Shown here: piece by piece, positions 1 to 46,659 of the stretch
Numbering within the stretch: position 1 is the stretch's first letter
Layout: each line of letters begins with the position of its first letter
NCBI GenBank assembly: GCA_034420775.1
Contig: DAOUKZ010000177.1
Location: 1 to 46,659, forward strand
DNA length: 46,659 bases
Source: Dehalococcoidia bacterium
GTDB lineage: Bacteria > Chloroflexota > Dehalococcoidia > SHYB01
Direction of reading: 5' to 3'
Translations under genes and position numbers: made by a program
The notes under the pieces: model-generated
What the model was told of the DNA's origin: nothing
Databases searched by the model: none
What the model saw: the letters and a program-made list of their open reading frames with translations, nothing else

Positions 1-872
1 AGCGACTTGCAGAGCGCCTCGGACCCCTCGGCGAAGGAGCCGATGTGGTTGTAGACGAAGCGCGAGACGGAGCGGCGGCTTCCCCATCCCTGCGCGCCGG
101 CGTGGGAGGCGACGGCGGTCTTCAACTCGACGCAGCGCCGCCACAGCGGGTCGTAGTCGTAGGGGCTGTCGATGCCGAACATGTCGAGGCGGTAGGCGCG
201 CATGGCGAGGGCGGGGTCGCGCTCCGCGATGTCGGGGATGGGCCGCTTGACAGGCCGGACCATGATCGCCTTCAGGCCAAGCTCGTTGACGGCGTACTCC
301 ATCTCGTCGACGGCCTCGTCGGGGGTGTCCATCGGCATCAGCGCGGCGGGGGTGAGGCGGTCGGCGTAGGGACGGTAGAGGTCGGCGTAGAAGGTGTTGT
401 AGGCGCGGACCGCGGCGCGGCGGAGGTCAGGGTCGGCGATGTCGGGGAGGTTGCTGGCGTGGCTGGGGTACATGACGGCGAAATCGATGCCGAGCTCGTC
501 CATGCGCTCGGCGAGGAGCTTGGGGAAAGAGGCGGCGGCGCGGTCGCGGGTGTTCTTGGCGGGCTGGCCCCACCACGCCGGCACCGACGTCCAGGTGCGC
601 TGTCGCTCCTCCCTCGACATGCCCATCCAGCGGTCGGCGACGGAGGTGCGGTAGGTGAGGCCGACGCGCTCGAACTGCTCGACCATCGACGGCCCGCCGA
701 TCTCGCGGAGGCATTCGAGGACGTAGTCCTTGAGGACGGGCACAAGCTCCTGCAGGTGCCCGTCGGCGTCGACGACGGGATGCCCCAGCTTGGAGCGGAC
801 TTCCTGGGATTTCGAGGCGGCGCGGGCCACGCGGCTCTCCTTCGCCCCTGGCCACGCCGGGGGCGGCGCCAT
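1..872 (-). CDS. amidohydrolase-2 (PF04909/ACMSD-like) family protein, C-terminus cut by window edge
   Basis: Absent from the ORF track because it runs off the window. My hand translation of the minus strand from ATG 872..870 is open to position 1. It reads MAPPPAWPGAKESRVARAASKSQEVRSKLGHPVVDADGHLQELVPVLKDYV...AVRAYNTFYADLY...AVNELGLKAIMVRP...VASHAGAQGWG.... The D-x-D-G-H N-terminal motif and overall pattern match the other amidohydrolase-2 paralogs here. Confidence 0.75.
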   Translation of the reverse strand, partial: MAPPPAWPGAKESRVARAASKSQEVRSKLGHPVVDADGHLQELVPVLKDYVLECLREIGGPSMVEQFERVGLTYRTSVADRWMGMSREERQRTWTSVPAWWGQPAKNTRDRAAASFPKLLAERMDELGIDFAVMYPSHASNLPDIADPDLRRAAVRAYNTFYADLYRPYADRLTPAALMPMDTPDEAVDEMEYAVNELGLKAIMVRPVKRPIPDIAERDPALAMRAYRLDMFGIDSPYDYDPLWRRCVELKTAVASHAGAQGWGSRRSVSRFVYNHIGSFAEGSEALCKS

Positions 873-906
873 TCTAGCAAACGGGCCGGCGCCGGGCTGG
901 GTCGAC

Positions 907-2028
907 TTAGGGCGACTGGGCGTCCGTCAGGGAATAGCTGGTGCTCCGCCCGCCCTTGGCGCTCCGAGCGAGTATGCCGAGGTCCACGAGGGCCGTCATG
1001 TCCCGAAGGGCGGTGTCCTGGGATGATTTCGTCAGTTGCGCCCACCGGGTTGTCGTCAGCTTGCCGTCGAAGCCGTCAAGGAGGCGGTTGAGCATCAGGC
1101 GCTGGCGCGCATTGATTGGAAGCCCCGCAGTCCGCTCCCAGAACCGGGCCTTCGCCAATACCGCGCCGAGCTGCGCCTCGGCTCCCTCGATGGCCCGGCC
1201 GAGGCATTGAACGAACCAAGCCATCCATGCGGATACGTCCGTTGTTCCCTTCTGCGTGTGCTCCAGCATCCTGTAGTAGTCGGCCCGGTCCCGGCGGATT
1301 TGCGACGACATGCTGTAGAAGCGTTGCGGGCCACCCTCGGAGCGGGCCAGAGCCATGTCCGCGATGGCCCTGGCGACGCGCCCGTTGCCGTCGTCGAAGG
1401 GGTGGACGGTCACGAACCAAAGGTGGGCCAAGCCGGCCTTGAGCACGTCGTCGGTGGCGGCGGGGGCATTGAACCAGTCCAGAAAGCTCTGCACTTCTTC
1501 GTCGAGCCTGGCCGCCGCGGGAGCCTCGAAGTGCACCCGTTCTCGGCCGATGGGGCCGGAGACGACCTGCATGGGGCCCGTGCGGTCGTCTCGCCATGCG
1601 CCGACGGTGATCGGCCTGAGGCCACTGCGGCCCGTAGGAAAGAGCGCCGCGTGCCAACCGAACAGGCGCTCCTGAGTCAGAGGCTGGTCGTAGTGCTCCG
1701 TTGCGTCAAGCATCAACTCGACGATGCCGTCGACGTTGCGGTCGACGGGGCTCAGACCGCCGACATCCATACCGAGGCGCCGGCCCACGGATGACCGGAC
1801 CTGCTCCGCGTCAAGGAATTCACCCTCGATTTCGCTGGTCGTCACGACATCCTCGGTCAGCGTGTTGAGCAAGGCCTCCCTGCGAAGGTCGAAGCCAAGC
1901 GCCTCCATCTGGCCCAGGAGCCGGCCTTGCCGGTGCCGGACCGCGGCGAGTTGATCGGCGATTTCCTCTCGCCGCCAGTGAAGGCGAGGCCAATCGGGCT
2001 GCTCGTGGATGTATATACTCCGCAGCAT
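907..2028 (-). CDS. fic: Fic family protein (class II, intramolecular inhibitory helix)
   Basis: The 373-aa ORF carries the Fic active-site motif HPFDDGNGRVARA (HxFx[DE]GNGRxxR). An N-terminal TSEIEG matches the inhibitory [ST]xxxE[GN] motif. The C-terminal part looks like a winged helix. Confidence 0.9.
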   Translation of the reverse strand: MLRSIYIHEQPDWPRLHWRREEIADQLAAVRHRQGRLLGQMEALGFDLRREALLNTLTEDVVTTSEIEGEFLDAEQVRSSVGRRLGMDVGGLSPVDRNVDGIVELMLDATEHYDQPLTQERLFGWHAALFPTGRSGLRPITVGAWRDDRTGPMQVVSGPIGRERVHFEAPAAARLDEEVQSFLDWFNAPAATDDVLKAGLAHLWFVTVHPFDDGNGRVARAIADMALARSEGGPQRFYSMSSQIRRDRADYYRMLEHTQKGTTDVSAWMAWFVQCLGRAIEGAEAQLGAVLAKARFWERTAGLPINARQRLMLNRLLDGFDGKLTTTRWAQLTKSSQDTALRDMTALVDLGILARSAKGGRSTSYSLTDAQSP

Positions 2029-2112
2029 TTGCGGATATTATAGCCTGTATTCTCCGCAAATTGCCAAGTTTCTCCGCACACGGTGCGGAGAATACACGGC
2101 CTATTCTCCGCA
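2017..2112. promoter_or_regulatory. array of TATTCTCCGCA-type half-sites/palindromes in the fic-hicA divergent region
   Basis: Sites present: TCCGCA-GCATT-TGCGGA (2019..2035, spanning the fic start codon); TATTCTCCGCA (2048..2058); the perfect palindrome TTCTCCGCAC-ACG-GTGCGGAGAA (2070..2092); TATTCTCCGCA (2102..2112). A minus-strand TATAAT (2042..2037) lies 8 nt upstream of the fic ATG. Confidence 0.6.
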
Positions 2113-2154
2113 GCTTCGCAATTGGGCCTCATTGGCTTGGGATGGGTGCAAGGC

Positions 2155-2373
2155 GTGATCCTTGTCTCACTGAGGAAGATTCGGCAGGAAGACGCGGTGA
2201 AGGCCTTCGTCCGGCTGGGCGGTGAAGAGCGCAGGGGCAAAGGCAGCCACCGTGTTGTCAACCTAAAGGGGTACAATCTCTCGGTACCGGCGGGAGTTCT
2301 CAAGATTGGGCTGCTGAAGCACCTGATCAGGCTGGCGGATGTGACTGAACGAGAGTTCCTGAACAAGGTCTAG
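2155..2373 (+). CDS. hicA: HicA-family toxin (mRNA interferase)
   Basis: The segment ...LRKIRQEDAVKAFVRLGGEERRGKGSHRVVNLKGYNLSVPAGVLKIGLLKHLIRLADVTEREFLNKV matches the HicA/YcfA pattern (KGSH core, roughly 70 aa). The ORF is open from GTG 2083; the in-frame GTG at 2155 gives the canonical length. The start is uncertain. Confidence 0.75.
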   Translation: MILVSLRKIRQEDAVKAFVRLGGEERRGKGSHRVVNLKGYNLSVPAGVLKIGLLKHLIRLADVTEREFLNKV

Positions 2374-2394
2374 CAGGGCTGTGAGGAAGCGGCT

Positions 2395-2604
2395 ATGAAG
2401 ACGATCGAAATGACCGGCGCCTTGTCGAAGTTCACGGTCCTCGTTCATGAGGGAGAAGAAGGCGAGACCGGCTACTGGGGCGAAGTCGTCGAACTGCCCG
2501 GCTGTGTCTCACAGGGCGAAACGATCGCGGAGCTCAAGGTGAACATGGGTGAGGCGATCGAGGCGGTGCTGCAACACTCCGTCACTGGCGCCGTCGAGTC
2601 TTAA
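2395..2604 (+). CDS. hicB: HicB-family antitoxin (short, UPF0150-type, no obvious DNA-binding domain)
   Basis: The 69-aa product contains YWGEVVELPGCVSQGETIAELKVNMGEAIEAVL, typical of the HicB N-terminal domain. It lies immediately downstream of hicA, and GAGGAAG sits upstream of the ATG. Confidence 0.8.
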   Translation: MKTIEMTGALSKFTVLVHEGEEGETGYWGEVVELPGCVSQGETIAELKVNMGEAIEAVLQHSVTGAVES

Positions 2605-2648
2605 CGGTTCGAGCTGCCCTTCACCAGCGGCTGAATCTTCGCAAGACA

Positions 2649-2672
2649 TCTCCGCTTTGCATGCGGAGAATA
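2649..2672. promoter_or_regulatory. palindrome with the same half-site downstream of hicB
   Basis: TCTCCGC-TTTGCAT-GCGGAGA is followed by ATA, so the right arm reads TATTCTCCGC on the minus strand. It lies 45 nt after the hicB stop and about 45 nt upstream of the TATAAT at 2713. Confidence 0.5.
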
Positions 2673-2712
2673 GCCGCCTATCCTCCTCACCCCCTCCTGC
2701 GCCCTCCTTGGG

Positions 2713-2718
2713 TATAAT
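2713..2718 (+). promoter_or_regulatory. candidate -10 box (TATAAT) for the CoA-transferase gene at 2763
   Basis: A perfect TATAAT hexamer sits in an otherwise G/C-rich intergenic stretch, 45 nt upstream of the ATG. No good -35 is seen. Confidence 0.4.
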
Positions 2719-2762
2719 CCCGGCGCGTCCACAGCATCACGCCACGCCGAGGTATTTCCGCC

Positions 2763-5216
2763 ATGCCGTCTTCCCTGCCGCTGGAGAGCGTCAACGTCCT
2801 CGACTTGAGCCGCGACGTGGCGGGGGCGTATTGCACGAAGCTGCTGGCCGATTTGGGTGCGACGGTGCTGATGGCGGAGCCACCGGGCGGGCATCCGGCG
2901 CGCTCTGAGGGGCCCTTCCCCGGCGGCGTTCCTCACGCGGAGAAGAGCGGACTGTTCATCTACCTTGCGTCGAACAAGCGGAGCGTGGCCGTGGACGTGG
3001 AGACGGCGGCGGGGCGCGACCGCGCCGCCGAGCTCGCCGCGGACGCCGACCTCGTCGTCGAGAGCATGGCGCCGGGCAAGGTCGACGAGCTCGGCCTGGG
3101 CTACGACCGGCTTAGCGCGGGTCACGACGCGTTGGTGATGACGTCGGTGACGCCGTATGGCCAATACGGGCCCTACCGCGACTGGCAATCGGAGGAGATC
3201 GTCGGGTGGGCGCTCAGCGGCTATCTTTATTTTGGCGGCGACCCGGAGCGGGAGCCGCTGATGGTGCATAACCGGCAGGCCGACCTGCACGGAGGGTCTC
3301 ACGGCGCGCTCGGCTCACTGGCGGCGCTGTGGTGGGCGCGAAGGACGGGCCAGGGGCAGTACGTCGACGTGTCGAGCTTCGAGGCGATGCTCACCGCGCA
3401 CATCTGGACGACGACGATGTGGACGCAGCTGGGCGCGGTGATGGAACGCACCGGCTCCGACGTGATGAAGTGCCGCGACGGGTGGATTCACTTCCTGTCG
3501 ATGGCCGCCAGCCCCGAGCTGTTCGTCATGATCGACAAGCCCGAAATGATGGACGATCCCCGATTCCAAGACCGCGCGGGGTGGATGGCCGCCCAGCCGG
3601 AGATCCAGGCCCTGATCGCCGAGTGGTGCCTGGGCCAGAACAAGGAAGACGTGTGGCGTCTGGGCCAAGACCTCCGCATCCCCTGCGCCCCGGTCTACGA
3701 CGCCGCCGACCTTGCCGCGTCGGAGCACCTCAAGGAGCGCGGCTTCTGGTGGGAGATCGACCACCCCGAGGCGGGGAAGGTCGTCGTGCCGGGCGCGCCG
3801 TACCTCGTCGACGGCGAGACGTTGAAGCCGCGCGGGCCCGCGCCGCGAGTCGGCGAGCACGCCGAAGGCTGGCCGGCGGACCGCCGCGGCCGTTCAGCTC
3901 CGTCCAAGATCACGGCGTTCCGCACGCCCATCGAGCCCGACCCCAAGCCGGAGATGCCGCTGCCGCTGCAGGGCGTGCGCATCATCGAGGTGACGAACAA
4001 CTGGGCGGGGCCGGTGGCGGGCCGCAACCTTGGGGACATGGGCGCGGAGATCATCAAGGTGGAGTCGCCGCAGCGCATCGCGGCTCGGCAGGGGCATTAC
4101 ACCGGGAACCAACCGTTCCGCTATCACTGGAACCGTGTCTCCTATAACTGCAAGATGAATCGCAGCAAGTACGGCGTCACGCCGGACCTCTCGATGCCGG
4201 AAGGGCGCGACCTCTTCCTTGAGTTGGTCAAGGACGCCGACATCGTCATCGAGAACAACAGTCCGCGAGTGATGCGAAACCTCAACCTCACCTACGACGT
4301 ACTCCGCGAGATCAACCCGCGCCTGATCATGCTGCAGATCGCGGCGTATGGGCAGACGGGGCCGAACACCGACTTCATCGCCTACGGGGCGAACATCGAG
4401 GCCGCGAGCGGGCTGGCCTCGGTGACCGGCTATGCCGATGACGAGCGGCCCTACCGCACCGGCTATTTCTACGCCGACCCGGTCACCGCGACCCACGCGT
4501 CGACGGCGATCCTGGCCGCGCTCCACCGACGCGAGCAGACCGGCGAGGGGATGTACATCGACCTCTCGCTCCAGGAGAACGGGATTTCCTTCCTCCCGCA
4601 GTCGATGATCGACTACACGATGAACGGGAAGCTGCCCGAACGGCGGGGCAACCGGCACAGCGTCCACGCGCCGCAGGGCGTCTACCGCACCATCGGCGAG
4701 GACATGTGGCTGAGCCTCTGCGTGCGCTCCGACGACGACTGGCGGCGGCTCGCCGACGTGATCGGCGACGACCGGCTGCGCGACGAGCGCTTCGCGAACG
4801 AGGAGTCGCGCCGCGCCCACCACGACGAGATCGACGGCGTGATCTCCGGCTGGGCCCTTGCGTACGACCACAATGAGGCGTCGGCGATCCTGCAGGAGGC
4901 GGGCATTCCCGCGGCGCCGGTGCTCATGAACTGGGAAATGGTGAGCAACCTGCACGCCTATGCCCGCGACTTCTACGTGATCGTGCCGCAGCGCTCGATG
5001 GGAGCGTGGCCCTATCCGGGCATCACCTGGCATTTCTCGAAGACGCCCACGGAGATTCGTCTGTCAGCGCCCGACTTCGGCGAGCACAACCGCCTCGTGT
5101 TCGGCGACTACATGGGCTTGAGCGAAGAGCAGATCGACGACTTCTACGACCGGCGAGTCATGGCCGATCTGCCCCCCGAGGAGTTCCTCCCGCCGCCGCC
5201 TGCGTACCGGCCGTAG
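2763..5216 (+). CDS. tandem-fused family III CoA-transferase (two CaiB/BaiF domains in one 817-aa chain)
   Basis: The N-terminal half begins LESVNVLDLSRDVAGAYCTKLLADLGATVLMAEPPGG. The second half begins LQGVRIIEVTNNWAGPVAGRNLGDMGAEIIKVESPQR. Each half contains the GQxGP segment and an Asp-containing active-site stretch (RQADLHGG, FYADPVTA). Confidence 0.9.
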   Translation: MPSSLPLESVNVLDLSRDVAGAYCTKLLADLGATVLMAEPPGGHPARSEGPFPGGVPHAEKSGLFIYLASNKRSVAVDVETAAGRDRAAELAADADLVVESMAPGKVDELGLGYDRLSAGHDALVMTSVTPYGQYGPYRDWQSEEIVGWALSGYLYFGGDPEREPLMVHNRQADLHGGSHGALGSLAALWWARRTGQGQYVDVSSFEAMLTAHIWTTTMWTQLGAVMERTGSDVMKCRDGWIHFLSMAASPELFVMIDKPEMMDDPRFQDRAGWMAAQPEIQALIAEWCLGQNKEDVWRLGQDLRIPCAPVYDAADLAASEHLKERGFWWEIDHPEAGKVVVPGAPYLVDGETLKPRGPAPRVGEHAEGWPADRRGRSAPSKITAFRTPIEPDPKPEMPLPLQGVRIIEVTNNWAGPVAGRNLGDMGAEIIKVESPQRIAARQGHYTGNQPFRYHWNRVSYNCKMNRSKYGVTPDLSMPEGRDLFLELVKDADIVIENNSPRVMRNLNLTYDVLREINPRLIMLQIAAYGQTGPNTDFIAYGANIEAASGLASVTGYADDERPYRTGYFYADPVTATHASTAILAALHRREQTGEGMYIDLSLQENGISFLPQSMIDYTMNGKLPERRGNRHSVHAPQGVYRTIGEDMWLSLCVRSDDDWRRLADVIGDDRLRDERFANEESRRAHHDEIDGVISGWALAYDHNEASAILQEAGIPAAPVLMNWEMVSNLHAYARDFYVIVPQRSMGAWPYPGITWHFSKTPTEIRLSAPDFGEHNRLVFGDYMGLSEEQIDDFYDRRVMADLPPEEFLPPPPAYRP

Positions 5217-5217
5217 G

Positions 5218-5649
5218 TTACTCCGGGGGCTCGCGAAAGCCTTCGGCGTCTACGACCAGGCGCCAGCCGTTGTCGACGAGGGCTTCCTTGCTGACGCGCT
5301 GGAAGGCCAGGGTGTCGCTTCCCCGTATGAGGACGAAGACGTAGGTGTCGAGGTCGACGGCGTCGGCGATGGCGATCTCGGTCTCGGCTAGCGCGGGGAG
5401 GTAGGCGAAGTTCGTGGTGACACCGTCCGACGTGATCTTCAGCTCTTGGGCGTTGACGTCGAGCAGGCGGAAGATGAACTGTTCGTCGGCGTTATTCTCG
5501 AGCGTGAAGACCTGATCGACCGGCTGGGGGACGGGCGTCGCGGTCGGCTCGACCGTCGGCGCGGCCGTTGGGTCGCCGCCGCCGCAGGCCGCGGCGAGGA
5601 GCAAGACGATTGCGGCGGCGAGCGCCGCCCGCGCTGCGGTCAGGGTCAT
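5218..5649 (-). CDS. small hypothetical lipoprotein
   Basis: This is the C-terminal part of the spurious 544-aa track ORF. From ATG 5649 it reads MTLTAARAALAAAIVLLLAAACGGGD..., a signal peptide with lipobox LAAC. It lies 29 nt downstream of the SDR stop on the same strand. No family was recognised. Confidence 0.55.
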   Translation of the reverse strand: MTLTAARAALAAAIVLLLAAACGGGDPTAAPTVEPTATPVPQPVDQVFTLENNADEQFIFRLLDVNAQELKITSDGVTTNFAYLPALAETEIAIADAVDLDTYVFVLIRGSDTLAFQRVSKEALVDNGWRLVVDAEGFREPPE

Positions 5650-5678
5650 TCGCGCGAAGCCTCGGAGACGCTCATGGC

Positions 5679-6557
5679 CTAGGCGAGCATCTCCCGCGCG
5701 GCCGCGGCGAGGTCGTCCACGTCCCAGCGCTCCTTCTCCGTTTGCCGCGACGGCTCTCGGACTGGAGACATGACGGCGACGCTTTGCCGCTCCATCTCGA
5801 AGGCGAGCCCGGTGACGTCCTTCGATGCGTCGCTTGCCAGATAGACCACGATCGGCGCGATGTCCTCCGGCTGCGCCATCGTCGCAGCGAAGGCGTTCAC
5901 TTCCTCCTTGGGCATCCCCTCCACGGTGTGCAGCGATTCGAGGAAGTGGTCGACGGCGCGAGTCTGGGTGAGTCCGGGCGCGACGGCGTTCACTCGTACG
6001 CCGAACGGCTCCATCTCCAGCGACAGCGTGCGCATGAGCCCGAAGATCGCGCCCTTCGACGCGCCGTAGGCCCCGAGCCGGGTGACGCCCATGTAGTACG
6101 CCCCCGACGTGATGTTGATGATCGACCCCGACCGCTGTTCCTTCATCACCTTGGCCGCGTGCGCCGAGCAGTTGAACTGGCCGTGGACGTGGACGTCGAT
6201 TGTGGCCCGCCAGTCCTCTGGACTGAGGTTGTAGAGATAGTCGCGGCGGTCCATGCCGGCGTTGGTGACGATGACGTCGAGCTTGCCAAAGGCGTCGACG
6301 GCGCCGCGGACGATCTCGCCGGCCTGCTCGTAGTCGGTGACGTCGTGGTAGTCGGTGATCGCCGTGCCACCGGCGGCGGTGATCGCGGCAACCGTCTCGT
6401 CGGCGGGCGTGGCGTCGGCGCCATGGCCGGAGAGATCGGAGCCGAGGTCGTTGACCACCACCGACGCGCCCTCGACGGCCAGCGCGACGGCGTAGGCGCG
6501 GCCGAGTCCGCGTCCCGCTCCGGTCACCACGGCGGCCTTGCCTTCGAGGCGTTTCAT
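5679..6557 (-). CDS. SDR family oxidoreductase
   Basis: MKRLEGKAAVVTGAGRGLGRAY provides the TGxxxGxG motif, with NAG and a YGASK catalytic YxxxK. It is a paralog of the SDR at 36432..37376. Confidence 0.9.
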   Translation of the reverse strand: MKRLEGKAAVVTGAGRGLGRAYAVALAVEGASVVVNDLGSDLSGHGADATPADETVAAITAAGGTAITDYHDVTDYEQAGEIVRGAVDAFGKLDVIVTNAGMDRRDYLYNLSPEDWRATIDVHVHGQFNCSAHAAKVMKEQRSGSIINITSGAYYMGVTRLGAYGASKGAIFGLMRTLSLEMEPFGVRVNAVAPGLTQTRAVDHFLESLHTVEGMPKEEVNAFAATMAQPEDIAPIVVYLASDASKDVTGLAFEMERQSVAVMSPVREPSRQTEKERWDVDDLAAAAREMLA

Positions 6558-6571
6558 GGTGAAGTCTCCAG

Positions 6572-7495
6572 TTAGTCGACGGCGAGGCGTTGGTCTTGCG
6601 GCGCGGCCTCGACCATGCGCCGCATCCCCTCGCGCCAGGGCACCTTCGTCCTGCCGATGAGCCGGTGCATGAGGGTGGTGTCGCAGCTGTTGCCCGCGAT
6701 GAAGTCGTCGGTATAGCGGAACTTGGGCTCGATGCCGAGCAGCTCTCCGATGTACTCACACCAGTCCTCGGCGGCGACGGTCTCGCTGCCGCACCAGTTG
6801 ACCACGGTGGCGGGGGTGGTGGCGACCTCGCAGAACGCCTGCGCCTGCTCAATGATGTCGTCTTCGTAGACCGGGTTGTAGTTGTTGGGCCGCTCCGCCC
6901 GGAGGGGAATCTCCTTGCTCGCCTTCATCAGGTTCATGTGCATGGCGGGGAGGCCGCCGTTGGGGCCGTAGGGAACGTTGAGACGGGCGATGATCGTGGG
7001 GAGCCCGAACTCGGAGGAGACGAAGCGGGCGACGGCCTCGCCGCAGAGCTTCGACGGCCCGTAGGTCGGCGCCATGGAGGCCATGGTCTGGCTCATGAGC
7101 GGGCTGTCCTCGCCGTAGGGCGGGTCTTCGGGGCCACCGTAGACGGCGGTGGTCCCGCAGTGGAAGAAGGCCTTGGCCTTACGGGTGTGGTACATGAGGT
7201 GCCCCACGCCCTCGCCGTTGACCTTGATGGCGTGGTCGAAACTCGGCCGGGTGCGCCCCGTCTGGAAGGCGAAGTGGAGGACGTGGGTGTAGTCGTCGGG
7301 GACGTGGCCCAGGTCGTCGAGGGCGTAGTCGCCCTTGATGCACCGGATGCCGAGGGACTCCAGACGCTCACGCGAGCCCTCGGCGGTGAAGCGGGCCAGG
7401 GCGTGGACCTCGTTGTTCGGCGCCAAGGCTCTGGCCACCGGAAAGGCGACCTGGCCGGTCGCACCGGTGATCAGAATCTTGGCGTCTTGCAGCAT
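6572..7495 (-). CDS. NAD-dependent epimerase/dehydratase family protein
   Basis: ILITGATGQVAFPVARAL is a Rossmann GxxGxxG motif, and YGPSK is the YxxxK motif. The product is 307 aa. Confidence 0.85.
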   Translation of the reverse strand: MLQDAKILITGATGQVAFPVARALAPNNEVHALARFTAEGSRERLESLGIRCIKGDYALDDLGHVPDDYTHVLHFAFQTGRTRPSFDHAIKVNGEGVGHLMYHTRKAKAFFHCGTTAVYGGPEDPPYGEDSPLMSQTMASMAPTYGPSKLCGEAVARFVSSEFGLPTIIARLNVPYGPNGGLPAMHMNLMKASKEIPLRAERPNNYNPVYEDDIIEQAQAFCEVATTPATVVNWCGSETVAAEDWCEYIGELLGIEPKFRYTDDFIAGNSCDTTLMHRLIGRTKVPWREGMRRMVEAAPQDQRLAVD

Positions 7496-7517
7496 TGAAG
7501 GGCCGCGCCGGGGTGCG

Positions 7518-9215
7518 CTAGCGGTACCAGCCGCTCCGCAGCACCACGGCGGGGAGGTCGCCGGTCTCCTCGCCGTCGGCGATGGTGCGCCTTCCGTTCA
7601 CCAAGACATGCTCGACGCCGTCGGCGTTCTGCACCCAGCGGGTGTCGCCGCCGGGGAGGTCGTTCTTCGGCTCCTTGTAGTGCGTTTCGAGCTTGTCGAG
7701 GTCGAAGACGGCGATGTCGGCCTTCATGCCGGGCTTCAGCACGCCGCGGTCCGTCAGGCCGATCCACCGCGCGTGGTCGGCGGTGACCTTCTTGACGCCG
7801 TGCTCGAGGTCCATGACCTCGTTCTCGACGACCCACTTCTTCAGGAAGTAGGAGGCCTCGCCGCTCTTGCACTCGCTGGCGATGTGCGCGCCGGCGTCGG
7901 AGTTCATCGGCGAGACGTGGGCGTGGTTGAGGAGCGGGGCGCGCGATTCGTCGGCGAGCCACTTTTCCTCCGGCATAAAGCGCATCTCGAACATCGTCTC
8001 GCCGTCCTCGGCGAGGGCGAGGTCGAGGAGCACGTCGGCCTTGTGCTTGCCGGTCTCGGCGGCGAGCTGCGGGATGGTCTTTCCGTTGAGGCCGCGGTTG
8101 GCGCCGGTGGCCGCCTTGTGCACCGTGAAGTAGTCCCAGACGATCCGGGGACGGCGCATGTTGCGGGCGTCCATCGTGGCTTCGGCGTCGATCTCGTCGC
8201 GCAACTGCTGCCGGATCGAGGCGTCGCCGAAGCGGGCGCGCCGCACTTCCGGCGCCTTGCCCATGATGTCGAACCACGTGTCCATGCTGTTGAAGGTCGT
8301 GGTGCCGGAGTTGATGCTGAAAATCTTGTAGAAGGGCTGCGACGCCACGACGCCGTAGATCTCGGCGCCCTTGGTGCGGGAGTCGGCCATGAAGTCCCAG
8401 GCGTCGGAGTTGCTGACGCCGTTGAGCTGGATCGTCGTGCCGCTCCGCTTGGCGAGGTTGAAGATGAGCTCCTTGTCCTCTTTGCTCATTCCCGCGAAGA
8501 GGCCCTGCGGGATCAGGCCCATGGCCGTGGCGTTGAGCGACTTGAGCTCGTCGGCGAGGGCGTAGAGCTCCTCGGGGGCCGCCTGACGGCTGGGGACGGG
8601 CTCGCCGCGCGCCCCGAAATGGCTCGGCGCCCGCGACGTGGTGAGGCCGAAGGCGCCGGCCTCGATACCGTCGTGCAGCACGCGGCGCATCTCGGCGATC
8701 TCGTCCTCGGTGGCCTCGCGCTCGAGGGCCGCCTCGCCCATGACGTAGTAGCGCAGCGTCGAGTGGCCGACCATGGTCACCGCGTTGACGCCGAGGCCCT
8801 TATCCATGCTCTTGAGATATTCGTCGGTGGTCACCCAGTCCCAGGGGAGGTTCTCCTGGAATATCTTGGGCGCGATCTCCTCGACCTGGCCGAACATCAG
8901 GATGATGTACTCGCGGTCTTCCGGCTTGACGGGCGCCAGCGTGTAGCCGCAGTTGCCCATCAGCACCGTGGTCACGCCGTGCCACGACGACGAGGAGCCC
9001 CGCGGCTCCCAGATGAGCTGGCCGTCGAGGTGGGTGTGGGGGTCGATGATGCCCGGCGTCACCACGAGCCCCGACGCGTCGATGGTCTCGCCTCCGGTGC
9101 TCAGGCCGGGCCCGATCTCCGCGATTTCCGAGTCGCGCACCAGCACGTCGGCCGATTGCCGAGGTGCGCCGGTCCCGTCGACGACCGTGCCGCCCTTGAT
9201 GAGGATTTCGCTCAT
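7518..9215 (-). CDS. D-aminoacylase-type (N-acyl-D-amino-acid deacylase family) amidohydrolase
   Basis: MSEILIKGGTVVDGTGAPRQSADVLVRDSEIAEIG...VVTPGIIDPHTHLDG is the characteristic N-terminus with a metal-binding HxH. I prefer ATG 9215 (preceded by GAAAGGGGA) to the track start at 9266. Confidence 0.85.
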   Translation of the reverse strand: MSEILIKGGTVVDGTGAPRQSADVLVRDSEIAEIGPGLSTGGETIDASGLVVTPGIIDPHTHLDGQLIWEPRGSSSSWHGVTTVLMGNCGYTLAPVKPEDREYIILMFGQVEEIAPKIFQENLPWDWVTTDEYLKSMDKGLGVNAVTMVGHSTLRYYVMGEAALEREATEDEIAEMRRVLHDGIEAGAFGLTTSRAPSHFGARGEPVPSRQAAPEELYALADELKSLNATAMGLIPQGLFAGMSKEDKELIFNLAKRSGTTIQLNGVSNSDAWDFMADSRTKGAEIYGVVASQPFYKIFSINSGTTTFNSMDTWFDIMGKAPEVRRARFGDASIRQQLRDEIDAEATMDARNMRRPRIVWDYFTVHKAATGANRGLNGKTIPQLAAETGKHKADVLLDLALAEDGETMFEMRFMPEEKWLADESRAPLLNHAHVSPMNSDAGAHIASECKSGEASYFLKKWVVENEVMDLEHGVKKVTADHARWIGLTDRGVLKPGMKADIAVFDLDKLETHYKEPKNDLPGGDTRWVQNADGVEHVLVNGRRTIADGEETGDLPAVVLRSGWYR

Positions 9216-9380
9216 GCCGAGTCCCCTTTCGCTCGCATCACATTTCCGGCGGCCAGTGTACGCCATCGGCCCAACGGACGGAAGGGCGCGTGGCCGCTTG
9301 AGTAGCAGGGGTGACGGCGCGCAAAGGTGGCACCCTTCGAAGGCCTGTGGCGGTTGAAAGGGGGCCCCTCAGCTCACTCT

Positions 9381-9640
9381 TCTCCCGTGGGAGACCTTTG
9401 CAAAATTAGGGCCGCGGGCTCCATTGACGTTGGCGCACCCCTCCCCGCTCCCCGCCCTCACCCCAACCCTCTCCCAGCGGGAGAGGGGGCAAGACCCCGC
9501 CCATCTGCCGCTCTCTTCTCGCCAGCGGGTTACGCAAAGGATCCGTCGGGAGAAGAGGCAAGACCTCCCCGCTCCGGCGCGCCCTGCGGGCGCGTGCCCT
9601 CCCTCAGTCCCTCCCAAGAGGGAGGGAGGTTTAAGGGCGC
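9381..9640. repeat. cluster of G/C-rich composite hairpin repeats (family copy 1)
   Basis: Hairpins present: TCTCCC-GT-GGGAGA (9381..9394); CCCTCTCCC-AGC-GGGAGAGGG (9467..9487); CGCGCCC-TGC-GGGCGCG (9578..9594); TCCCTCCC-AAGA-GGGAGGGA followed by GGTTTAAGG (9608..9635). Segment 9389..9502 is nearly identical to 23568..23682. Confidence 0.85.
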
Positions 9641-9679
9641 CCCCACAGGGAGAGGCGGGAGGGCACCGAGGCCGCGCCT

Positions 9680-11788
9680 TTACTCCATCGACTCGCCGAC
9701 GAGCTCGATGACGTCGACCACTTCGACTTCACCGGCCTTGCCGGCGGACTCGACGCCCTCGGTGAGCATCTGGAGGCAGAAGGGGCAGGAGACGCCGATC
9801 TTGTCGGGGGCCGTGTCGAGGATCTGGTCGGTGCGGACGTGGTTGATGCGGCGGCCGGAGCCCTCCTCGACGAACATGTGGCCGCCGCCGGCGCCGCAGC
9901 AGAAGCCGCGCTCGCGGTTGCGGAGCGGCACCTCTTGCAGCTCGACGCCGGGGATGGCCGCCACGATGTCGCGGGGCTCGTCGTAGATGCCGTTGTGACG
10001 GCCCAGGTAGCAGGAGTCGTGGTAGGTGACCTTGCCGGCGATGGGCTTGCCCAGCTTCAGCTTGCCCTCGTCCATGAGCCGCCGTACGAAGGTGGCGTAG
10101 TGCTCGACCTCGTAGCTGCCGCCGAAGTCGGGGTACTCATGCTTCAGCGTGTTGAAGCAGTGGGGACAGGTGGTGACGATCTTCATCGACTTGTGCTCGT
10201 CGAGCAGCTCGACGTTCCGCCGCGCCATGATCTCGAAGAGGTACTCGTGGCCGATGCGCCGCGCCGGGTCGCCGGTGCAGCCCTCGGCGTTGCCAAGGAT
10301 GGCGTAGTTGACTCCGGCGCGTTCCAGGACGCGGGCCATGGCGCGGGCGATGGCCTGGCTGCGCTCTTCGAGGGCGGCGGTGCAGCCGACCCAGAACAGT
10401 ACGTCGACAGCCTCCGAGTCCCCTGTACCGTTGCCCAGGCTCTTCACCGGCAGACCATCCGTCCAGTCCATCCGCGAGGCCTGCGTGCCGCGCCAGGGAT
10501 GGCCGCGGGTTTCGAGGCTCTGCAACGTCTGCTGTGCCGTGGACGGCATGTTCGACTCGGTCATCACCAGGTGGCGCCGCAGATCGACGATGCTGTCGAT
10601 GTGATCGACGAGCACCGGGCACTCCTGGACGCAGGCGCCGCAGGTGACGCAGTCCCAGACCCACTCCTCGGTGAAGTGGCGTCCTAGGAGGGGCTGTTCG
10701 TCCGACGCCGTCTCGCGCTCCTCCTGCGTGGTTGCCTTGGCGACGGCGGGGGCGACCTCGAGCAGGTTGTGCTTGACGCCCTCGACGAGGTCCATGGGCG
10801 AGAGGGGCTTGCCGCTGATGTTGGCGGGACAGTTGAAGGTGCAGCGTCCGCAGACGGCGCAGGCGTAGCCGTCGACGAGCTCCTTCCAGGTGAACTCGTG
10901 GGGGTGCTTGGCGCCCCAGACCTCGGCCTCTTCCATGTCGGGGATGGGCCGGAGCGCGCCTCGGGGCGTGAGCTTGCGGAAGAAGGCGTTCAACGGCGAG
11001 GCGATGATGTGGAAGTGCTTGGACAACGGGATGTAAACAAAGAAGCCCACCGTGATGAGGAAGTGGACCCAGTAGAAGAGGCCGTGCAGGGTCTTGGCCG
11101 CGGAGGCAGAGAAGCCCGCCGAGCCAAGCGCCGTGCCGATGCTCCCTGAGATCGGGGTGCCGGCGGCGATCTCCGGCGTGATGGCCCCGCCGAGGTAGGC
11201 GACGGCTGCGGGGTTGGCCTCGGCGGCGGCGACGATCGAGATCTGGGTGAGCTGATGGAAGAGCATCAGCGATCCCGTCGCCATGAGGATGATGCCAGGC
11301 TCGTAGCCCTGGAGCCCGTCGAGGCGCTTGGGACGGCCTATCCAACGCCGCACCGCCGCCCAGACCACGGCGGCGAGTACGAACACCGTGAGGATGTCGA
11401 GCCACCAGAAGAAGAACTCGAGGCCGGTGGGCGAGAGGACGAAGGCCGAGTTGGTGGGCTTGATGGGGTCGAGGACGAGGAAGAGGGTGTAGCCGACGAG
11501 CTTCGAGATGAAGCCCCAGAAGATGATGAAGTGGCCGATGCCGGCGAGGTCACGCCAGCGCCACGAAACGCTCATCAAGACCCGCCGCTGGCCGAAGACG
11601 ACGAGGACCATACCCCACAGGCGTTGCAGGGGGTGGTCGAAGCGCGGGTCTTCGCGCTTCCCCAGCAAGACCGGCGCCACGAACCGGGCGTAGATGGCGT
11701 AGGAGCCGGCGGCGATGCCGACAATGCCGATGACGAAAAGCGGGATCCAGAGGGGAAGGACGCCGAAGAGGTCGCCGGGAACGATCAT
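9680..11788 (-). CDS. membrane-anchored Fe-S oxidoreductase (HdrD/GlpC-like, two CCG domains, N-terminal polytopic domain)
   Basis: The 702-aa product has an N-terminal multi-TM region with conserved His (SKHFHI). It has two 4Fe-4S ferredoxin motifs (CAVCGRCTFNCP, CVTCGACVQECP). C-terminal Cys-rich CCG-type motifs are present (CPHCFNTL, GFCCGAGGG, CPFCLQML). Confidence 0.85.
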   Translation of the reverse strand: MIVPGDLFGVLPLWIPLFVIGIVGIAAGSYAIYARFVAPVLLGKREDPRFDHPLQRLWGMVLVVFGQRRVLMSVSWRWRDLAGIGHFIIFWGFISKLVGYTLFLVLDPIKPTNSAFVLSPTGLEFFFWWLDILTVFVLAAVVWAAVRRWIGRPKRLDGLQGYEPGIILMATGSLMLFHQLTQISIVAAAEANPAAVAYLGGAITPEIAAGTPISGSIGTALGSAGFSASAAKTLHGLFYWVHFLITVGFFVYIPLSKHFHIIASPLNAFFRKLTPRGALRPIPDMEEAEVWGAKHPHEFTWKELVDGYACAVCGRCTFNCPANISGKPLSPMDLVEGVKHNLLEVAPAVAKATTQEERETASDEQPLLGRHFTEEWVWDCVTCGACVQECPVLVDHIDSIVDLRRHLVMTESNMPSTAQQTLQSLETRGHPWRGTQASRMDWTDGLPVKSLGNGTGDSEAVDVLFWVGCTAALEERSQAIARAMARVLERAGVNYAILGNAEGCTGDPARRIGHEYLFEIMARRNVELLDEHKSMKIVTTCPHCFNTLKHEYPDFGGSYEVEHYATFVRRLMDEGKLKLGKPIAGKVTYHDSCYLGRHNGIYDEPRDIVAAIPGVELQEVPLRNRERGFCCGAGGGHMFVEEGSGRRINHVRTDQILDTAPDKIGVSCPFCLQMLTEGVESAGKAGEVEVVDVIELVGESME

Positions 11789-11959
11789 CCGGTGGGGCTA
11801 TCCGTCCTGGAAGTGAACTCTTGGTGGAGAGGTGTCACTGCCGCGTCAAGCTCGTCTCCAAGAATTTTAACACACTGTTGGGCGCGTACCCTTCTGCTCT
11901 CTTCCTCTGTGGGGCCTTTGCGTAACCGACCCTTTCGGCTCCAGGCATATCGGTGCGCC

Positions 11960-12105
11960 CCACCGTGCCCCTCCGGCGCGCCTGGCGGCGCGTACCCTCT
12001 TTCAGTTTCCCCCGTGAGGGGGAAAGGCCGGAGGGGCGGGCGGCTTCCAGGGACGTTGGCGGTTGGCAGGGGACGGGCGCCCACAAGAGGCGCCCCTACG
12101 GGAGG
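11960..12105. repeat. G/C-rich composite hairpin repeats (family copy 2)
   Basis: Hairpins present: GCGCGCC-TGGC-GGCGCG; TTTCCCCC-GTGA-GGGGGAAA (12006..12025); GGGCGCC-CACAAGA-GGCGCCC followed by CTACGGG (12075..12101). Confidence 0.8.
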
Positions 12106-12130
12106 GGGAAGCGGCGGACGGCGGTCCGGC

Positions 12131-12529
12131 TTATTCGGGCTTCTCCGGGTCCAAGCCGGCGGCGCCGAGAAGTTGATCGAAGGTCATAATCCGGTCGACT
12201 CCGCGCCGCCGGCAACTCGCTAGGTGGCAAAGGTCTCTCGCCTCCAGCGTGGGATGCGCGGCGCGGAGTTGACGCGCCAGGGTGACATCCGCCGCTTCCA
12301 GCGTCCATACCTCCACTCCCGCTCGGTCGATCAGCGCCACGGCGTCGTCGAACACGCCGGACCGGCGGACGGGCAGGTAGGCATGCAGCATCTCTTGCAG
12401 TACCTCGGCGGAGGTGCAGAGCGGTGTGGAGTTCAGGAAAGACTCGGTGAAGAAATCACGAGCGCGGGACCTAAGCGGATGCGGTTTCCCAACCGCGTAC
12501 ATGAAGACGTTGCTATCGACGAAGATCAT
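12131..12529 (-). CDS. vapC: PIN-domain toxin VapC
   Basis: MIFVDSNVF places the conserved Asp at residue 5. Later acidic residues fall in TSAEVLQE, EARD and TFD. The 132-aa gene shares an ATGA start/stop overlap with the upstream antitoxin gene. Confidence 0.85.
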   Translation of the reverse strand: MIFVDSNVFMYAVGKPHPLRSRARDFFTESFLNSTPLCTSAEVLQEMLHAYLPVRRSGVFDDAVALIDRAGVEVWTLEAADVTLARQLRAAHPTLEARDLCHLASCRRRGVDRIMTFDQLLGAAGLDPEKPE

Positions 12530-12795
12530 ACGCTGGGCAGACGCTGGAGCCGCGATGCTTCGATTGCGCGCTTCTGCGCTTCCCAGTCAGGTTCCAGGCC
12601 GGCCCCACGCCGGGCGTCACATTGCCGAAAGAACTCCGAGAGGTCATCCGCCTGCGAGAACCGAGGCTTCTTCTCCTCCAGACGGGCATGGGCCGCGGCC
12701 CGCAGCCATGCGCTGAAGGTCAAACCCTCCCGGCGCGCCTGGTGGATGAACCGGTCGCGGTCCTCGTCGGGTATGAGCAGCTGCACTCTGGCCAT
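12526..12795 (-). CDS. vapB: ribbon-helix-helix (CopG/VapB-type) antitoxin
   Basis: MARVQLLIPDEDRDRFIHQARREGLTFSAWLR is a typical RHH N-terminus. ATG 12795 is preceded by GGTGAGGA; the track start at 12813 is a TTG. Confidence 0.7.
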   Translation of the reverse strand: MARVQLLIPDEDRDRFIHQARREGLTFSAWLRAAAHARLEEKKPRFSQADDLSEFFRQCDARRGAGLEPDWEAQKRAIEASRLQRLPSV

Positions 12796-12823
12796 TTGTA
12801 GCGTCCTCACCAAAGCCGGATAA

Positions 12824-12844
12824 ATGTGTATGCATGATACACAT
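12824..12844. promoter_or_regulatory. A/T-rich palindrome upstream of vapBC (candidate operator/promoter)
   Basis: ATGTGTAT-GCATG-ATACACAT has 8-bp perfect arms. It lies about 30 nt upstream of the vapB start and is the only A/T-rich patch in that gap. Confidence 0.5.
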
Positions 12845-12897
12845 CAGCGCCTGAACGGACAACTTTTCCGTGACCTCCGCACCTGCAGGGGCGTTCC

Positions 12898-13755
12898 CTA
12901 CGAGGTGCTGCCGCCGTCGAGGTAGACGCAGGCGCCGGTCATGAAGTCCGAGGCCGGGGACGAGAGGAACGCGGTGAGCAGGCCGACCTCGCGGGCCTCG
13001 GCGAGCCGGCGCATGGGGATTTCCGACAGAATCTTCGAACGCAGCCGCTCGTCCTCCATCGACACGCGGATGAGGTCCGTGTCGACGTAGGTGGCGCAGA
13101 TCGCGTTGACCTGCACGCCGTGGCGGGCCCACTCGACGGCCACGGACTTCGTCATGCGGTTGAGGGCGGCCTTGCTGGTGTCGTAGGTGAAGCGGTAGCG
13201 GCCAGCGCGCTCCGCGTTGATCGATGAAATGTTGACGACCTTGCCCGAGCCGCGCTCCAGCATGTGCGGCCCGACGGCCCGCATGCAGAGGAATGCGCCG
13301 CGGAGGTTGACGTCCATGACCTGGGACCACTCCTCCATCGAGTAAGGCTCAAAGAAGCCGGGGAAGTTGTCCGCCGTGGCCGGTTTCAGACCGGGGAGCG
13401 GCACCAGCGGCTTCACCACGGCGATACCCGCGTTGTTGACCAGCACGTCGATCCCGCCGAGCTGGGACAGCGCCCCTTCGACCATCGCCGCGACGCTGGC
13501 CTCGTCGGTGATGTCGGTGGGGATGGCGGCGGCCCGGCGGCCCATGCCGCGAATCTCGTCCGCCACCGCGTCCAGCTCGTCGCGGCTGCGGGCGGCGACG
13601 CAGACGTCGACGCCGGCCTCGGCGAGGGTGAGGGCGATGGCCTTGCCGATACCGCGGCCCGCGCCGGTCACGATGGCCTTCTTGCCTTCGATGGAGAACT
13701 CGGGGAGGGTCTTCAAGGGTGGCGGTCCCGCTCGCTCAGATGATCTCGCGCACAA
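12898..13755 (-). CDS. SDR family oxidoreductase (FabG-like)
   Basis: GKKAIVTGAGRGIGKAIAL provides the cofactor motif, with NNAG and a YxxxK (YDTSK). The start is uncertain. ATG 13755 overlaps the upstream gene by 20 nt; TTG 13716 would give MKTLPEFSIEGKKAIVTG. Confidence 0.85.
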   Translation of the reverse strand: MCARSSERAGPPPLKTLPEFSIEGKKAIVTGAGRGIGKAIALTLAEAGVDVCVAARSRDELDAVADEIRGMGRRAAAIPTDITDEASVAAMVEGALSQLGGIDVLVNNAGIAVVKPLVPLPGLKPATADNFPGFFEPYSMEEWSQVMDVNLRGAFLCMRAVGPHMLERGSGKVVNISSINAERAGRYRFTYDTSKAALNRMTKSVAVEWARHGVQVNAICATYVDTDLIRVSMEDERLRSKILSEIPMRRLAEAREVGLLTAFLSSPASDFMTGACVYLDGGSTS

Positions 13756-16120
13756 CGAGATCGAGATAGGCTTCTTCGCTCATGCCGACTACGCCGCGCA
13801 GAATCGGCTCGTTGTGCTCGCCGAGCACGGCGCACGGACGGTGCACCGCGAGCCGCTCGCCGTCGAGGATGATGGGGCACTGGACAATCGTCGCCTCGCC
13901 GAGCTCCGGGTGCGGAACCCTGGCGACCGCGCCCCGCGCCGCGAGGTGCTCGTCGCGCTCCAGGTCGGGGCCGTGGGAGACGACGCCGGCGGCGATGCCC
14001 GCGGCCTGGAGGCGGTAGAAGGCGTCCCAGGGCTCGAGTGGGGCGCACCAAGCGGCCAGGGCGGCCTCGACGGCTTCGACCGAGCCGTCGCCGGCGCCGG
14101 TGAGGTCAGCGGCCTTGGCCAGCATTTCGGCGCCGGTGGCGGTGACGACGATCCATTGGTCGTCACCGGCGCATTGGTAGCAGCCCTGCAGCGGCGCGCC
14201 GAGCGCTCCGGCGCGGTTCCCCGCCGGCCTCGCCGTCTCGCCGTTCACCGTCCATTGCAGGACCTCGGGGCCGACGAGCGTCGCCCCGCATTCGAGCTGC
14301 GACACGTCGACGTGGTCGCCCTTGCCGGTGACCTCGCGGCGGAGCAGGCCGTCGAGCACGCCGAGGGCGCCCAGATAGCCCGCCATGTAGTCCATGTGGG
14401 AGTGGCCGAAGCCGAGCGGGCCGCCGCCCTCGTAGCCGAAGAGCCAAGTGAGGCCGCTGAGTGCCGACGAGGTCGGGTGATAGCTCGGCCACGAGGCCCG
14501 TGGGCCGGTCTGACCGAAGCCGGTGAGGCTTGCCATGATCGCCTTCGGGTTGGCCTTGGACACCGCCGCGTAGTCCGCGCCGAGCCGGCCCATCGTGCCG
14601 CCGGTGAAGTTCTCGAGCACCACGTCGGCGTGCCCGATGACGTCGAGCGCGACCGCGGCGGCGTCGGGCTTCTTCATGTCGATGGTGACGCTCTGCTTGT
14701 CGCGGTTGATGTCGTGGAAGGTGTAGCTGCCGTTGAGGTTGATCTCGCCGTCCCGGAAGGGGACGAGCATGCGCGACGGGTCGCCGATCTCGCGGGGCTC
14801 GACCTTGACGATCTCTGCGCCCAGGTCGCCCAGCGCCCGCCCCATCACGGGGCCGGCGATGTTCCAACAGAAGTCGACGACACGGACGCCTTCCAAGGGC
14901 ATCCGGCGCGCATCCTCGGTGGGGGCCGGCCACTCGGGCCGCTCCGACCAGTCGCCCTCGACTTCGGCGGTGTGCTCGCCGGGCCGGGGCGGCGAGCCCG
15001 GGTCCGGCGGTTGGAGGCCCGCATCGCCGCGGAAGGGGAGGCAGGGCATGGTGTGGCGCTCGCCCTCGTGGCCGGGCCGGGGGTCGGCGAGGGCGTCGAA
15101 GCTGCCGCGGAACTGGAGCTGGTCGTCCTCCAGGGTCTTGCCGGGCGGACGCACGGGCGCGTTGGGGATTCCGCGCTCCGCGCCGCCGACGAAGAGCTCT
15201 TCTTCGGTGACGAGGCGGGCGAAGCCGCCCACGCGCTCGTTGATGAGGTCGCGGTTGGCGCGCCGGTAGACGAGTTCGGCGAAGGCGTCGTCATCGAGCG
15301 GGCCGGGGTCGTACCCCACGCGTCTCATCCACTCGATCATCGCCTGCCATTGCTGCTGCGAGGATAGACCGACGAAGACGTGGCCGTCCTTCGCCTGGTA
15401 GACCTTGAACGGCGTGGCGAGGGGGTGGTCGCCGTTGATGCGCTTGACGATTTCGCCGTTGCAGAAATAGAAGGAGTGGGCGGTCTCCGACATGTCGAAC
15501 GAGGTCTCTTGCGAAGAGAGGTCGATGCGGGCGCCCTGCCCTGTTTTGCGGCGGCGGTAGACGGCGCCGAGGACGGAGATCGCCGCCCACACCGAGGTGC
15601 AGTGGTAGGCCTGGAGGGCGGGCGCGGTGAGCGGCTCGCGGTCGGGGTCGCCTGTGAGTCCCATCAGGCCGCCCATGGCCCAGGCGACGATGTCGGAGCC
15701 CTTGAAGTCGCTGAAGGGGCCGTCGCTTCCGAAGTCGGTGGCCGAGAGGTGGATGAGGCCAGGGTTGGCCGCCGCCAGCACCTCCGGCGCGACGCCGAGC
15801 GCCTCGAGCCTGCCGGGAGGCAGCGCGTCGAGCAGCACGTCGGCCTTGACGGCGAGCGCGACGAACCGGTCGCGGCCCTCCGCCGACGCGAGGTCACACT
15901 TGACCGACCGGGCGCGGGAATAGCCGTACCAGAAGAGCAGGCTCTCCCCGTCCCCGCCCGCCAGCGGCGGCGCGGTACGCAGCGCCGACCCCTCCGGCAA
16001 CTCGACGGCGACGACGTCGGCGCCCATGTCGGCGAGCAGCTTGCAGCAGAGGGCGAGCTTGGGGTCGGGGAGCGCAAGCACGCGCACACCCTGAAGCGAT
16101 CGGACGGTCTGGTCGGCCAT
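13736..16120 (-). CDS. tandem-fused family III CoA-transferase (794 aa)
   Basis: The N-terminal half begins LQGVRVLALPDPKLALCCKLLADMGADVVAVELPEG. The second half begins LEGVRVVDFCWNIAGPVMGRALGDLGAEIVKVEPRE. The C-terminal half has HMDYMAG (Asp present); the N-terminal half has ALQAYHCTS at the equivalent place. Confidence 0.9.
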   Translation of the reverse strand: MADQTVRSLQGVRVLALPDPKLALCCKLLADMGADVVAVELPEGSALRTAPPLAGGDGESLLFWYGYSRARSVKCDLASAEGRDRFVALAVKADVLLDALPPGRLEALGVAPEVLAAANPGLIHLSATDFGSDGPFSDFKGSDIVAWAMGGLMGLTGDPDREPLTAPALQAYHCTSVWAAISVLGAVYRRRKTGQGARIDLSSQETSFDMSETAHSFYFCNGEIVKRINGDHPLATPFKVYQAKDGHVFVGLSSQQQWQAMIEWMRRVGYDPGPLDDDAFAELVYRRANRDLINERVGGFARLVTEEELFVGGAERGIPNAPVRPPGKTLEDDQLQFRGSFDALADPRPGHEGERHTMPCLPFRGDAGLQPPDPGSPPRPGEHTAEVEGDWSERPEWPAPTEDARRMPLEGVRVVDFCWNIAGPVMGRALGDLGAEIVKVEPREIGDPSRMLVPFRDGEINLNGSYTFHDINRDKQSVTIDMKKPDAAAVALDVIGHADVVLENFTGGTMGRLGADYAAVSKANPKAIMASLTGFGQTGPRASWPSYHPTSSALSGLTWLFGYEGGGPLGFGHSHMDYMAGYLGALGVLDGLLRREVTGKGDHVDVSQLECGATLVGPEVLQWTVNGETARPAGNRAGALGAPLQGCYQCAGDDQWIVVTATGAEMLAKAADLTGAGDGSVEAVEAALAAWCAPLEPWDAFYRLQAAGIAAGVVSHGPDLERDEHLAARGAVARVPHPELGEATIVQCPIILDGERLAVHRPCAVLGEHNEPILRGVVGMSEEAYLDLVVREII

Positions 16121-16238
16121 TGGCCACCTCTGGCGCGGCGCTTGGGGCTCGGTCGGCGCGGCGGCCCCCTATGTATACTGCCTCCGCCCCCGACCCTCAA
16201 CCCTCAAGCGTAAGGTGGGGCGCAGAGGGAGCCCGATC

Positions 16239-17420
16239 ATGAGCCCGGTCCTCGACGGAATCCGCGTCCTCGACTTCTCGCGCTACATCGCCGCGCCGAC
16301 CGCCTGCGCCCTGCTTGCCGATGCCGGCGCCGAGGTGGTGCGTGTCGAGGCGCCGGGAGGCGAGGAGGACCGGCGGATTGGCGTCATGGGGCCGCAGGGA
16401 CAGCCGATGTGGTTTGCCTGCACCGGGCGGCACAAGCGGGGGATCACCCTCGACCTCCGCAACGAGGCGGCGCTGCCGCTGCTGCGCGATCTGGTCCGCC
16501 TGGCCGACGTCGTGGTGCACAACTACGCCCCCGGCTCGCCGCAGGCCGCGCTCCTTCACTACGACGCGCTCGCCAAGGCGAACCCGTCGATCATCGTCGC
16601 CGCCGTCTCGGCGTACGGGCAGACGGGGCCGTTCGCCGAGAAGACGGGTTTCGACGTGACCGTGCAGGCCACGGCAGGCATGATGGACCTGACGGGCCAA
16701 GCCGACGGTCCGCCGACGCGCTCCGGCGTCGCCATCGGGGACTTCCTGGCGGGCTACAACGGCGCGTTCGGCGTGATGCTGGCGTTGTGGGAGCGCAACG
16801 CGAGCGGCCTCGGCCAGATGGTCGACGTGGGGCTCTTCGACAGCACCGTGCTCCCGGTCGTGGCCCAGGCCATGGTCTCCGAGTTCCGCCACACCGGGCG
16901 CGCCCGGCGGCGCATCGGCAACGGGAGCTGGTACTCCTTCGCCGACAGCTTCGAGGCGCTCGACGGGACGGTGATGATCTGCCCCGCCATCGAGTCGCAG
17001 TGGCGGCGGCTGGCCCGCACCGTCGACCGCGCCGACCTACTCGACGACCCCCGCTACCGCGACAACCCCAGCCGCTTCGAGCACCGCGCCGAGCTCGGCG
17101 CCATCGTGCAGGCGTGGGTGGGCGAGCGCACCGTGGACGAGGTCGTGGCTGCCATGGACGGGGCCCGTGTCCCCTGCTCGCGTGTCCTCACCGTCCTCGA
17201 GATGGCCGAGCATCCCCAAGTCCACGCCCGCGAGATGCTGGTCGAGGTCGGCCGCGAGGGTGAAGACACGCTGACGGTGGCGGGGTTCCCCATCAAGCTC
17301 TCCCGCACACCGGCGACGGTCGAGGGCGCCCCGCCGCAGGTGGGGGAGCACAACGGCTGGGCGTACGGGGAGCTGCTTGGACGGGATGCGGCGGCGCTGG
17401 CGGAGGCGGGCTTGATTTAG
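16239..17420 (+). CDS. family III CoA-transferase (single domain)
   Basis: MSPVLDGIRVLDFSRYIAAPTACALLADAGAEVVRVEAPGGE, GQTGP, and the active-site stretch VAIGDFLAG are all present. ATG 16239 follows GAGGGAG; the track start is 16215. Confidence 0.9.
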   Translation: MSPVLDGIRVLDFSRYIAAPTACALLADAGAEVVRVEAPGGEEDRRIGVMGPQGQPMWFACTGRHKRGITLDLRNEAALPLLRDLVRLADVVVHNYAPGSPQAALLHYDALAKANPSIIVAAVSAYGQTGPFAEKTGFDVTVQATAGMMDLTGQADGPPTRSGVAIGDFLAGYNGAFGVMLALWERNASGLGQMVDVGLFDSTVLPVVAQAMVSEFRHTGRARRRIGNGSWYSFADSFEALDGTVMICPAIESQWRRLARTVDRADLLDDPRYRDNPSRFEHRAELGAIVQAWVGERTVDEVVAAMDGARVPCSRVLTVLEMAEHPQVHAREMLVEVGREGEDTLTVAGFPIKLSRTPATVEGAPPQVGEHNGWAYGELLGRDAAALAEAGLI

Positions 17421-17430
17421 GCGGGCAACC

Positions 17431-18603
17431 TCAAGCGATGGCCTCGTGCAGCTTTTCCCAGGGCACCAGGCGGCCGTTCGACCGCTTTTGAAGTTCGTCG
17501 CCGCCGTAGGCGACGACGACGTCACAGGTAAGGGGCGAATCGGCCAGGTGGCCCTCCACGCGCCGCGCACCGGCGAAGAGGCTCGACGACGGCGTCTGCG
17601 ATGATTTAGCTTCCACCAACGTAATCCGAGAGGGGTCCTCGATGACGAGATCGACCTCGGCGCCGTCCCGATTTCGATAGAAGAAGAGGCCCCTCGTTTC
17701 GCCGCGGTTGATGCGGTGCTTGGCGATTTCCGAGACGACCCAAGTCTCGAAAATGGCACCGCGAAGGGGATGCGTGCGCAACTGTTCAGGCGTGCGGATT
17801 CCGATGAGCCAGCAGGCGAGGCCGGTGTCGTAGAAGTGAAGCTTCGGCATCTTCACCAGGCGTTTGCCGAGATTGGCATGGAAAGGCGGAAGGCGAAAGA
17901 CGATGAAGGTGGCTTCCATTACGCCGAGCCATGCTCTCGCCGTCGGCTGCGAGATGCCGCAGTCGCTCGCCAATGCGGAGTAGTTGAGCAGCTGCGCGGT
18001 CCGCCCGGCGCACAATTCCACGAAACGCTGGAAGGTCGCGAGATCGCCGATGTTGCTGACGGCCCGCACGTCCCGTTCGACGTAGGTGGCGACATACGAA
18101 CGGAGCCACTCCGAAGGGTCGAGGGTCTGGTCGAAAATCCGAGGATAGCCGCCGGCCAGCAGCGCCTCTTCCAGTGTCCCTGGATGCCGATCGAACTGCA
18201 CAACCTCGGTTCGAGTCAGGGGCAGGAGGTGATGCACCGCGGTCCGCCCCGCGAGAGACTGACTCACCGACTCGGCAAGGGTCAGGTTCTGTGAGCCCGT
18301 CAGGACCCACCGGCCCGGCCGCGGGTCTGCGTCGATGATCCCCTGCAGGTAGGAGGGGATCTCGGGGACCCGCTGCACCTCGTCGATAATGGCGCCTTCA
18401 GCGTGCTGGGCCAAGAAGGCGCGGGGGTCCTCCGTCGCAAAGGCCCGAACGTCCGGATCCTCCAGACTCACATAGCCGTGCTGGGGAAAGACGGCCTTGG
18501 ACAGGGTCGTCTTGCCGCTCTGACGCGGCCCCGTAAGGGTTATGGAGGGCGACTTCCGGGCCGCCTCCAGCAATTTTGGCGCAAGGTCTCGCTGGACTGG
18601 CAT
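17431..18603 (-). CDS. AAA ATPase with DUF4143-type C-terminal domain
   Basis: Walker A is TGPRQSGKTTL. The length (390 aa) and layout are typical of AAA_14 + DUF4143 ATP-binding proteins. Confidence 0.8.
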   Translation of the reverse strand: MPVQRDLAPKLLEAARKSPSITLTGPRQSGKTTLSKAVFPQHGYVSLEDPDVRAFATEDPRAFLAQHAEGAIIDEVQRVPEIPSYLQGIIDADPRPGRWVLTGSQNLTLAESVSQSLAGRTAVHHLLPLTRTEVVQFDRHPGTLEEALLAGGYPRIFDQTLDPSEWLRSYVATYVERDVRAVSNIGDLATFQRFVELCAGRTAQLLNYSALASDCGISQPTARAWLGVMEATFIVFRLPPFHANLGKRLVKMPKLHFYDTGLACWLIGIRTPEQLRTHPLRGAIFETWVVSEIAKHRINRGETRGLFFYRNRDGAEVDLVIEDPSRITLVEAKSSQTPSSSLFAGARRVEGHLADSPLTCDVVVAYGGDELQKRSNGRLVPWEKLHEAIA

Positions 18604-18663
18604 AGGTCGACTCTATCATGAGGTGTCGGCTAATTCAAAGTTGAACTTTTGATTAGCCGACAC
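18604..18663 (-). promoter_or_regulatory. candidate leaderless promoter plus 41-bp palindrome for the ATPase gene
   Basis: The minus strand reads TTGAAT (18638..18633), a 17-nt spacer, TGaTAGAGT (18618..18610), 6 nt, then ATG (18603). The palindrome GTGTCGGCTAAT...ATTAGCCGACAC (18623..18663, 12-bp perfect arms) overlaps the -35 and spacer. Confidence 0.5.
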
Positions 18664-18704
18664 TTGCGGAGGTATCAACCTCTCTGCGCCCCGCCAGGCG
18701 ACCG

Positions 18705-18900
18705 GGGGACGGGCGACCACAAGAGTCGCCCCTACGGAGATTTGCGCATTCAGGGCTTCCGGCTCCCTGGACGCCGGCCGCACCCCGCTCCAACCCCCGC
18801 CCTCACCCCTGCCTCTCCCAGCGCGGGAGAGGGGAACTGCCCCGCTCCACCCGTGATCCAACCCACCGGCGGGCACCCACAAGAGGTGCCCCTACGGGAA
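18705..18900. repeat. G/C-rich composite hairpin repeats (family copy 3)
   Basis: Hairpins present: GGGCGAC-CACAAGA-GTCGCCC + CTACGG (18711..18737); CCTCTCCC-AGCGC-GGGAGAGG (about 18812..18832); GGGCACC-CACAAGA-GGTGCCC + CTACGGG (18871..18897). Confidence 0.8.
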
Positions 18901-18920
18901 GGGGCTAGGCTGGCCGGTGC

Positions 18921-19820
18921 CTACGCCAGGCCGAGGCGCTTGGCGTGTTCGAGGCGTTCTTGGGCGACGCGGACCATGGCGGTGTCGATGAGGAAGCCGT
19001 CGCGTTGGATGGCGGTGGTGCCGGCGGCTTCGGCCTCGGCGAGGGCTTCGATGACGCCCTTCCACTCCTCGATCTCTTCCGGTGTGGGGGAGAAGACCTC
19101 GTTGATGATGGGCACGTGGCTGGGGTGGATGCACATCATGCCGTCGTAGCCCAGCTGCTTCGACTCGACCGCCATCGCGCGCAGGCCGTCGTGCTCGCCA
19201 ACGTGCGGCCAGAGGCCGGTGATGGGGTAGGGGACGTCGGCGGCGCGGGCGTCGACCAGCACCGAGCCGCGGATGTGCAGCGACTCGGCGCCCTCGGGCG
19301 TCCAGGTGTAGCCGATGGCGCGGGCGCCGTCGCCGTCCTTGGCCGAGCCGTAGCCCATGTAGGCGAGGCGCGGGGACGCCGTGCCGATCTCATAAGCGAG
19401 GCGGATCGACTGGGCCGTCTCCAGGAGGGGGTTGATCAGTACGCGGCCGATGGGGAGCCCGGCGCGGTGCTCGAAGTGGTCGAGCAGGGTCGCGGCGGCA
19501 ATGATGTCCTCGGGGCCACGCGTCTTGGGCAGGAAGATACCGTGCAGCCCGGCGCAGACTACGGCTTCGAGGTCGTCGCCCGCCTCGTAGGTGTCGATGC
19601 CGTTGACGCGGACGAAGATGGTGTAGCCCTGCGCGGCGAGCTCCTCGGTGACCCGCCGCACCATCTCGCGGGCCTGGGGACGGTGCGCTTCGGGCACGGC
19701 GTCCTCGAGGTCGAAGACCAACGCGTCGGCGCCGTACTTCACCGCCTTGCGCATCCAGTCCTCTTTGTTGCCGGGCACAAAGAGGATCGTGCGCAGCGGA
19801 CGTGGCTCGTTGGCTTCCAT
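18921..19820 (-). CDS. HpcH/HpaI aldolase / citrate-lyase beta (CitE-like) acyl-CoA lyase
   Basis: LRTILFVPGNKEDWMRKAVKYGADALVFDLEDAV is the CitE family N-terminal signature. The product is 299 aa. The gene lies 10 nt downstream of the fused CoA-transferase gene on the same strand. Confidence 0.85.
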   Translation of the reverse strand: MEANEPRPLRTILFVPGNKEDWMRKAVKYGADALVFDLEDAVPEAHRPQAREMVRRVTEELAAQGYTIFVRVNGIDTYEAGDDLEAVVCAGLHGIFLPKTRGPEDIIAAATLLDHFEHRAGLPIGRVLINPLLETAQSIRLAYEIGTASPRLAYMGYGSAKDGDGARAIGYTWTPEGAESLHIRGSVLVDARAADVPYPITGLWPHVGEHDGLRAMAVESKQLGYDGMMCIHPSHVPIINEVFSPTPEEIEEWKGVIEALAEAEAAGTTAIQRDGFLIDTAMVRVAQERLEHAKRLGLA

Positions 19821-19830
19821 GGGTGGTTCC

Positions 19831-22173
19831 TTAGGCGGGGAGGCCGTGGCCGACCGCCGTCGTCACGCCCTTCTCGTTGAGCTCGTCGATCTGGCGGTCG
19901 GAGTAGCCGAACTCGCGGAGGACGGACTCGGTGGCGAACCCCAGCGGCCTTGGCGTCTCGAAGCGGGTCTCGTACTCCGAGAAGTGGTAGACCGGCGCGC
20001 TGCGCCAGAACTTGCCGTGCTCGGGCAGCTCGTCCTCGCGGGCGAGGTCGTTGAGCCGCACCTGAGGGTCGTTGAGCATGAACTCGTGGTGTTCCGTCCC
20101 GTCGGCGCGCACGGCGGGGACGCCCGCTTGGAGCAGGATGTCCTCCCACTGCGCGGCGGGACGGCGGGCGAAGGCCGCGGTCAGGGCGGCGCGCAGCGCC
20201 TCGTCGTTCGCCATGCGCGACTCCGCCGTGGCGAAGCGGGCGTCGGCGGCGAGCCCGGCAGCCTCGGCGAGCGCCGTCCAGTGCTCCTCCTTGGGGCACA
20301 TCAGGAAGAGCCAGCCGTCGCCGCACTCGTAGAGCCAGTGCAGGGCGTTGTAGCCGCGCTGGCCCTGGTCGGGGATCGGGTCGGCGGGCTTGCCGTCGTA
20401 CTGCAAGCTCCATGAGGAGACGGCGTAGGCCAGCGAGCTCAGCATCGTCGTCTCGATGTACTGTCCCTTGCCGGTGCGCTCCCGGGCCTGCAGCCCGATC
20501 ATCGCCGCGGTGGCGACGCCCAAGGCGCCGGCGGGGTCGGGGAAGACGCGGTCCTTGGGCGGGTTGCCCACCCCCGACTCGATGATACCGGACCCGGCGA
20601 TCGCATTCGGCGAGGAGTGGAAGCCGGGCCGGTGCTTCCAGGGCCCGTAGGTCCCGTAGCACGAGCCGTAGACGTAGACGAGCCGCGGGTTGATCGCGCT
20701 CAGCGTCTTGTAGTCGATCTGGAGTTTCTCGACGACGCCGGTGGGACGGAAGTTGTGCAGGAAGAGGTCGGCCTTGGCGGCGATCTTGTGGACGATCTCG
20801 CGGCCCTCCTCCGTCTTGAGGTTGAGGATCACGCTCTCTTTGCCCGCCGCCGACTTGCTGTACGTCGACGACCAGTTGCGGCGCATCGGGTCGCCGGTGT
20901 TGGGCTCGACCTTGATGATGCGGGCGCCGAGCTCGGCGAGCAGGGTCATGGAGAAGGGAGCGGCGTAGAAGTAGGCGCATTCGAGGACGGTCACGCCGTC
21001 GAGGGGCCGTCGCACCGACTTGCCGGTGGGCTCGGTGATCCGCCGCGGGGCCGTGGTCAGCGCTGACACGACCTCGCCGGTGTGCTGCCCAAGCGTCGGC
21101 GCGGGCGTGCCGAAGACCGACGGTGTGTCCGACATAACGGCGAGCGGGCCGATCTGCACCGTCTCGCCGAGGCCGGGCTCGACGACGGTCTGACGGCGGC
21201 CGTTGGCGATGGTCTGCTCGTGGTCGAGGTATTCCTGCGCGCCGAGGAAGGGGTCGCCGCCGACGTCGTCGTTGGTGAAGATCTCCATCCACTCGTCGAA
21301 GGTCTTCTCCTTCATGCGGATCTCGACCATTTCGAGGATGGCTTCGAGGTCGCGGCGGGAGGGGAACTGGTCGGGCATGTGGTGGAAGGCGGGGTCGTCA
21401 TAGAGATGTTCGAGTCCCAGCACGCGCATCCAGTTGCGGAAGAGGTGGGGCTGGCGGCTGCACATCTGGATGTAACGGCCGTCGCTGCATTCGGCGGTCA
21501 TGAAGGCGAGGGGCATGACGCCGAAGGCGGGGCCGTCGTCGTCGGCGTTGGAGTGCATCCGGTGGAGGAAGCCGCCCATGTCGTAGGCGGTGAGGGCGGC
21601 GAGGTGGCTCACGTCGACGCGCTGCCCCACGCCGGTCGTCTTGCGCGCGTAGAGCGCGGCGAGCAGTCCGTGCACCGCGATGGCGGCCGAGCCGTAGGAG
21701 GAGATCGGGGTCGGCGTGTAGATCGGCCCCTCGCGGAAGCCCTCCTGTGAGATCATGCGGCCCGTCTTCGCCGCGATGATCGGCTCGTAGCCCGGCAGGT
21801 CGCGGTAGGGGCCCTGCTCGCCGAACGCCGTGATCGAGGCGTAGACGAGGCTGGGGTTGACCTCGCGCAGCGCGTCGTAGCCGACGCCCAACCGGTCGGC
21901 GACGCCCGGGGCGAAGTCTTCGATCACGCCGTCGGCGGTGGCGGCGAGCTGCTTGAACGTCGCCAGGCCCTCCGCCTTCTTCAGATCGACGACCGCGCTC
22001 TTCTTGCCGCGGTTGCGCACGAGGAACCCCGCGCTTCCCCGCGTCGGGTCTCCGCCGGGCGGCTCGACCTTGACGACCTCCGCACCGTTCTCCGCCAGGA
22101 ACATGCCGGCCATCGAGCCGGACATGCTCACGCTGAGCTCCAACACCCGCATGCCTTCAAGCGCCGTCGTCAT
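19831..22173 (-). CDS. tandem-fused family III CoA-transferase (780 aa)
   Basis: The N-terminal half begins LEGMRVLELSVSMSGSMAGMFLAENGAEVVKVEPPGG. The second half begins LDGVTVLECAYFYAAPFSMTLLAELGARIIKVEPNTG. The C-terminal half has FPDPAGA (Asp present); the N-terminal half has PISSYGSA at the equivalent place. Confidence 0.9.
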   Translation of the reverse strand: MTTALEGMRVLELSVSMSGSMAGMFLAENGAEVVKVEPPGGDPTRGSAGFLVRNRGKKSAVVDLKKAEGLATFKQLAATADGVIEDFAPGVADRLGVGYDALREVNPSLVYASITAFGEQGPYRDLPGYEPIIAAKTGRMISQEGFREGPIYTPTPISSYGSAAIAVHGLLAALYARKTTGVGQRVDVSHLAALTAYDMGGFLHRMHSNADDDGPAFGVMPLAFMTAECSDGRYIQMCSRQPHLFRNWMRVLGLEHLYDDPAFHHMPDQFPSRRDLEAILEMVEIRMKEKTFDEWMEIFTNDDVGGDPFLGAQEYLDHEQTIANGRRQTVVEPGLGETVQIGPLAVMSDTPSVFGTPAPTLGQHTGEVVSALTTAPRRITEPTGKSVRRPLDGVTVLECAYFYAAPFSMTLLAELGARIIKVEPNTGDPMRRNWSSTYSKSAAGKESVILNLKTEEGREIVHKIAAKADLFLHNFRPTGVVEKLQIDYKTLSAINPRLVYVYGSCYGTYGPWKHRPGFHSSPNAIAGSGIIESGVGNPPKDRVFPDPAGALGVATAAMIGLQARERTGKGQYIETTMLSSLAYAVSSWSLQYDGKPADPIPDQGQRGYNALHWLYECGDGWLFLMCPKEEHWTALAEAAGLAADARFATAESRMANDEALRAALTAAFARRPAAQWEDILLQAGVPAVRADGTEHHEFMLNDPQVRLNDLAREDELPEHGKFWRSAPVYHFSEYETRFETPRPLGFATESVLREFGYSDRQIDELNEKGVTTAVGHGLPA

Positions 22174-22305
22174 GGGTCAACCTCCGCGGGAGTTCCCGCC
22201 GACCGCATTGTAGTGGATACGCCGCCGCGGGCAATCCGCCCCCTACGCAAATCCCGCCGATGCGAGTAGGGTTGGAGCCACCGCGTGCGACCGAAGGAGG
22301 CTCCC

Positions 22306-23205
22306 ATGGCCATCGACCCGAAACCGATCCGCAGCCTGCTCTTCGTTCCCGGGAACCGCGAGGACTGGATGCGCGACGCCCCGAAGTACGGCTCCGACGG
22401 GCTGATCTTCGACATGGAGGGCGCCCTGCCGCCCGACCAGATCGCCGAGGGCCGCGAGATCATCCGCCGCGTGCTCGATGAGACCGGCGGGGCCGGCCCG
22501 CAACGGATCGTGCGCGTGTCGGGCGCGGCCTCCGAGAAGAACCGCGCCGACCTCGAGGCCATCGTCTGCGCCGGCCTTGACGGAGTGATGGTCCCCCAGA
22601 CGCGCGGTCCCGACGACATTGCGGCCATCGACGCCGCCCTTACCGAGCTCGAACGCGAGCGGGGGCTGCCCGAGGGCGGCATCGTCATCACGCCGCTGCT
22701 GGAGTCGGCCGGGGCCATCCGCCAGTCCTACGAGATCGCCACGGTTTCGCCGCGCATCGCGTACATGGGGTCGGGCGTCTCGCGCCGGGGCGACATCGTC
22801 CGCTCCATCGGCTACCGCTGGACGGAGCAGGGCCTCGAGTCGCTCTACTTCCGTTCCAAGGTGCTACTCGACGTCCGCGCCGCCGGCGTTCCCTACCCCA
22901 TGAGCGGCCAGTGGAGCCAGATCGGGAACCTCGAAGGTCTGCGCGCCTTCGCCAACCAGACCCGCGACCTTGGCTACGTCGGCATGAGCTGCATCCACCC
23001 CACCCACGTCCCGGTCATCAACGAGGTCTTCACGCCCACCCAGGAAGAGATCGAGAGCTGGCGCAAGACGCTCGAGACGATGGAGGCGGCTTGGGCCGAG
23101 GGGCGCGGCGCCGTCCGCTTCGAGGACGGCATGGTTGACGAGGCCCACATCCACACCGCACGCCAAGGCCTCGACTTCGCCCGCAAACTCGGCGTCATCG
23201 ACTAG
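22306..23205 (+). CDS. HpcH/HpaI aldolase / CitE-like acyl-CoA lyase (paralog)
   Basis: MAIDPKPIRSLLFVPGNREDWMRDAPKYGSDGLIFDMEGAL, with clear paralogy to 18921..19820 along the whole length. ATG 22306 follows GAAGGAGG; the track start is 22285. Confidence 0.85.
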   Translation: MAIDPKPIRSLLFVPGNREDWMRDAPKYGSDGLIFDMEGALPPDQIAEGREIIRRVLDETGGAGPQRIVRVSGAASEKNRADLEAIVCAGLDGVMVPQTRGPDDIAAIDAALTELERERGLPEGGIVITPLLESAGAIRQSYEIATVSPRIAYMGSGVSRRGDIVRSIGYRWTEQGLESLYFRSKVLLDVRAAGVPYPMSGQWSQIGNLEGLRAFANQTRDLGYVGMSCIHPTHVPVINEVFTPTQEEIESWRKTLETMEAAWAEGRGAVRFEDGMVDEAHIHTARQGLDFARKLGVID

Positions 23206-23267
23206 CCGCCACCGCACAACTCGCCCGCTGGCTCCGCCGGCGGTTGCGCCACGGCCACCCTTGGTTG

Positions 23268-23305
23268 GGCCGCTCGCTCGGGCGCGCTCCGAGCGAGACG
23301 GCCCG
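23268..23305 (+). terminator. strong hairpin downstream of the CitE-like gene (possible terminator, no U-tract)
   Basis: GGGCCG-CTCGCTCGG-GCGCGCT-CCGAGCGAG-a-CGGCCC forms a roughly 15-bp stem with one bulge. It lies about 60 nt after the stop at 23205. Confidence 0.4.
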
Positions 23306-23512
23306 GGAGCCGATCCGCGGTTCTTCCAACCAGGCCCCTCACTGTTAGAGGCAGTGTCTCTACCCCCTCTAAGGGCAGGCTAGCGGCCGATGGGGCCGCC
23401 ATCAGGGCTCGGTCGAAAGAACATCCGTTCGCTATGGTTAGATTAGCAGCGCGGGCGGGAGGCTGTCAAAGGGGGCGTGTCACAGGCGGTTGGCGCAGAG
23501 GTGGCGAGGGGC

Positions 23513-24115
23513 TGCCCTCCCTCAGTCCCTCCCGTAACGGGAGGGAGGTTTAAGTTGCTTTCCCTTGGAGAGCTTTGCAAAATGCGGGGCGCGGGCTACG
23601 TTGAGGTTGGCGCACCCCCTCCCCGCGCCCCGCCCTCACCCCAACCCTCTCCCAGCGGGAGAGGGGGAAGACCGCCCCCCGGCCCTCTCTCAGTCTCCCC
23701 CACAAGGGGGGAGAGGTTTAAGGTGCTCCCCCTGCGGGGGAGGTTTACGGTGATACCCCGCCCCGGAGAAGAGGGGGAACGGGCGATTCGTGAATCGCCC
23801 CTACGGGAGCAGGCGTGGCGGGCGGGCTCTGTTGACGTTGGCGCGCCCCTCCCTGCGCCCCGCCCTCACCCCAACCCTCTCCCAGCGGGAGAGGGGGCAA
23901 GACCGCCCGCCGGCCCTCTCAGTCTCCCCCACAAGGGGGGAGAGGTTTAAGGTGCTCCCCCTGCGGGGGAGGTTTACGGTGATACCCCGCCCCGGAGAAG
24001 AGGGGGAACGGGCGAGTCGCGACTCGCACCTACCGGAGTGGGCGACCACAAGAGTCGCCCCTACCGGAATGATCCCCTGCAGGCGTCGCGGGTTACGCAA
24101 AGGGTTCCTTTGGGG
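23513..24115. repeat. largest cluster of the composite hairpin repeat family, containing a 231-bp tandem duplication
   Basis: Unit 23591..23821 is repeated almost identically at 23822..about 24045. Each unit contains CCCTCTCCC-AGC-GGGAGAGGG, TCTCCCCC-ACAA-GGGGGAGA + GGTTTAAGGTGC, CTCCCCC-TGC-GGGGGAG and GGTTTACGGTGATACCCCGCCCCGGAGAAGAGGGGGAACGGGCG. TCCCTCCC-GTAAC-GGGAGGGA + GGTTTAAG lies at 23527..23554. GGGCGAC-CACAAGA-GTCGCCC + CTACCGG lies at 24040..24066. Confidence 0.9.
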
Positions 24116-24137
24116 GTGGGCTCCCGCAAGGGTGCTC

Positions 24138-24980
24138 CTACGGGAGGTCCTGGTTGAAGGTGGGCTTGCGGTGCTCGATGAACGAGGCCCGGCCTTCCGA
24201 GGCGTCGGCGTGGTGGTCGGAGATGGCGGTCTTGGTTGCGATGTCGTCCAGGGCTTGGTGGAAGGTGTACTCGGCGGCGTTGTAGATGGCCCGCTTCATG
24301 AGGCGCATGGCGACCTGCGGTCCTTTCGCCAGCTCCTCCGCTAGGGTGTAGGCCCGGTCCATGAGCTGGTCGCGCGGCGCGACCTCGTGGACGAGCCCCA
24401 GCCGTAGGGCCTCGTCGGCGGGGACGATCCGGTTGCGGAGCATGAAGTCCATGGCCCGCCCCACGCCGAGGTGCTGGACGAGGAGGTAGTGGCCCCCCTC
24501 GTCGGGCTGGTAGCCGAAGCGGAGTGTGGCGCTGCCCAGCATGGCGTCGCTCGCCGCGACGCGGAAGTCGCAGGCGAGGGCGAGGGAGAGCCCGGTCTGG
24601 ATGGCGAAGCCGTTGATGGCGGCCACGCTGATCTTGTCCAATTGCCGCACCACGAGCTGCACCGGTTGCGAGAAGGTCCGCAGCGAGTCGTAGGTGCTCA
24701 GCGGGCTTCGATGGCCGTGCGAGATCCGCGGCAGCCGCCCGCTGTCGTGCTTGCGGGGCTTGTCGCTGATGTCGTCGCCCGCGGAGAAGGCGCGGCCCGT
24801 GCCGGTGAACAGGATTACGCGCACCGCGTCCTCCATCTGGGCCTGTAGCAGCGTCTCCACGAGGTCGCGTTTGAGCGGATGCGTCATTCCGTTCATCCGC
24901 TCGGGCTCGTCGAATGTGATGAGCAGGATGTTCTCTCGCTCGATCTCGGCGGTGAAGCCGCTGAACCGGCCGGTATCCAT
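24138..24980 (-). CDS. enoyl-CoA hydratase/isomerase (crotonase) family protein
   Basis: ILLITFDEPERMNGMT...VILFTGTGRAFSAGDDI...VAAINGFAIQTGLSLALACDFRVA is the classic crotonase-fold pattern. The product is 280 aa. Confidence 0.85.
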   Translation of the reverse strand: MDTGRFSGFTAEIERENILLITFDEPERMNGMTHPLKRDLVETLLQAQMEDAVRVILFTGTGRAFSAGDDISDKPRKHDSGRLPRISHGHRSPLSTYDSLRTFSQPVQLVVRQLDKISVAAINGFAIQTGLSLALACDFRVAASDAMLGSATLRFGYQPDEGGHYLLVQHLGVGRAMDFMLRNRIVPADEALRLGLVHEVAPRDQLMDRAYTLAEELAKGPQVAMRLMKRAIYNAAEYTFHQALDDIATKTAISDHHADASEGRASFIEHRKPTFNQDLP

Positions 24981-25183
24981 TCCGTACCTCCTCGCCCTGG
25001 GGGCCGCGCCGGGGTCATGGTACCCAACGCGCCGCGCCGGTGAAAGCGCCGCCCTCCCTCCGGGGGAGACGGCGGCGAACGTCGGGGCACTTGACCAGGC
25101 ATCCCTCCCCCTCTACCGTTGCACGCTGCTGAGTCCGTCGAGTACGGCCGCGAGCCGAGGCCGCGGCGCATGGGAGGCCGGCG

Positions 25184-26272
25184 TTGAAGGGACAGTTCAA
25201 GGTGTTCGATGCGGTGCGGCACGTGGTAGAGCCCGCCGACCTGTGGAAGAGCCGCATCGAGCCGGCCTATGCTGGCGCCGTCGAGGTGCAGCGCGCCGGC
25301 GGGTCGGTGACGGTATCGGGACGTCCGGTGACGGCGGAGCGCCCCGACGTCATGGCCCATCCCCACTACCGGGAGGCGTATCGCGACGCTATCGCGGCGG
25401 ACTTCAGCGCCGAGTCGAACCTGGCCGACATGGACCGCGAGGGCATCGACGCGGCGCTGCTCCTGCCCACCTTCGGCATGTACGTGATCTGGGCCGACCA
25501 CGTCGACGCCGGTCTTTCCGCGGCGATCTGCCGCGCGTACAACGACTGGCTGCATGACTACTGCAGCGCCGACCGCGAACGGCTGAAGGCGGTGGCCCTG
25601 CTTCCCCAGCAAGACCCGGAGGCCGCCGCGGCCGAGCTTCGCCGCGCCGTGGGCAACGGCTTCGCCGCCGGCTTCATGCGGCCCAACGAGCTCGTCGGGC
25701 GACGTGCCCACGACACGGCCTACGACCCCCTCTATGCCGAGGCGGCGGAGCTGGGCGTCCCGCTGGTGCTGTGCGAAATGGGCGGTTCGGTACTCCACCA
25801 GATCGGCACCGACCGCTTCGACGGCTTCTTCAGCCGCGAGGCCGTCCTCGATCCCTACGAGATGATGCTGGTCTTCATGTCGTTCATGGGGCACAACGTC
25901 CTGGAGCGCTTCCCCGGCCTCAACATCGGCTACCTCGGCGCCGGCGTGGGCTGGATTCCCTACTGGCTCGACCGGGTCGACGAGCACTGGGGCGGTTTCT
26001 TCGGGGTCGACGCGCCCAGCACGCAGGCGCCGAGCCTGATGTTCAAGTCGCAGGGCTTCGCCGCCGCCGACCCGTGGGAGCGGACGCTGCCCGAGGTGAT
26101 CGAGGAGTGCGGCGAGGACACGATCGTATGGGGGAGCCAGTACCCCCGCCCCGAGCTCGCCGGCATCTTCCCCAACGAGCTCGACACGGTGGTCGACGGC
26201 CCGCTCCTCACCGACGCGCAGAAGCGGGCCGTGCTCTGGGACAACGCGGCCCGCCTCTTCAAGCTGGGCTGA
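25184..26272 (+). CDS. amidohydrolase-2 (PF04909) family protein
   Basis: The 362-aa product starts at TTG, preceded by GGGAGG 6 nt upstream. Recognisable stretches include FDAVRHVVEP..., AAGFMRPN, and a C-terminus WGSQYP...LWDNAARLF typical of this family. Confidence 0.8.
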   Translation: MKGQFKVFDAVRHVVEPADLWKSRIEPAYAGAVEVQRAGGSVTVSGRPVTAERPDVMAHPHYREAYRDAIAADFSAESNLADMDREGIDAALLLPTFGMYVIWADHVDAGLSAAICRAYNDWLHDYCSADRERLKAVALLPQQDPEAAAAELRRAVGNGFAAGFMRPNELVGRRAHDTAYDPLYAEAAELGVPLVLCEMGGSVLHQIGTDRFDGFFSREAVLDPYEMMLVFMSFMGHNVLERFPGLNIGYLGAGVGWIPYWLDRVDEHWGGFFGVDAPSTQAPSLMFKSQGFAAADPWERTLPEVIEECGEDTIVWGSQYPRPELAGIFPNELDTVVDGPLLTDAQKRAVLWDNAARLFKLG

Positions 26273-26345
26273 AGCACCCGCCCCGACCACCGACCAATTC
26301 TGCGATAATGCGGCGCGCCGCCGACGCGGCACTATGGAGGCCTTC

Positions 26346-27095
26346 ATGAAGTTTGCACGGTACTTTGCGCACGGTGAGACCGCCTACGGCGTCGTGGAGG
26401 GCGACCGCGTGCGCCAGATCACCACGACTCCGTTCGACGACTACGAGATCACCGACCACGAGCATGCCCTCGACGAGGTCAAACTGCTCGCTCCCCACGA
26501 GCCCCGCAAGGTTATGGCGATCGCGCTCAACTACGAGTCGCACCTTGCCAACTGGACACGGCCCACGCAGCCGGAGCCCTTCTTCAAGAACCCAACCTCG
26601 GTCATCGGGCCCGATGACGCCATCGTGCTCCCGCCCGATTCGGGGAAGGTCGACGCCGAGGGCGAGCTGGTCGTGGTCATGGGCCGGAGGGCCAAGGCGG
26701 TGTCCAAGGAGGAGGCGCTGGACTACGTGCTCGGCTATACCTGCGGGAACGACGTGAGCGCCCGGCCCTGGCAGGGTAACGACATCCAGTGGTGGCGAGG
26801 CAAGGGCAGCGACACCTTCGCGCCCCTCGGCCCCTTCATCACCACCGGGCTCGACCCGACCAAGCTCGAGGTCCGCACGCGGGTCAACGGCGAGGAGAAG
26901 CAGGCGTCGAGCGTAAGCCTGCTGCTGTTCGACATCCCGACCATCATCAGCTTCATTAGCCAGGCGGTCACACTGGACCCCGGCGACGTGATCTACAGCG
27001 GCACGCCGGGCATTCCGCCCCAGCTCAATCCGGGCGACGTCGTCGAGGTCGAGGTGACCGACGTCGGCGTGCTGCGCAACACGGTGACCGGCTAG
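26346..27095 (+). CDS. fumarylacetoacetate hydrolase (FAH) family protein
   Basis: MKFARY...KVMAIALNYESH...EGELVVVMGRRAK...VLGYTCGNDVSARPWQ is the FAH-fold signature. ATG 26346 follows GGAGG; the track start is 26334. Confidence 0.85.
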   Translation: MKFARYFAHGETAYGVVEGDRVRQITTTPFDDYEITDHEHALDEVKLLAPHEPRKVMAIALNYESHLANWTRPTQPEPFFKNPTSVIGPDDAIVLPPDSGKVDAEGELVVVMGRRAKAVSKEEALDYVLGYTCGNDVSARPWQGNDIQWWRGKGSDTFAPLGPFITTGLDPTKLEVRTRVNGEEKQASSVSLLLFDIPTIISFISQAVTLDPGDVIYSGTPGIPPQLNPGDVVEVEVTDVGVLRNTVTG

Positions 27096-27142
27096 ACCCA
27101 GCGCCCTAGCCGAAGCCCTCGATGCCCTAGGAGAGATACGCC

Positions 27143-28153
27143 ATGCCGGACAGACCGATAGCGGCCATGGACTTCATCGACGCCGCGAAGGCGACGACGC
27201 CGGACGCGACACTGCTGCGTGACGCCGGCGTCGAGCTGCGCGGGGAGCGGTGCGTGACCGAGGAGGACGTCATCCGCGTCGCGGCGGAGGCCGACGTACT
27301 CCTCGACGGGATGGGGCCGATCACGCGCCGGGTTCTCTCGTCGCTGCCCGAATGCAAGGTCGTGGTGCGCTACGGCGTCGGCGTCGATAACGTCGACCTC
27401 GACGCGGCGACGGACGAGGGCATCACCGTCGTCAACGTGCCCGACTACTGCGTCGAGGAGGTCTCGAACCACGTGATCACCTTCCTGCTGGCCTGGGCCA
27501 AGCAGCTCGCGCCGCTCGACGAGTGCGTCCGCAGCGGGGAGTGGGCGGAGCGGAAGCGCTGGCCGATGGACAAGGTGCAGTCGGTGCACCAGCAGACGTT
27601 GGGCGTGATCGGGGCGGGCCGTATCGGGCTCGCGGCGGCGCGCAAGGCCAAAGCGTTGGCCATGGAAGTGCTGGTCTTCGATCCCTATATCGACGACGGA
27701 AAATTGATGGCGGAGGGACTTATCCCCGCAGGCCTCGACCGCGTACTCGCGGAGAGCGACTACGTCTCCGTCCACACGCCGTTGACGGAGGAGACGCGCC
27801 ATCTCATCGGGCGCGACGCACTGCGGGCGATGAAGGAGACGGCCTTCTTGATCAACGTCTCACGCGGCCCCATCGTCGACGAGGCGGCGCTGATCGCGGC
27901 GCTCGAGGCCGGAGAGATCGCGGGGGCGGCGCTCGACGTGTTCGAGACGGAGCCCATCGGTCCCGATAACCCGCTGTGCACGATGCCGAACACGATTCTC
28001 ACGCCGCACGCGGCGCACTACTCACCGCTGGCCACGATCCGGGCACGGACGCAGATCGCCGAAGAGGTCCTCCGCGCCCTCGGTGGCGAGTGGCCGCTCA
28101 ACGTCGCCAACCCGGCGGTGAAGCAGAAGTCGCGGCTGGGCTTCGCGCCGTAG
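27143..28153 (+). CDS. D-isomer-specific 2-hydroxyacid dehydrogenase family protein
   Basis: GVIGAGRIGLAAARKAKALAMEVLVFDP is the NAD-binding motif. NVSRGPIVDEAALIAALEAGEIAGAALDVFETEP and TPHAA are also present. Confidence 0.9.
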   Translation: MPDRPIAAMDFIDAAKATTPDATLLRDAGVELRGERCVTEEDVIRVAAEADVLLDGMGPITRRVLSSLPECKVVVRYGVGVDNVDLDAATDEGITVVNVPDYCVEEVSNHVITFLLAWAKQLAPLDECVRSGEWAERKRWPMDKVQSVHQQTLGVIGAGRIGLAAARKAKALAMEVLVFDPYIDDGKLMAEGLIPAGLDRVLAESDYVSVHTPLTEETRHLIGRDALRAMKETAFLINVSRGPIVDEAALIAALEAGEIAGAALDVFETEPIGPDNPLCTMPNTILTPHAAHYSPLATIRARTQIAEEVLRALGGEWPLNVANPAVKQKSRLGFAP

Positions 28154-28352
28154 CGGCGGCGCTAGGCCGACGGGCGAATTCAACGTCACTCCGGTAGTGG
28201 CGACGGCGGTCACTTCGATCACCGCAGGGCTGTCGGCCGCCCAAGCCTTTTGTGCCAAAGCCCTCTTGCTAGGTAAGAGTTCCGTGTCGTTAACTTAATG
28301 TTGTGTTGCCGTCGCCACCCGAAGGCAGCCTGCTTGTCATCCCTGCAGGAAA

Positions 28353-29138
28353 ATGATGGCTGAGAGCGAACTGCACAAGAGAGTGTCAAGAAGCCTTCGC
28401 GTGGGAGATGATGTCGGCCAGTCGTTTGGCGAGTCCCTCAAGGTAGCGGATGCCCTTCCTCCCAATACCGCCATAAGAAAAGGTCCGGCCCAAGGACTTC
28501 GTCCTGACCATCGAATAATGACCACGGAAGGGGTGCTCGTCGCAGTCGAATACCGCTATAGGCATCCGATTCCTCAAGAGAAGCTCAATAGGTTGATGGC
28601 TGAGGGGATGCCGATACTGGAGATCGACCTACGCGACCTGACCGGAAAGCCTACTGAATCCGAAATACGGGAGTACCTTGCTCAAGAGGGCGGGAGAGTG
28701 AACGACAGGAGCAAGCGTTTCCTGTACATGCCCACCATCGACGACATTATTCGGCGCGCAGGTGGAAGCACTGAACAAGGCCCCGGCCACAACTACGGAG
28801 GCCTCCGGTGCCTTGTGCCAGGTTGCAGGGGACAGGTGGCAAATGCGCATAGTGGAGTATTCGTCGATCCTCAGATGGCTTTGGGTGAAGAGCCTTGGGC
28901 CTACGATAGACTGCTCCGAGAAAGGCGCATCAGGTCATACACGTTGCCCAGGTTCGCCTGCGTGGACCACATAGGCCTTCCTGCCATGTATGCAACACCT
29001 GGAGGCCTCAATTGGTATAGGACGCCAGCCTCGCCTAACTCAGCACGCATCGGCCACGGCCAAACGACACGAGATATAGGTGGTGGGCTCAGGGCAATGG
29101 TGAAGATACAAACCGGGATTCATGGCCCGCCAAGCTAG
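28353..29138 (+). CDS. orphan hypothetical protein in a low-G+C patch (possible PD-(D/E)xK/CoiA-like nuclease N-terminus)
   Basis: This 261-aa ORF is the only long ORF in a roughly 0.9-kb segment of visibly lower G+C. Its codons often end in A/T, unlike its neighbours. Residues about 6-105 (ELHKRV...RPDHRIMTTEGVLVAVEYRYRHPIPQEKLNRLMAEGMPILEIDL) loosely follow the CoiA-type pattern. The C-terminal part has CLVPGC and CVDH clusters. Confidence 0.5.
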   Translation: MMAESELHKRVSRSLRVGDDVGQSFGESLKVADALPPNTAIRKGPAQGLRPDHRIMTTEGVLVAVEYRYRHPIPQEKLNRLMAEGMPILEIDLRDLTGKPTESEIREYLAQEGGRVNDRSKRFLYMPTIDDIIRRAGGSTEQGPGHNYGGLRCLVPGCRGQVANAHSGVFVDPQMALGEEPWAYDRLLRERRIRSYTLPRFACVDHIGLPAMYATPGGLNWYRTPASPNSARIGHGQTTRDIGGGLRAMVKIQTGIHGPPS

Positions 29139-29202
29139 TTTGAAAGTGCATCGCTAGAGGCCGTGGCGCTTAACGCTCCGGGCGGCACGCGAAATGGTTG
29201 CC

Positions 29203-30081
29203 CTACAGCACCGAGCCGGTCTGGCCGGGGGAGCGGCCCTTGGCGAAGGCGCGGACCATGGCGTCCTGGACGTAGGACGCGACGAGCGTGCCGTTCTCGG
29301 TGAAGACGTCGCCGCGGCCGTAGACGCGGCCACGGCCGGCGTAGGGTGCTCCTTGATCGAGCAGGAACCAGGCCCCGGCGGGGACGGGGTCGTGGAAGGT
29401 GACCGTGTGGCTGTTCACTCCGGTTGAGATCTCGGTGTGCGCCTGCTCCGGGCGGAGGTCGTGGGGCCGCATGGCCGCGCTGATGAGGTGGAAGTTCGTC
29501 ACATACGCTACCAACGCTTGGTTGGTGGCATTGTCGTCGGGAGCGCCGGAGAAGCGTACCCACATCGGGTACTCGGGCGGGGCCTTGTCGCCGGGTACGA
29601 ACGGGTCGGCCCCGGCGATCGTGCCGAGGTCCCATGCGCCCTTCACGTCGAGCTTGGTGCCGGCGTGGCTTGGGCCGTCCATCAGCGGCATCTCTCGCGC
29701 GTGCCGGATGAGGTCGGGGTCGGGCACCGTCAGCATCACCACGCCCTTGGAGATCGGGCGGCCCTTCTGCTCGAAGGTGATGCCGACCGTGCCGTAGCTG
29801 CCGCCGGCGTGGACGGTGTCGAGGATGAGGTAGAGGGGGTCGGCGCCCCAACCGGCACGGGAGAAGACCAGGTGGACGGTTTTCACCTCCTTCTCCGGCT
29901 GACTTCGGGTGGCGGCGATGATCGCCTGACCGAGAAGCTGCCCGCCGCCGATGATGGCGTTTGCCGAGTTCTCCTGGTCGGGCGCGGACTGTCCGTAGTG
30001 GTTGATAAGGGGGGCCTCGAACCGGTTGTCGCCGAGCGGCTTGACGTCGAAGCCGTGCAGCAGGTCGCTGAGTTGCAGCAT
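29203..30081 (-). CDS. acyl-CoA thioesterase II (TesB-like, double hot-dog)
   Basis: At 292 aa, the size and the N-terminal LLxxFDVxPLGDNRFEA pattern fit TesB-type thioesterases. Confidence 0.75.
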   Translation of the reverse strand: MLQLSDLLHGFDVKPLGDNRFEAPLINHYGQSAPDQENSANAIIGGGQLLGQAIIAATRSQPEKEVKTVHLVFSRAGWGADPLYLILDTVHAGGSYGTVGITFEQKGRPISKGVVMLTVPDPDLIRHAREMPLMDGPSHAGTKLDVKGAWDLGTIAGADPFVPGDKAPPEYPMWVRFSGAPDDNATNQALVAYVTNFHLISAAMRPHDLRPEQAHTEISTGVNSHTVTFHDPVPAGAWFLLDQGAPYAGRGRVYGRGDVFTENGTLVASYVQDAMVRAFAKGRSPGQTGSVL

Positions 30082-30192
30082 GAGAGGGTCTCCTTGAGCT
30101 TGGCGTGGGACGCCGAAGCCGTCGCGTTTCCGCGTATCTTACCCGCGCGATGCTTGGGGGCAAGCGCGGAACGCCCGCAGGGGCGGTGAAGG

Positions 30193-30280
30193 TGGTGCCG
30201 AGGGCGCGACTCGAACGCGCACGGGCAAAAAGCCCACTACCCCCTCAAGATAGCGTGTCTACCTATTCCACCACCTCGGC
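30193..30280 (-). tRNA. tRNA-Leu (anticodon GAG), CCA encoded
   Basis: The hand-folded cloverleaf is as follows. Acceptor stem GCCGAGG/CCTCGGC; 3-bp D stem GTG/CAC with GG in the loop; anticodon stem CTATC/GGTAG with loop TT-GAG-GG. It has a long variable arm GGGC-TTTTT-GCCC (class II), a T arm GCGCG-TTCGAGT-CGCGC, discriminator A, and CCA. Confidence 0.85.
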
Positions 30281-30405
30281 GTAAAGGAAAGCTGCGGGGT
30301 GAATGGGGCGCGTACGCCCCGGCGAGGGTGTGCTCCAAAGAGCCTTTCCATGATATGGGGCGCTCGAAACGCCTGTCAACGGCGCTCGGACGGCCTCCGG
30401 CCCGG

Positions 30406-31182
30406 CTACAGAATCTGCGACAGGAACAGCTTCGTGCGGTCGTTCTTGGGGTTGTTGAAGATGTCGTTCGGCGGGCCGTCCTCGACGATGATCCCTTCGT
30501 CGAACATCATCATGCGGTCGGCGACCTCTCTGGCGAAGCCGAGCTCGTGGGAGACCACGATCATGGTCATGCCGGAGGCGGCCAGCTCGCGCATCACGTC
30601 CAGCACTTCCTTGATCATTTCGGGGTCGAGCGCGGAGGTCGGCTCGTCGAAGAGCATGATGTTCGGCTGCATGGCGAGGGCGCGGGCGATCGCGACCCGC
30701 TGCTGCTGCCCGCCGGAAATCTCAGCGGGGTATTTGTCGGCCTGCTCGGGAATGCCGACGCGTTCCAACAGCTCCATAGCGACGTTCCTGGCCTCTTGGT
30801 CCGGCAGGTGCCGCACCTTCATCGGCGCCAGGGTAATGTTCTGCAACACCGAGAGGTGGGGGAAGAGGTTGAACGACTGAAAGACCATGCCCACATCCCG
30901 ACGTATGGCGTCGATGTTGCGGATGTCCTGCGTCATTTCGACGCCGTCCACGATGATGTCGCCCCGCTGGTGTTCCTCTAGCCGGTTGATGGCGCGAATG
31001 AAGGTCGATTTGCCCGAACCGGACGGCCCGAAGATTACGACGACCTCGCCCCGCTTGATGGTGGTCGTGATGCCCCGCAGGACATGGAAGTCGCCGAACC
31101 ACTTGTGGACGTCGCGGCAGACGATCATGTCGTCCGCGCCTACCGTCGGTTTGTTCTCTACCGGTGCTTCGTTCGTGGCCAT
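30406..31182 (-). CDS. polar amino-acid ABC transporter ATP-binding protein (AapP/GlnQ-like)
   Basis: Walker [10 protein letters not shown], signature ISGGQQQR, and Walker [12 protein letters not shown] are all present. The product is 258 aa. Confidence 0.95.
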
Positions 31183-31204
31183 GACAGCCCCCGATCTCTG
31201 ATGT

Positions 31205-32785
31205 TTACCGCTGGCCGACGCCGAGATGCCGCTCGACGCGTCGGCTCACGTACGACATGGTGTACGTGAAGATCCAGAAGAGCAGTGCAATGAAGATGAA
31301 CAGCTCCTGCGTGTTGGACAGGAACTGCACGTTGCCCTGGATGAACGCCCGGCTGATTTCCACCACGTCGAGCATGCCGATGATGTAGATCAGACTGGTG
31401 TCCTTGAACAGCGAGATGAACTGCCCCACGATGGCGGGGATCACGTTGCGAATGGCCTGGGGCAGCGAGATATACAGCGTCGTCTGCCAGGCGGGAAGTC
31501 CCAGCGCCCGCGCCGCCTCGGCCTGGCCCGCGTGCAGCGCCTGGAGGCCGCCGCGTACGTTCTCGGCCATATATGCCGAGCTGAACAAGATGATCACGAT
31601 GGCCGCCCGGATCAGCGCGGGCGGCACGGCGTCGACTGGGAAGGCCAGCGGCACCAGCACTTGGGACATGAACAACAGTGTGATCAGCGGGACGCCGCGG
31701 AAGATCTCGATGAAGATCACGCACAGCAATTTGACGACCGGCAGGTTGCTCCGGCGCCCCAGCGCGAGTGCGATGCCGATGGGCAGGCTGAGCGCGATGC
31801 CGGCAACCGCAAGCAGCAGATTCAGCGTCAGTCCGCCCCAGTTGCCGACCGCGACGGGTTGCAGTCCGGGTAGCTCCTCGATACCCAGCAGCAGGATCAC
31901 GGTGATCACGAAGGTCGCCACGGCCAAGGTGCCGATCCAAGGCATCGTGTTCGGCGGCTTGTTTCTGGCGAGGGCCCAACACCACACGCCTACCACGAGG
32001 AGGCTCGCGTCCAGCAGCAGACGTGCGTCTATGACTATGCGGTCCAGGCGCCCGAAGCTGTAAAGGAGGAAGGCCAGTACCACAAAGACACCCGCCGCCG
32101 TCAGAGCGACGCCCTTGGTGCTGGGTGACCCGGTGGTCCACCACACGCCTAACGCGAGGAGGCTCGCAGCCAGCAGGCCCGCCGCCAGCAGGGTGGTGAC
32201 GTCTATGCCCAGGTGCTCGAAGCTGTAAAGGAAGAAGGCCAGCAGTACAACGGTTCCCGCCGCCATCAGAGCGACGCGCATGGCCGTGGGCGATTTGGCG
32301 ATAGCCCATCCTACGCCTACCGCCGGCAGGTTCGCCGCCAGCAGCAGGCGCACGTCCATACCCATGCGCTCGAAGCTGTAGGGGAGAAAGGCCAGGAGCA
32401 CGAGAACTCCCGACGCCAGGAGAGCGACGCGCTTGGCCGTGGGAGCTCCTGAGATGCCCCACACCATCCCCAGCAGCACGCTGACCAACAGAAGGGAGAC
32501 TTGCGGCCTCCAGAAGCAGTCGTTGCCGGGGCAGGATGCATCGGTGTTGTACGGGCCCATGAACATCAGCCCGCCCAGCGTCGATATGACCGTCCAGTCG
32601 GCGCCCACGAATAACCAGCGCAGCCCGAACCAGAGGGCCGCGACCAGCACAACGGCGGAAGCGATGGTCAGCGCCGTATTGAACCGGCTGCTGAACAGGT
32701 TCGTGAGGACCCATCCCTGCAGGCCGACCTCCGACCGGGGCGGGGGAAGGACCGGCGCCGGTGTTGGCTGTGATGTGGTCGTCAT
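31205..32785 (-). CDS. amino-acid ABC transporter permease (AapM-like) with internally triplicated TM-hairpin insert
   Basis: The C-terminal 240 aa match the His/Glu/Gln/Arg permease core ([32 protein letters not shown]..., [14 protein letters not shown]). The N-terminus ([14 protein letters not shown]) matches AapM. At 526 aa it is about 140 aa longer than the AapM I recall. Confidence 0.9.
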
Positions 32786-32812
32786 GGCTTGGTGCGGTGT
32801 TCTTGCGGCGTG

Positions 32813-34018
32813 CTACTTTTGCGTGAAGGCGATGTACTGGTTGTAGAGATTCCCAACAAGCGAATAGGTCAGACTGATCGCGAGGTAGATGGCCATGATC
32901 AGGATGAAGATGGAGATCGCGGGGGCGGTCTGCGTCATGGTCTTGGCCACGTTGGTCAGGTCGGCGTACCCAATTGCCGCGGCCAGGCTGCTGTTCTTGG
33001 TAAGGTTGAGGTACTGGCTGATCGTGGGGGGCACGATGACGCGCAGCGCCTGCGGAAAGATCACGAACCGCAGCGCGTTCGAAGGCGTGAGGCCCAGGGC
33101 CCGGGCGGCTTCCACCTGCCCGCGGCGTACCGACTGAATGCCCGCGCGCACGATTTCGGCGATGAAGGCCGACGTGTAGATCACCAGGCCGGCCAGCAGC
33201 GCCAAGAGCGCCCCCGGCGCGGTGATCCCGCCATGGATCCGCCCGAAGTCCCCCTGCGGCGCCGGAATTGAGACTACGAACGGCGCTCCGCCCGCGATCG
33301 CACCTATGACTACCCAGGCGACCGCGCCTACGACCGCGATGGTCGCGAGGCTGGCGATCACCGGGTAGGACGGCTTGCCGGTGATGTCTTCCCTCCGCGA
33401 CAGCAGGCGGTGAGCAATCACTCCCAGCACAAGGCCGCCAACAGCGACTCCCAGCCACGCGGCAGCCGCGCCGGCATCCGAGGCCGACGGTCCAGGCGCC
33501 GAGATGCCCGCGTTGTTGACGTACAGCCAGTCCCCGACCACGTATCCGTCCCGGACCTGAGGCAGGGCCAGGATGATGTAGAACCAGAAGAAGAGCTGCA
33601 CCAGCAGCGGCACGTTCCGGAAGAACTCGACGTAGGTCAGGGCGATCTTTGAAACCAGCCAGTTCCCCGATAGACGCGCGACGCCCACCGCGATCCCCAG
33701 AATGCTGGCCAGAATGACGCCGATGATCGAGACGAAGACTGTGTTGGTGGATGCGACGACGAGAGCGTAGCCGAAGGAGTCCGACGGTTCGTAGCCCAGG
33801 AAGGACTGGCCGATGGGCGTGAGATACTCACGGTCCAGGAATTCGAATCCGAAGGGGATGTTCCGGTCCTGGATGGCGTTGCTGATGTTCGTGAAGAACC
33901 AGACGACCAGCCCCACCACCAAGATGGCGGATACGATCTGCAGCGCCGCCCGGAGGATCTTGGCGTGATGCCAGACCGGGATGCCCTCGTAGGTTAGCTG
34001 TCGTGGTATCGACGCCAT
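32813..34018 (-). CDS. amino-acid ABC transporter permease (AapQ-like)
   Basis: The 401-aa polytopic protein carries the EAA-type segment [28 protein letters not shown]. Confidence 0.9.
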   Translation of the reverse strand: MASIPRQLTYEGIPVWHHAKILRAALQIVSAILVVGLVVWFFTNISNAIQDRNIPFGFEFLDREYLTPIGQSFLGYEPSDSFGYALVVASTNTVFVSIIGVILASILGIAVGVARLSGNWLVSKIALTYVEFFRNVPLLVQLFFWFYIILALPQVRDGYVVGDWLYVNNAGISAPGPSASDAGAAAAWLGVAVGGLVLGVIAHRLLSRREDITGKPSYPVIASLATIAVVGAVAWVVIGAIAGGAPFVVSIPAPQGDFGRIHGGITAPGALLALLAGLVIYTSAFIAEIVRAGIQSVRRGQVEAARALGLTPSNALRFVIFPQALRVIVPPTISQYLNLTKNSSLAAAIGYADLTNVAKTMTQTAPAISIFILIMAIYLAISLTYSLVGNLYNQYIAFTQK

Positions 34019-34115
34019 GTAGGCCTTACAGAACGAAAGGGGCGGCCGACACTAGGCCGGCCGCCCCTTCATTCATCCGTTCTTGATTCCTTGCCTCAAA
34101 CGAGCATGGAACGCG

Positions 34116-35192
34116 CTACCGCAACGGTGCGGCGTAGATCTGTCCGCCCTTCGGGCAGTCGGAGCACGGCGCGTCTGCCCAGAGGGCGTTCCGACCGTTC
34201 TCTCTGGGAAGGTCGATCCCGCCGGGGCCGAGGTTCCGTTCGTAGATCTCGCCGTAGTTGCCCACGGCGCGGATCACGGTCTGCGCCACGTTCTGGTCGA
34301 GGCCGAGGGTCTCTTGGCCGAACGAGCCGACGTGACCGAGCAGACGGTCAACCTTGGTGTCTCCGGTGGCGGAACCGGCCACGTTGCCGGAGGAGACGTC
34401 GAAGGCCTCACCGTAGATGAGGATCGCCATCACCGTCTTCACGATGTCGAACCACTGGTCGTCGCCGTGCGGGACCACCGGGCCGAGCGGCTCTTCCGAG
34501 ATGGTCTCGGGCAGAATCGTGTGGTCGGCGCGGTTCTGGAGCGCGGTGCCGAGCGCCGCCAACTGCGAGCGATCGTTGGTGAAGGCGTCGCACTGGCCAC
34601 TCTCGTAAGCCGCCACCACCGCGTCGGTGTCCTCGAAGGTCAGCGCCTGGATGCCGAGGTTGTTCTGCGTCGAGAAGTCCTGCAGGTTCAACTCGGTCGT
34701 CGTGCCCTGCGTGACGCAGACGGTCGTCCCACCGAGGTCGAGGGCGCTGGCCACGTCCGGGTTCTGCGCCTTATTCACCATGAAGCCCTGGCCGTCGTAG
34801 AACATCGTCTGGGCGTAGTTGCCCCACTGGGAGTCTCGCGACGTCGTCCAGGTGACGGTCCTGACGAGCATGTCGACCTCGCCGGACTGGATTGTCGGGC
34901 CGCGTTCGGCGGCGGTGATCAGCCGGATCTCGATCTTGTTGGGGTCGCCCAGCACCGCCGCTGCGAGAGCGCGGCACAGGTCGATGTCGAAGCCCACGTT
35001 GTTACCGGCTGAGTCGAGATAGCCGTAGCCGGGGACGTCGTTGCGGCTGGCGCAAATGACCTTGTCCCTATCGCGGACCTCTTCCAGCCTGCCGCCTGTT
35101 TCCTCTTCTTCTCCTCCACCGCAGGCACTTAGCACCAGTGCGGTTAGAGCAAGAAACAGGAATGCTCCTACTGCATAGACCTTTCTTCTCAT
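34116..35192 (-). CDS. amino-acid ABC transporter substrate-binding lipoprotein (AapJ-like)
   Basis: From ATG 35192 (preceded by GAAGGAGGG) it reads MRRKVYAVGAFLFLALTALVLSACGGG, with a lipobox. GFDIDLCRALAAAVLGD and DMLVRTVTWT are type 3 SBP patterns. The track start is 35261. Confidence 0.9.
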   Translation of the reverse strand: MRRKVYAVGAFLFLALTALVLSACGGGEEEETGGRLEEVRDRDKVICASRNDVPGYGYLDSAGNNVGFDIDLCRALAAAVLGDPNKIEIRLITAAERGPTIQSGEVDMLVRTVTWTTSRDSQWGNYAQTMFYDGQGFMVNKAQNPDVASALDLGGTTVCVTQGTTTELNLQDFSTQNNLGIQALTFEDTDAVVAAYESGQCDAFTNDRSQLAALGTALQNRADHTILPETISEEPLGPVVPHGDDQWFDIVKTVMAILIYGEAFDVSSGNVAGSATGDTKVDRLLGHVGSFGQETLGLDQNVAQTVIRAVGNYGEIYERNLGPGGIDLPRENGRNALWADAPCSDCPKGGQIYAAPLR

Positions 35193-35335
35193 CACGGCCC
35201 TCCTTCGTGAGTTTGGAGTGGAGTGCAATGTTGGCATGGAGAATACTTGTTTGGGCAACAATGGTCAATGAAATGATTGGACTATACGTAACCGGTTGTC
35301 GATGCCGCCCCGCCCCTCGCAGGGGCCAGCGGCCG

Positions 35336-36388
35336 CTAGCCGGGTATCTTGCGGGTGACCGACATGCCGAGCATGCATGACGCGCCAATCGATTGCAGAC
35401 CACCAAGACCTCCCGCGCAGATAATGAGGATGCGGCGCGCGTTCAGGGTGATCGGGACGTTCTCCCCGTCCCACTCGATACCCATCTCGTTCATGCGCCG
35501 GCGGGCGGCCTCGCGACGGTAGGGCGGGTGGAAGTGCATCGGCACCCGGGCGTTCTGATGGATGTAGCGCCGCAATTCCTCCTTATCGGGAATCACCTCC
35601 GCGACCATCTTGGCGATGACCGGGCTCATGACGAGGACATTCTCGAAGCCCTCAGGCAGCTGCTCCGTCGCCGCGTGGCCGCTGACGGCCATGCCGAACG
35701 TGACGTGGTGCAGGACCTGCTCGCTCTCGGGGCTCATCTCCGTGATCGGCCACATGCCGTTGATGGGAATGATCGTCACCGTGCTGTCCGTCGGCTCGAA
35801 GCCCCGGTCGACGTGGAACGGCTGCCAGGGCGACTCCTCCTCGTGCTCGCCGAAGCAGGCGGAGGTGAACTTGCCCGGCCAGCCGAGCGGGGCCTTGTCG
35901 ACGTCGCCGTGCGTTGCCCCGCCGACGTTGATGAGCACCAGCCGCAGGGCGCGTCCGATGGTGGCGTTCGCCTGCGACCCCGGGCCGAAGCAGCCCGTGT
36001 CGTAGTTGATGCCGATCTGGTCGCGAATCGGGCCGTTGAACAGGACCATCGGCCCTACCGGATTCGTCGTGGTCTGGATGCCGTGGGCGTTCATCTTCGG
36101 GTCCATGAACGCGTCGACGGCGGCGATGACCGCCGGCATGTAGCTCGGCTCGCACCCCGCCATCACGGCGTTGATGGCGATCTTCTCGACGCTGGCCGGG
36201 GCGTTCAGCGGCGCCATCTCGCCGACCACGTGCGCCGCGTCGAAGCCGCTGGCGTCGATCATCGCCGCGACCCGCTCCTCCGTCGGCGGGACGACGGGCA
36301 GGCCGTCGGTCATGCGCCGTTGACGCAGGTAGGCGGTGACTGCCTCCGGGCCGCCTTCCACTTCGACGCGTGTCGCTTGCTTGGCCAT
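35336..36388 (-). CDS. conserved-looking hypothetical protein (about 350 aa), family not recognised
   Basis: From ATG 36388 it reads MAKQATRVEVEGGPEAVTAYLRQRRMTDGLPVVPPTEERVAAM...VEKIAINAVMAGC...ANATIGRALRLVLINVGG. The composition is normal and coding-like. The gene sits between an SDR and the ABC transporter on the same strand. The upstream 70 codons of the track ORF look non-coding. Confidence 0.6.
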   Translation of the reverse strand: MAKQATRVEVEGGPEAVTAYLRQRRMTDGLPVVPPTEERVAAMIDASGFDAAHVVGEMAPLNAPASVEKIAINAVMAGCEPSYMPAVIAAVDAFMDPKMNAHGIQTTTNPVGPMVLFNGPIRDQIGINYDTGCFGPGSQANATIGRALRLVLINVGGATHGDVDKAPLGWPGKFTSACFGEHEEESPWQPFHVDRGFEPTDSTVTIIPINGMWPITEMSPESEQVLHHVTFGMAVSGHAATEQLPEGFENVLVMSPVIAKMVAEVIPDKEELRRYIHQNARVPMHFHPPYRREAARRRMNEMGIEWDGENVPITLNARRILIICAGGLGGLQSIGASCMLGMSVTRKIPG

Positions 36389-36431
36389 GACGGTGGTTAC
36401 GCTACGGTGCCGGCCTTCGCATAGATAGAGA

Positions 36432-37376
36432 CTACGGCCTGATCCAGGGCCATACGATCTTCCCTTCCTGCGGGGGCGATGGGTTCTCGACGCCGGTGAG
36501 GATCTGTGACGGCACGATACCGCCCAACTCCTCCTGCGTCCACTGCCCGCCCTCCTTGTATGCCGATCCTCCCATGCTCCAGCGCTGATAGACGCCAATC
36601 ACGCCCGCGCCGGCGGAGAAGACCTGGCCGTTGATGTCTTGCGCGGCGTCGCCGGCGAGATAGGCGACGATCGGTGCGACCTCGCTGGGGTCGCGCGAGC
36701 CGCGGAGCGCGCCCCGGAGGCGCGGCGGCAGCTTGATGCGGTATTTCTTCAGCCACTCGGCGCCGGCCTCGCGCATCCGCGAGGTTGCAGAGGGACAGAG
36801 GACGTTCACCCGGATCCCGTAGACGCCGAGCTCGAGGCAGAGCGTGTTGCTGAAGCCGATGATGCCGCCCTTCGCGGCGGTGTAGTTCGAGACGCCCGCG
36901 CCGCCTTCGATCGCCATGCCGGAGGCGACGTTGATGATGCTGCCGCTCCGCTGCTCGATCATGTGGGGCGCGGCGGCCTTGACGGTGCAGAACGTCCCCT
37001 TCAGGTGGGTCTGGACGACGGCGTCGAAGTCCTCCTCCGGCATGTCCCAGACCATGTTGACGCGGGTGTTCCCGGCGTTGTTGACCAGGCAGTCGATGCG
37101 GCCGAAGGAGTCTATGGCGGTCCCGATGATATTCCGGGCGCCCTCCATCGTGGCGACGGAATCGTAGACGGGAACGGCCTCGCCGCCGGCGTCGCGGATG
37201 AGCGATACGGTCTCGTCGGCCATGGCGGGGCTGCCGCCTTCGCCGCTCGGCGGCGCGCCGAGGTCGTTGACGACGACCTTCGCGCCTTCGGCGGCCAAGA
37301 GCAGGGCGACGGCCCGCCCGATCCCGCCGCCGGAACCGGTGACCACCGCGACCTTGCCCTTCAGGGTGTCGCTCAC
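36432..37376 (-). CDS. SDR family oxidoreductase
   Basis: LKGKVAVVTGSGGGIGRAVAL, NNAG, and YTAAK (YxxxK) are present. I prefer GTG 37376, 4 nt after a strong AAGGAGG, to the track ATG 37409, which would overlap the predicted -10 box. Confidence 0.85.
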   Translation of the reverse strand: MSDTLKGKVAVVTGSGGGIGRAVALLLAAEGAKVVVNDLGAPPSGEGGSPAMADETVSLIRDAGGEAVPVYDSVATMEGARNIIGTAIDSFGRIDCLVNNAGNTRVNMVWDMPEEDFDAVVQTHLKGTFCTVKAAAPHMIEQRSGSIINVASGMAIEGGAGVSNYTAAKGGIIGFSNTLCLELGVYGIRVNVLCPSATSRMREAGAEWLKKYRIKLPPRLRGALRGSRDPSEVAPIVAYLAGDAAQDINGQVFSAGAGVIGVYQRWSMGGSAYKEGGQWTQEELGGIVPSQILTGVENPSPPQEGKIVWPWIRP

Positions 37377-37404
37377 GGCCCCTCCTTGGCCCTTCTGGGC
37401 CGCC

Positions 37405-37484
37405 GCCATGCTAGGTGTGGCGTTGTTGCGGTGTCAACCGCGGCCCACCTTTCGTTGACACTCGAAGATGCGGCGGGCCACAAT
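37405..37484. promoter_or_regulatory. back-to-back divergent promoter candidates
   Basis: On the minus strand, TTGACA (37434..37429), an 18-nt spacer and TAGCAT serve the SDR gene. On the plus strand, TTGACA (37455..37460), an 18-nt spacer and CACAAT (37479..37484) serve the amidohydrolase gene at 37556. The two -35 boxes form the inverted repeat GTGTCAAC/GTTGACAC. Confidence 0.45.
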
Positions 37485-37555
37485 AGGCCGTTCTCGAAGT
37501 CAACGCACCGGGCGGACGGGCTTCCAGGGGCCCGCCGGCCGCGCAGGAGGAGCCG

Positions 37556-38722
37556 ATGGCGGACCGATTCTACAAGGTCATTTCCGGGGACGGGCACGTG
37601 GAGACGCCGCCCGAGACGTGGGTCAAGTACGTGCCGGAAAGGTGGCGCGACCGCGCGCCGCGCCTGATCCATCTCCCCGACGGCGGCGAAGGATGGGTGG
37701 TCGAGGGGCAGCCGCTCCTCCATAACGGCCAGAACATCATCGCCGGCAAGCCGATCCGGTTCCGCGGCATGTCCTACTACAACGAGGACGGCTCCGCCGC
37801 GACGGGCGCAGGCTCCGCCGAGCAACGCCTCCGCGAGCAGGACCAGGACGGGATCGACGCCGAGGTGCTCTTCCCGCCCGTCTTCGCCTCGCGCTTCCTC
37901 GAGGGCATCGCCGACCCCGAGGTCTACCTTTCGATGATCCAGGCTTACAACACCTTCCTGGCCCAGGACTTCAACGCGGTGGCCCCCGACCGGCTCATCG
38001 GCAACGCCGTGATTCCCGTCTCCGGCATCAAGCACGCCGTCGCGGAGCTGAAGCGGGTGAAGGAGCTCGGCATCCGGTCGGTCGCCTTCTACCAGTTCCC
38101 CAACGGCACCGGGTCGCCGACGGAGGAGGACAACGAGTTCTGGGAGACGGCGCTGGATATTGGCATGAAGCTGTCGCCGCACTTCGGCTTCGGAGACATC
38201 CGGGCCCCGGTCGGCGGCGCGGGCCGCGGCACCGGGAGCCAGCCCTGGGCCAGCGCCCTCTGCCAGCGGGCCGGGTCGCACGCGCCGGTCTACTGCATGT
38301 CGCAGCTCATCGCGGACGGCGTCCTCGACCGCTACCCCGATCTCGAGATGTACTTCGCTGAGACCAACGCGAGCTGGCTGCCTTTCAGCCTCTTCTTCAT
38401 GGACGACAATTACCAGCTGTTCAAGGACTGGTTCGGCGTCACGTTGCAGATGAAGCCGAGCGAGTACGTGACGAAGCACTTCTACTTCGGTATCGTCCGC
38501 GACCCGATCATCTTCCAGATGCAGCACCTGATTCCGTGGGACCGCATCATGTGGGGCTCCGACTTCCCCCACTCCGTCGGCTCGTTCCCGAAGAGCGCCG
38601 AGTTCTTCGACACCGCCATGGCCGACGTCTCCGACGACCTGCGGCGCAAGATCCTGCTCGACGTGCCCGCCGCGTTCTTCGACCTCGACCTGACCAAGCC
38701 GATTACCGCGACGCCGAGCTAG
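37556..38722 (+). CDS. amidohydrolase-2 (PF04909) family protein
   Basis: MADRFYKVISGDGHVETPPETWVKYVPERWRDRAPRL..., a C-terminal WGSDFPH, and RBS GGAGGAG. The product is 388 aa. Confidence 0.85.
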   Translation: MADRFYKVISGDGHVETPPETWVKYVPERWRDRAPRLIHLPDGGEGWVVEGQPLLHNGQNIIAGKPIRFRGMSYYNEDGSAATGAGSAEQRLREQDQDGIDAEVLFPPVFASRFLEGIADPEVYLSMIQAYNTFLAQDFNAVAPDRLIGNAVIPVSGIKHAVAELKRVKELGIRSVAFYQFPNGTGSPTEEDNEFWETALDIGMKLSPHFGFGDIRAPVGGAGRGTGSQPWASALCQRAGSHAPVYCMSQLIADGVLDRYPDLEMYFAETNASWLPFSLFFMDDNYQLFKDWFGVTLQMKPSEYVTKHFYFGIVRDPIIFQMQHLIPWDRIMWGSDFPHSVGSFPKSAEFFDTAMADVSDDLRRKILLDVPAAFFDLDLTKPITATPS

Positions 38723-38735
38723 GCGGAGGAGGCCG

Positions 38736-39911
38736 ATGGGCCGCAAGTATCGAGTGATTTCGGCCGACGGGCACGTCGAGACGCCGCCCGACACCTTCGT
38801 CAAGTACGTGCCGGAGCGGTGGCGCGACCGCGCCCCGCGCCTCGTGCCGCTGTCCGAGGGTGGGGAAGGCTGGGTCATCGAAGGGATGCCCCTGCTCCAC
38901 AACGGGCAGAACATCACCGCGGGCAAGCCGATCAAGTTCCGAAACGACACCTACTTCTCGGAAGACGGGAGCCCGGCCACCGGCGCCGGTCCCGCCGAGC
39001 AGCGCCTCCGTGAGCAGGACCGGGACGGCATCGACTGCGAGGTCCTCTTTCCGCCGGTCTTCGCCAGCAGGTTCCTCACCGGCGTCGCCGACCGCGACGC
39101 CTACCTCTCGATGGTGCAGGCCTACAACACCTTCCTGGCCCAGGACTACTGCGCCGTGGCCCCCGACCGGCTCATCGGCAACGGCGTCGTGCCCGTCAAG
39201 GGCATCGATCAGGCGGTGCTCGAGCTGAAGCGCTGCGGGGAGATCGGGATCAAGAGCGTCTCGCTGCAGCAGTTCCCCAACGGCGGCGGCGCGCCCGAGC
39301 CGGAGGACGACGAGTTCTGGCAGACGGCCCTCGACATCGGGATGCGGATCTCGCCGCACGGCAACTTCGGGTATCCCTCGCCCCCCGAGTACGGCGGTGG
39401 GGCGGGGACGGGGTCGCTGGCCTACGCCGTCTCCCTCACTCAGCGCACCGGCGGCTTCCGCCCGCTCTACTGCATCGCGCAGCTCATCGCCTCCGGCGTC
39501 TTCGACCGCTTCCCCGACATCCGCTTCTACTTCGCGGAGACGAACGCGAGCTGGCTGTCGAGCCTCGTTTGGTTCATGGACGACAACTATCGCATCTTCA
39601 AACACTGGTACGGCCCGCTCGCCATGAAGCCGAGCGAGTACATCTTCAAGCACTGCCGCTTCAGCTTCATCCGCGACCCGCTGGCTCTGAAGCTGCGCGA
39701 TTTCGTGCCCATCGACATCCTGATGTGGGGCTCCGACTTCCCGCACTCGGTGGGGTCCTTCCCCAACTCGCAGGAGTGGATCGGCCAGATCTTCGAGGGA
39801 GAGAGCGAGGCGGTGAAGCGCCGGATCCTGCTCGAAAACCCCTGCGAATTCTTCGGCCTCGACCCCGAGGCCGACATCACTCCCACGCCGGGGGTCGCCG
39901 CTGCCGCTTAG
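38736..39911 (+). CDS. amidohydrolase-2 (PF04909) family protein, tandem paralog
   Basis: MGRKYRVISADGHVETPPDTFVKYVPERWRDRAPRL... is collinear with, and highly similar to, 37556..38722. WGSDFPH and RBS GGAGGAGG are present. Confidence 0.85.
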   Translation: MGRKYRVISADGHVETPPDTFVKYVPERWRDRAPRLVPLSEGGEGWVIEGMPLLHNGQNITAGKPIKFRNDTYFSEDGSPATGAGPAEQRLREQDRDGIDCEVLFPPVFASRFLTGVADRDAYLSMVQAYNTFLAQDYCAVAPDRLIGNGVVPVKGIDQAVLELKRCGEIGIKSVSLQQFPNGGGAPEPEDDEFWQTALDIGMRISPHGNFGYPSPPEYGGGAGTGSLAYAVSLTQRTGGFRPLYCIAQLIASGVFDRFPDIRFYFAETNASWLSSLVWFMDDNYRIFKHWYGPLAMKPSEYIFKHCRFSFIRDPLALKLRDFVPIDILMWGSDFPHSVGSFPNSQEWIGQIFEGESEAVKRRILLENPCEFFGLDPEADITPTPGVAAAA

Positions 39912-39969
39912 CACCGGCCTCTCCCCTGCTCCGTAGCTGACCTTTGGGTACGGGCGGAGCGGGGGAGCA

Positions 39970-40110
39970 GCGCCCTGCGGGCGCTCGCGCGCCTGACGGC
40001 GCGCGCTCTCTCTCAAATCTCCCCCAGAGGGGGAGAGGGAAGACCACCCCCAGCCCGGCCCTCTCTCAGTCTCCCCCAGAGGGGGAGAGGCTTAAGGTGC
40101 CTCCCTGCCC
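39970..40110. repeat. G/C-rich composite hairpin repeats (family copy 5)
   Basis: Hairpins present: AGCGCCC-TGC-GGGCGCT; GCGCGCC-TGAC-GGCGCGC; TCTCCCCC-AGA-GGGGGAGA twice (40018..40036 and 40070..40088), the second followed by GGCTTAAGGTGC. Confidence 0.85.
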
Positions 40111-40168
40111 CGGGAGAAGATTGAGATGAGGGGCCCCCTGATCACCACCAAGGGCTGCCCAATCCTGA

Positions 40169-40197
40169 TTGACAGCCCCTAGGGGCGGCACTAGAGT
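40169..40197 (+). promoter_or_regulatory. sigma-70-like promoter candidate for the third amidohydrolase gene
   Basis: TTGACA (40169..40174), an exact 17-nt spacer, then TAGAGT (40192..40197). It lies about 58 nt upstream of ATG 40256, which has an AAGGAG RBS. Confidence 0.55.
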
Positions 40198-40255
40198 TGC
40201 ACGCAGATTTACCGGCCGCGCGCGGAGCGTTCCGACGCCGGCCAAGGAGTTGCCC

Positions 40256-41383
40256 ATGGCCCCGACCGGACGAAGCTACGAAGTCATCTCAGCCGATTCC
40301 CACGTGGTGGAACCCCCCAACCTGTGGGAAGACTGGCTGCCCAAGAAATACCTTGACTACGCCCCCAAGCTCGTCAAGGACGAGGACGGCGGCGACGCGT
40401 GGGTCTACCAGGAAGGGATGGCCCCCGCGCCGCTCGGACTGGTCGCCTGTGTCGGCATCGAGAAGGAAGAAATGAAGTGGACCGGCCTCAGCTACGGCGA
40501 CAACGTCCACCCCTCCGTCTACGACGGCGCGGCCCGGCTTGAGGTCCTCGACACCGACGGCGTCGACGCCGAGTTTCTGTACCCGCCGCAGCGCGCCGTC
40601 GGCTGCTTCATGAAGAACCCCGACTCCGAGATTCACCTCGCCGGCCTCGACGCCTACAACCGCTGGCTCAGCGAGGGCTTCTGCGCCGCCGACCCCGACC
40701 GGCTCTTCGGCGTCTACCAGATCCCCAACCTGGGCGTGGAGACCGCCGTCGCCGAGCTCAAGAAGGCCAAGGACATGGGCTACCGTGGCGCCGTGATCGG
40801 CATGTGGCCCACCGGCAACCAGCAGCTCACCGGCGAGGACGATCCTTTCTGGGCCGCGGCGGAAGAGCTGGAAATGCCGATCTCGATCCACTTCCGCCTC
40901 GCCTCGCAGGGCGCGGGCCACGTCGCATCCAAGGGCGGCGCGCTGGCCACCGGCGCCGTCGCCGGCATCGCCGACTTCCCCGTCCTCATGGTCGACCTCA
41001 TCTTCGACGGCGTCTTCGACCGCTTCCCCGACCTGAAGATGGTCGGCGTCGAGGTCGGCGTCGGCTGGATCCCGCACGCCGCCGAAATGATGGACGACCG
41101 CTACTGGCGGAACCGGGGCCACGCCAAGTGGGGCCTCAAGAAGCTCCCCAGCGAGTACGTCAAGGACAACTGGCTCGCCACCTTCATCGTCGACCGCATC
41201 GGCGTCGAGATGCGCCACGCCGTCGGTCTGAAGAACATGTCGTGGTCCACCGACTTCCCCCACCACGGCAACGACTACCCGTACTCGCGCCAGACCATCG
41301 AGCAGCACTTCGTCAACGTCCCCGAGGCGGAGAAGCGCCGCATCGTCTGCGACAACGCGGCCGAGCTCTACGGCCTGGTGTAG
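40256..41383 (+). CDS. amidohydrolase-2 (PF04909) family protein
   Basis: MAPTGRSYEVISADSHVVEPPNLWEDWLPKKY... with a C-terminal WSTDFPHH. ATG 40256 follows AAGGAG; the track start is 40169. Confidence 0.85.
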   Translation: MAPTGRSYEVISADSHVVEPPNLWEDWLPKKYLDYAPKLVKDEDGGDAWVYQEGMAPAPLGLVACVGIEKEEMKWTGLSYGDNVHPSVYDGAARLEVLDTDGVDAEFLYPPQRAVGCFMKNPDSEIHLAGLDAYNRWLSEGFCAADPDRLFGVYQIPNLGVETAVAELKKAKDMGYRGAVIGMWPTGNQQLTGEDDPFWAAAEELEMPISIHFRLASQGAGHVASKGGALATGAVAGIADFPVLMVDLIFDGVFDRFPDLKMVGVEVGVGWIPHAAEMMDDRYWRNRGHAKWGLKKLPSEYVKDNWLATFIVDRIGVEMRHAVGLKNMSWSTDFPHHGNDYPYSRQTIEQHFVNVPEAEKRRIVCDNAAELYGLV

Positions 41384-41409
41384 CGCGGGCCTGAACAGGA
41401 GACCATACA

Positions 41410-41434
41410 GGGCCTCCCCGATTCGGGGAGGCCC
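41410..41434 (+). terminator. intrinsic-terminator-like hairpin
   Basis: GGGCCTCCCCG-ATT-CGGGGAGGCCC is an 11-bp perfect stem, followed by ATTACTTTCC. It lies 27 nt after the stop at 41383. Confidence 0.5.
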
Positions 41435-41460
41435 ATTACTTTCCATAAGGAGAAGCAACA

Positions 41461-42153
41461 ATGTCCAGGACTGAAGGCATCTATCTCACCTACTCACGGC
41501 TGCTCCATCCCAAGAAGGCGGCGGAGTGGGACGAGTGGTACGACTCCATCCACCTCCCCGACATCGTCGGCTCCGGTTCGGCGTGGCGCGCCACCCGCTG
41601 GCAGCGGCAGGACGCCGGGCACTTCGGCTGGACGAACACCAACATCTATGAGGTCGAGGGCCCGGACATCGTGGCGAACCAGAAGAAGGCGTCGGCGCAC
41701 GCCCCAAGGTGGCGCGCCGAGGGCCGGCACTTCTCCGACTATGCCCTCATGGACCTCAAGTTCTTCGAGCCCGTCGGAAAGTGGACCGGCATCGCCGACC
41801 CCTCCCCCGACCTCACCGCGCGCGTCTACGCGCTGACCGTCTGCGGCGACCGCTCCCGCGAGGACGAGTGGAGCGAGTGGTACGACGAGGTCCACGTCCC
41901 CGACATTCTCGCCGTCGACGGTTTCGTCGCGGCGACGCGGTGGAAGCTGGTGGAGCGGAACCCCTTCGGCGCGAACTTCCTCGCCCTCTACGACGTGCAC
42001 GGCGACATCGAGGCGGCGCAGGCGGGCCTCACCGCGGCGGTCCCCGGCATGTACAAGGGCGGCCGGATGCACCCGCAGAACGCCATGGCCGAGATGGCCT
42101 GGCTGCTCCCCACGGGGAAATTCGCCGGCGTCGGCTACACCGCCGGTTCCTAG
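41461..42153 (+). CDS. double-domain ferredoxin-like (DUF4286/EthD-like alpha+beta barrel) protein
   Basis: The 230-aa product has two internal halves, each with an EW-x-EWYD-x-x-H-[LV]-PD motif (AAEWDEWYDSIHLPDIV and EDEWSEWYDEVHVPDIL). RBS is AAGGAG. The family assignment comes from motif memory only. Confidence 0.55.
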   Translation: MSRTEGIYLTYSRLLHPKKAAEWDEWYDSIHLPDIVGSGSAWRATRWQRQDAGHFGWTNTNIYEVEGPDIVANQKKASAHAPRWRAEGRHFSDYALMDLKFFEPVGKWTGIADPSPDLTARVYALTVCGDRSREDEWSEWYDEVHVPDILAVDGFVAATRWKLVERNPFGANFLALYDVHGDIEAAQAGLTAAVPGMYKGGRMHPQNAMAEMAWLLPTGKFAGVGYTAGS

Positions 42154-42154
42154 C

Positions 42155-42853
42155 ATGTCCAGAACGCAAGGCATCTACGTCACCTACTCGCGGCTGCTCA
42201 ACCCCGACAGGGCCGCCGAGTGGGACGAGTGGTACGACACGGTTCACCTCCCCGACGTCGTCGGCTGCGGCTCGGCGTGGCGCGCCACCCGCTGGCGGCG
42301 GCAGGGCGCCGGGACCGACGGCTGGACGAACGCCAACATCTACGAGGTCGAGGGCCCCGACATCGTGGCGAACCAGAAGAAGGCGTCGGCGTCCGCGCCG
42401 GGGTGGCGGGCCCAAGGCCGGCACTTCTCCGACCACGCCCTCATGGACCTCAAGCTCTTCGAGCCCGTCGGCCGGTGGACGGGCATCGCCGACCCTTCGC
42501 CCGACCTCACCGCCCGCCGCTACGTGTTCAGCTTCTGCGCCGACCGCACCTTCGAAGATGAGTGGAACGCGTGGTACGACGACGTCCATATTCCCGACGT
42601 CTTGGCGCTCGACGGCTTCGTCACCGCGACCCGGTGGCGGCTGGCGGCCCGGCCCGCCTACGGCGCGAACTACCTCGCCCTCTACGACGTGCACGGCGAC
42701 CTCGAAACCGCCCAGGCCGCGCTCGCCGCGGCGATGCCATCGTTCTTCGAAGGCGGGCGGATACACCCCAAGCTCGCCCTGGCCGAACGGGACTGGCTCA
42801 TCCCCGCCGGGCAATGGGCCGGCGTTGGCTACACGGCGGGCGCCGAGGCCTAG
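42155..42853 (+). CDS. double-domain ferredoxin-like protein, tandem paralog
   Basis: The 232-aa product is collinear with 41461..42153 and shares long identical DNA stretches with it, for example GACATCGTGGCGAACCAGAAGAAGGCGTCGGCG in both. Its ATG lies 1 nt after the upstream TAG. Confidence 0.55.
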   Translation: MSRTQGIYVTYSRLLNPDRAAEWDEWYDTVHLPDVVGCGSAWRATRWRRQGAGTDGWTNANIYEVEGPDIVANQKKASASAPGWRAQGRHFSDHALMDLKLFEPVGRWTGIADPSPDLTARRYVFSFCADRTFEDEWNAWYDDVHIPDVLALDGFVTATRWRLAARPAYGANYLALYDVHGDLETAQAALAAAMPSFFEGGRIHPKLALAERDWLIPAGQWAGVGYTAGAEA

Positions 42854-44355
42854 CTCCGGCGTTCCCCCTGCGCGCTGCTCACGGCGTCCTCTCCGACGGC
42901 CTCGCCGACGGGCGGCGGCGCCGGTTTGACCAGCGAGAGGATGGCGCCCACGACGAGCACCCCGGCGGCGGCGCGCATGGCCATCCGCAGGCCGTCCACG
43001 AACCCCGCGATGAGCGCGGGACTGGCGGCGACGTCGGGGTCGCGGAGCGGGCCGAGGTCGGGTTCCACGCCGAGGGCGCGGATGCCCACCGCGAGGAGCG
43101 CCGCCGCCATCGCCACCCCGGTGATCTGCCCCAGGTTGCGCACCAGCGTGAGGAAGGCGGAGGCGACGCCGTACCGGCTGGCCTCGACGGCGGCGAGCAC
43201 CGAGCTGGTGTTCGGGGGGTAGAAGAGTCCCATGCCGAGGCCGAGGCTGGCCGCCGCGAGACTCGCCACGTAAAAGGGCGTCTCCGTCCCCGCGAACGAG
43301 AAGCCGACGAGGCCGACTGCGACGATGATGGCGCCGGCCGTCGATGGAATCCGCGAGCCGATCTTGTCGGAGAGCCTGCCCGCTAGCGGCCCCGCGACCG
43401 CGAGAAGGAAGGCCGTCGGCGTCATGATGAGCGCCGCCTCGCGGGGCCGGTAGTCCAGCACGCCCTGAAGGTAGAACGGCGTGATCATGACGTAGGTCGA
43501 GGCCGCCGTGAAGACCAGCCACCCGGCGATCCCGCCCAGGGTGAACGCCGCCCGCCGGAAGAGCCGGAGGTCGATCATGGGCTGCTCGGCCCGCAGCTCC
43601 GCCACGATGAAGAGGCCGAAAGAGAGGACCGCCGCCGCGGCGAAGGTCAGCACGAAAGGCGACGTCCATCCGAGCTCGGTTCCGCGGCTGAAGACCAGCA
43701 GGGTGCTCACCAGGGCGGTCGACGACGTCACCACGCCGGCCCAGTCCGTCTTGCCGCCCTGAGCGCTCGGCGTCCCGATGGCCGACTCCCGCAACGTGAA
43801 GACCGCGAAGAGCGCGCCGATCGGGGCCAGGACCGTGTTCACCAGGAAGACGGAGCGCCAATCGAAAGCGTCGACGAGTACACCGCCGATGGGCGGCCCC
43901 GTCACCGCCCCCAGCGCTACGACCGTGGATATGAGTCCCAGCGCGCGGCCTCGCTCCTGGGGAGGGAAGGCCGCCACCGAGATCGCCATGCTGAGACCCT
44001 GCACCGCCGCGGCCCCCAGGGCCTGGATGGCCCGTGCTCCGAACAGCCAGGGGAGGCTCGGCGCGGCGGCGGCGAGCGCGGCTCCGCCGCCGAGCAGCAG
44101 AAAGCCGATGACGTAGAGCTTCTTCCGGCCCAGGCGGTCGGAGGCGCTGCCGATGGGGAGCAGGACGGCGGAGATGATGACCAGGTAGATCAGCATGATC
44201 CACTGCACCGAGGTCAGGCTGGCGTCGAAGTGCGCGGTGATCGTGGGCAGGGCGATGTTGACGATGCCCACGTCGATCACCGTCGAGTAGACGCCCATCG
44301 CCGCCGCGGCAAGGACGATCCACTTGTAGTTCGGCGAGGCCGTGTCGATGCGCAT
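42850..44355 (-). CDS. MFS transporter (DHA2/EmrB-like, 14-TMS type)
   Basis: The 501-aa product contains VIDVGIVNIALPTI..., the SDRLGRKK loop motif, and many hydrophobic helices. Confidence 0.9.
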   Translation of the reverse strand: MRIDTASPNYKWIVLAAAAMGVYSTVIDVGIVNIALPTITAHFDASLTSVQWIMLIYLVIISAVLLPIGSASDRLGRKKLYVIGFLLLGGGAALAAAAPSLPWLFGARAIQALGAAAVQGLSMAISVAAFPPQERGRALGLISTVVALGAVTGPPIGGVLVDAFDWRSVFLVNTVLAPIGALFAVFTLRESAIGTPSAQGGKTDWAGVVTSSTALVSTLLVFSRGTELGWTSPFVLTFAAAAVLSFGLFIVAELRAEQPMIDLRLFRRAAFTLGGIAGWLVFTAASTYVMITPFYLQGVLDYRPREAALIMTPTAFLLAVAGPLAGRLSDKIGSRIPSTAGAIIVAVGLVGFSFAGTETPFYVASLAAASLGLGMGLFYPPNTSSVLAAVEASRYGVASAFLTLVRNLGQITGVAMAAALLAVGIRALGVEPDLGPLRDPDVAASPALIAGFVDGLRMAMRAAAGVLVVGAILSLVKPAPPPVGEAVGEDAVSSAQGERRS

Positions 44356-44394
44356 ACGGCTTACTTATCCGTTCCGCAGGCGTGGGAGGCGCGC

Positions 44395-44450
44395 CCTCTC
44401 TCAAATCTCCCCCAGAGGGGGAGAGGCTTAAGGTGCGGCAGAGGGGGAAG
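44395..44450. repeat. G/C-rich composite hairpin repeat (family copy 6)
   Basis: TCTCCCCC-AGA-GGGGGAGA (44406..44424) is followed by GGCTTAAGGTGC and GAGGGGGAAGACCGCC. The same module occurs at 40070..40100. Confidence 0.85.
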
Positions 44451-44469
44451 ACCGCCCTGCGCCAAGCCG

Positions 44470-44874
44470 CTACACGGCCCGGAAGACGGGGATGGTGTGC
44501 TCGCCGTCGAGGTCCTCGAAGTCAACCTTGACCGGCATGCCTTGGACGATGGCGTGGGGGTCCACGCCCAGGACGTTCGAGTAGAGGCGCGGGCCTTCGT
44601 CCAGTTCGATGATGGCGACGGCGTAGGGGGGATCGAACGCGGGGTGGTAGGCCCGCGTCATCACGATCCACGTGAACACCGTGCCGCGGCCGCTCACGGG
44701 AAGCCATTCGTGGCCCGTCGCGGTGCACTTGGGGCAGGTCGCGCCCGGCGGGAAGCGGAAGGCGCCGCACGCCGCGCACTTGGGAAGGCGCAGCTCGCGC
44801 TCGCGGCAGTAGGCGTAGAAGGGGTCGAGGTCTGGGTTCGGGGCGGGAACGGGGCGCGTGGGATTCGTGGTCAT
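44470..44874 (-). CDS. DUF35 OB-fold/zinc-ribbon acyl-CoA-associated protein
   Basis: FYAYCRERELRLPKCAACGAFRFPPGATCPKCTA is a 4-Cys rubredoxin-like ribbon followed by an OB fold. The 134-aa gene lies directly downstream of a thiolase-like gene, the classic pairing. Confidence 0.85.
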   Translation of the reverse strand: MTTNPTRPVPAPNPDLDPFYAYCRERELRLPKCAACGAFRFPPGATCPKCTATGHEWLPVSGRGTVFTWIVMTRAYHPAFDPPYAVAIIELDEGPRLYSNVLGVDPHAIVQGMPVKVDFEDLDGEHTIPVFRAV

Positions 44875-44896
44875 ATCGCGTTCCTCGGCCCGCCGG

Positions 44897-46036
44897 CTAG
44901 TTGCTCGGCGCGTCGGTCAGGACGGCGGTGAGGTGGTGCTGGATGATGCCGCCGTTGCCGCCGACGAGCGCCACGCGGCAACCGGGGACTTGGCCGCCTC
45001 CGGCGTCGCCCCGCACCTGCCGGACGCCCTCGGTGAGCGACGTCCATCCGTGGAGATAGACCTCCGACAGCAGGCCGCCGCTGGTGTTCGTCGGCGTCGA
45101 GCCGCCGGGCCCCAAGTGGCCCTCCGCCGCGTAGGGGCCGCCCTCGCCCTTCTCGCAGAAGCCGTAGTCCTCGATGGTGATCAGCGTGGTGATGGTGAAG
45201 CAGTCGTAGAACTCGGTGACGTCGACGTCGGCGAGGGAGAGCCCCGCTTCCGCCAGCGCCTTCGGCCCCGCGATCTTCGCGGGCGAGGTCGTCAGGTCGT
45301 CGCGGTTGAGCAGGTCGCCCGGCCAGTGTCCCTGGCCCATGCCGGAGACGTAGACCGGCTTCCGCCGCATCGACCTCGCCCGCTCCTCGGTGGTGACGAT
45401 TATCGCGCGCCCGCCGTCGCTCACCAGGCAGCAGTCGTAGATGCGGAAGGGCTCGGCGATGAAGCGGCCGTCGAGGTAGTCCTCCATCGACAGCGGCCGG
45501 TCGCGCATGGTGGCGATGGGGTTCCGCAGCGCCCACTCGCGGGTCGAGATCGCGATGTGGCCCAGGTGCTCCTCGGTGGTGCCGTAGGCGTTCATGTGGG
45601 CGCGGGCGACGAGGGCGTAGCTCGCCGGCGCGCCGAACATCCCGTACACGCCGGCGATGGGGTCGGCCATGTTCTTGCCCGGCGCCGCCCCGCCGTGCGG
45701 GTTTGACAGGTGCGAGTTGCCGTAGGCGATGAGGATCGTCTGCGCCATGCCCGATTCGATGGCGTGGACCGCCTGGTGGAGCAGCGTCATCGCGCCGTTC
45801 CCCCATGGCAGGCCGATCCCCTCGAAGACCGGCTCGATGCCCAGCCCCTGCGTGATCTGGCCGGGGAAGACGTCGCCGCTGATCTGCGTCATCACCCCGT
45901 CGATGTCGTTGGGCGTGAGCCCGGCGTCGTTGAGCGCGGCCTGCGCCGCGTCGAGGGCGAACCCCAGGTAGGTGCGCCCGGGCACGCGCCCCTGCTCGGT
46001 GTAGCCGACTCCGGCGATGCACGCCCGCTGCGCCAT
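44897..46036 (-). CDS. thiolase-like protein (SCP-x / nonspecific lipid-transfer-type)
   Basis: MAQRACIAGVGYTEQGRVPGRT...YDCFTITTLITIEDYGFC...NTSGGLLS is the pattern of SCP2-type thiolases that partner with DUF35. RBS is GGGAGGG. Confidence 0.9.
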   Translation of the reverse strand: MAQRACIAGVGYTEQGRVPGRTYLGFALDAAQAALNDAGLTPNDIDGVMTQISGDVFPGQITQGLGIEPVFEGIGLPWGNGAMTLLHQAVHAIESGMAQTILIAYGNSHLSNPHGGAAPGKNMADPIAGVYGMFGAPASYALVARAHMNAYGTTEEHLGHIAISTREWALRNPIATMRDRPLSMEDYLDGRFIAEPFRIYDCCLVSDGGRAIIVTTEERARSMRRKPVYVSGMGQGHWPGDLLNRDDLTTSPAKIAGPKALAEAGLSLADVDVTEFYDCFTITTLITIEDYGFCEKGEGGPYAAEGHLGPGGSTPTNTSGGLLSEVYLHGWTSLTEGVRQVRGDAGGGQVPGCRVALVGGNGGIIQHHLTAVLTDAPSN

Positions 46037-46141
46037 GCCGCCCTCCCGTCCAAGCTCCGGCCCATCTTATCGGAGACCATTCTCCAAGCCAACGCCGAAG
46101 CTAGCGTCACGCGGGCATTGCGCGAAGCGGGACGGCTCCGC

Positions 46142-46659
46142 ATGATGCCCGCGGACCACCGACCTTTGGAGCGCGATACCATCATGCCCGCCAGCCCGAC
46201 CGCCACGCCTGCCGACCCTATGACTGCGCCGCACCGCACATCCGACCTCCGCCCCCTCCTCAAGCGCTATTTTGGCTACGAGGAGTTCCGGCCGGAGCAG
46301 GAGGCGATCATCGCCAACGCGCTGGCGGGGCTGCATGGGCTGGTCATCATGCCGACCGGCGGGGGCAAGTCGCTGTGCTACCAGCTTCCCGCGATGGCGA
46401 TGGAGGGGCTGACGCTGGTGGTGTCGCCGCTCATCGCGCTGATGAAGGACCAGGTGGATGCGCTCCGCGGCAACGGTGTCCCCGCCGCCTTCATCAACAG
46501 CACGATGGACTTCGAGGGGATCGGGCGGGTGCAACGGGCGGCGCTCGCCGGCAAGCTCAAGGTCCTGTACGCCGCGCCTGAGCGGGTGACCACGCCCGAG
46601 TTTCTGCGGTTCCTGGAGTCGGTGCGCGTCGGCCTGATCGCCATCGACGAGGCGCACTG
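46142..46659 (+). CDS. recQ: ATP-dependent DNA helicase RecQ, N-terminal part (runs off window)
   Basis: My hand translation reads ...LLKRYFGYEEFRPEQEAIIANALAGLHGLVIMPTGGGKSLCYQLPAMAMEGLTLVVSPLIALMKDQVDAL...LIAIDEAH. This covers motif 0, Walker A, motif Ia and DEAH. The start is uncertain: in-frame ATGs lie at 46142, 46184 and 46229. Confidence 0.85.
   Translation, partial: MMPADHRPLERDTIMPASPTATPADPMTAPHRTSDLRPLLKRYFGYEEFRPEQEAIIANALAGLHGLVIMPTGGGKSLCYQLPAMAMEGLTLVVSPLIALMKDQVDALRGNGVPAAFINSTMDFEGIGRVQRAALAGKLKVLYAAPERVTTPEFLRFLESVRVGLIAIDEAH

Follow-up and report, generated by a model that had tools for sequence, protein, structure and literature searches.

The window analyzed here is a 46,659-nucleotide stretch of DNA from a Dehalococcoidia bacterium, and it encodes three long family III CoA-transferase proteins and one short one. 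F1 is an 817-amino-acid protein encoded on the plus strand (2763..5216), F2 is a 794-amino-acid protein encoded on the minus strand (13736..16120), and F3 is a 780-amino-acid protein, likewise on the minus strand (19831..22173). The F1, F2, and F3 ORFs were free of interruption, and each gave two full-length matches to PF02515 (profile positions 1 to 366 of 366; E values of 1e-158 to 1e-186). S1, on the plus strand (16215..17420, with an ATG at 16239), gave a single PF02515 match as an ordinary family III CoA-transferase. All 7 domains, the halves of F1 to F3 together with S1, spanned PF02515 positions 1 to 366 of 366 with E values of 1e-110 to 1e-186 and thereby both the large Rossmann-like and the small domain of the family, and a six-frame scan of the window found no family III domain beyond these four proteins. 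The halves of the long proteins were joined by linkers of about 20 to 30 residues, such that F2 is divided into an N-half of residues 1 to 390 (14951..16120, minus strand) and a C-half of residues 408 to 794 (13739..14899, minus strand). NCBIfam equivalog scores for the CoA-transferases of the window were all far under the cutoffs, and an exact-sequence lookup of F3 returned no identical record. We conclude that F1, F2, and F3 are fused double family III CoA-transferases with a single-domain copy nearby, an architecture that the original prediction had read correctly.

Genes for other CoA-ester enzymes lie beside the fusions. Directly downstream of F3 is a CitE/HpcH-type acyl-CoA (CoA-ester) lyase (18921..19820, minus strand; PF03328) that is CitE/RipC-like at scores under the equivalog cutoffs and that adjoins F3 in six MAGs. 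A second CitE/HpcH-type lyase, recognized by profile matches, is divergent from F3 (22285..23205, plus strand). Downstream of F2 is a short-chain dehydrogenase (SDR; 12898..13755, minus strand; PF13561/PF00106). Read from its first possible start, the SDR ORF shares 20 nucleotides with the end of F2. The SDR-F2 adjacency was kept in five MAG loci, L005, L006, L007, and L010 among these.

Fused ORFs could be artifacts of assembly or of a frameshift that united two adjacent genes, an outcome against which the original prediction had cautioned. Adjacent but unfused genes that overlap by 4 bp are known in other bacteria, one indel could be enough to imitate a fusion, and locus L010 carries an apparent frameshift within F3. 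Six independent Dehalococcoidia MAGs, long-read chromosome assemblies among them, nevertheless carry full-length orthologues of 85 to 98% identity as intact ORFs with the gene order preserved, and the halves are united by a dedicated linker rather than by an overlap. Moreover, searches at an E value of 1e-20 or below returned 449, 1396, and 1840 proteins, and approximately 340 of the 360 matches listed were full-length two-domain proteins. Fused homologues were 750 to 840 amino acids long, formed at least 118 clusters at 50% identity, and were also encoded on finished replicons from cultured members of Variovorax, Rhodococcus, Cupriavidus, and Bosea. Because the ORFs are intact in six MAGs and in hundreds of homologues, we reject the artifact as exceedingly improbable, and fusions of approximately 800 amino acids are widespread.

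The column of the catalytic Asp, which corresponds to Asp169 of Frc and CaiB and starts the long central helix, was placed by MAFFT alignment of the 7 domains, by phmmer alignments to solved structures, and by hmmalign, and all three were concordant. In S1 the column is occupied by Asp176 (codon 16740..16742, plus strand), and S1 also retains Pro28, Asn103, and Asp147, as homodimeric enzymes do. Each C-half likewise carries an Asp: Asp572 in F1 (codon 4476..4478, plus strand), Asp577 in F2 (codon 14390..14392, minus strand), and Asp546 in F3 (codon 20536..20538, minus strand). The N-half of F2 has Tyr172 (codon 15605..15607, TAC, minus strand) and the N-half of F3 has Ser159 (codon 21697..21699, minus strand), precisely the substitutions that had been predicted. 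The Tyr of F2 was kept in close orthologues and in BbsE, a subunit of benzylsuccinate CoA-transferase, where it lies within the motif dnqaYrm. The original prediction allowed that a conserved Asp or Glu of the N-halves might occupy the active site, and the alignments revealed no compensating acid shared by the N-halves of the F1, F2, and F3 families. The acids found to be specific to single families were not close to the Asp column in sequence.

The N-half of F1 carries Asp174 at the column (codon 3282..3284, plus strand), and the claim that F1 keeps an Asp in both halves is literally true. A function for this residue is improbable, as only 3 of 115 N-halves in the F1 set had an Asp (115 of 115 C-halves; matches listed), the others having Met, Gln, Glu, or Ala, and as the F1 N-half is missing two hallmarks typical of catalytic domains, the AGP proline and the pantetheine-binding Asn. 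In the phmmer alignment to 9fn0_A, Asp174 aligned with the Tyr of BbsE. Asp174 is probably not functional.

The same asymmetry was found throughout the fused family. With all sets pooled, Asp occupied the column in 5 of approximately 452 N-halves versus 450 of 452 C-halves among the matches listed, and the representatives of the 50%-identity clusters (n = 118) had Asp in 2 N-halves and 117 C-halves. The matches listed for F2 had Asp in 0/102 N-halves and 101/102 C-halves, and those listed for F3 had it in 0/117 and 117/117, respectively. Across families, the N-half column was Y, S, M, Q, A, E, F, W, L, H, G, or T. F3 orthologues had S, A, G, T, or C, with Ser in 97 of the 117 listed. The column residue is well conserved per family, as Tyr in F2 relatives and Ser in F3 relatives, and thus may have a role. 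Other catalytic residues were distributed in like manner, as the AGP proline (Pro28) had a frequency of 0.08 in N-halves versus 0.97 in C-halves of 337 fused proteins, and Asn103, the equivalent of the MCT Asn100 that hydrogen bonds to pantetheine (PMC9196870), had a frequency of 0.03 versus 0.96. The original prediction treated the missing Asp as a local loss in two of three fusions, a view not supported by the near absence of an N-half Asp across the fused family or by the Asp-less subunits of unfused heteromeric relatives. To judge from the homologues, the Asp-less N-half is the ancestral and near-universal state of the fused family.

N-halves were nonetheless almost as well conserved as C-halves, with identities of 52, 53, and 59% in the three families versus 57, 57, and 57% for the C-halves. 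Arg53 and Asp98 were retained in N-halves, as was the acid of the canonical G-Y-D/E motif (position 147 of S1), which was lost from C-halves. If the small domain of the N-half lines the live site, it should be better conserved than that of the C-half. It was so in the F3 family (59.7% versus 47.9%) but not in the F1 and F2 families (46 to 47% versus 53 to 55%), a mixed result. We conclude that the fused forms follow what the alignments indicate is a strict rule, in which the N-half is predicted to be dead and the C-half live. As aligned, the reciprocal fate of the position 147 acid is not explained by a model with one live site.

One solved enzyme has a comparable division of labor. BbsEF, the benzylsuccinate CoA-transferase (PDB 9fn0/9fol), consists of two paralogous family III subunits with the nucleophile, Asp178, on chain B/D alone, and a D178-CoA adduct appears in the title of 9fol. 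In chain A/C the Asp column holds Tyr, as it does in the N-half of F2, and position 147 is Asp in chain A and Gly in chain B, the same reciprocal pattern as in the fused halves. The best PDB matches of F1 were 9fn0_A for the N-half (E value of 5e-50) and 9fn0_B for the C-half (2.5e-58), and the F2 halves matched the same chains in the same order (1e-35 and 9e-49 by phmmer), Asp577 being aligned with Asp178 of 9fn0_B. Thus, 9fn0_A was the best or near-best PDB match of both N-halves, and 9fn0_B was the best of both C-halves. Moreover, 9fn0_A scored 281 and 220 bits on the N-half profiles versus 142 and 122 bits on the C-half profiles, and the reverse was true of 9fn0_B. In F1 and F2, an Asp-less subunit of the BbsE kind appears to have been fused to a BbsF-like subunit bearing the equivalent of Asp178. 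Neither phmmer nor profile scores indicated a specific BbsE or BbsF affinity for the F3 halves, and F3 may therefore be a separate fusion.

AlphaFold2 models of the whole chains were confident for F2 (pLDDT of 95.7 and pTM of 0.96) and F3 (pLDDT of 93.9 and pTM of 0.94), as were the linkers (pLDDT of 71 to 97). Single halves superposed on solved family III subunits with TM scores of 0.76 to 0.90, and the F2 model superposed best on BbsEF (TM of 0.86 to 0.90). The best solved chain covered at most half of a model (TMq of 0.47 or less), and the PDB was found to hold no fused chain. The whole-chain pTM of 0.94 to 0.96 implies a fixed arrangement of the two predicted halves. The proposal that the fusions are intramolecular pseudo-dimers with one competent site is, on these models, most likely correct, but the one-site state is not peculiar to two of the three.

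We consider it likely that each of the three fusions is a single-chain form of a heteromeric family III CoA-transferase. The ancestral state would have been two neighboring genes under translational coupling, the upstream one encoding an Asp-less partner of the BbsE type and the downstream one an Asp-bearing catalytic subunit of the BbsF type, and loss of the stop codon would have placed both subunits in one chain via the linker. The halves may then associate into an interlocked ring-in-ring pseudo-dimer of the kind that family III enzymes typically form. The one live site would combine the large domain of the C-half, with its Asp nucleophile, AGP proline, and pantetheine-binding Asn, and the small domain of the N-half, and the other site would be dead. 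The N-half would be an obligatory structural partner under purifying selection and not a decaying remnant. By analogy to the family, the CoA donor would be a thioester, probably succinyl-CoA or acetyl-CoA, and the acceptor an organic acid, with transfer via an aspartyl-anhydride and an aspartyl-CoA on the C-half Asp. The product of F3 would probably be a hydroxy-dicarboxylyl-CoA, cleaved by the two flanking CitE-like lyases.

Two other readings were considered. The N-half might be active in a noncanonical way, as a lyase, hydratase, or thioesterase or with the part of Asp taken by Tyr, Ser, or Glu, and the fusion would then be bifunctional in the manner of DddD, which is also a lyase (PMC7174347). 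Consistent with such an activity are purifying selection that matches that on the C-halves, retention of Arg53, Asp98, and the position 147 acid, and substitutes that are conserved within the F2 clade and in most listed F3 relatives. Between families, however, the column residue is too varied to look catalytic, the losses extend to the AGP proline and to the Asn that binds pantetheine, no acid common to all N-halves replaces the Asp, and lyase genes are separately encoded beside F3. We regard an active N-half as unlikely. Alternatively, the N-half of one chain could pair with the C-half of another in dimers or higher assemblies, which would still leave one live site per N/C pair. Intrachain pairing is predicted by model scores rather than seen directly, and the unfused relatives form higher assemblies, alpha2beta2 for BbsEF and (alpha-beta)6 for SmtAB (PMC5592240). 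The high pTM of the monomer models and the confident linker argue against halves that have no intrachain partner, the linkers are short, and swapping between chains seems correspondingly improbable.

Single-chain pseudo-heterodimers that have one live site and activate organic acids are the most likely reading of the fusions. Fused proteins should accordingly be annotated as having one active site per chain and not as two enzymes, and the C-half Asp is the target for mutagenesis or engineering. The fusions offer a clean example of the evolution of a heterodimer with a pseudo-subunit into a single chain, and they leave the known mechanism of family III unchanged. Paralogues of family III CoA-transferases are among the most expanded gene families of SAR202-type Chloroflexi, where they have been argued to let recalcitrant organic acids of marine origin enter CoA-dependent catabolism at no ATP cost (PMC5395668). 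Given that N-halves keep the position 147 acid and lose the Asp of the catalytic column while C-halves do the opposite, the N-half could be more than a scaffold. It is a long shot, though conceivable, that the live site is a true composite of both halves or that the N-half is a regulatory or second-substrate pocket for acyl-CoA or acid, and that the cluster represents an undescribed dicarboxylate-catabolic route in SAR202-like Dehalococcoidia. If so, that route would be encoded by a conserved cluster of three fused paralogues and one homodimeric paralogue, two CitE-like lyases, an SDR, and a hydratase.

BbsEF differs from the window proteins in several respects. BbsE and BbsF are separate polypeptides, whereas the window proteins are single linked chains conserved as such in six MAGs, and the identity between them is only approximately 30%. 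BbsEF is found in a bbs/bss context, whereas the window neighbors are CitE-like lyases, SDRs, an enoyl-CoA hydratase, and amidohydrolases, and a Pfam scan of 30 neighboring genes detected neither a BbsG/H/CD/AB-type set nor a glycyl-radical enzyme. As there is no bbs/bss context in the window, the substrate is presumably not benzylsuccinate.

Unfused, translationally coupled pairs in the same order as the halves were found on Agrobacterium pAt (FY156_28455/28450) and on a Cupriavidus plasmid (K2O51_RS33870/33865). In both, the upstream gene was N-like, with Glu or Ser at the column, the downstream gene was C-like, with Asp, and the two overlapped by 4 bp at an ATGA junction. The pairs thus resemble the window fusions in order and profile affinity but are two polypeptides rather than one, and they too have genes for a CoA-ester lyase and a MaoC dehydratase nearby, a setting similar to that in the window. 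SmtAB of Chloroflexus belongs to the 3-hydroxypropionate cycle, which also employs malyl-CoA lyase. By description, SmtAB is a heteromeric family III enzyme and is again two polypeptides (PMC5592240).

The two-domain architecture of F1 to F3 is shared, by description, with DddD of Marinomonas, Halomonas, and Endozoicomonas (approximately 830 amino acids). The active-site residue of DddD, Asp602, reportedly lies in the C-terminal domain. DddD is one chain with tandem CaiB domains at residues 1 to 416 and 439 to 821 and is a characterized DMSP CoA-transferase/lyase (PMC7174347), and DddD is the top Swiss-Prot match of the CaiB paralogues of SAR202 Chloroflexi (PMC5395668). DddD has lyase activity of its own, whereas the lyases near F3 are separate CitE-like genes and no evidence of lyase activity was found for the window fusions. 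No BCCT transporter, dddB, or dddC was present among the window genes scanned, NCBIfam gave no DddD family, and tblastn against plasmids found fused genes in cultured bacteria, none identifiable as dddD. Two fused homologues, P0403 and P0480, resemble DddD in length and Asp position and are not identifiable as DddD.

The homodimers Frc, YfdW, YfdE, CaiB, SUGCT, and Mct have the same fold and the same catalytic Asp as the C-halves and S1. They are interlocked, with active sites shared between subunits and two identical sites, whereas a fused pseudo-dimer has a single Asp. A reading of the N-half as an alpha-methylacyl-CoA racemase-type domain was rejected because racemases are known to keep the equivalent Asp (Asp156 in MCR), and MCR chains were weak matches only. 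The literature searched on the BbsEF structure, fused family III enzymes, Rv1866, and DddD Asp602 did not describe the asymmetry between halves. The original prediction knew of no characterized example of the architecture, but DddD is a characterized enzyme with two CaiB domains (PMC7174347), and BbsEF is a solved heteromer with one nucleophile-bearing subunit. We conclude that F1, F2, and F3 are members of a large and widespread fused family with characterized relatives and are not a local oddity.

The window has a G+C content of 65-71%, and its best genome matches were Dehalococcoidia MAGs at 85-98% protein identity, which places the source genome in the Dehalococcoidia (Chloroflexota). As originally predicted, a PF02515 search found two complete domains in each of the fused CoA-transferases F1 (2763..5216, + strand, 817 aa), F2 (13736..16120, − strand, 794 aa), and F3 (19831..22173, − strand, 780 aa) and one domain in the single-domain copy S1 (16215..17420, + strand). 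A six-frame scan of the window found no family III CoA-transferase domain beyond these, and every NCBIfam equivalog score was far under cut-off, such that no specific function could be transferred. The position of the catalytic Asp169 of Frc/CaiB, here called the Asp column, was located by MAFFT alignment of seven domains, by phmmer against solved structures, and by an hmmalign census, all of which were concordant. The column was occupied by Asp176 in S1, by Asp174 and Asp572 in the N- and C-terminal halves of F1, by Tyr172 (codon 15605..15607) and Asp577 in F2, and by Ser159 (codon 21697..21699) and Asp546 in F3. The three methods thus returned the residues and coordinates that had been read by eye, but the reading built on them, of pseudo-dimers of which two had lost the N-half Asp, was supported only in part.

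One way in which such genes could arise is by an assembly or frameshift artefact joining two adjacent genes. Full-length fused orthologues were present, however, in six independent Dehalococcoidia MAGs, including some long-read chromosome assemblies, with 85-98% (F3) and 84-93% (F2) identity to the window copies. Moreover, gene order was kept in the MAGs: CitE-like lyase, F3, CitE-like lyase, a variable insert, S1, F2, a short-chain dehydrogenase (SDR), and a CCG/Fe-S protein. We conclude that the fusions are not artefacts. A second explanation, that the N-half Asp was lost locally in two window proteins, was at odds with a census of 360 matches listed for F1, F2, and F3 and of cluster representatives (50% identity, the 150 best) drawn from a 1.84-billion-protein library, nearly all of them two-domain proteins of 750-840 aa. 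Asp occurred in 0/102 N-halves of the F2 set (Y, A, E, F, S, L, W, H, and others instead), 0/117 of the F3 set (S in 97; otherwise A, G, T, C), 3/115 of the F1 set (M 47, Q 29, E 14, A 12, and others), and 2/118 of the cluster representatives, and in 101/102, 117/117, 115/115, and 117/118 of the respective C-halves. We conclude that, as judged from sequence, an Asp-less N-half is the norm and a family-wide rule. Nor was any acidic residue able to replace the nucleophile found to be conserved over all N-halves.

The Asp in both halves of F1 was present as predicted, but that of the N-half was shared by only three of the 115 orthologues listed, two of them its closest relatives, and is a recent substitution that is not conserved. 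In 337 fused proteins, the proline of the AGP motif was found in 0.08 of N-halves versus 0.97 of C-halves, and the Asn of the ENF motif, counterpart of the MCT Asn100 that hydrogen-bonds the CoA pantetheine (PMC9196870), in 0.03 versus 0.96. The F1 N-half has Ala and Ser at these positions and, its Asp notwithstanding, therefore belongs to the putatively dead lineage.

Several sequences departed from the common arrangement. Cluster representative P0506 (798 aa) was the only fused homologue sampled with reversed polarity: its N-half carries Asp (residue 169), and Asn takes that place in the C-half. P0468, a stand-alone 400-aa relative of the F3 N-half that carries Ser in this position, is possibly a dead subunit in unfused form. 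The F3 orthologue of a long-read Dehalococcoidia assembly (locus L010, 8001..10339) aligned in two pieces with overlapping coordinates (residues 1-290 and 288-780), an apparent frameshift reflecting sequencing error or a pseudogene. The last 20 nt of F2 (13736..13755) also lie within the listed SDR ORF (12898..13755), and a metagenomic relative, P0017 (745 aa), was called as an F2-like C-half plus SDR (PF02515 and PF00106), which reflects either one more fusion or a frameshift in the call.

Heteromeric members of family III are already known, BbsEF forming alpha2beta2 and SmtAB (alpha-beta)6 assemblies (PMC5592240). Among solved relatives, F1 and F2 were best matched by both subunits of BbsEF, the benzylsuccinate CoA-transferase (PDB 9fn0). 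Chain A matched the N-halves of F1 (E 5e-50) and F2 (E 1e-35), chain B matched the C-halves (E 2.5e-58 and 9e-49), and profile scores confirmed the assignment. In chain A, as in the F2 N-half, the Asp column holds Tyr (dnqaYrm), and chain B has Asp178, named in the title of PDB 9fol as a "D178-CoA adduct." In cultured bacteria, unfused pairs were found on Agrobacterium pAt and a Cupriavidus plasmid. There an N-like gene, its column occupied by Glu or Ser, precedes a C-like gene that has Asp; the pair shares a 4-bp overlap at an ATGA junction and adjoins genes for a MaoC dehydratase and a CoA-ester lyase. A second column was reciprocal: the acid of the canonical G-Y-D/E motif, 29 residues N-terminal of the catalytic Asp, was kept (about 90-97%) in N-halves, BbsE, and upstream split genes and was Gly, His, or Ala in C-halves, BbsF, and downstream split genes. 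The pattern concerns the Asp147 equivalent of the F2 N-half (approximately 15680..15682), a Glu in the F3 N-half (approximately 21733..21735), both positions being derived from residue numbers, the matching C-half codons, and loci L014 and L015. Based on the BbsEF matches and the unfused pairs, the fused genes look as if a heteromeric pair had been joined, in its original gene order, by loss of the stop codon. Structure matches and profile scores gave no specific BbsE/F likeness for the halves of F3, which has the same polarity but may have been fused earlier or separately.

The two subunits of a family III enzyme interlock. AlphaFold2 predicted F2 (pLDDT 95.7, pTM 0.96) and F3 (pLDDT 93.9, pTM 0.94) as single rigid bodies with a confidently placed linker, and each half superposed on solved subunits (TM 0.76-0.90); no solved chain in the structure comparison spanned both halves. 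N-halves were nearly as well conserved as C-halves, with identities in the three families of 52 versus 57%, 53 versus 57%, and 59 versus 57%, and the predicted small-domain conservation bias was seen for F3 only. From the models, the superpositions, and N-half conservation, we consider an intrachain pseudo-heterodimer the likely fold of the chain; we infer interlocking and a single-site stoichiometry, in which one live site would combine the C-half large domain with the N-half small domain and the N-half would be an indispensable non-catalytic partner.

F3 is flanked on both sides by CitE/HpcH-type acyl-CoA lyases, and nearby genes encode SDRs, an enoyl-CoA hydratase, a FAH-family hydrolase, a 2-hydroxyacid dehydrogenase, a thioesterase, an ABC transporter (30406..35261; solute-binding protein, two permeases, and ATPase), and four Amidohydro_2 (PF04909) paralogues (25184..26272, 37556..38722, 38736..39911, and 40169..41383). 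A transferase, a hydratase, and a CitE-like lyase together are reminiscent of the itaconate, citramalate, and malyl-CoA routes, and by this analogy the fused proteins probably activate dicarboxylic or hydroxy acids. Amidohydro_2 genes also directly adjoin fused CoA-transferase genes in unrelated genomes (L001, 1187..6962; L004, 6088..6912), which suggests a recurring functional link. A 702-aa protein (9680..11788, − strand) with two CCG cysteine-rich domains and a 4Fe-4S dicluster domain (HdrD/TfrB/LdhH-like) adjoins the SDR-F2 pair here and in MAG loci L005 and L010 and could be the pathway's partner in electron transfer. An AAA_14/DUF4143 ATPase gene (17431..18603, − strand) between the CitE-like lyase and S1 was also present in MAG locus L008; tblastn found no match to it in L005, L006, L007, or L010, where the lyase-S1 gap is 0.1 to 2 kb, and it is apparently a variable insert, the cluster being syntenic otherwise. 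We note also two tandem paralogous genes (41461..42153 and 42155..42853, + strand) with DUF4286 in the C-terminal part of each, a Fic/DOC-family protein with N-terminal DUF4172 (907..2028, − strand) at the window edge upstream of F1, and two ORFs without a Pfam match, of 261 aa (28353..29138, + strand) and 420 aa (35336..36598, − strand, upstream of the transporter operon).

The active-site Asp of DddD, the DMSP CoA-transferase/lyase, was reportedly placed by Alcolombri et al. (2014) at Asp602, within the C-terminal domain. DddD is a characterised fused enzyme with CaiB domains at 1-416 and 439-821 (PMC7174347), and thus the statement that this architecture had no characterised example was wrong; F1-F3 resemble DddD in this described two-CaiB-domain layout. 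CaiB/BaiF paralogues are expanded in SAR202 genomes, some with DddD as top hit (PMC5395668). What is useful here is the strict rule of a putatively dead N-half and live C-half, together with its apparent origin in heteromeric gene pairs. We conclude that F1-F3 are uncharacterised family III CoA-transferases of a fused DddD-like or BbsEF-like type, in which one half is a pseudo-catalytic partner.

Follow-up and report, generated by a model that had tools for sequence, protein, structure and literature searches.

The gap of about 930 bp at 23206..24137 in the genome of a sponge-associated Dehalococcoidia bacterium (G000), a spacer between two convergent metabolic genes, is probably a non-coding site at which several short interspersed repeat families of the genus have accumulated, and neither a gene, nor a single RNA, nor an oversized terminator. 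The elements identified in it are of known kinds, namely BoxC-type triplex hairpins, GTAG REP hairpins and a MITE-like frame. Such a pile-up of repeats is an ordinary kind of feature, yet in this lineage it stands out for its unusual richness, strand polarity and rapid change. From left to right the gap comprises a D element, one B-type triplex hairpin and a MITE-like element referred to as M. The M element is usually about 150 bp long with one BoxC/TM_ECO motif; here it contains a four-stem mosaic present twice head to tail, followed by a third REP. The window considered in the current analysis is the whole stretch of DNA of 46,659 nucleotides in which this spacer is situated.

Coding status, frame and tandem duplication

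The spacer is bordered on the left by a gene for an HpcH/HpaI aldolase / citrate-lyase-beta-like protein (22285..23205, + strand; Pfam PF03328, E 2e-29), which has orthologues of 89% nucleotide identity in G002 and G005, and on the right by an enoyl-CoA hydratase/isomerase gene (24138..24980, - strand; PF00378, E 2e-47) whose product shares 95% amino-acid identity with related Dehalococcoidia MAGs. An earlier note on this DNA, made from the sequence alone, had described the gap as non-coding between convergent genes and its ORFs as low-complexity strings, and both descriptions are borne out. Pfam searches returned nothing for the ORFs within the gap, which translate to PHPNPLPAGEGA-type strings. 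Their codon log-odds average -0.12 to -0.26, and those of the two bordering genes +0.50 and +0.52; a protein-coding gap is ruled out by the absent Pfam hits and the negative codon scores. A known RNA family is also ruled out, since the covariance models of Rfam 15 give nothing at gathering score in the window, and at permissive thresholds the gap yields only chance matches below the gathering score (E 0.1-0.9).

The gap is rich in structure. A hairpin scan has identified 13 perfect hairpins, where shuffled sequences have 1.9 +/- 1.35, and each tandem unit carries four stems of 7-9 bp with loops of 3-5 nt, in agreement with the chain of short stems reported previously. Intrinsic terminators, made up of a G+C stem and an immediate U-tract, are represented by one site against 0.7 expected by chance, and most of the stems have no T run after them.

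The D element (23337..23490, - strand) is a 150-nt genus-specific repeat recognised by its nhmmer copies and by the conservation of promoter-like signals. On the - strand it reads TTGACA (23469..23464), 18 nt and TGC-TAATCT (-10 hexamer 23445..23440), and the region of about 110 nt downstream of the -10 carries three hairpins. A 9-bp G+C hairpin 3' of the aldolase gene (23273..23297, hairpin scan), which forms the left part of an extended D element, recurs in the D copies of contigs C165 and C208. Eight D copies are encoded in G000 and one to seven in six of the seven genomes of the genus, one of them at the orthologous site in G005, and none has been found in 23 other genera searched. In the alignment of the copies the -35 and the extended -10 are conserved, the spacer between them varies and four pairs show compensatory changes. 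The element has no Rfam hit, and the view of it as an unusually stable fold is not supported (z-scores -0.08 and 0.16). These sequence features make D a candidate for a small RNA gene or a promoter-bearing mobile element.

The expanded M frame (23567..24108, + strand, 541 bp) was identified by a paired-end scan and is delimited by GGAGAGCTTTGCAAAAT (23567..23583) and TTACGCAAAGGGTTCC (24093..24108). The same scan revealed seven further complete copies of 144-158 bp. The ends are imperfect terminal inverted repeats of about 16 nt and the body is non-coding. At 9390..9545 an M copy occupies a triplex-hairpin loop, and the same hairpin is intact and empty in G002. A GGGAGA repeat is possible at the M junction; the check for target-site duplications established no consistent duplication or defined cleavage site for the elements, and no cognate transposase of M was identified. 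The earlier note had overlooked that the duplicated block lies inside this larger frame. No terminal inverted repeats of the 231-bp unit itself were seen, the inverted ends being those of the M frame.

Tandem Repeats Finder (TRF) reports a repeat at 23591..24038 with a period of 229, 1.9 copies and 93% matches. As delimited by TRF, BLAST and unit alignment, unit 1 (23591..23821, + strand, 231 bp) is composed of module A, module B2, hairpin B' and a GTAG REP, and unit 2 (23822..24050, + strand, 229 bp) is 91.7% identical to it. The REP stem of unit 2 differs from that of unit 1 by a compensatory change of T-A to G-C. The second unit had been described as an almost base-for-base copy, and a recent duplication or active maintenance had been deduced from this near-identity. 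The duplication is upheld by TRF; the near-exact identity is not, as the units differ by small indels and share about 91.7-93% identity, and at about 92% the copies are not necessarily recent.

The partial copy noticed elsewhere in the window is also found here, 9390..9516 sharing 87.5% identity over 128 nt with 23567..23690, and 9414..9501 matches 23822..23911 at 92%. The unit also occurs outside this locus: a second two-unit tandem array of the same composite is situated at the end of contig C69, and the modules are dispersed genome-wide. Congeners with assemblies of one to six contigs have tandem arrays of similar composites with periods of 85-250 bp.

These arrays bear on the suggestion that the duplication is an assembly artefact, in which a short-read assembly joined two distinct genomic copies through a multi-copy repeat. 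The MAG is in 262 contigs with many repeats at contig ends, and no contig from the five best-matching public short-read runs (X1-X5) matches 23826..23844 or 23902..23920 at >=99%; every aligned short-read contig has a different base at position 23830. With these unit-2-specific stretches missing, the exact duplication junction is without independent support. Such contigs, however, show presence and not absence, and they break inside the repeats. The organism is covered to a depth of only about 5 even in the best run, and rare words are dropped from unitigs, so that their silence is weak evidence. Moreover, the units differ at about 8% of sites, so that an assembler can tell them apart, and apart from the C69 array similar tandem arrays occur in chromosome-level congener assemblies, including the orthologous spacer of G005. 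An artefact is considered unlikely.

Triplex motifs and REP hairpins

The earlier note had regarded the units as chains of hairpin modules. This holds for part of the stems, since two of the four stems in each unit are three-block intrastrand-triplex motifs (BoxC/TM_ECO), which constitute another known class, and the rest are hairpins. The core of module A is an exact match to the TM_ECO pattern on the - strand of unit 1 (23633..23665; CCCTCTCCC GCT GGGAGAGGG TTG GGGTGAGGG) and of unit 2 (23863..23895). The pattern, CCCTCNCCC N3-6 GGGNGAGGG N3 GGGNGAGGG, was taken from PMC4666352. It has 42 matches in the genome and none for the reversed control, and of 251 Chloroflexota genomes 73 contain it, the control again giving no hits.

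Module B is genus-specific, with about 270 copies, and is made up of a pyrimidine arm, a loop, a purine arm, a 3-nt linker and a mirror 'third-strand' box. The copy of subfamily B1 (23514..23554, - strand) was identified by pattern, nhmmer family, three-way covariation and triplex scan. Its + strand has the third box CCCTCCCT (23515..23522), CAG, the Py arm TCCCTCCC (23526..23533), a loop and the Pu arm GGGAGGGA (23539..23546), followed by GG and a TTTAAG tail; read on the - strand it has the purine-motif (class II) order. The B2 motif of unit 1 (23683..23722, - strand; pattern, covariation and triplex scan) has the Py arm TCTCCCCC, the Pu arm GGGGGAGA and a third box with one mismatch, and that of unit 2 (23914..23951, - strand; unit alignment and triplex scan) has a third box with a 2-nt deletion. 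Hairpin B', found by hairpin scan, reads CTCCCCC TGC GGGGGAG followed by GTTTAC in unit 1 (23726..23742) and has its copy in unit 2 at 23955..23971.

Searches with nhmmer in G000 have identified 66 copies of A, 271 of B, 67 of C and 8 of D, about 90% of them outside predicted genes and many at contig ends. The genome has 336 perfect Py-loop-Pu hairpins, of which 320 (95%) have a third box with at most one mismatch in mirror geometry; perfect third boxes number 219 in mirror geometry against 60 in the direct-repeat control. These hairpins are over-represented between genes, only 18 of the 336 falling in predicted genes in a genome that is 83% coding, and the reversed-pattern controls gave none. 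In all six sequence families the third box has 0-1 mismatch to its own purine arm. With the triplex defined by G.G-C, A.A-T and T.A-T triads, stems of >=8, loops of 1-6 and an antiparallel course of third block and purine arm, both modules A and B show the purine-motif triads and the antiparallel third block, the triads numbering 9 of 9 in module A, 8 of 8 in B1 and 7 of 8 in B2 and B3.

Stem pairing is retained through compensatory changes in module B, at the column pairs 14/32, 15/31 and 17/29, and there is three-way covariation in the family. Columns 7/15/31 are CCG in 125 copies and TTA in 113, and columns 8/14/32 are CCG in 199 and TTA in 38. The third box therefore tracks two of the three variable stem positions, the stem change at 17/29 being unmatched by the box, and its covariation amounts to just two evolutionary changes. 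As a minor possibility, the distal box could pair with the 3' part of the purine arm as an alternative hairpin in place of a third strand. This pairing fits B1, B4 and, given a wobble pair, B2, and leaves the change that defines B3 unexplained; as it accounts for part of the pattern in B, it weakens the argument from third-box covariation. Further B subfamilies that could separate the two models were sought in G003 and G006, and only the same four were found. The design of the modules, taken together with the published work on the E. coli motif, suggests that A and B fold as purine-motif intrastrand triplexes; such folding of an isolated strand has been shown for the E. coli sequence only (PMC4666352).

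Three GTAG REPs (module C) have been identified in the gap, each with a short G+C palindrome, an unpaired terminal GTAG and a high copy number. The REP of unit 1 (23781..23804, - strand; family listing and GTAG/stem scan) reads GTAG-GGGCGATTC-ACG-GAATCGCCC on the - strand. That of unit 2 (24010..24033, - strand; unit alignment and hairpin scan) reads GGGCGAGTCGCGACTCGCACCTAC on the + strand. The third (24040..24064, - strand; families D16 and D20, hairpin and GTAG scans) belongs to another subfamily outside the duplication and reads GGGCGACCACAAGAGTCGCCCCTAC on the + strand. GTAG followed by a perfect stem (>=7) has 160 copies in the genome, and six genomes of the genus have 72-118 hits per genome to the REP pattern. 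Neighbouring REPs are arranged head to tail in 20 cases and inverted in 6, the three in the gap all being direct; this is not the organisation of REPINs, in which two inverted REPs form the replicating unit.

The earlier note had suspected a REP-associated tyrosine transposase (RAYT), a Y1 HUH transposase, behind the array. A RAYT-like ORF does occur on contig C130 (NF047646, E 7e-15) with HUH and Y motifs and is flanked by GTAG REPs, which are one of the four stem types. It scores 55 bits against a family cut-off of 80 and is split between its catalytic motifs by an in-frame 93-nt REP doublet. That all the modules are REPIN-like passengers of one such enzyme would agree with this gene, with the high GTAG REP counts in the RAYT-bearing Dehalococcoidia genomes G010, G022 and G023, and with the strand-polarised orientation predicted by single-strand transposition. 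However, modules A and B lack the GTAG tag, and adjacent elements are head to tail and not the inverted doublets that define REPINs. Within the genus a Y1_Tnp match was obtained only in G000 and G006; no Y1 (RAYT) gene was found in the other five of the seven genomes searched, four of which carry repeats, and in G002-G005 modules A, B and C are about as numerous. As the repeats are present in four genomes in which no Y1 gene was found, a RAYT cannot explain the triplex modules and is ruled out as a universal driver, and the passenger model as a whole appears improbable.

Orientation, turnover and possible agents

The modules are dispersed, structurally constrained and almost always co-oriented. 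All 17 elements in the window have the same orientation, 40 of the 51 contigs with at least three motifs are uniform against 6.4 expected, and adjacent modules are nearly always head to tail. Orientation follows GC skew in G000 (rho -0.74, p 5e-10) and in G002 (rho -0.47, p 0.007), and has the same sign in G006, where 12 informative windows give a non-significant association (rho -0.51, p 0.09). In G000 it is also correlated with strand-balanced genic skew (rho -0.58) and has no association with gene-strand bias. A clean two-replichore skew was not found in G002, where the chromosome-scale skew is patchy, so that the term 'replication strand' is an inference from local skew.

Comparison of sister species reveals a quick turnover of the modules, which are inserted, deleted and amplified in tandem. 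G002 has an orthologous spacer of 223 bp, and that of G005 measures about 800 bp and contains the D element along with another tandem array (about 185 bp). Eight of the ten breaks in the 46-kb alignment of G000 and G002 fall at intergenic spacers with module clusters. Empty and filled sites are observed between species, and the same composite of about 90 nt is present at non-orthologous sites in two species.

These observations also bear on a role at the level of the transcript, of a kind that has been proposed for REP sequences elsewhere. The hairpin array could serve as a bidirectional terminator or insulator and 3'-end stabiliser for both convergent mRNAs. It is situated between convergent genes; 64 of 194 classifiable copies of module B lie in convergent spacers, which are 17% of all spacers; one B hairpin scores terminator-like, and in G002, G005 and L003 a B hairpin lies <=4 nt after the hydratase stop codon. 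The modules, however, are oriented without regard to the adjacent genes and in line with GC skew, copies are found in divergent and tandem spacers too, and most stems lack a following U-tract. In sister species the same two genes are separated by anything from 223 to 932 bp, none of the RNA runs searched contained the locus, and in E. coli PIT/BoxC sequences are without promoter or terminator activity (earlier work reviewed in PMC4666352). We regard such a device as improbable.

If the gap is an accumulation site for repeats, the units would act as DNA and not as protein or dedicated RNA. When a single strand is exposed they may fold into hairpins or purine-motif intrastrand triplexes, and new copies would arise from strand-specific events that depend on single strands. 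A Y1/RAYT transposase would be the likely agent of copying for the GTAG REPs, and new triplex motifs may be due to a DUF559 (Vsr-like) nuclease together with repair copying. Clusters could then grow and shrink by slippage or unequal recombination among co-oriented modules, which may have given the 229-231-bp duplication. Any service to the cell, for instance the insulation of convergent transcripts, would be secondary.

Small DUF559 proteins are Vsr-like nucleases. All four small DUF559 genes of G002, G003 and G006 lie between triplex motifs, an arrangement seen for only 4 of the 2265 genes of G000. Across the phylum the presence of DUF559 is associated with that of TM_ECO (odds ratio 6.3, Fisher p 1e-9, not corrected for phylogeny). 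A search of G000 gave no DUF559 hit, and no single enzyme, DUF559 or Y1/RAYT, is present in every repeat-bearing genome.

A joint reading of these results is put forward only tentatively, and we hold it to be rather doubtful as a whole: the triplex repeats would be polarised with respect to the replication strand, their hairpin loops would serve as landing pads for small elements such as M, and a DUF559 Vsr-like nuclease, not a transposase, would drive copying and local tandem amplification. The strand able to form the stable purine triplex would be kept on the C-skewed strand, across families and over tens of kilobases. This polarity might originate in copying that proceeds via single strands at the fork; alternatively, selection might remove motifs of the opposite orientation because they stall lagging-strand synthesis.

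Repeats of the BoxC, PIT (potential intrastrand triplex) and triplex-motif type have been known since the 1990s, and to our knowledge they have no accepted function or mechanism of spreading. Were the joint reading true, these long-unexplained repeats would become a defined, testable mobile system. The genus offers a dense natural experiment, with about 120 motifs per Mb, six families, co-orientation, turnover and DUF559 genes between motifs; if the strand polarity and the link to the nuclease hold, the mechanism and the instability caused by the repeats would be directly testable. For annotation, 'hypothetical proteins' of the PHPNPLPAGEGA type and long gaps in Chloroflexota MAGs are to be read as repeat clusters, which are also a likely cause of contig breaks in these MAGs.

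Comparison with known repeat systems

The M element resembles MITEs in its length of 144-158 bp, its imperfect terminal inverted repeats of about 16 nt, its non-coding body and one empty orthologous site, in G002. It differs from them in having no clear target-site duplication or identified transposase, and in that one copy has inserted into a triplex-hairpin loop.

The BIMEs of E. coli are extragenic mosaics of short structured modules with recurring linkers, found at gene 3' ends and variable in tandem copy number, in which successive REPs alternate in orientation. By this general description the gap is similar, being a mosaic of a few short structured modules. All the modules here, in contrast, have one orientation, and the mosaic mixes triplex motifs with REPs.

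GTAG REPs, REPINs and RAYTs have been described by Di Nocera et al. 2013 (PMC3733652) and by Bertels and Rainey 2011 (PMC3116915). Module C agrees with GTAG REPs in being a G+C palindrome of 20-25 nt with a terminal GTAG, present in hundreds of copies, with several stem subfamilies related by compensatory changes and a REP-flanked RAYT-like gene. In most of the GTAG families described, head-head or tail-tail dimers predominate, and clusters tandemly reiterated with flanking DNA are reported, one of them in a Chloroflexi species (PMC3733652; PMC3116915). Head-to-tail pairs prevail here, by 20 to 6 inverted, and most of the congeners that keep REPs are without a RAYT.

The triplex modules resemble the BoxC/PIT/TM_ECO motifs (Holder et al. 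2015, PMC4666352, and earlier work reviewed there). Module A is the published pattern letter for letter, and modules B and E share the three-block design, in which the G-rich third box, set off by a 3-nt linker, pairs with the Pu arm in antiparallel orientation. In E. coli the triplex loci are hotspots of rearrangement and their copy numbers vary between relatives (PMC4666352); the motifs considered here are likewise intergenic, high-copy, different in number between relatives and hotspots of rearrangement. TM_ECO has been reported in Proteobacteria (PMC4666352), whereas the present host belongs to the Chloroflexota, a phylum in which the motif is widespread. No strand bias was seen for the E. 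coli motifs (PMC4666352); those of this genus are strongly co-oriented and track GC skew. At least six sequence families occur together here, and the motifs are embedded in MITE-like frames and head-to-tail mosaics.

Gap and its tandem duplication

The window is one of the 262 contigs that make up a fragmented metagenome-assembled genome (2.68 Mb, 67% G+C); its nearest public loci are in Dehalococcoidia MAGs and its sequence is found in sponge metagenome runs. The gap at 23206..24137 lies between two convergent genes, one for an HpcH/HpaI aldolase (22285..23205, + strand) and one for an enoyl-CoA hydratase (24138..24980, - strand). It harbours a nested and rapidly evolving cluster of structured DNA repeats that belong to known kinds. 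It is non-coding, as the earlier note had held, and its ORFs translate to the low-complexity strings quoted there; they have no Pfam match and their codon log-odds are negative, compared with about +0.5 for both flanking genes. The richness in hairpins noted earlier is also borne out, with 13 perfectly paired hairpins (stem of at least 6, loop of 3-7) against 1.9 +/- 1.35 in shuffled sequences. A role of the gap as terminator or insulator is possible as a side effect, and lacks support.

The tandem repeat of a unit of about 231 bp is real (Tandem Repeats Finder: 23591..24038, period 229, 1.9 copies, 93% matches), but its units are clearly related only and are not the near base-for-base copies previously described, sharing 91.7-92.5% identity by BLAST and MAFFT. 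Public short-read contigs are interrupted all through the gap repeats and the stretches specific to the second unit (23826..23844 and 23902..23920) were not found in them at >=99%, so that the duplication junction is unconfirmed. The same composite of modules A, B, B' and C forms another tandem array at the end of contig C69 of this genome, with units 93% identical to one another and 89-90% identical to those of the window. Local amplification within the repeat cluster is the best reading of the duplication, which would have originated by slippage.

The duplicated block is enclosed by the frame of a MITE-like element, M, with ends GGAGAGCTTTGCAAAAT (23567..) and TTACGCAAAGGGTTCC (..24108). M elements have inverted ends GGAGACCTTTGCAAAA / TTACGCAAAGGTCTCC and a TM_ECO triplex motif inside, and measure 144-158 bp in seven other complete copies and 541 bp at the gap. 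Copies are present at 9390..9545 of the window and on contigs C65, C100, C147 and C231 of the genome. The recurrence of the unit start near 9389, pointed out before, is a genuine match to 9390..9516. The M copy at 9390..9545 occupies the loop of a triplex hairpin of family E; the sister species G002 has this hairpin intact at the orthologous site, without M element.

Dispersed modules and their structural design

The modules of the gap recur across the genome, as had been supposed. Two rounds of nhmmer gave 66 copies of module A (query 23591..23672), 271 of module B (23679..23724), 67 of one subfamily only of module C (23776..23808) and 8 of module D (23336..23492). By an approximate gene prediction (2265 genes, 83% coding), about 90% of the copies lie outside genes; many are at contig ends.

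Module A is an exact match to the published TM_ECO/BoxC pattern CCCTCNCCC N3-6 GGGNGAGGG N3 GGGNGAGGG (PMC4666352), found exactly on the - strand in both units (23633..23665 and 23863..23895); the genome has 42 matches and the reversed control none. In the sponge metagenome runs X1-X4 the word depth of the TM_ECO core at 23856..23897 rises to as much as about 2000, against 5-19 for the flanking genes; since the copies of this genome alone are insufficient for such depth, other community members probably carry the motif.

Module B has the consensus GCCCTCCCTCAG-TCCCTCCC-ATAA-AGGGAGGGA-GG-TTTAAG. Its stem shows covariation at three positions, at two of which the upstream pyrimidine box, which mirrors the proximal arm, covaries with it (CCG/TTA counts 125/113 and 199/38). 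As judged from sequence, the complementary strand of the box corresponds exactly to what a purine-motif intrastrand triplex would have as its third strand. The three-block design is confirmed by a general scan of the genome for perfect 8-bp pyrimidine-loop-purine hairpins: 320 of 336 have a third box in mirror geometry with at most one mismatch, and the box is perfect in 219, against 60 for a direct-repeat control. By sequence, six families can be told apart among these hairpins (B1, B2, B3, B4, A and E), which would fold in vivo.

A 150-nt genus-specific repeat, the D element (23337..23490, extended 23262..23492), occurs one to seven times per genome. Its - strand keeps TTGACA, 18 nt and TGn-TAnnnT, with a variable spacer; three hairpins lie in the roughly 110 nt that follow, and compensatory changes are seen in two of these. 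The element has no Rfam match. It resembles a small transcription unit specific to the genus, and may be a small RNA gene or a mobile promoter.

RAYT-like and DUF559 genes

On the - strand, module C has a G+C palindrome preceded by GTAG, the sequence signature of GTAG-tagged REPs, which have been reported from Chloroflexi with frequent tandemly reiterated clusters (PMC3733652). The genome has 160 GTAG hairpins with perfect stems. The REP-associated transposase considered in the earlier note has a partial counterpart: a RAYT-like ORF on contig C130 (L001 269..892), with HUH motif PNHIHGII and Y motif WQRNYYEH, has GTAG REPs on both flanks, but scores below the cut-off of NF047646 (E 7e-15, 55 bits; cut-off 80), and among seven genus genomes only this one and G006 have Y1/RAYT genes. 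An in-frame 93-nt GTAG REP doublet splits the ORF between the HUH and tyrosine motifs; its own repeat may have left the gene inactive.

Small DUF559 (Vsr-like) nuclease genes have been identified in the genus genomes G002 (L192, G002:C1:1628284-1628601), G006 (L193, L197) and G003 (L194), with triplex motifs directly on both sides in 4/4, an arrangement seen for only 4 of 2265 genes in the window's genome. The G002 gene lies within a 20-kb window with 26 motifs. Flanking motifs share the orientation of the gene at three of the four loci. Among 251 Chloroflexota genomes, kinship ignored, DUF559 is associated with the presence of TM_ECO (odds ratio 6.3, p 1e-9) and with >=10 TM_ECO motifs (odds ratio 6.4). 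The link is suggestive and not established, because no small DUF559 gene was found in the window's genome, G004 or G005. Y1/RAYT and DUF559 proteins are candidate enzymes for the spread of the modules.

Orientation and turnover

All 17 triplex and REP elements of the window share one orientation, and adjacent modules, with few exceptions, lie head to tail. In the genome, 40 of 51 contigs with >=3 triplex motifs are uniform (6.4 expected) and only 16/244 motifs are in the minority orientation. Orientation follows GC skew (rho -0.74, p 5e-10) and strand-balanced genic skew (rho -0.58, p 2e-5), with no significant relation to gene-strand bias (rho 0.14). Forty evenly spaced 20-kb windows of G002 gave -0.47 (p 0.007), -0.45 (p 0.012) and none, respectively, and 12 informative windows of G006 gave -0.51 (p 0.09) for GC skew and -0.33 (not significant) for genic skew. 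The C-skewed strand bears the G-rich, triplex-capable strand of the elements, whose own composition would push the skew in the opposite direction. The link may reflect replication direction, which we can only infer since chromosome-scale skew is patchy in G002. The elements would spread in a single-strand-dependent manner.

Module B, by a strict pattern, is present in 6/7 genus genomes and 0/23 of the other genera searched, and the TM_ECO pattern in 73/251 Chloroflexota genomes (up to 144 copies; no control matches). The spacer differs strongly among sister species with the same flanking gene pair: 932 bp here, 223 bp with other modules in G002, and about 800 bp in G005, where it contains the D element together with another tandem array, of about 185 bp. 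In a related MAG (locus L003, 4843..4880; DAOUKH010000036.1) a foreign segment interrupts the first hairpin of the spacer, a B-type hairpin that follows the stop codon of the hydratase gene, and truncates it in its 3' arm. The segment bears a long reverse-strand ORF and may represent an integration into the hairpin.

In a 46-kb alignment with G002, 8/10 breaks are at intergenic spacers bearing module clusters, and one composite of about 90 nt occurs at non-orthologous sites in the two genomes. A 238-bp module cluster (39925..40162) and a 607-bp segment (2043..2649) are absent from collinear G002. The one- to six-contig assemblies of G003, G005 and G006 likewise contain tandem arrays, whose periods range from 85 to 250 bp. 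TM motifs have been tied to local genomic instability (PMC4666352), and this link from the E. coli study is matched in the genus by the turnover of the modules and by their arrays.
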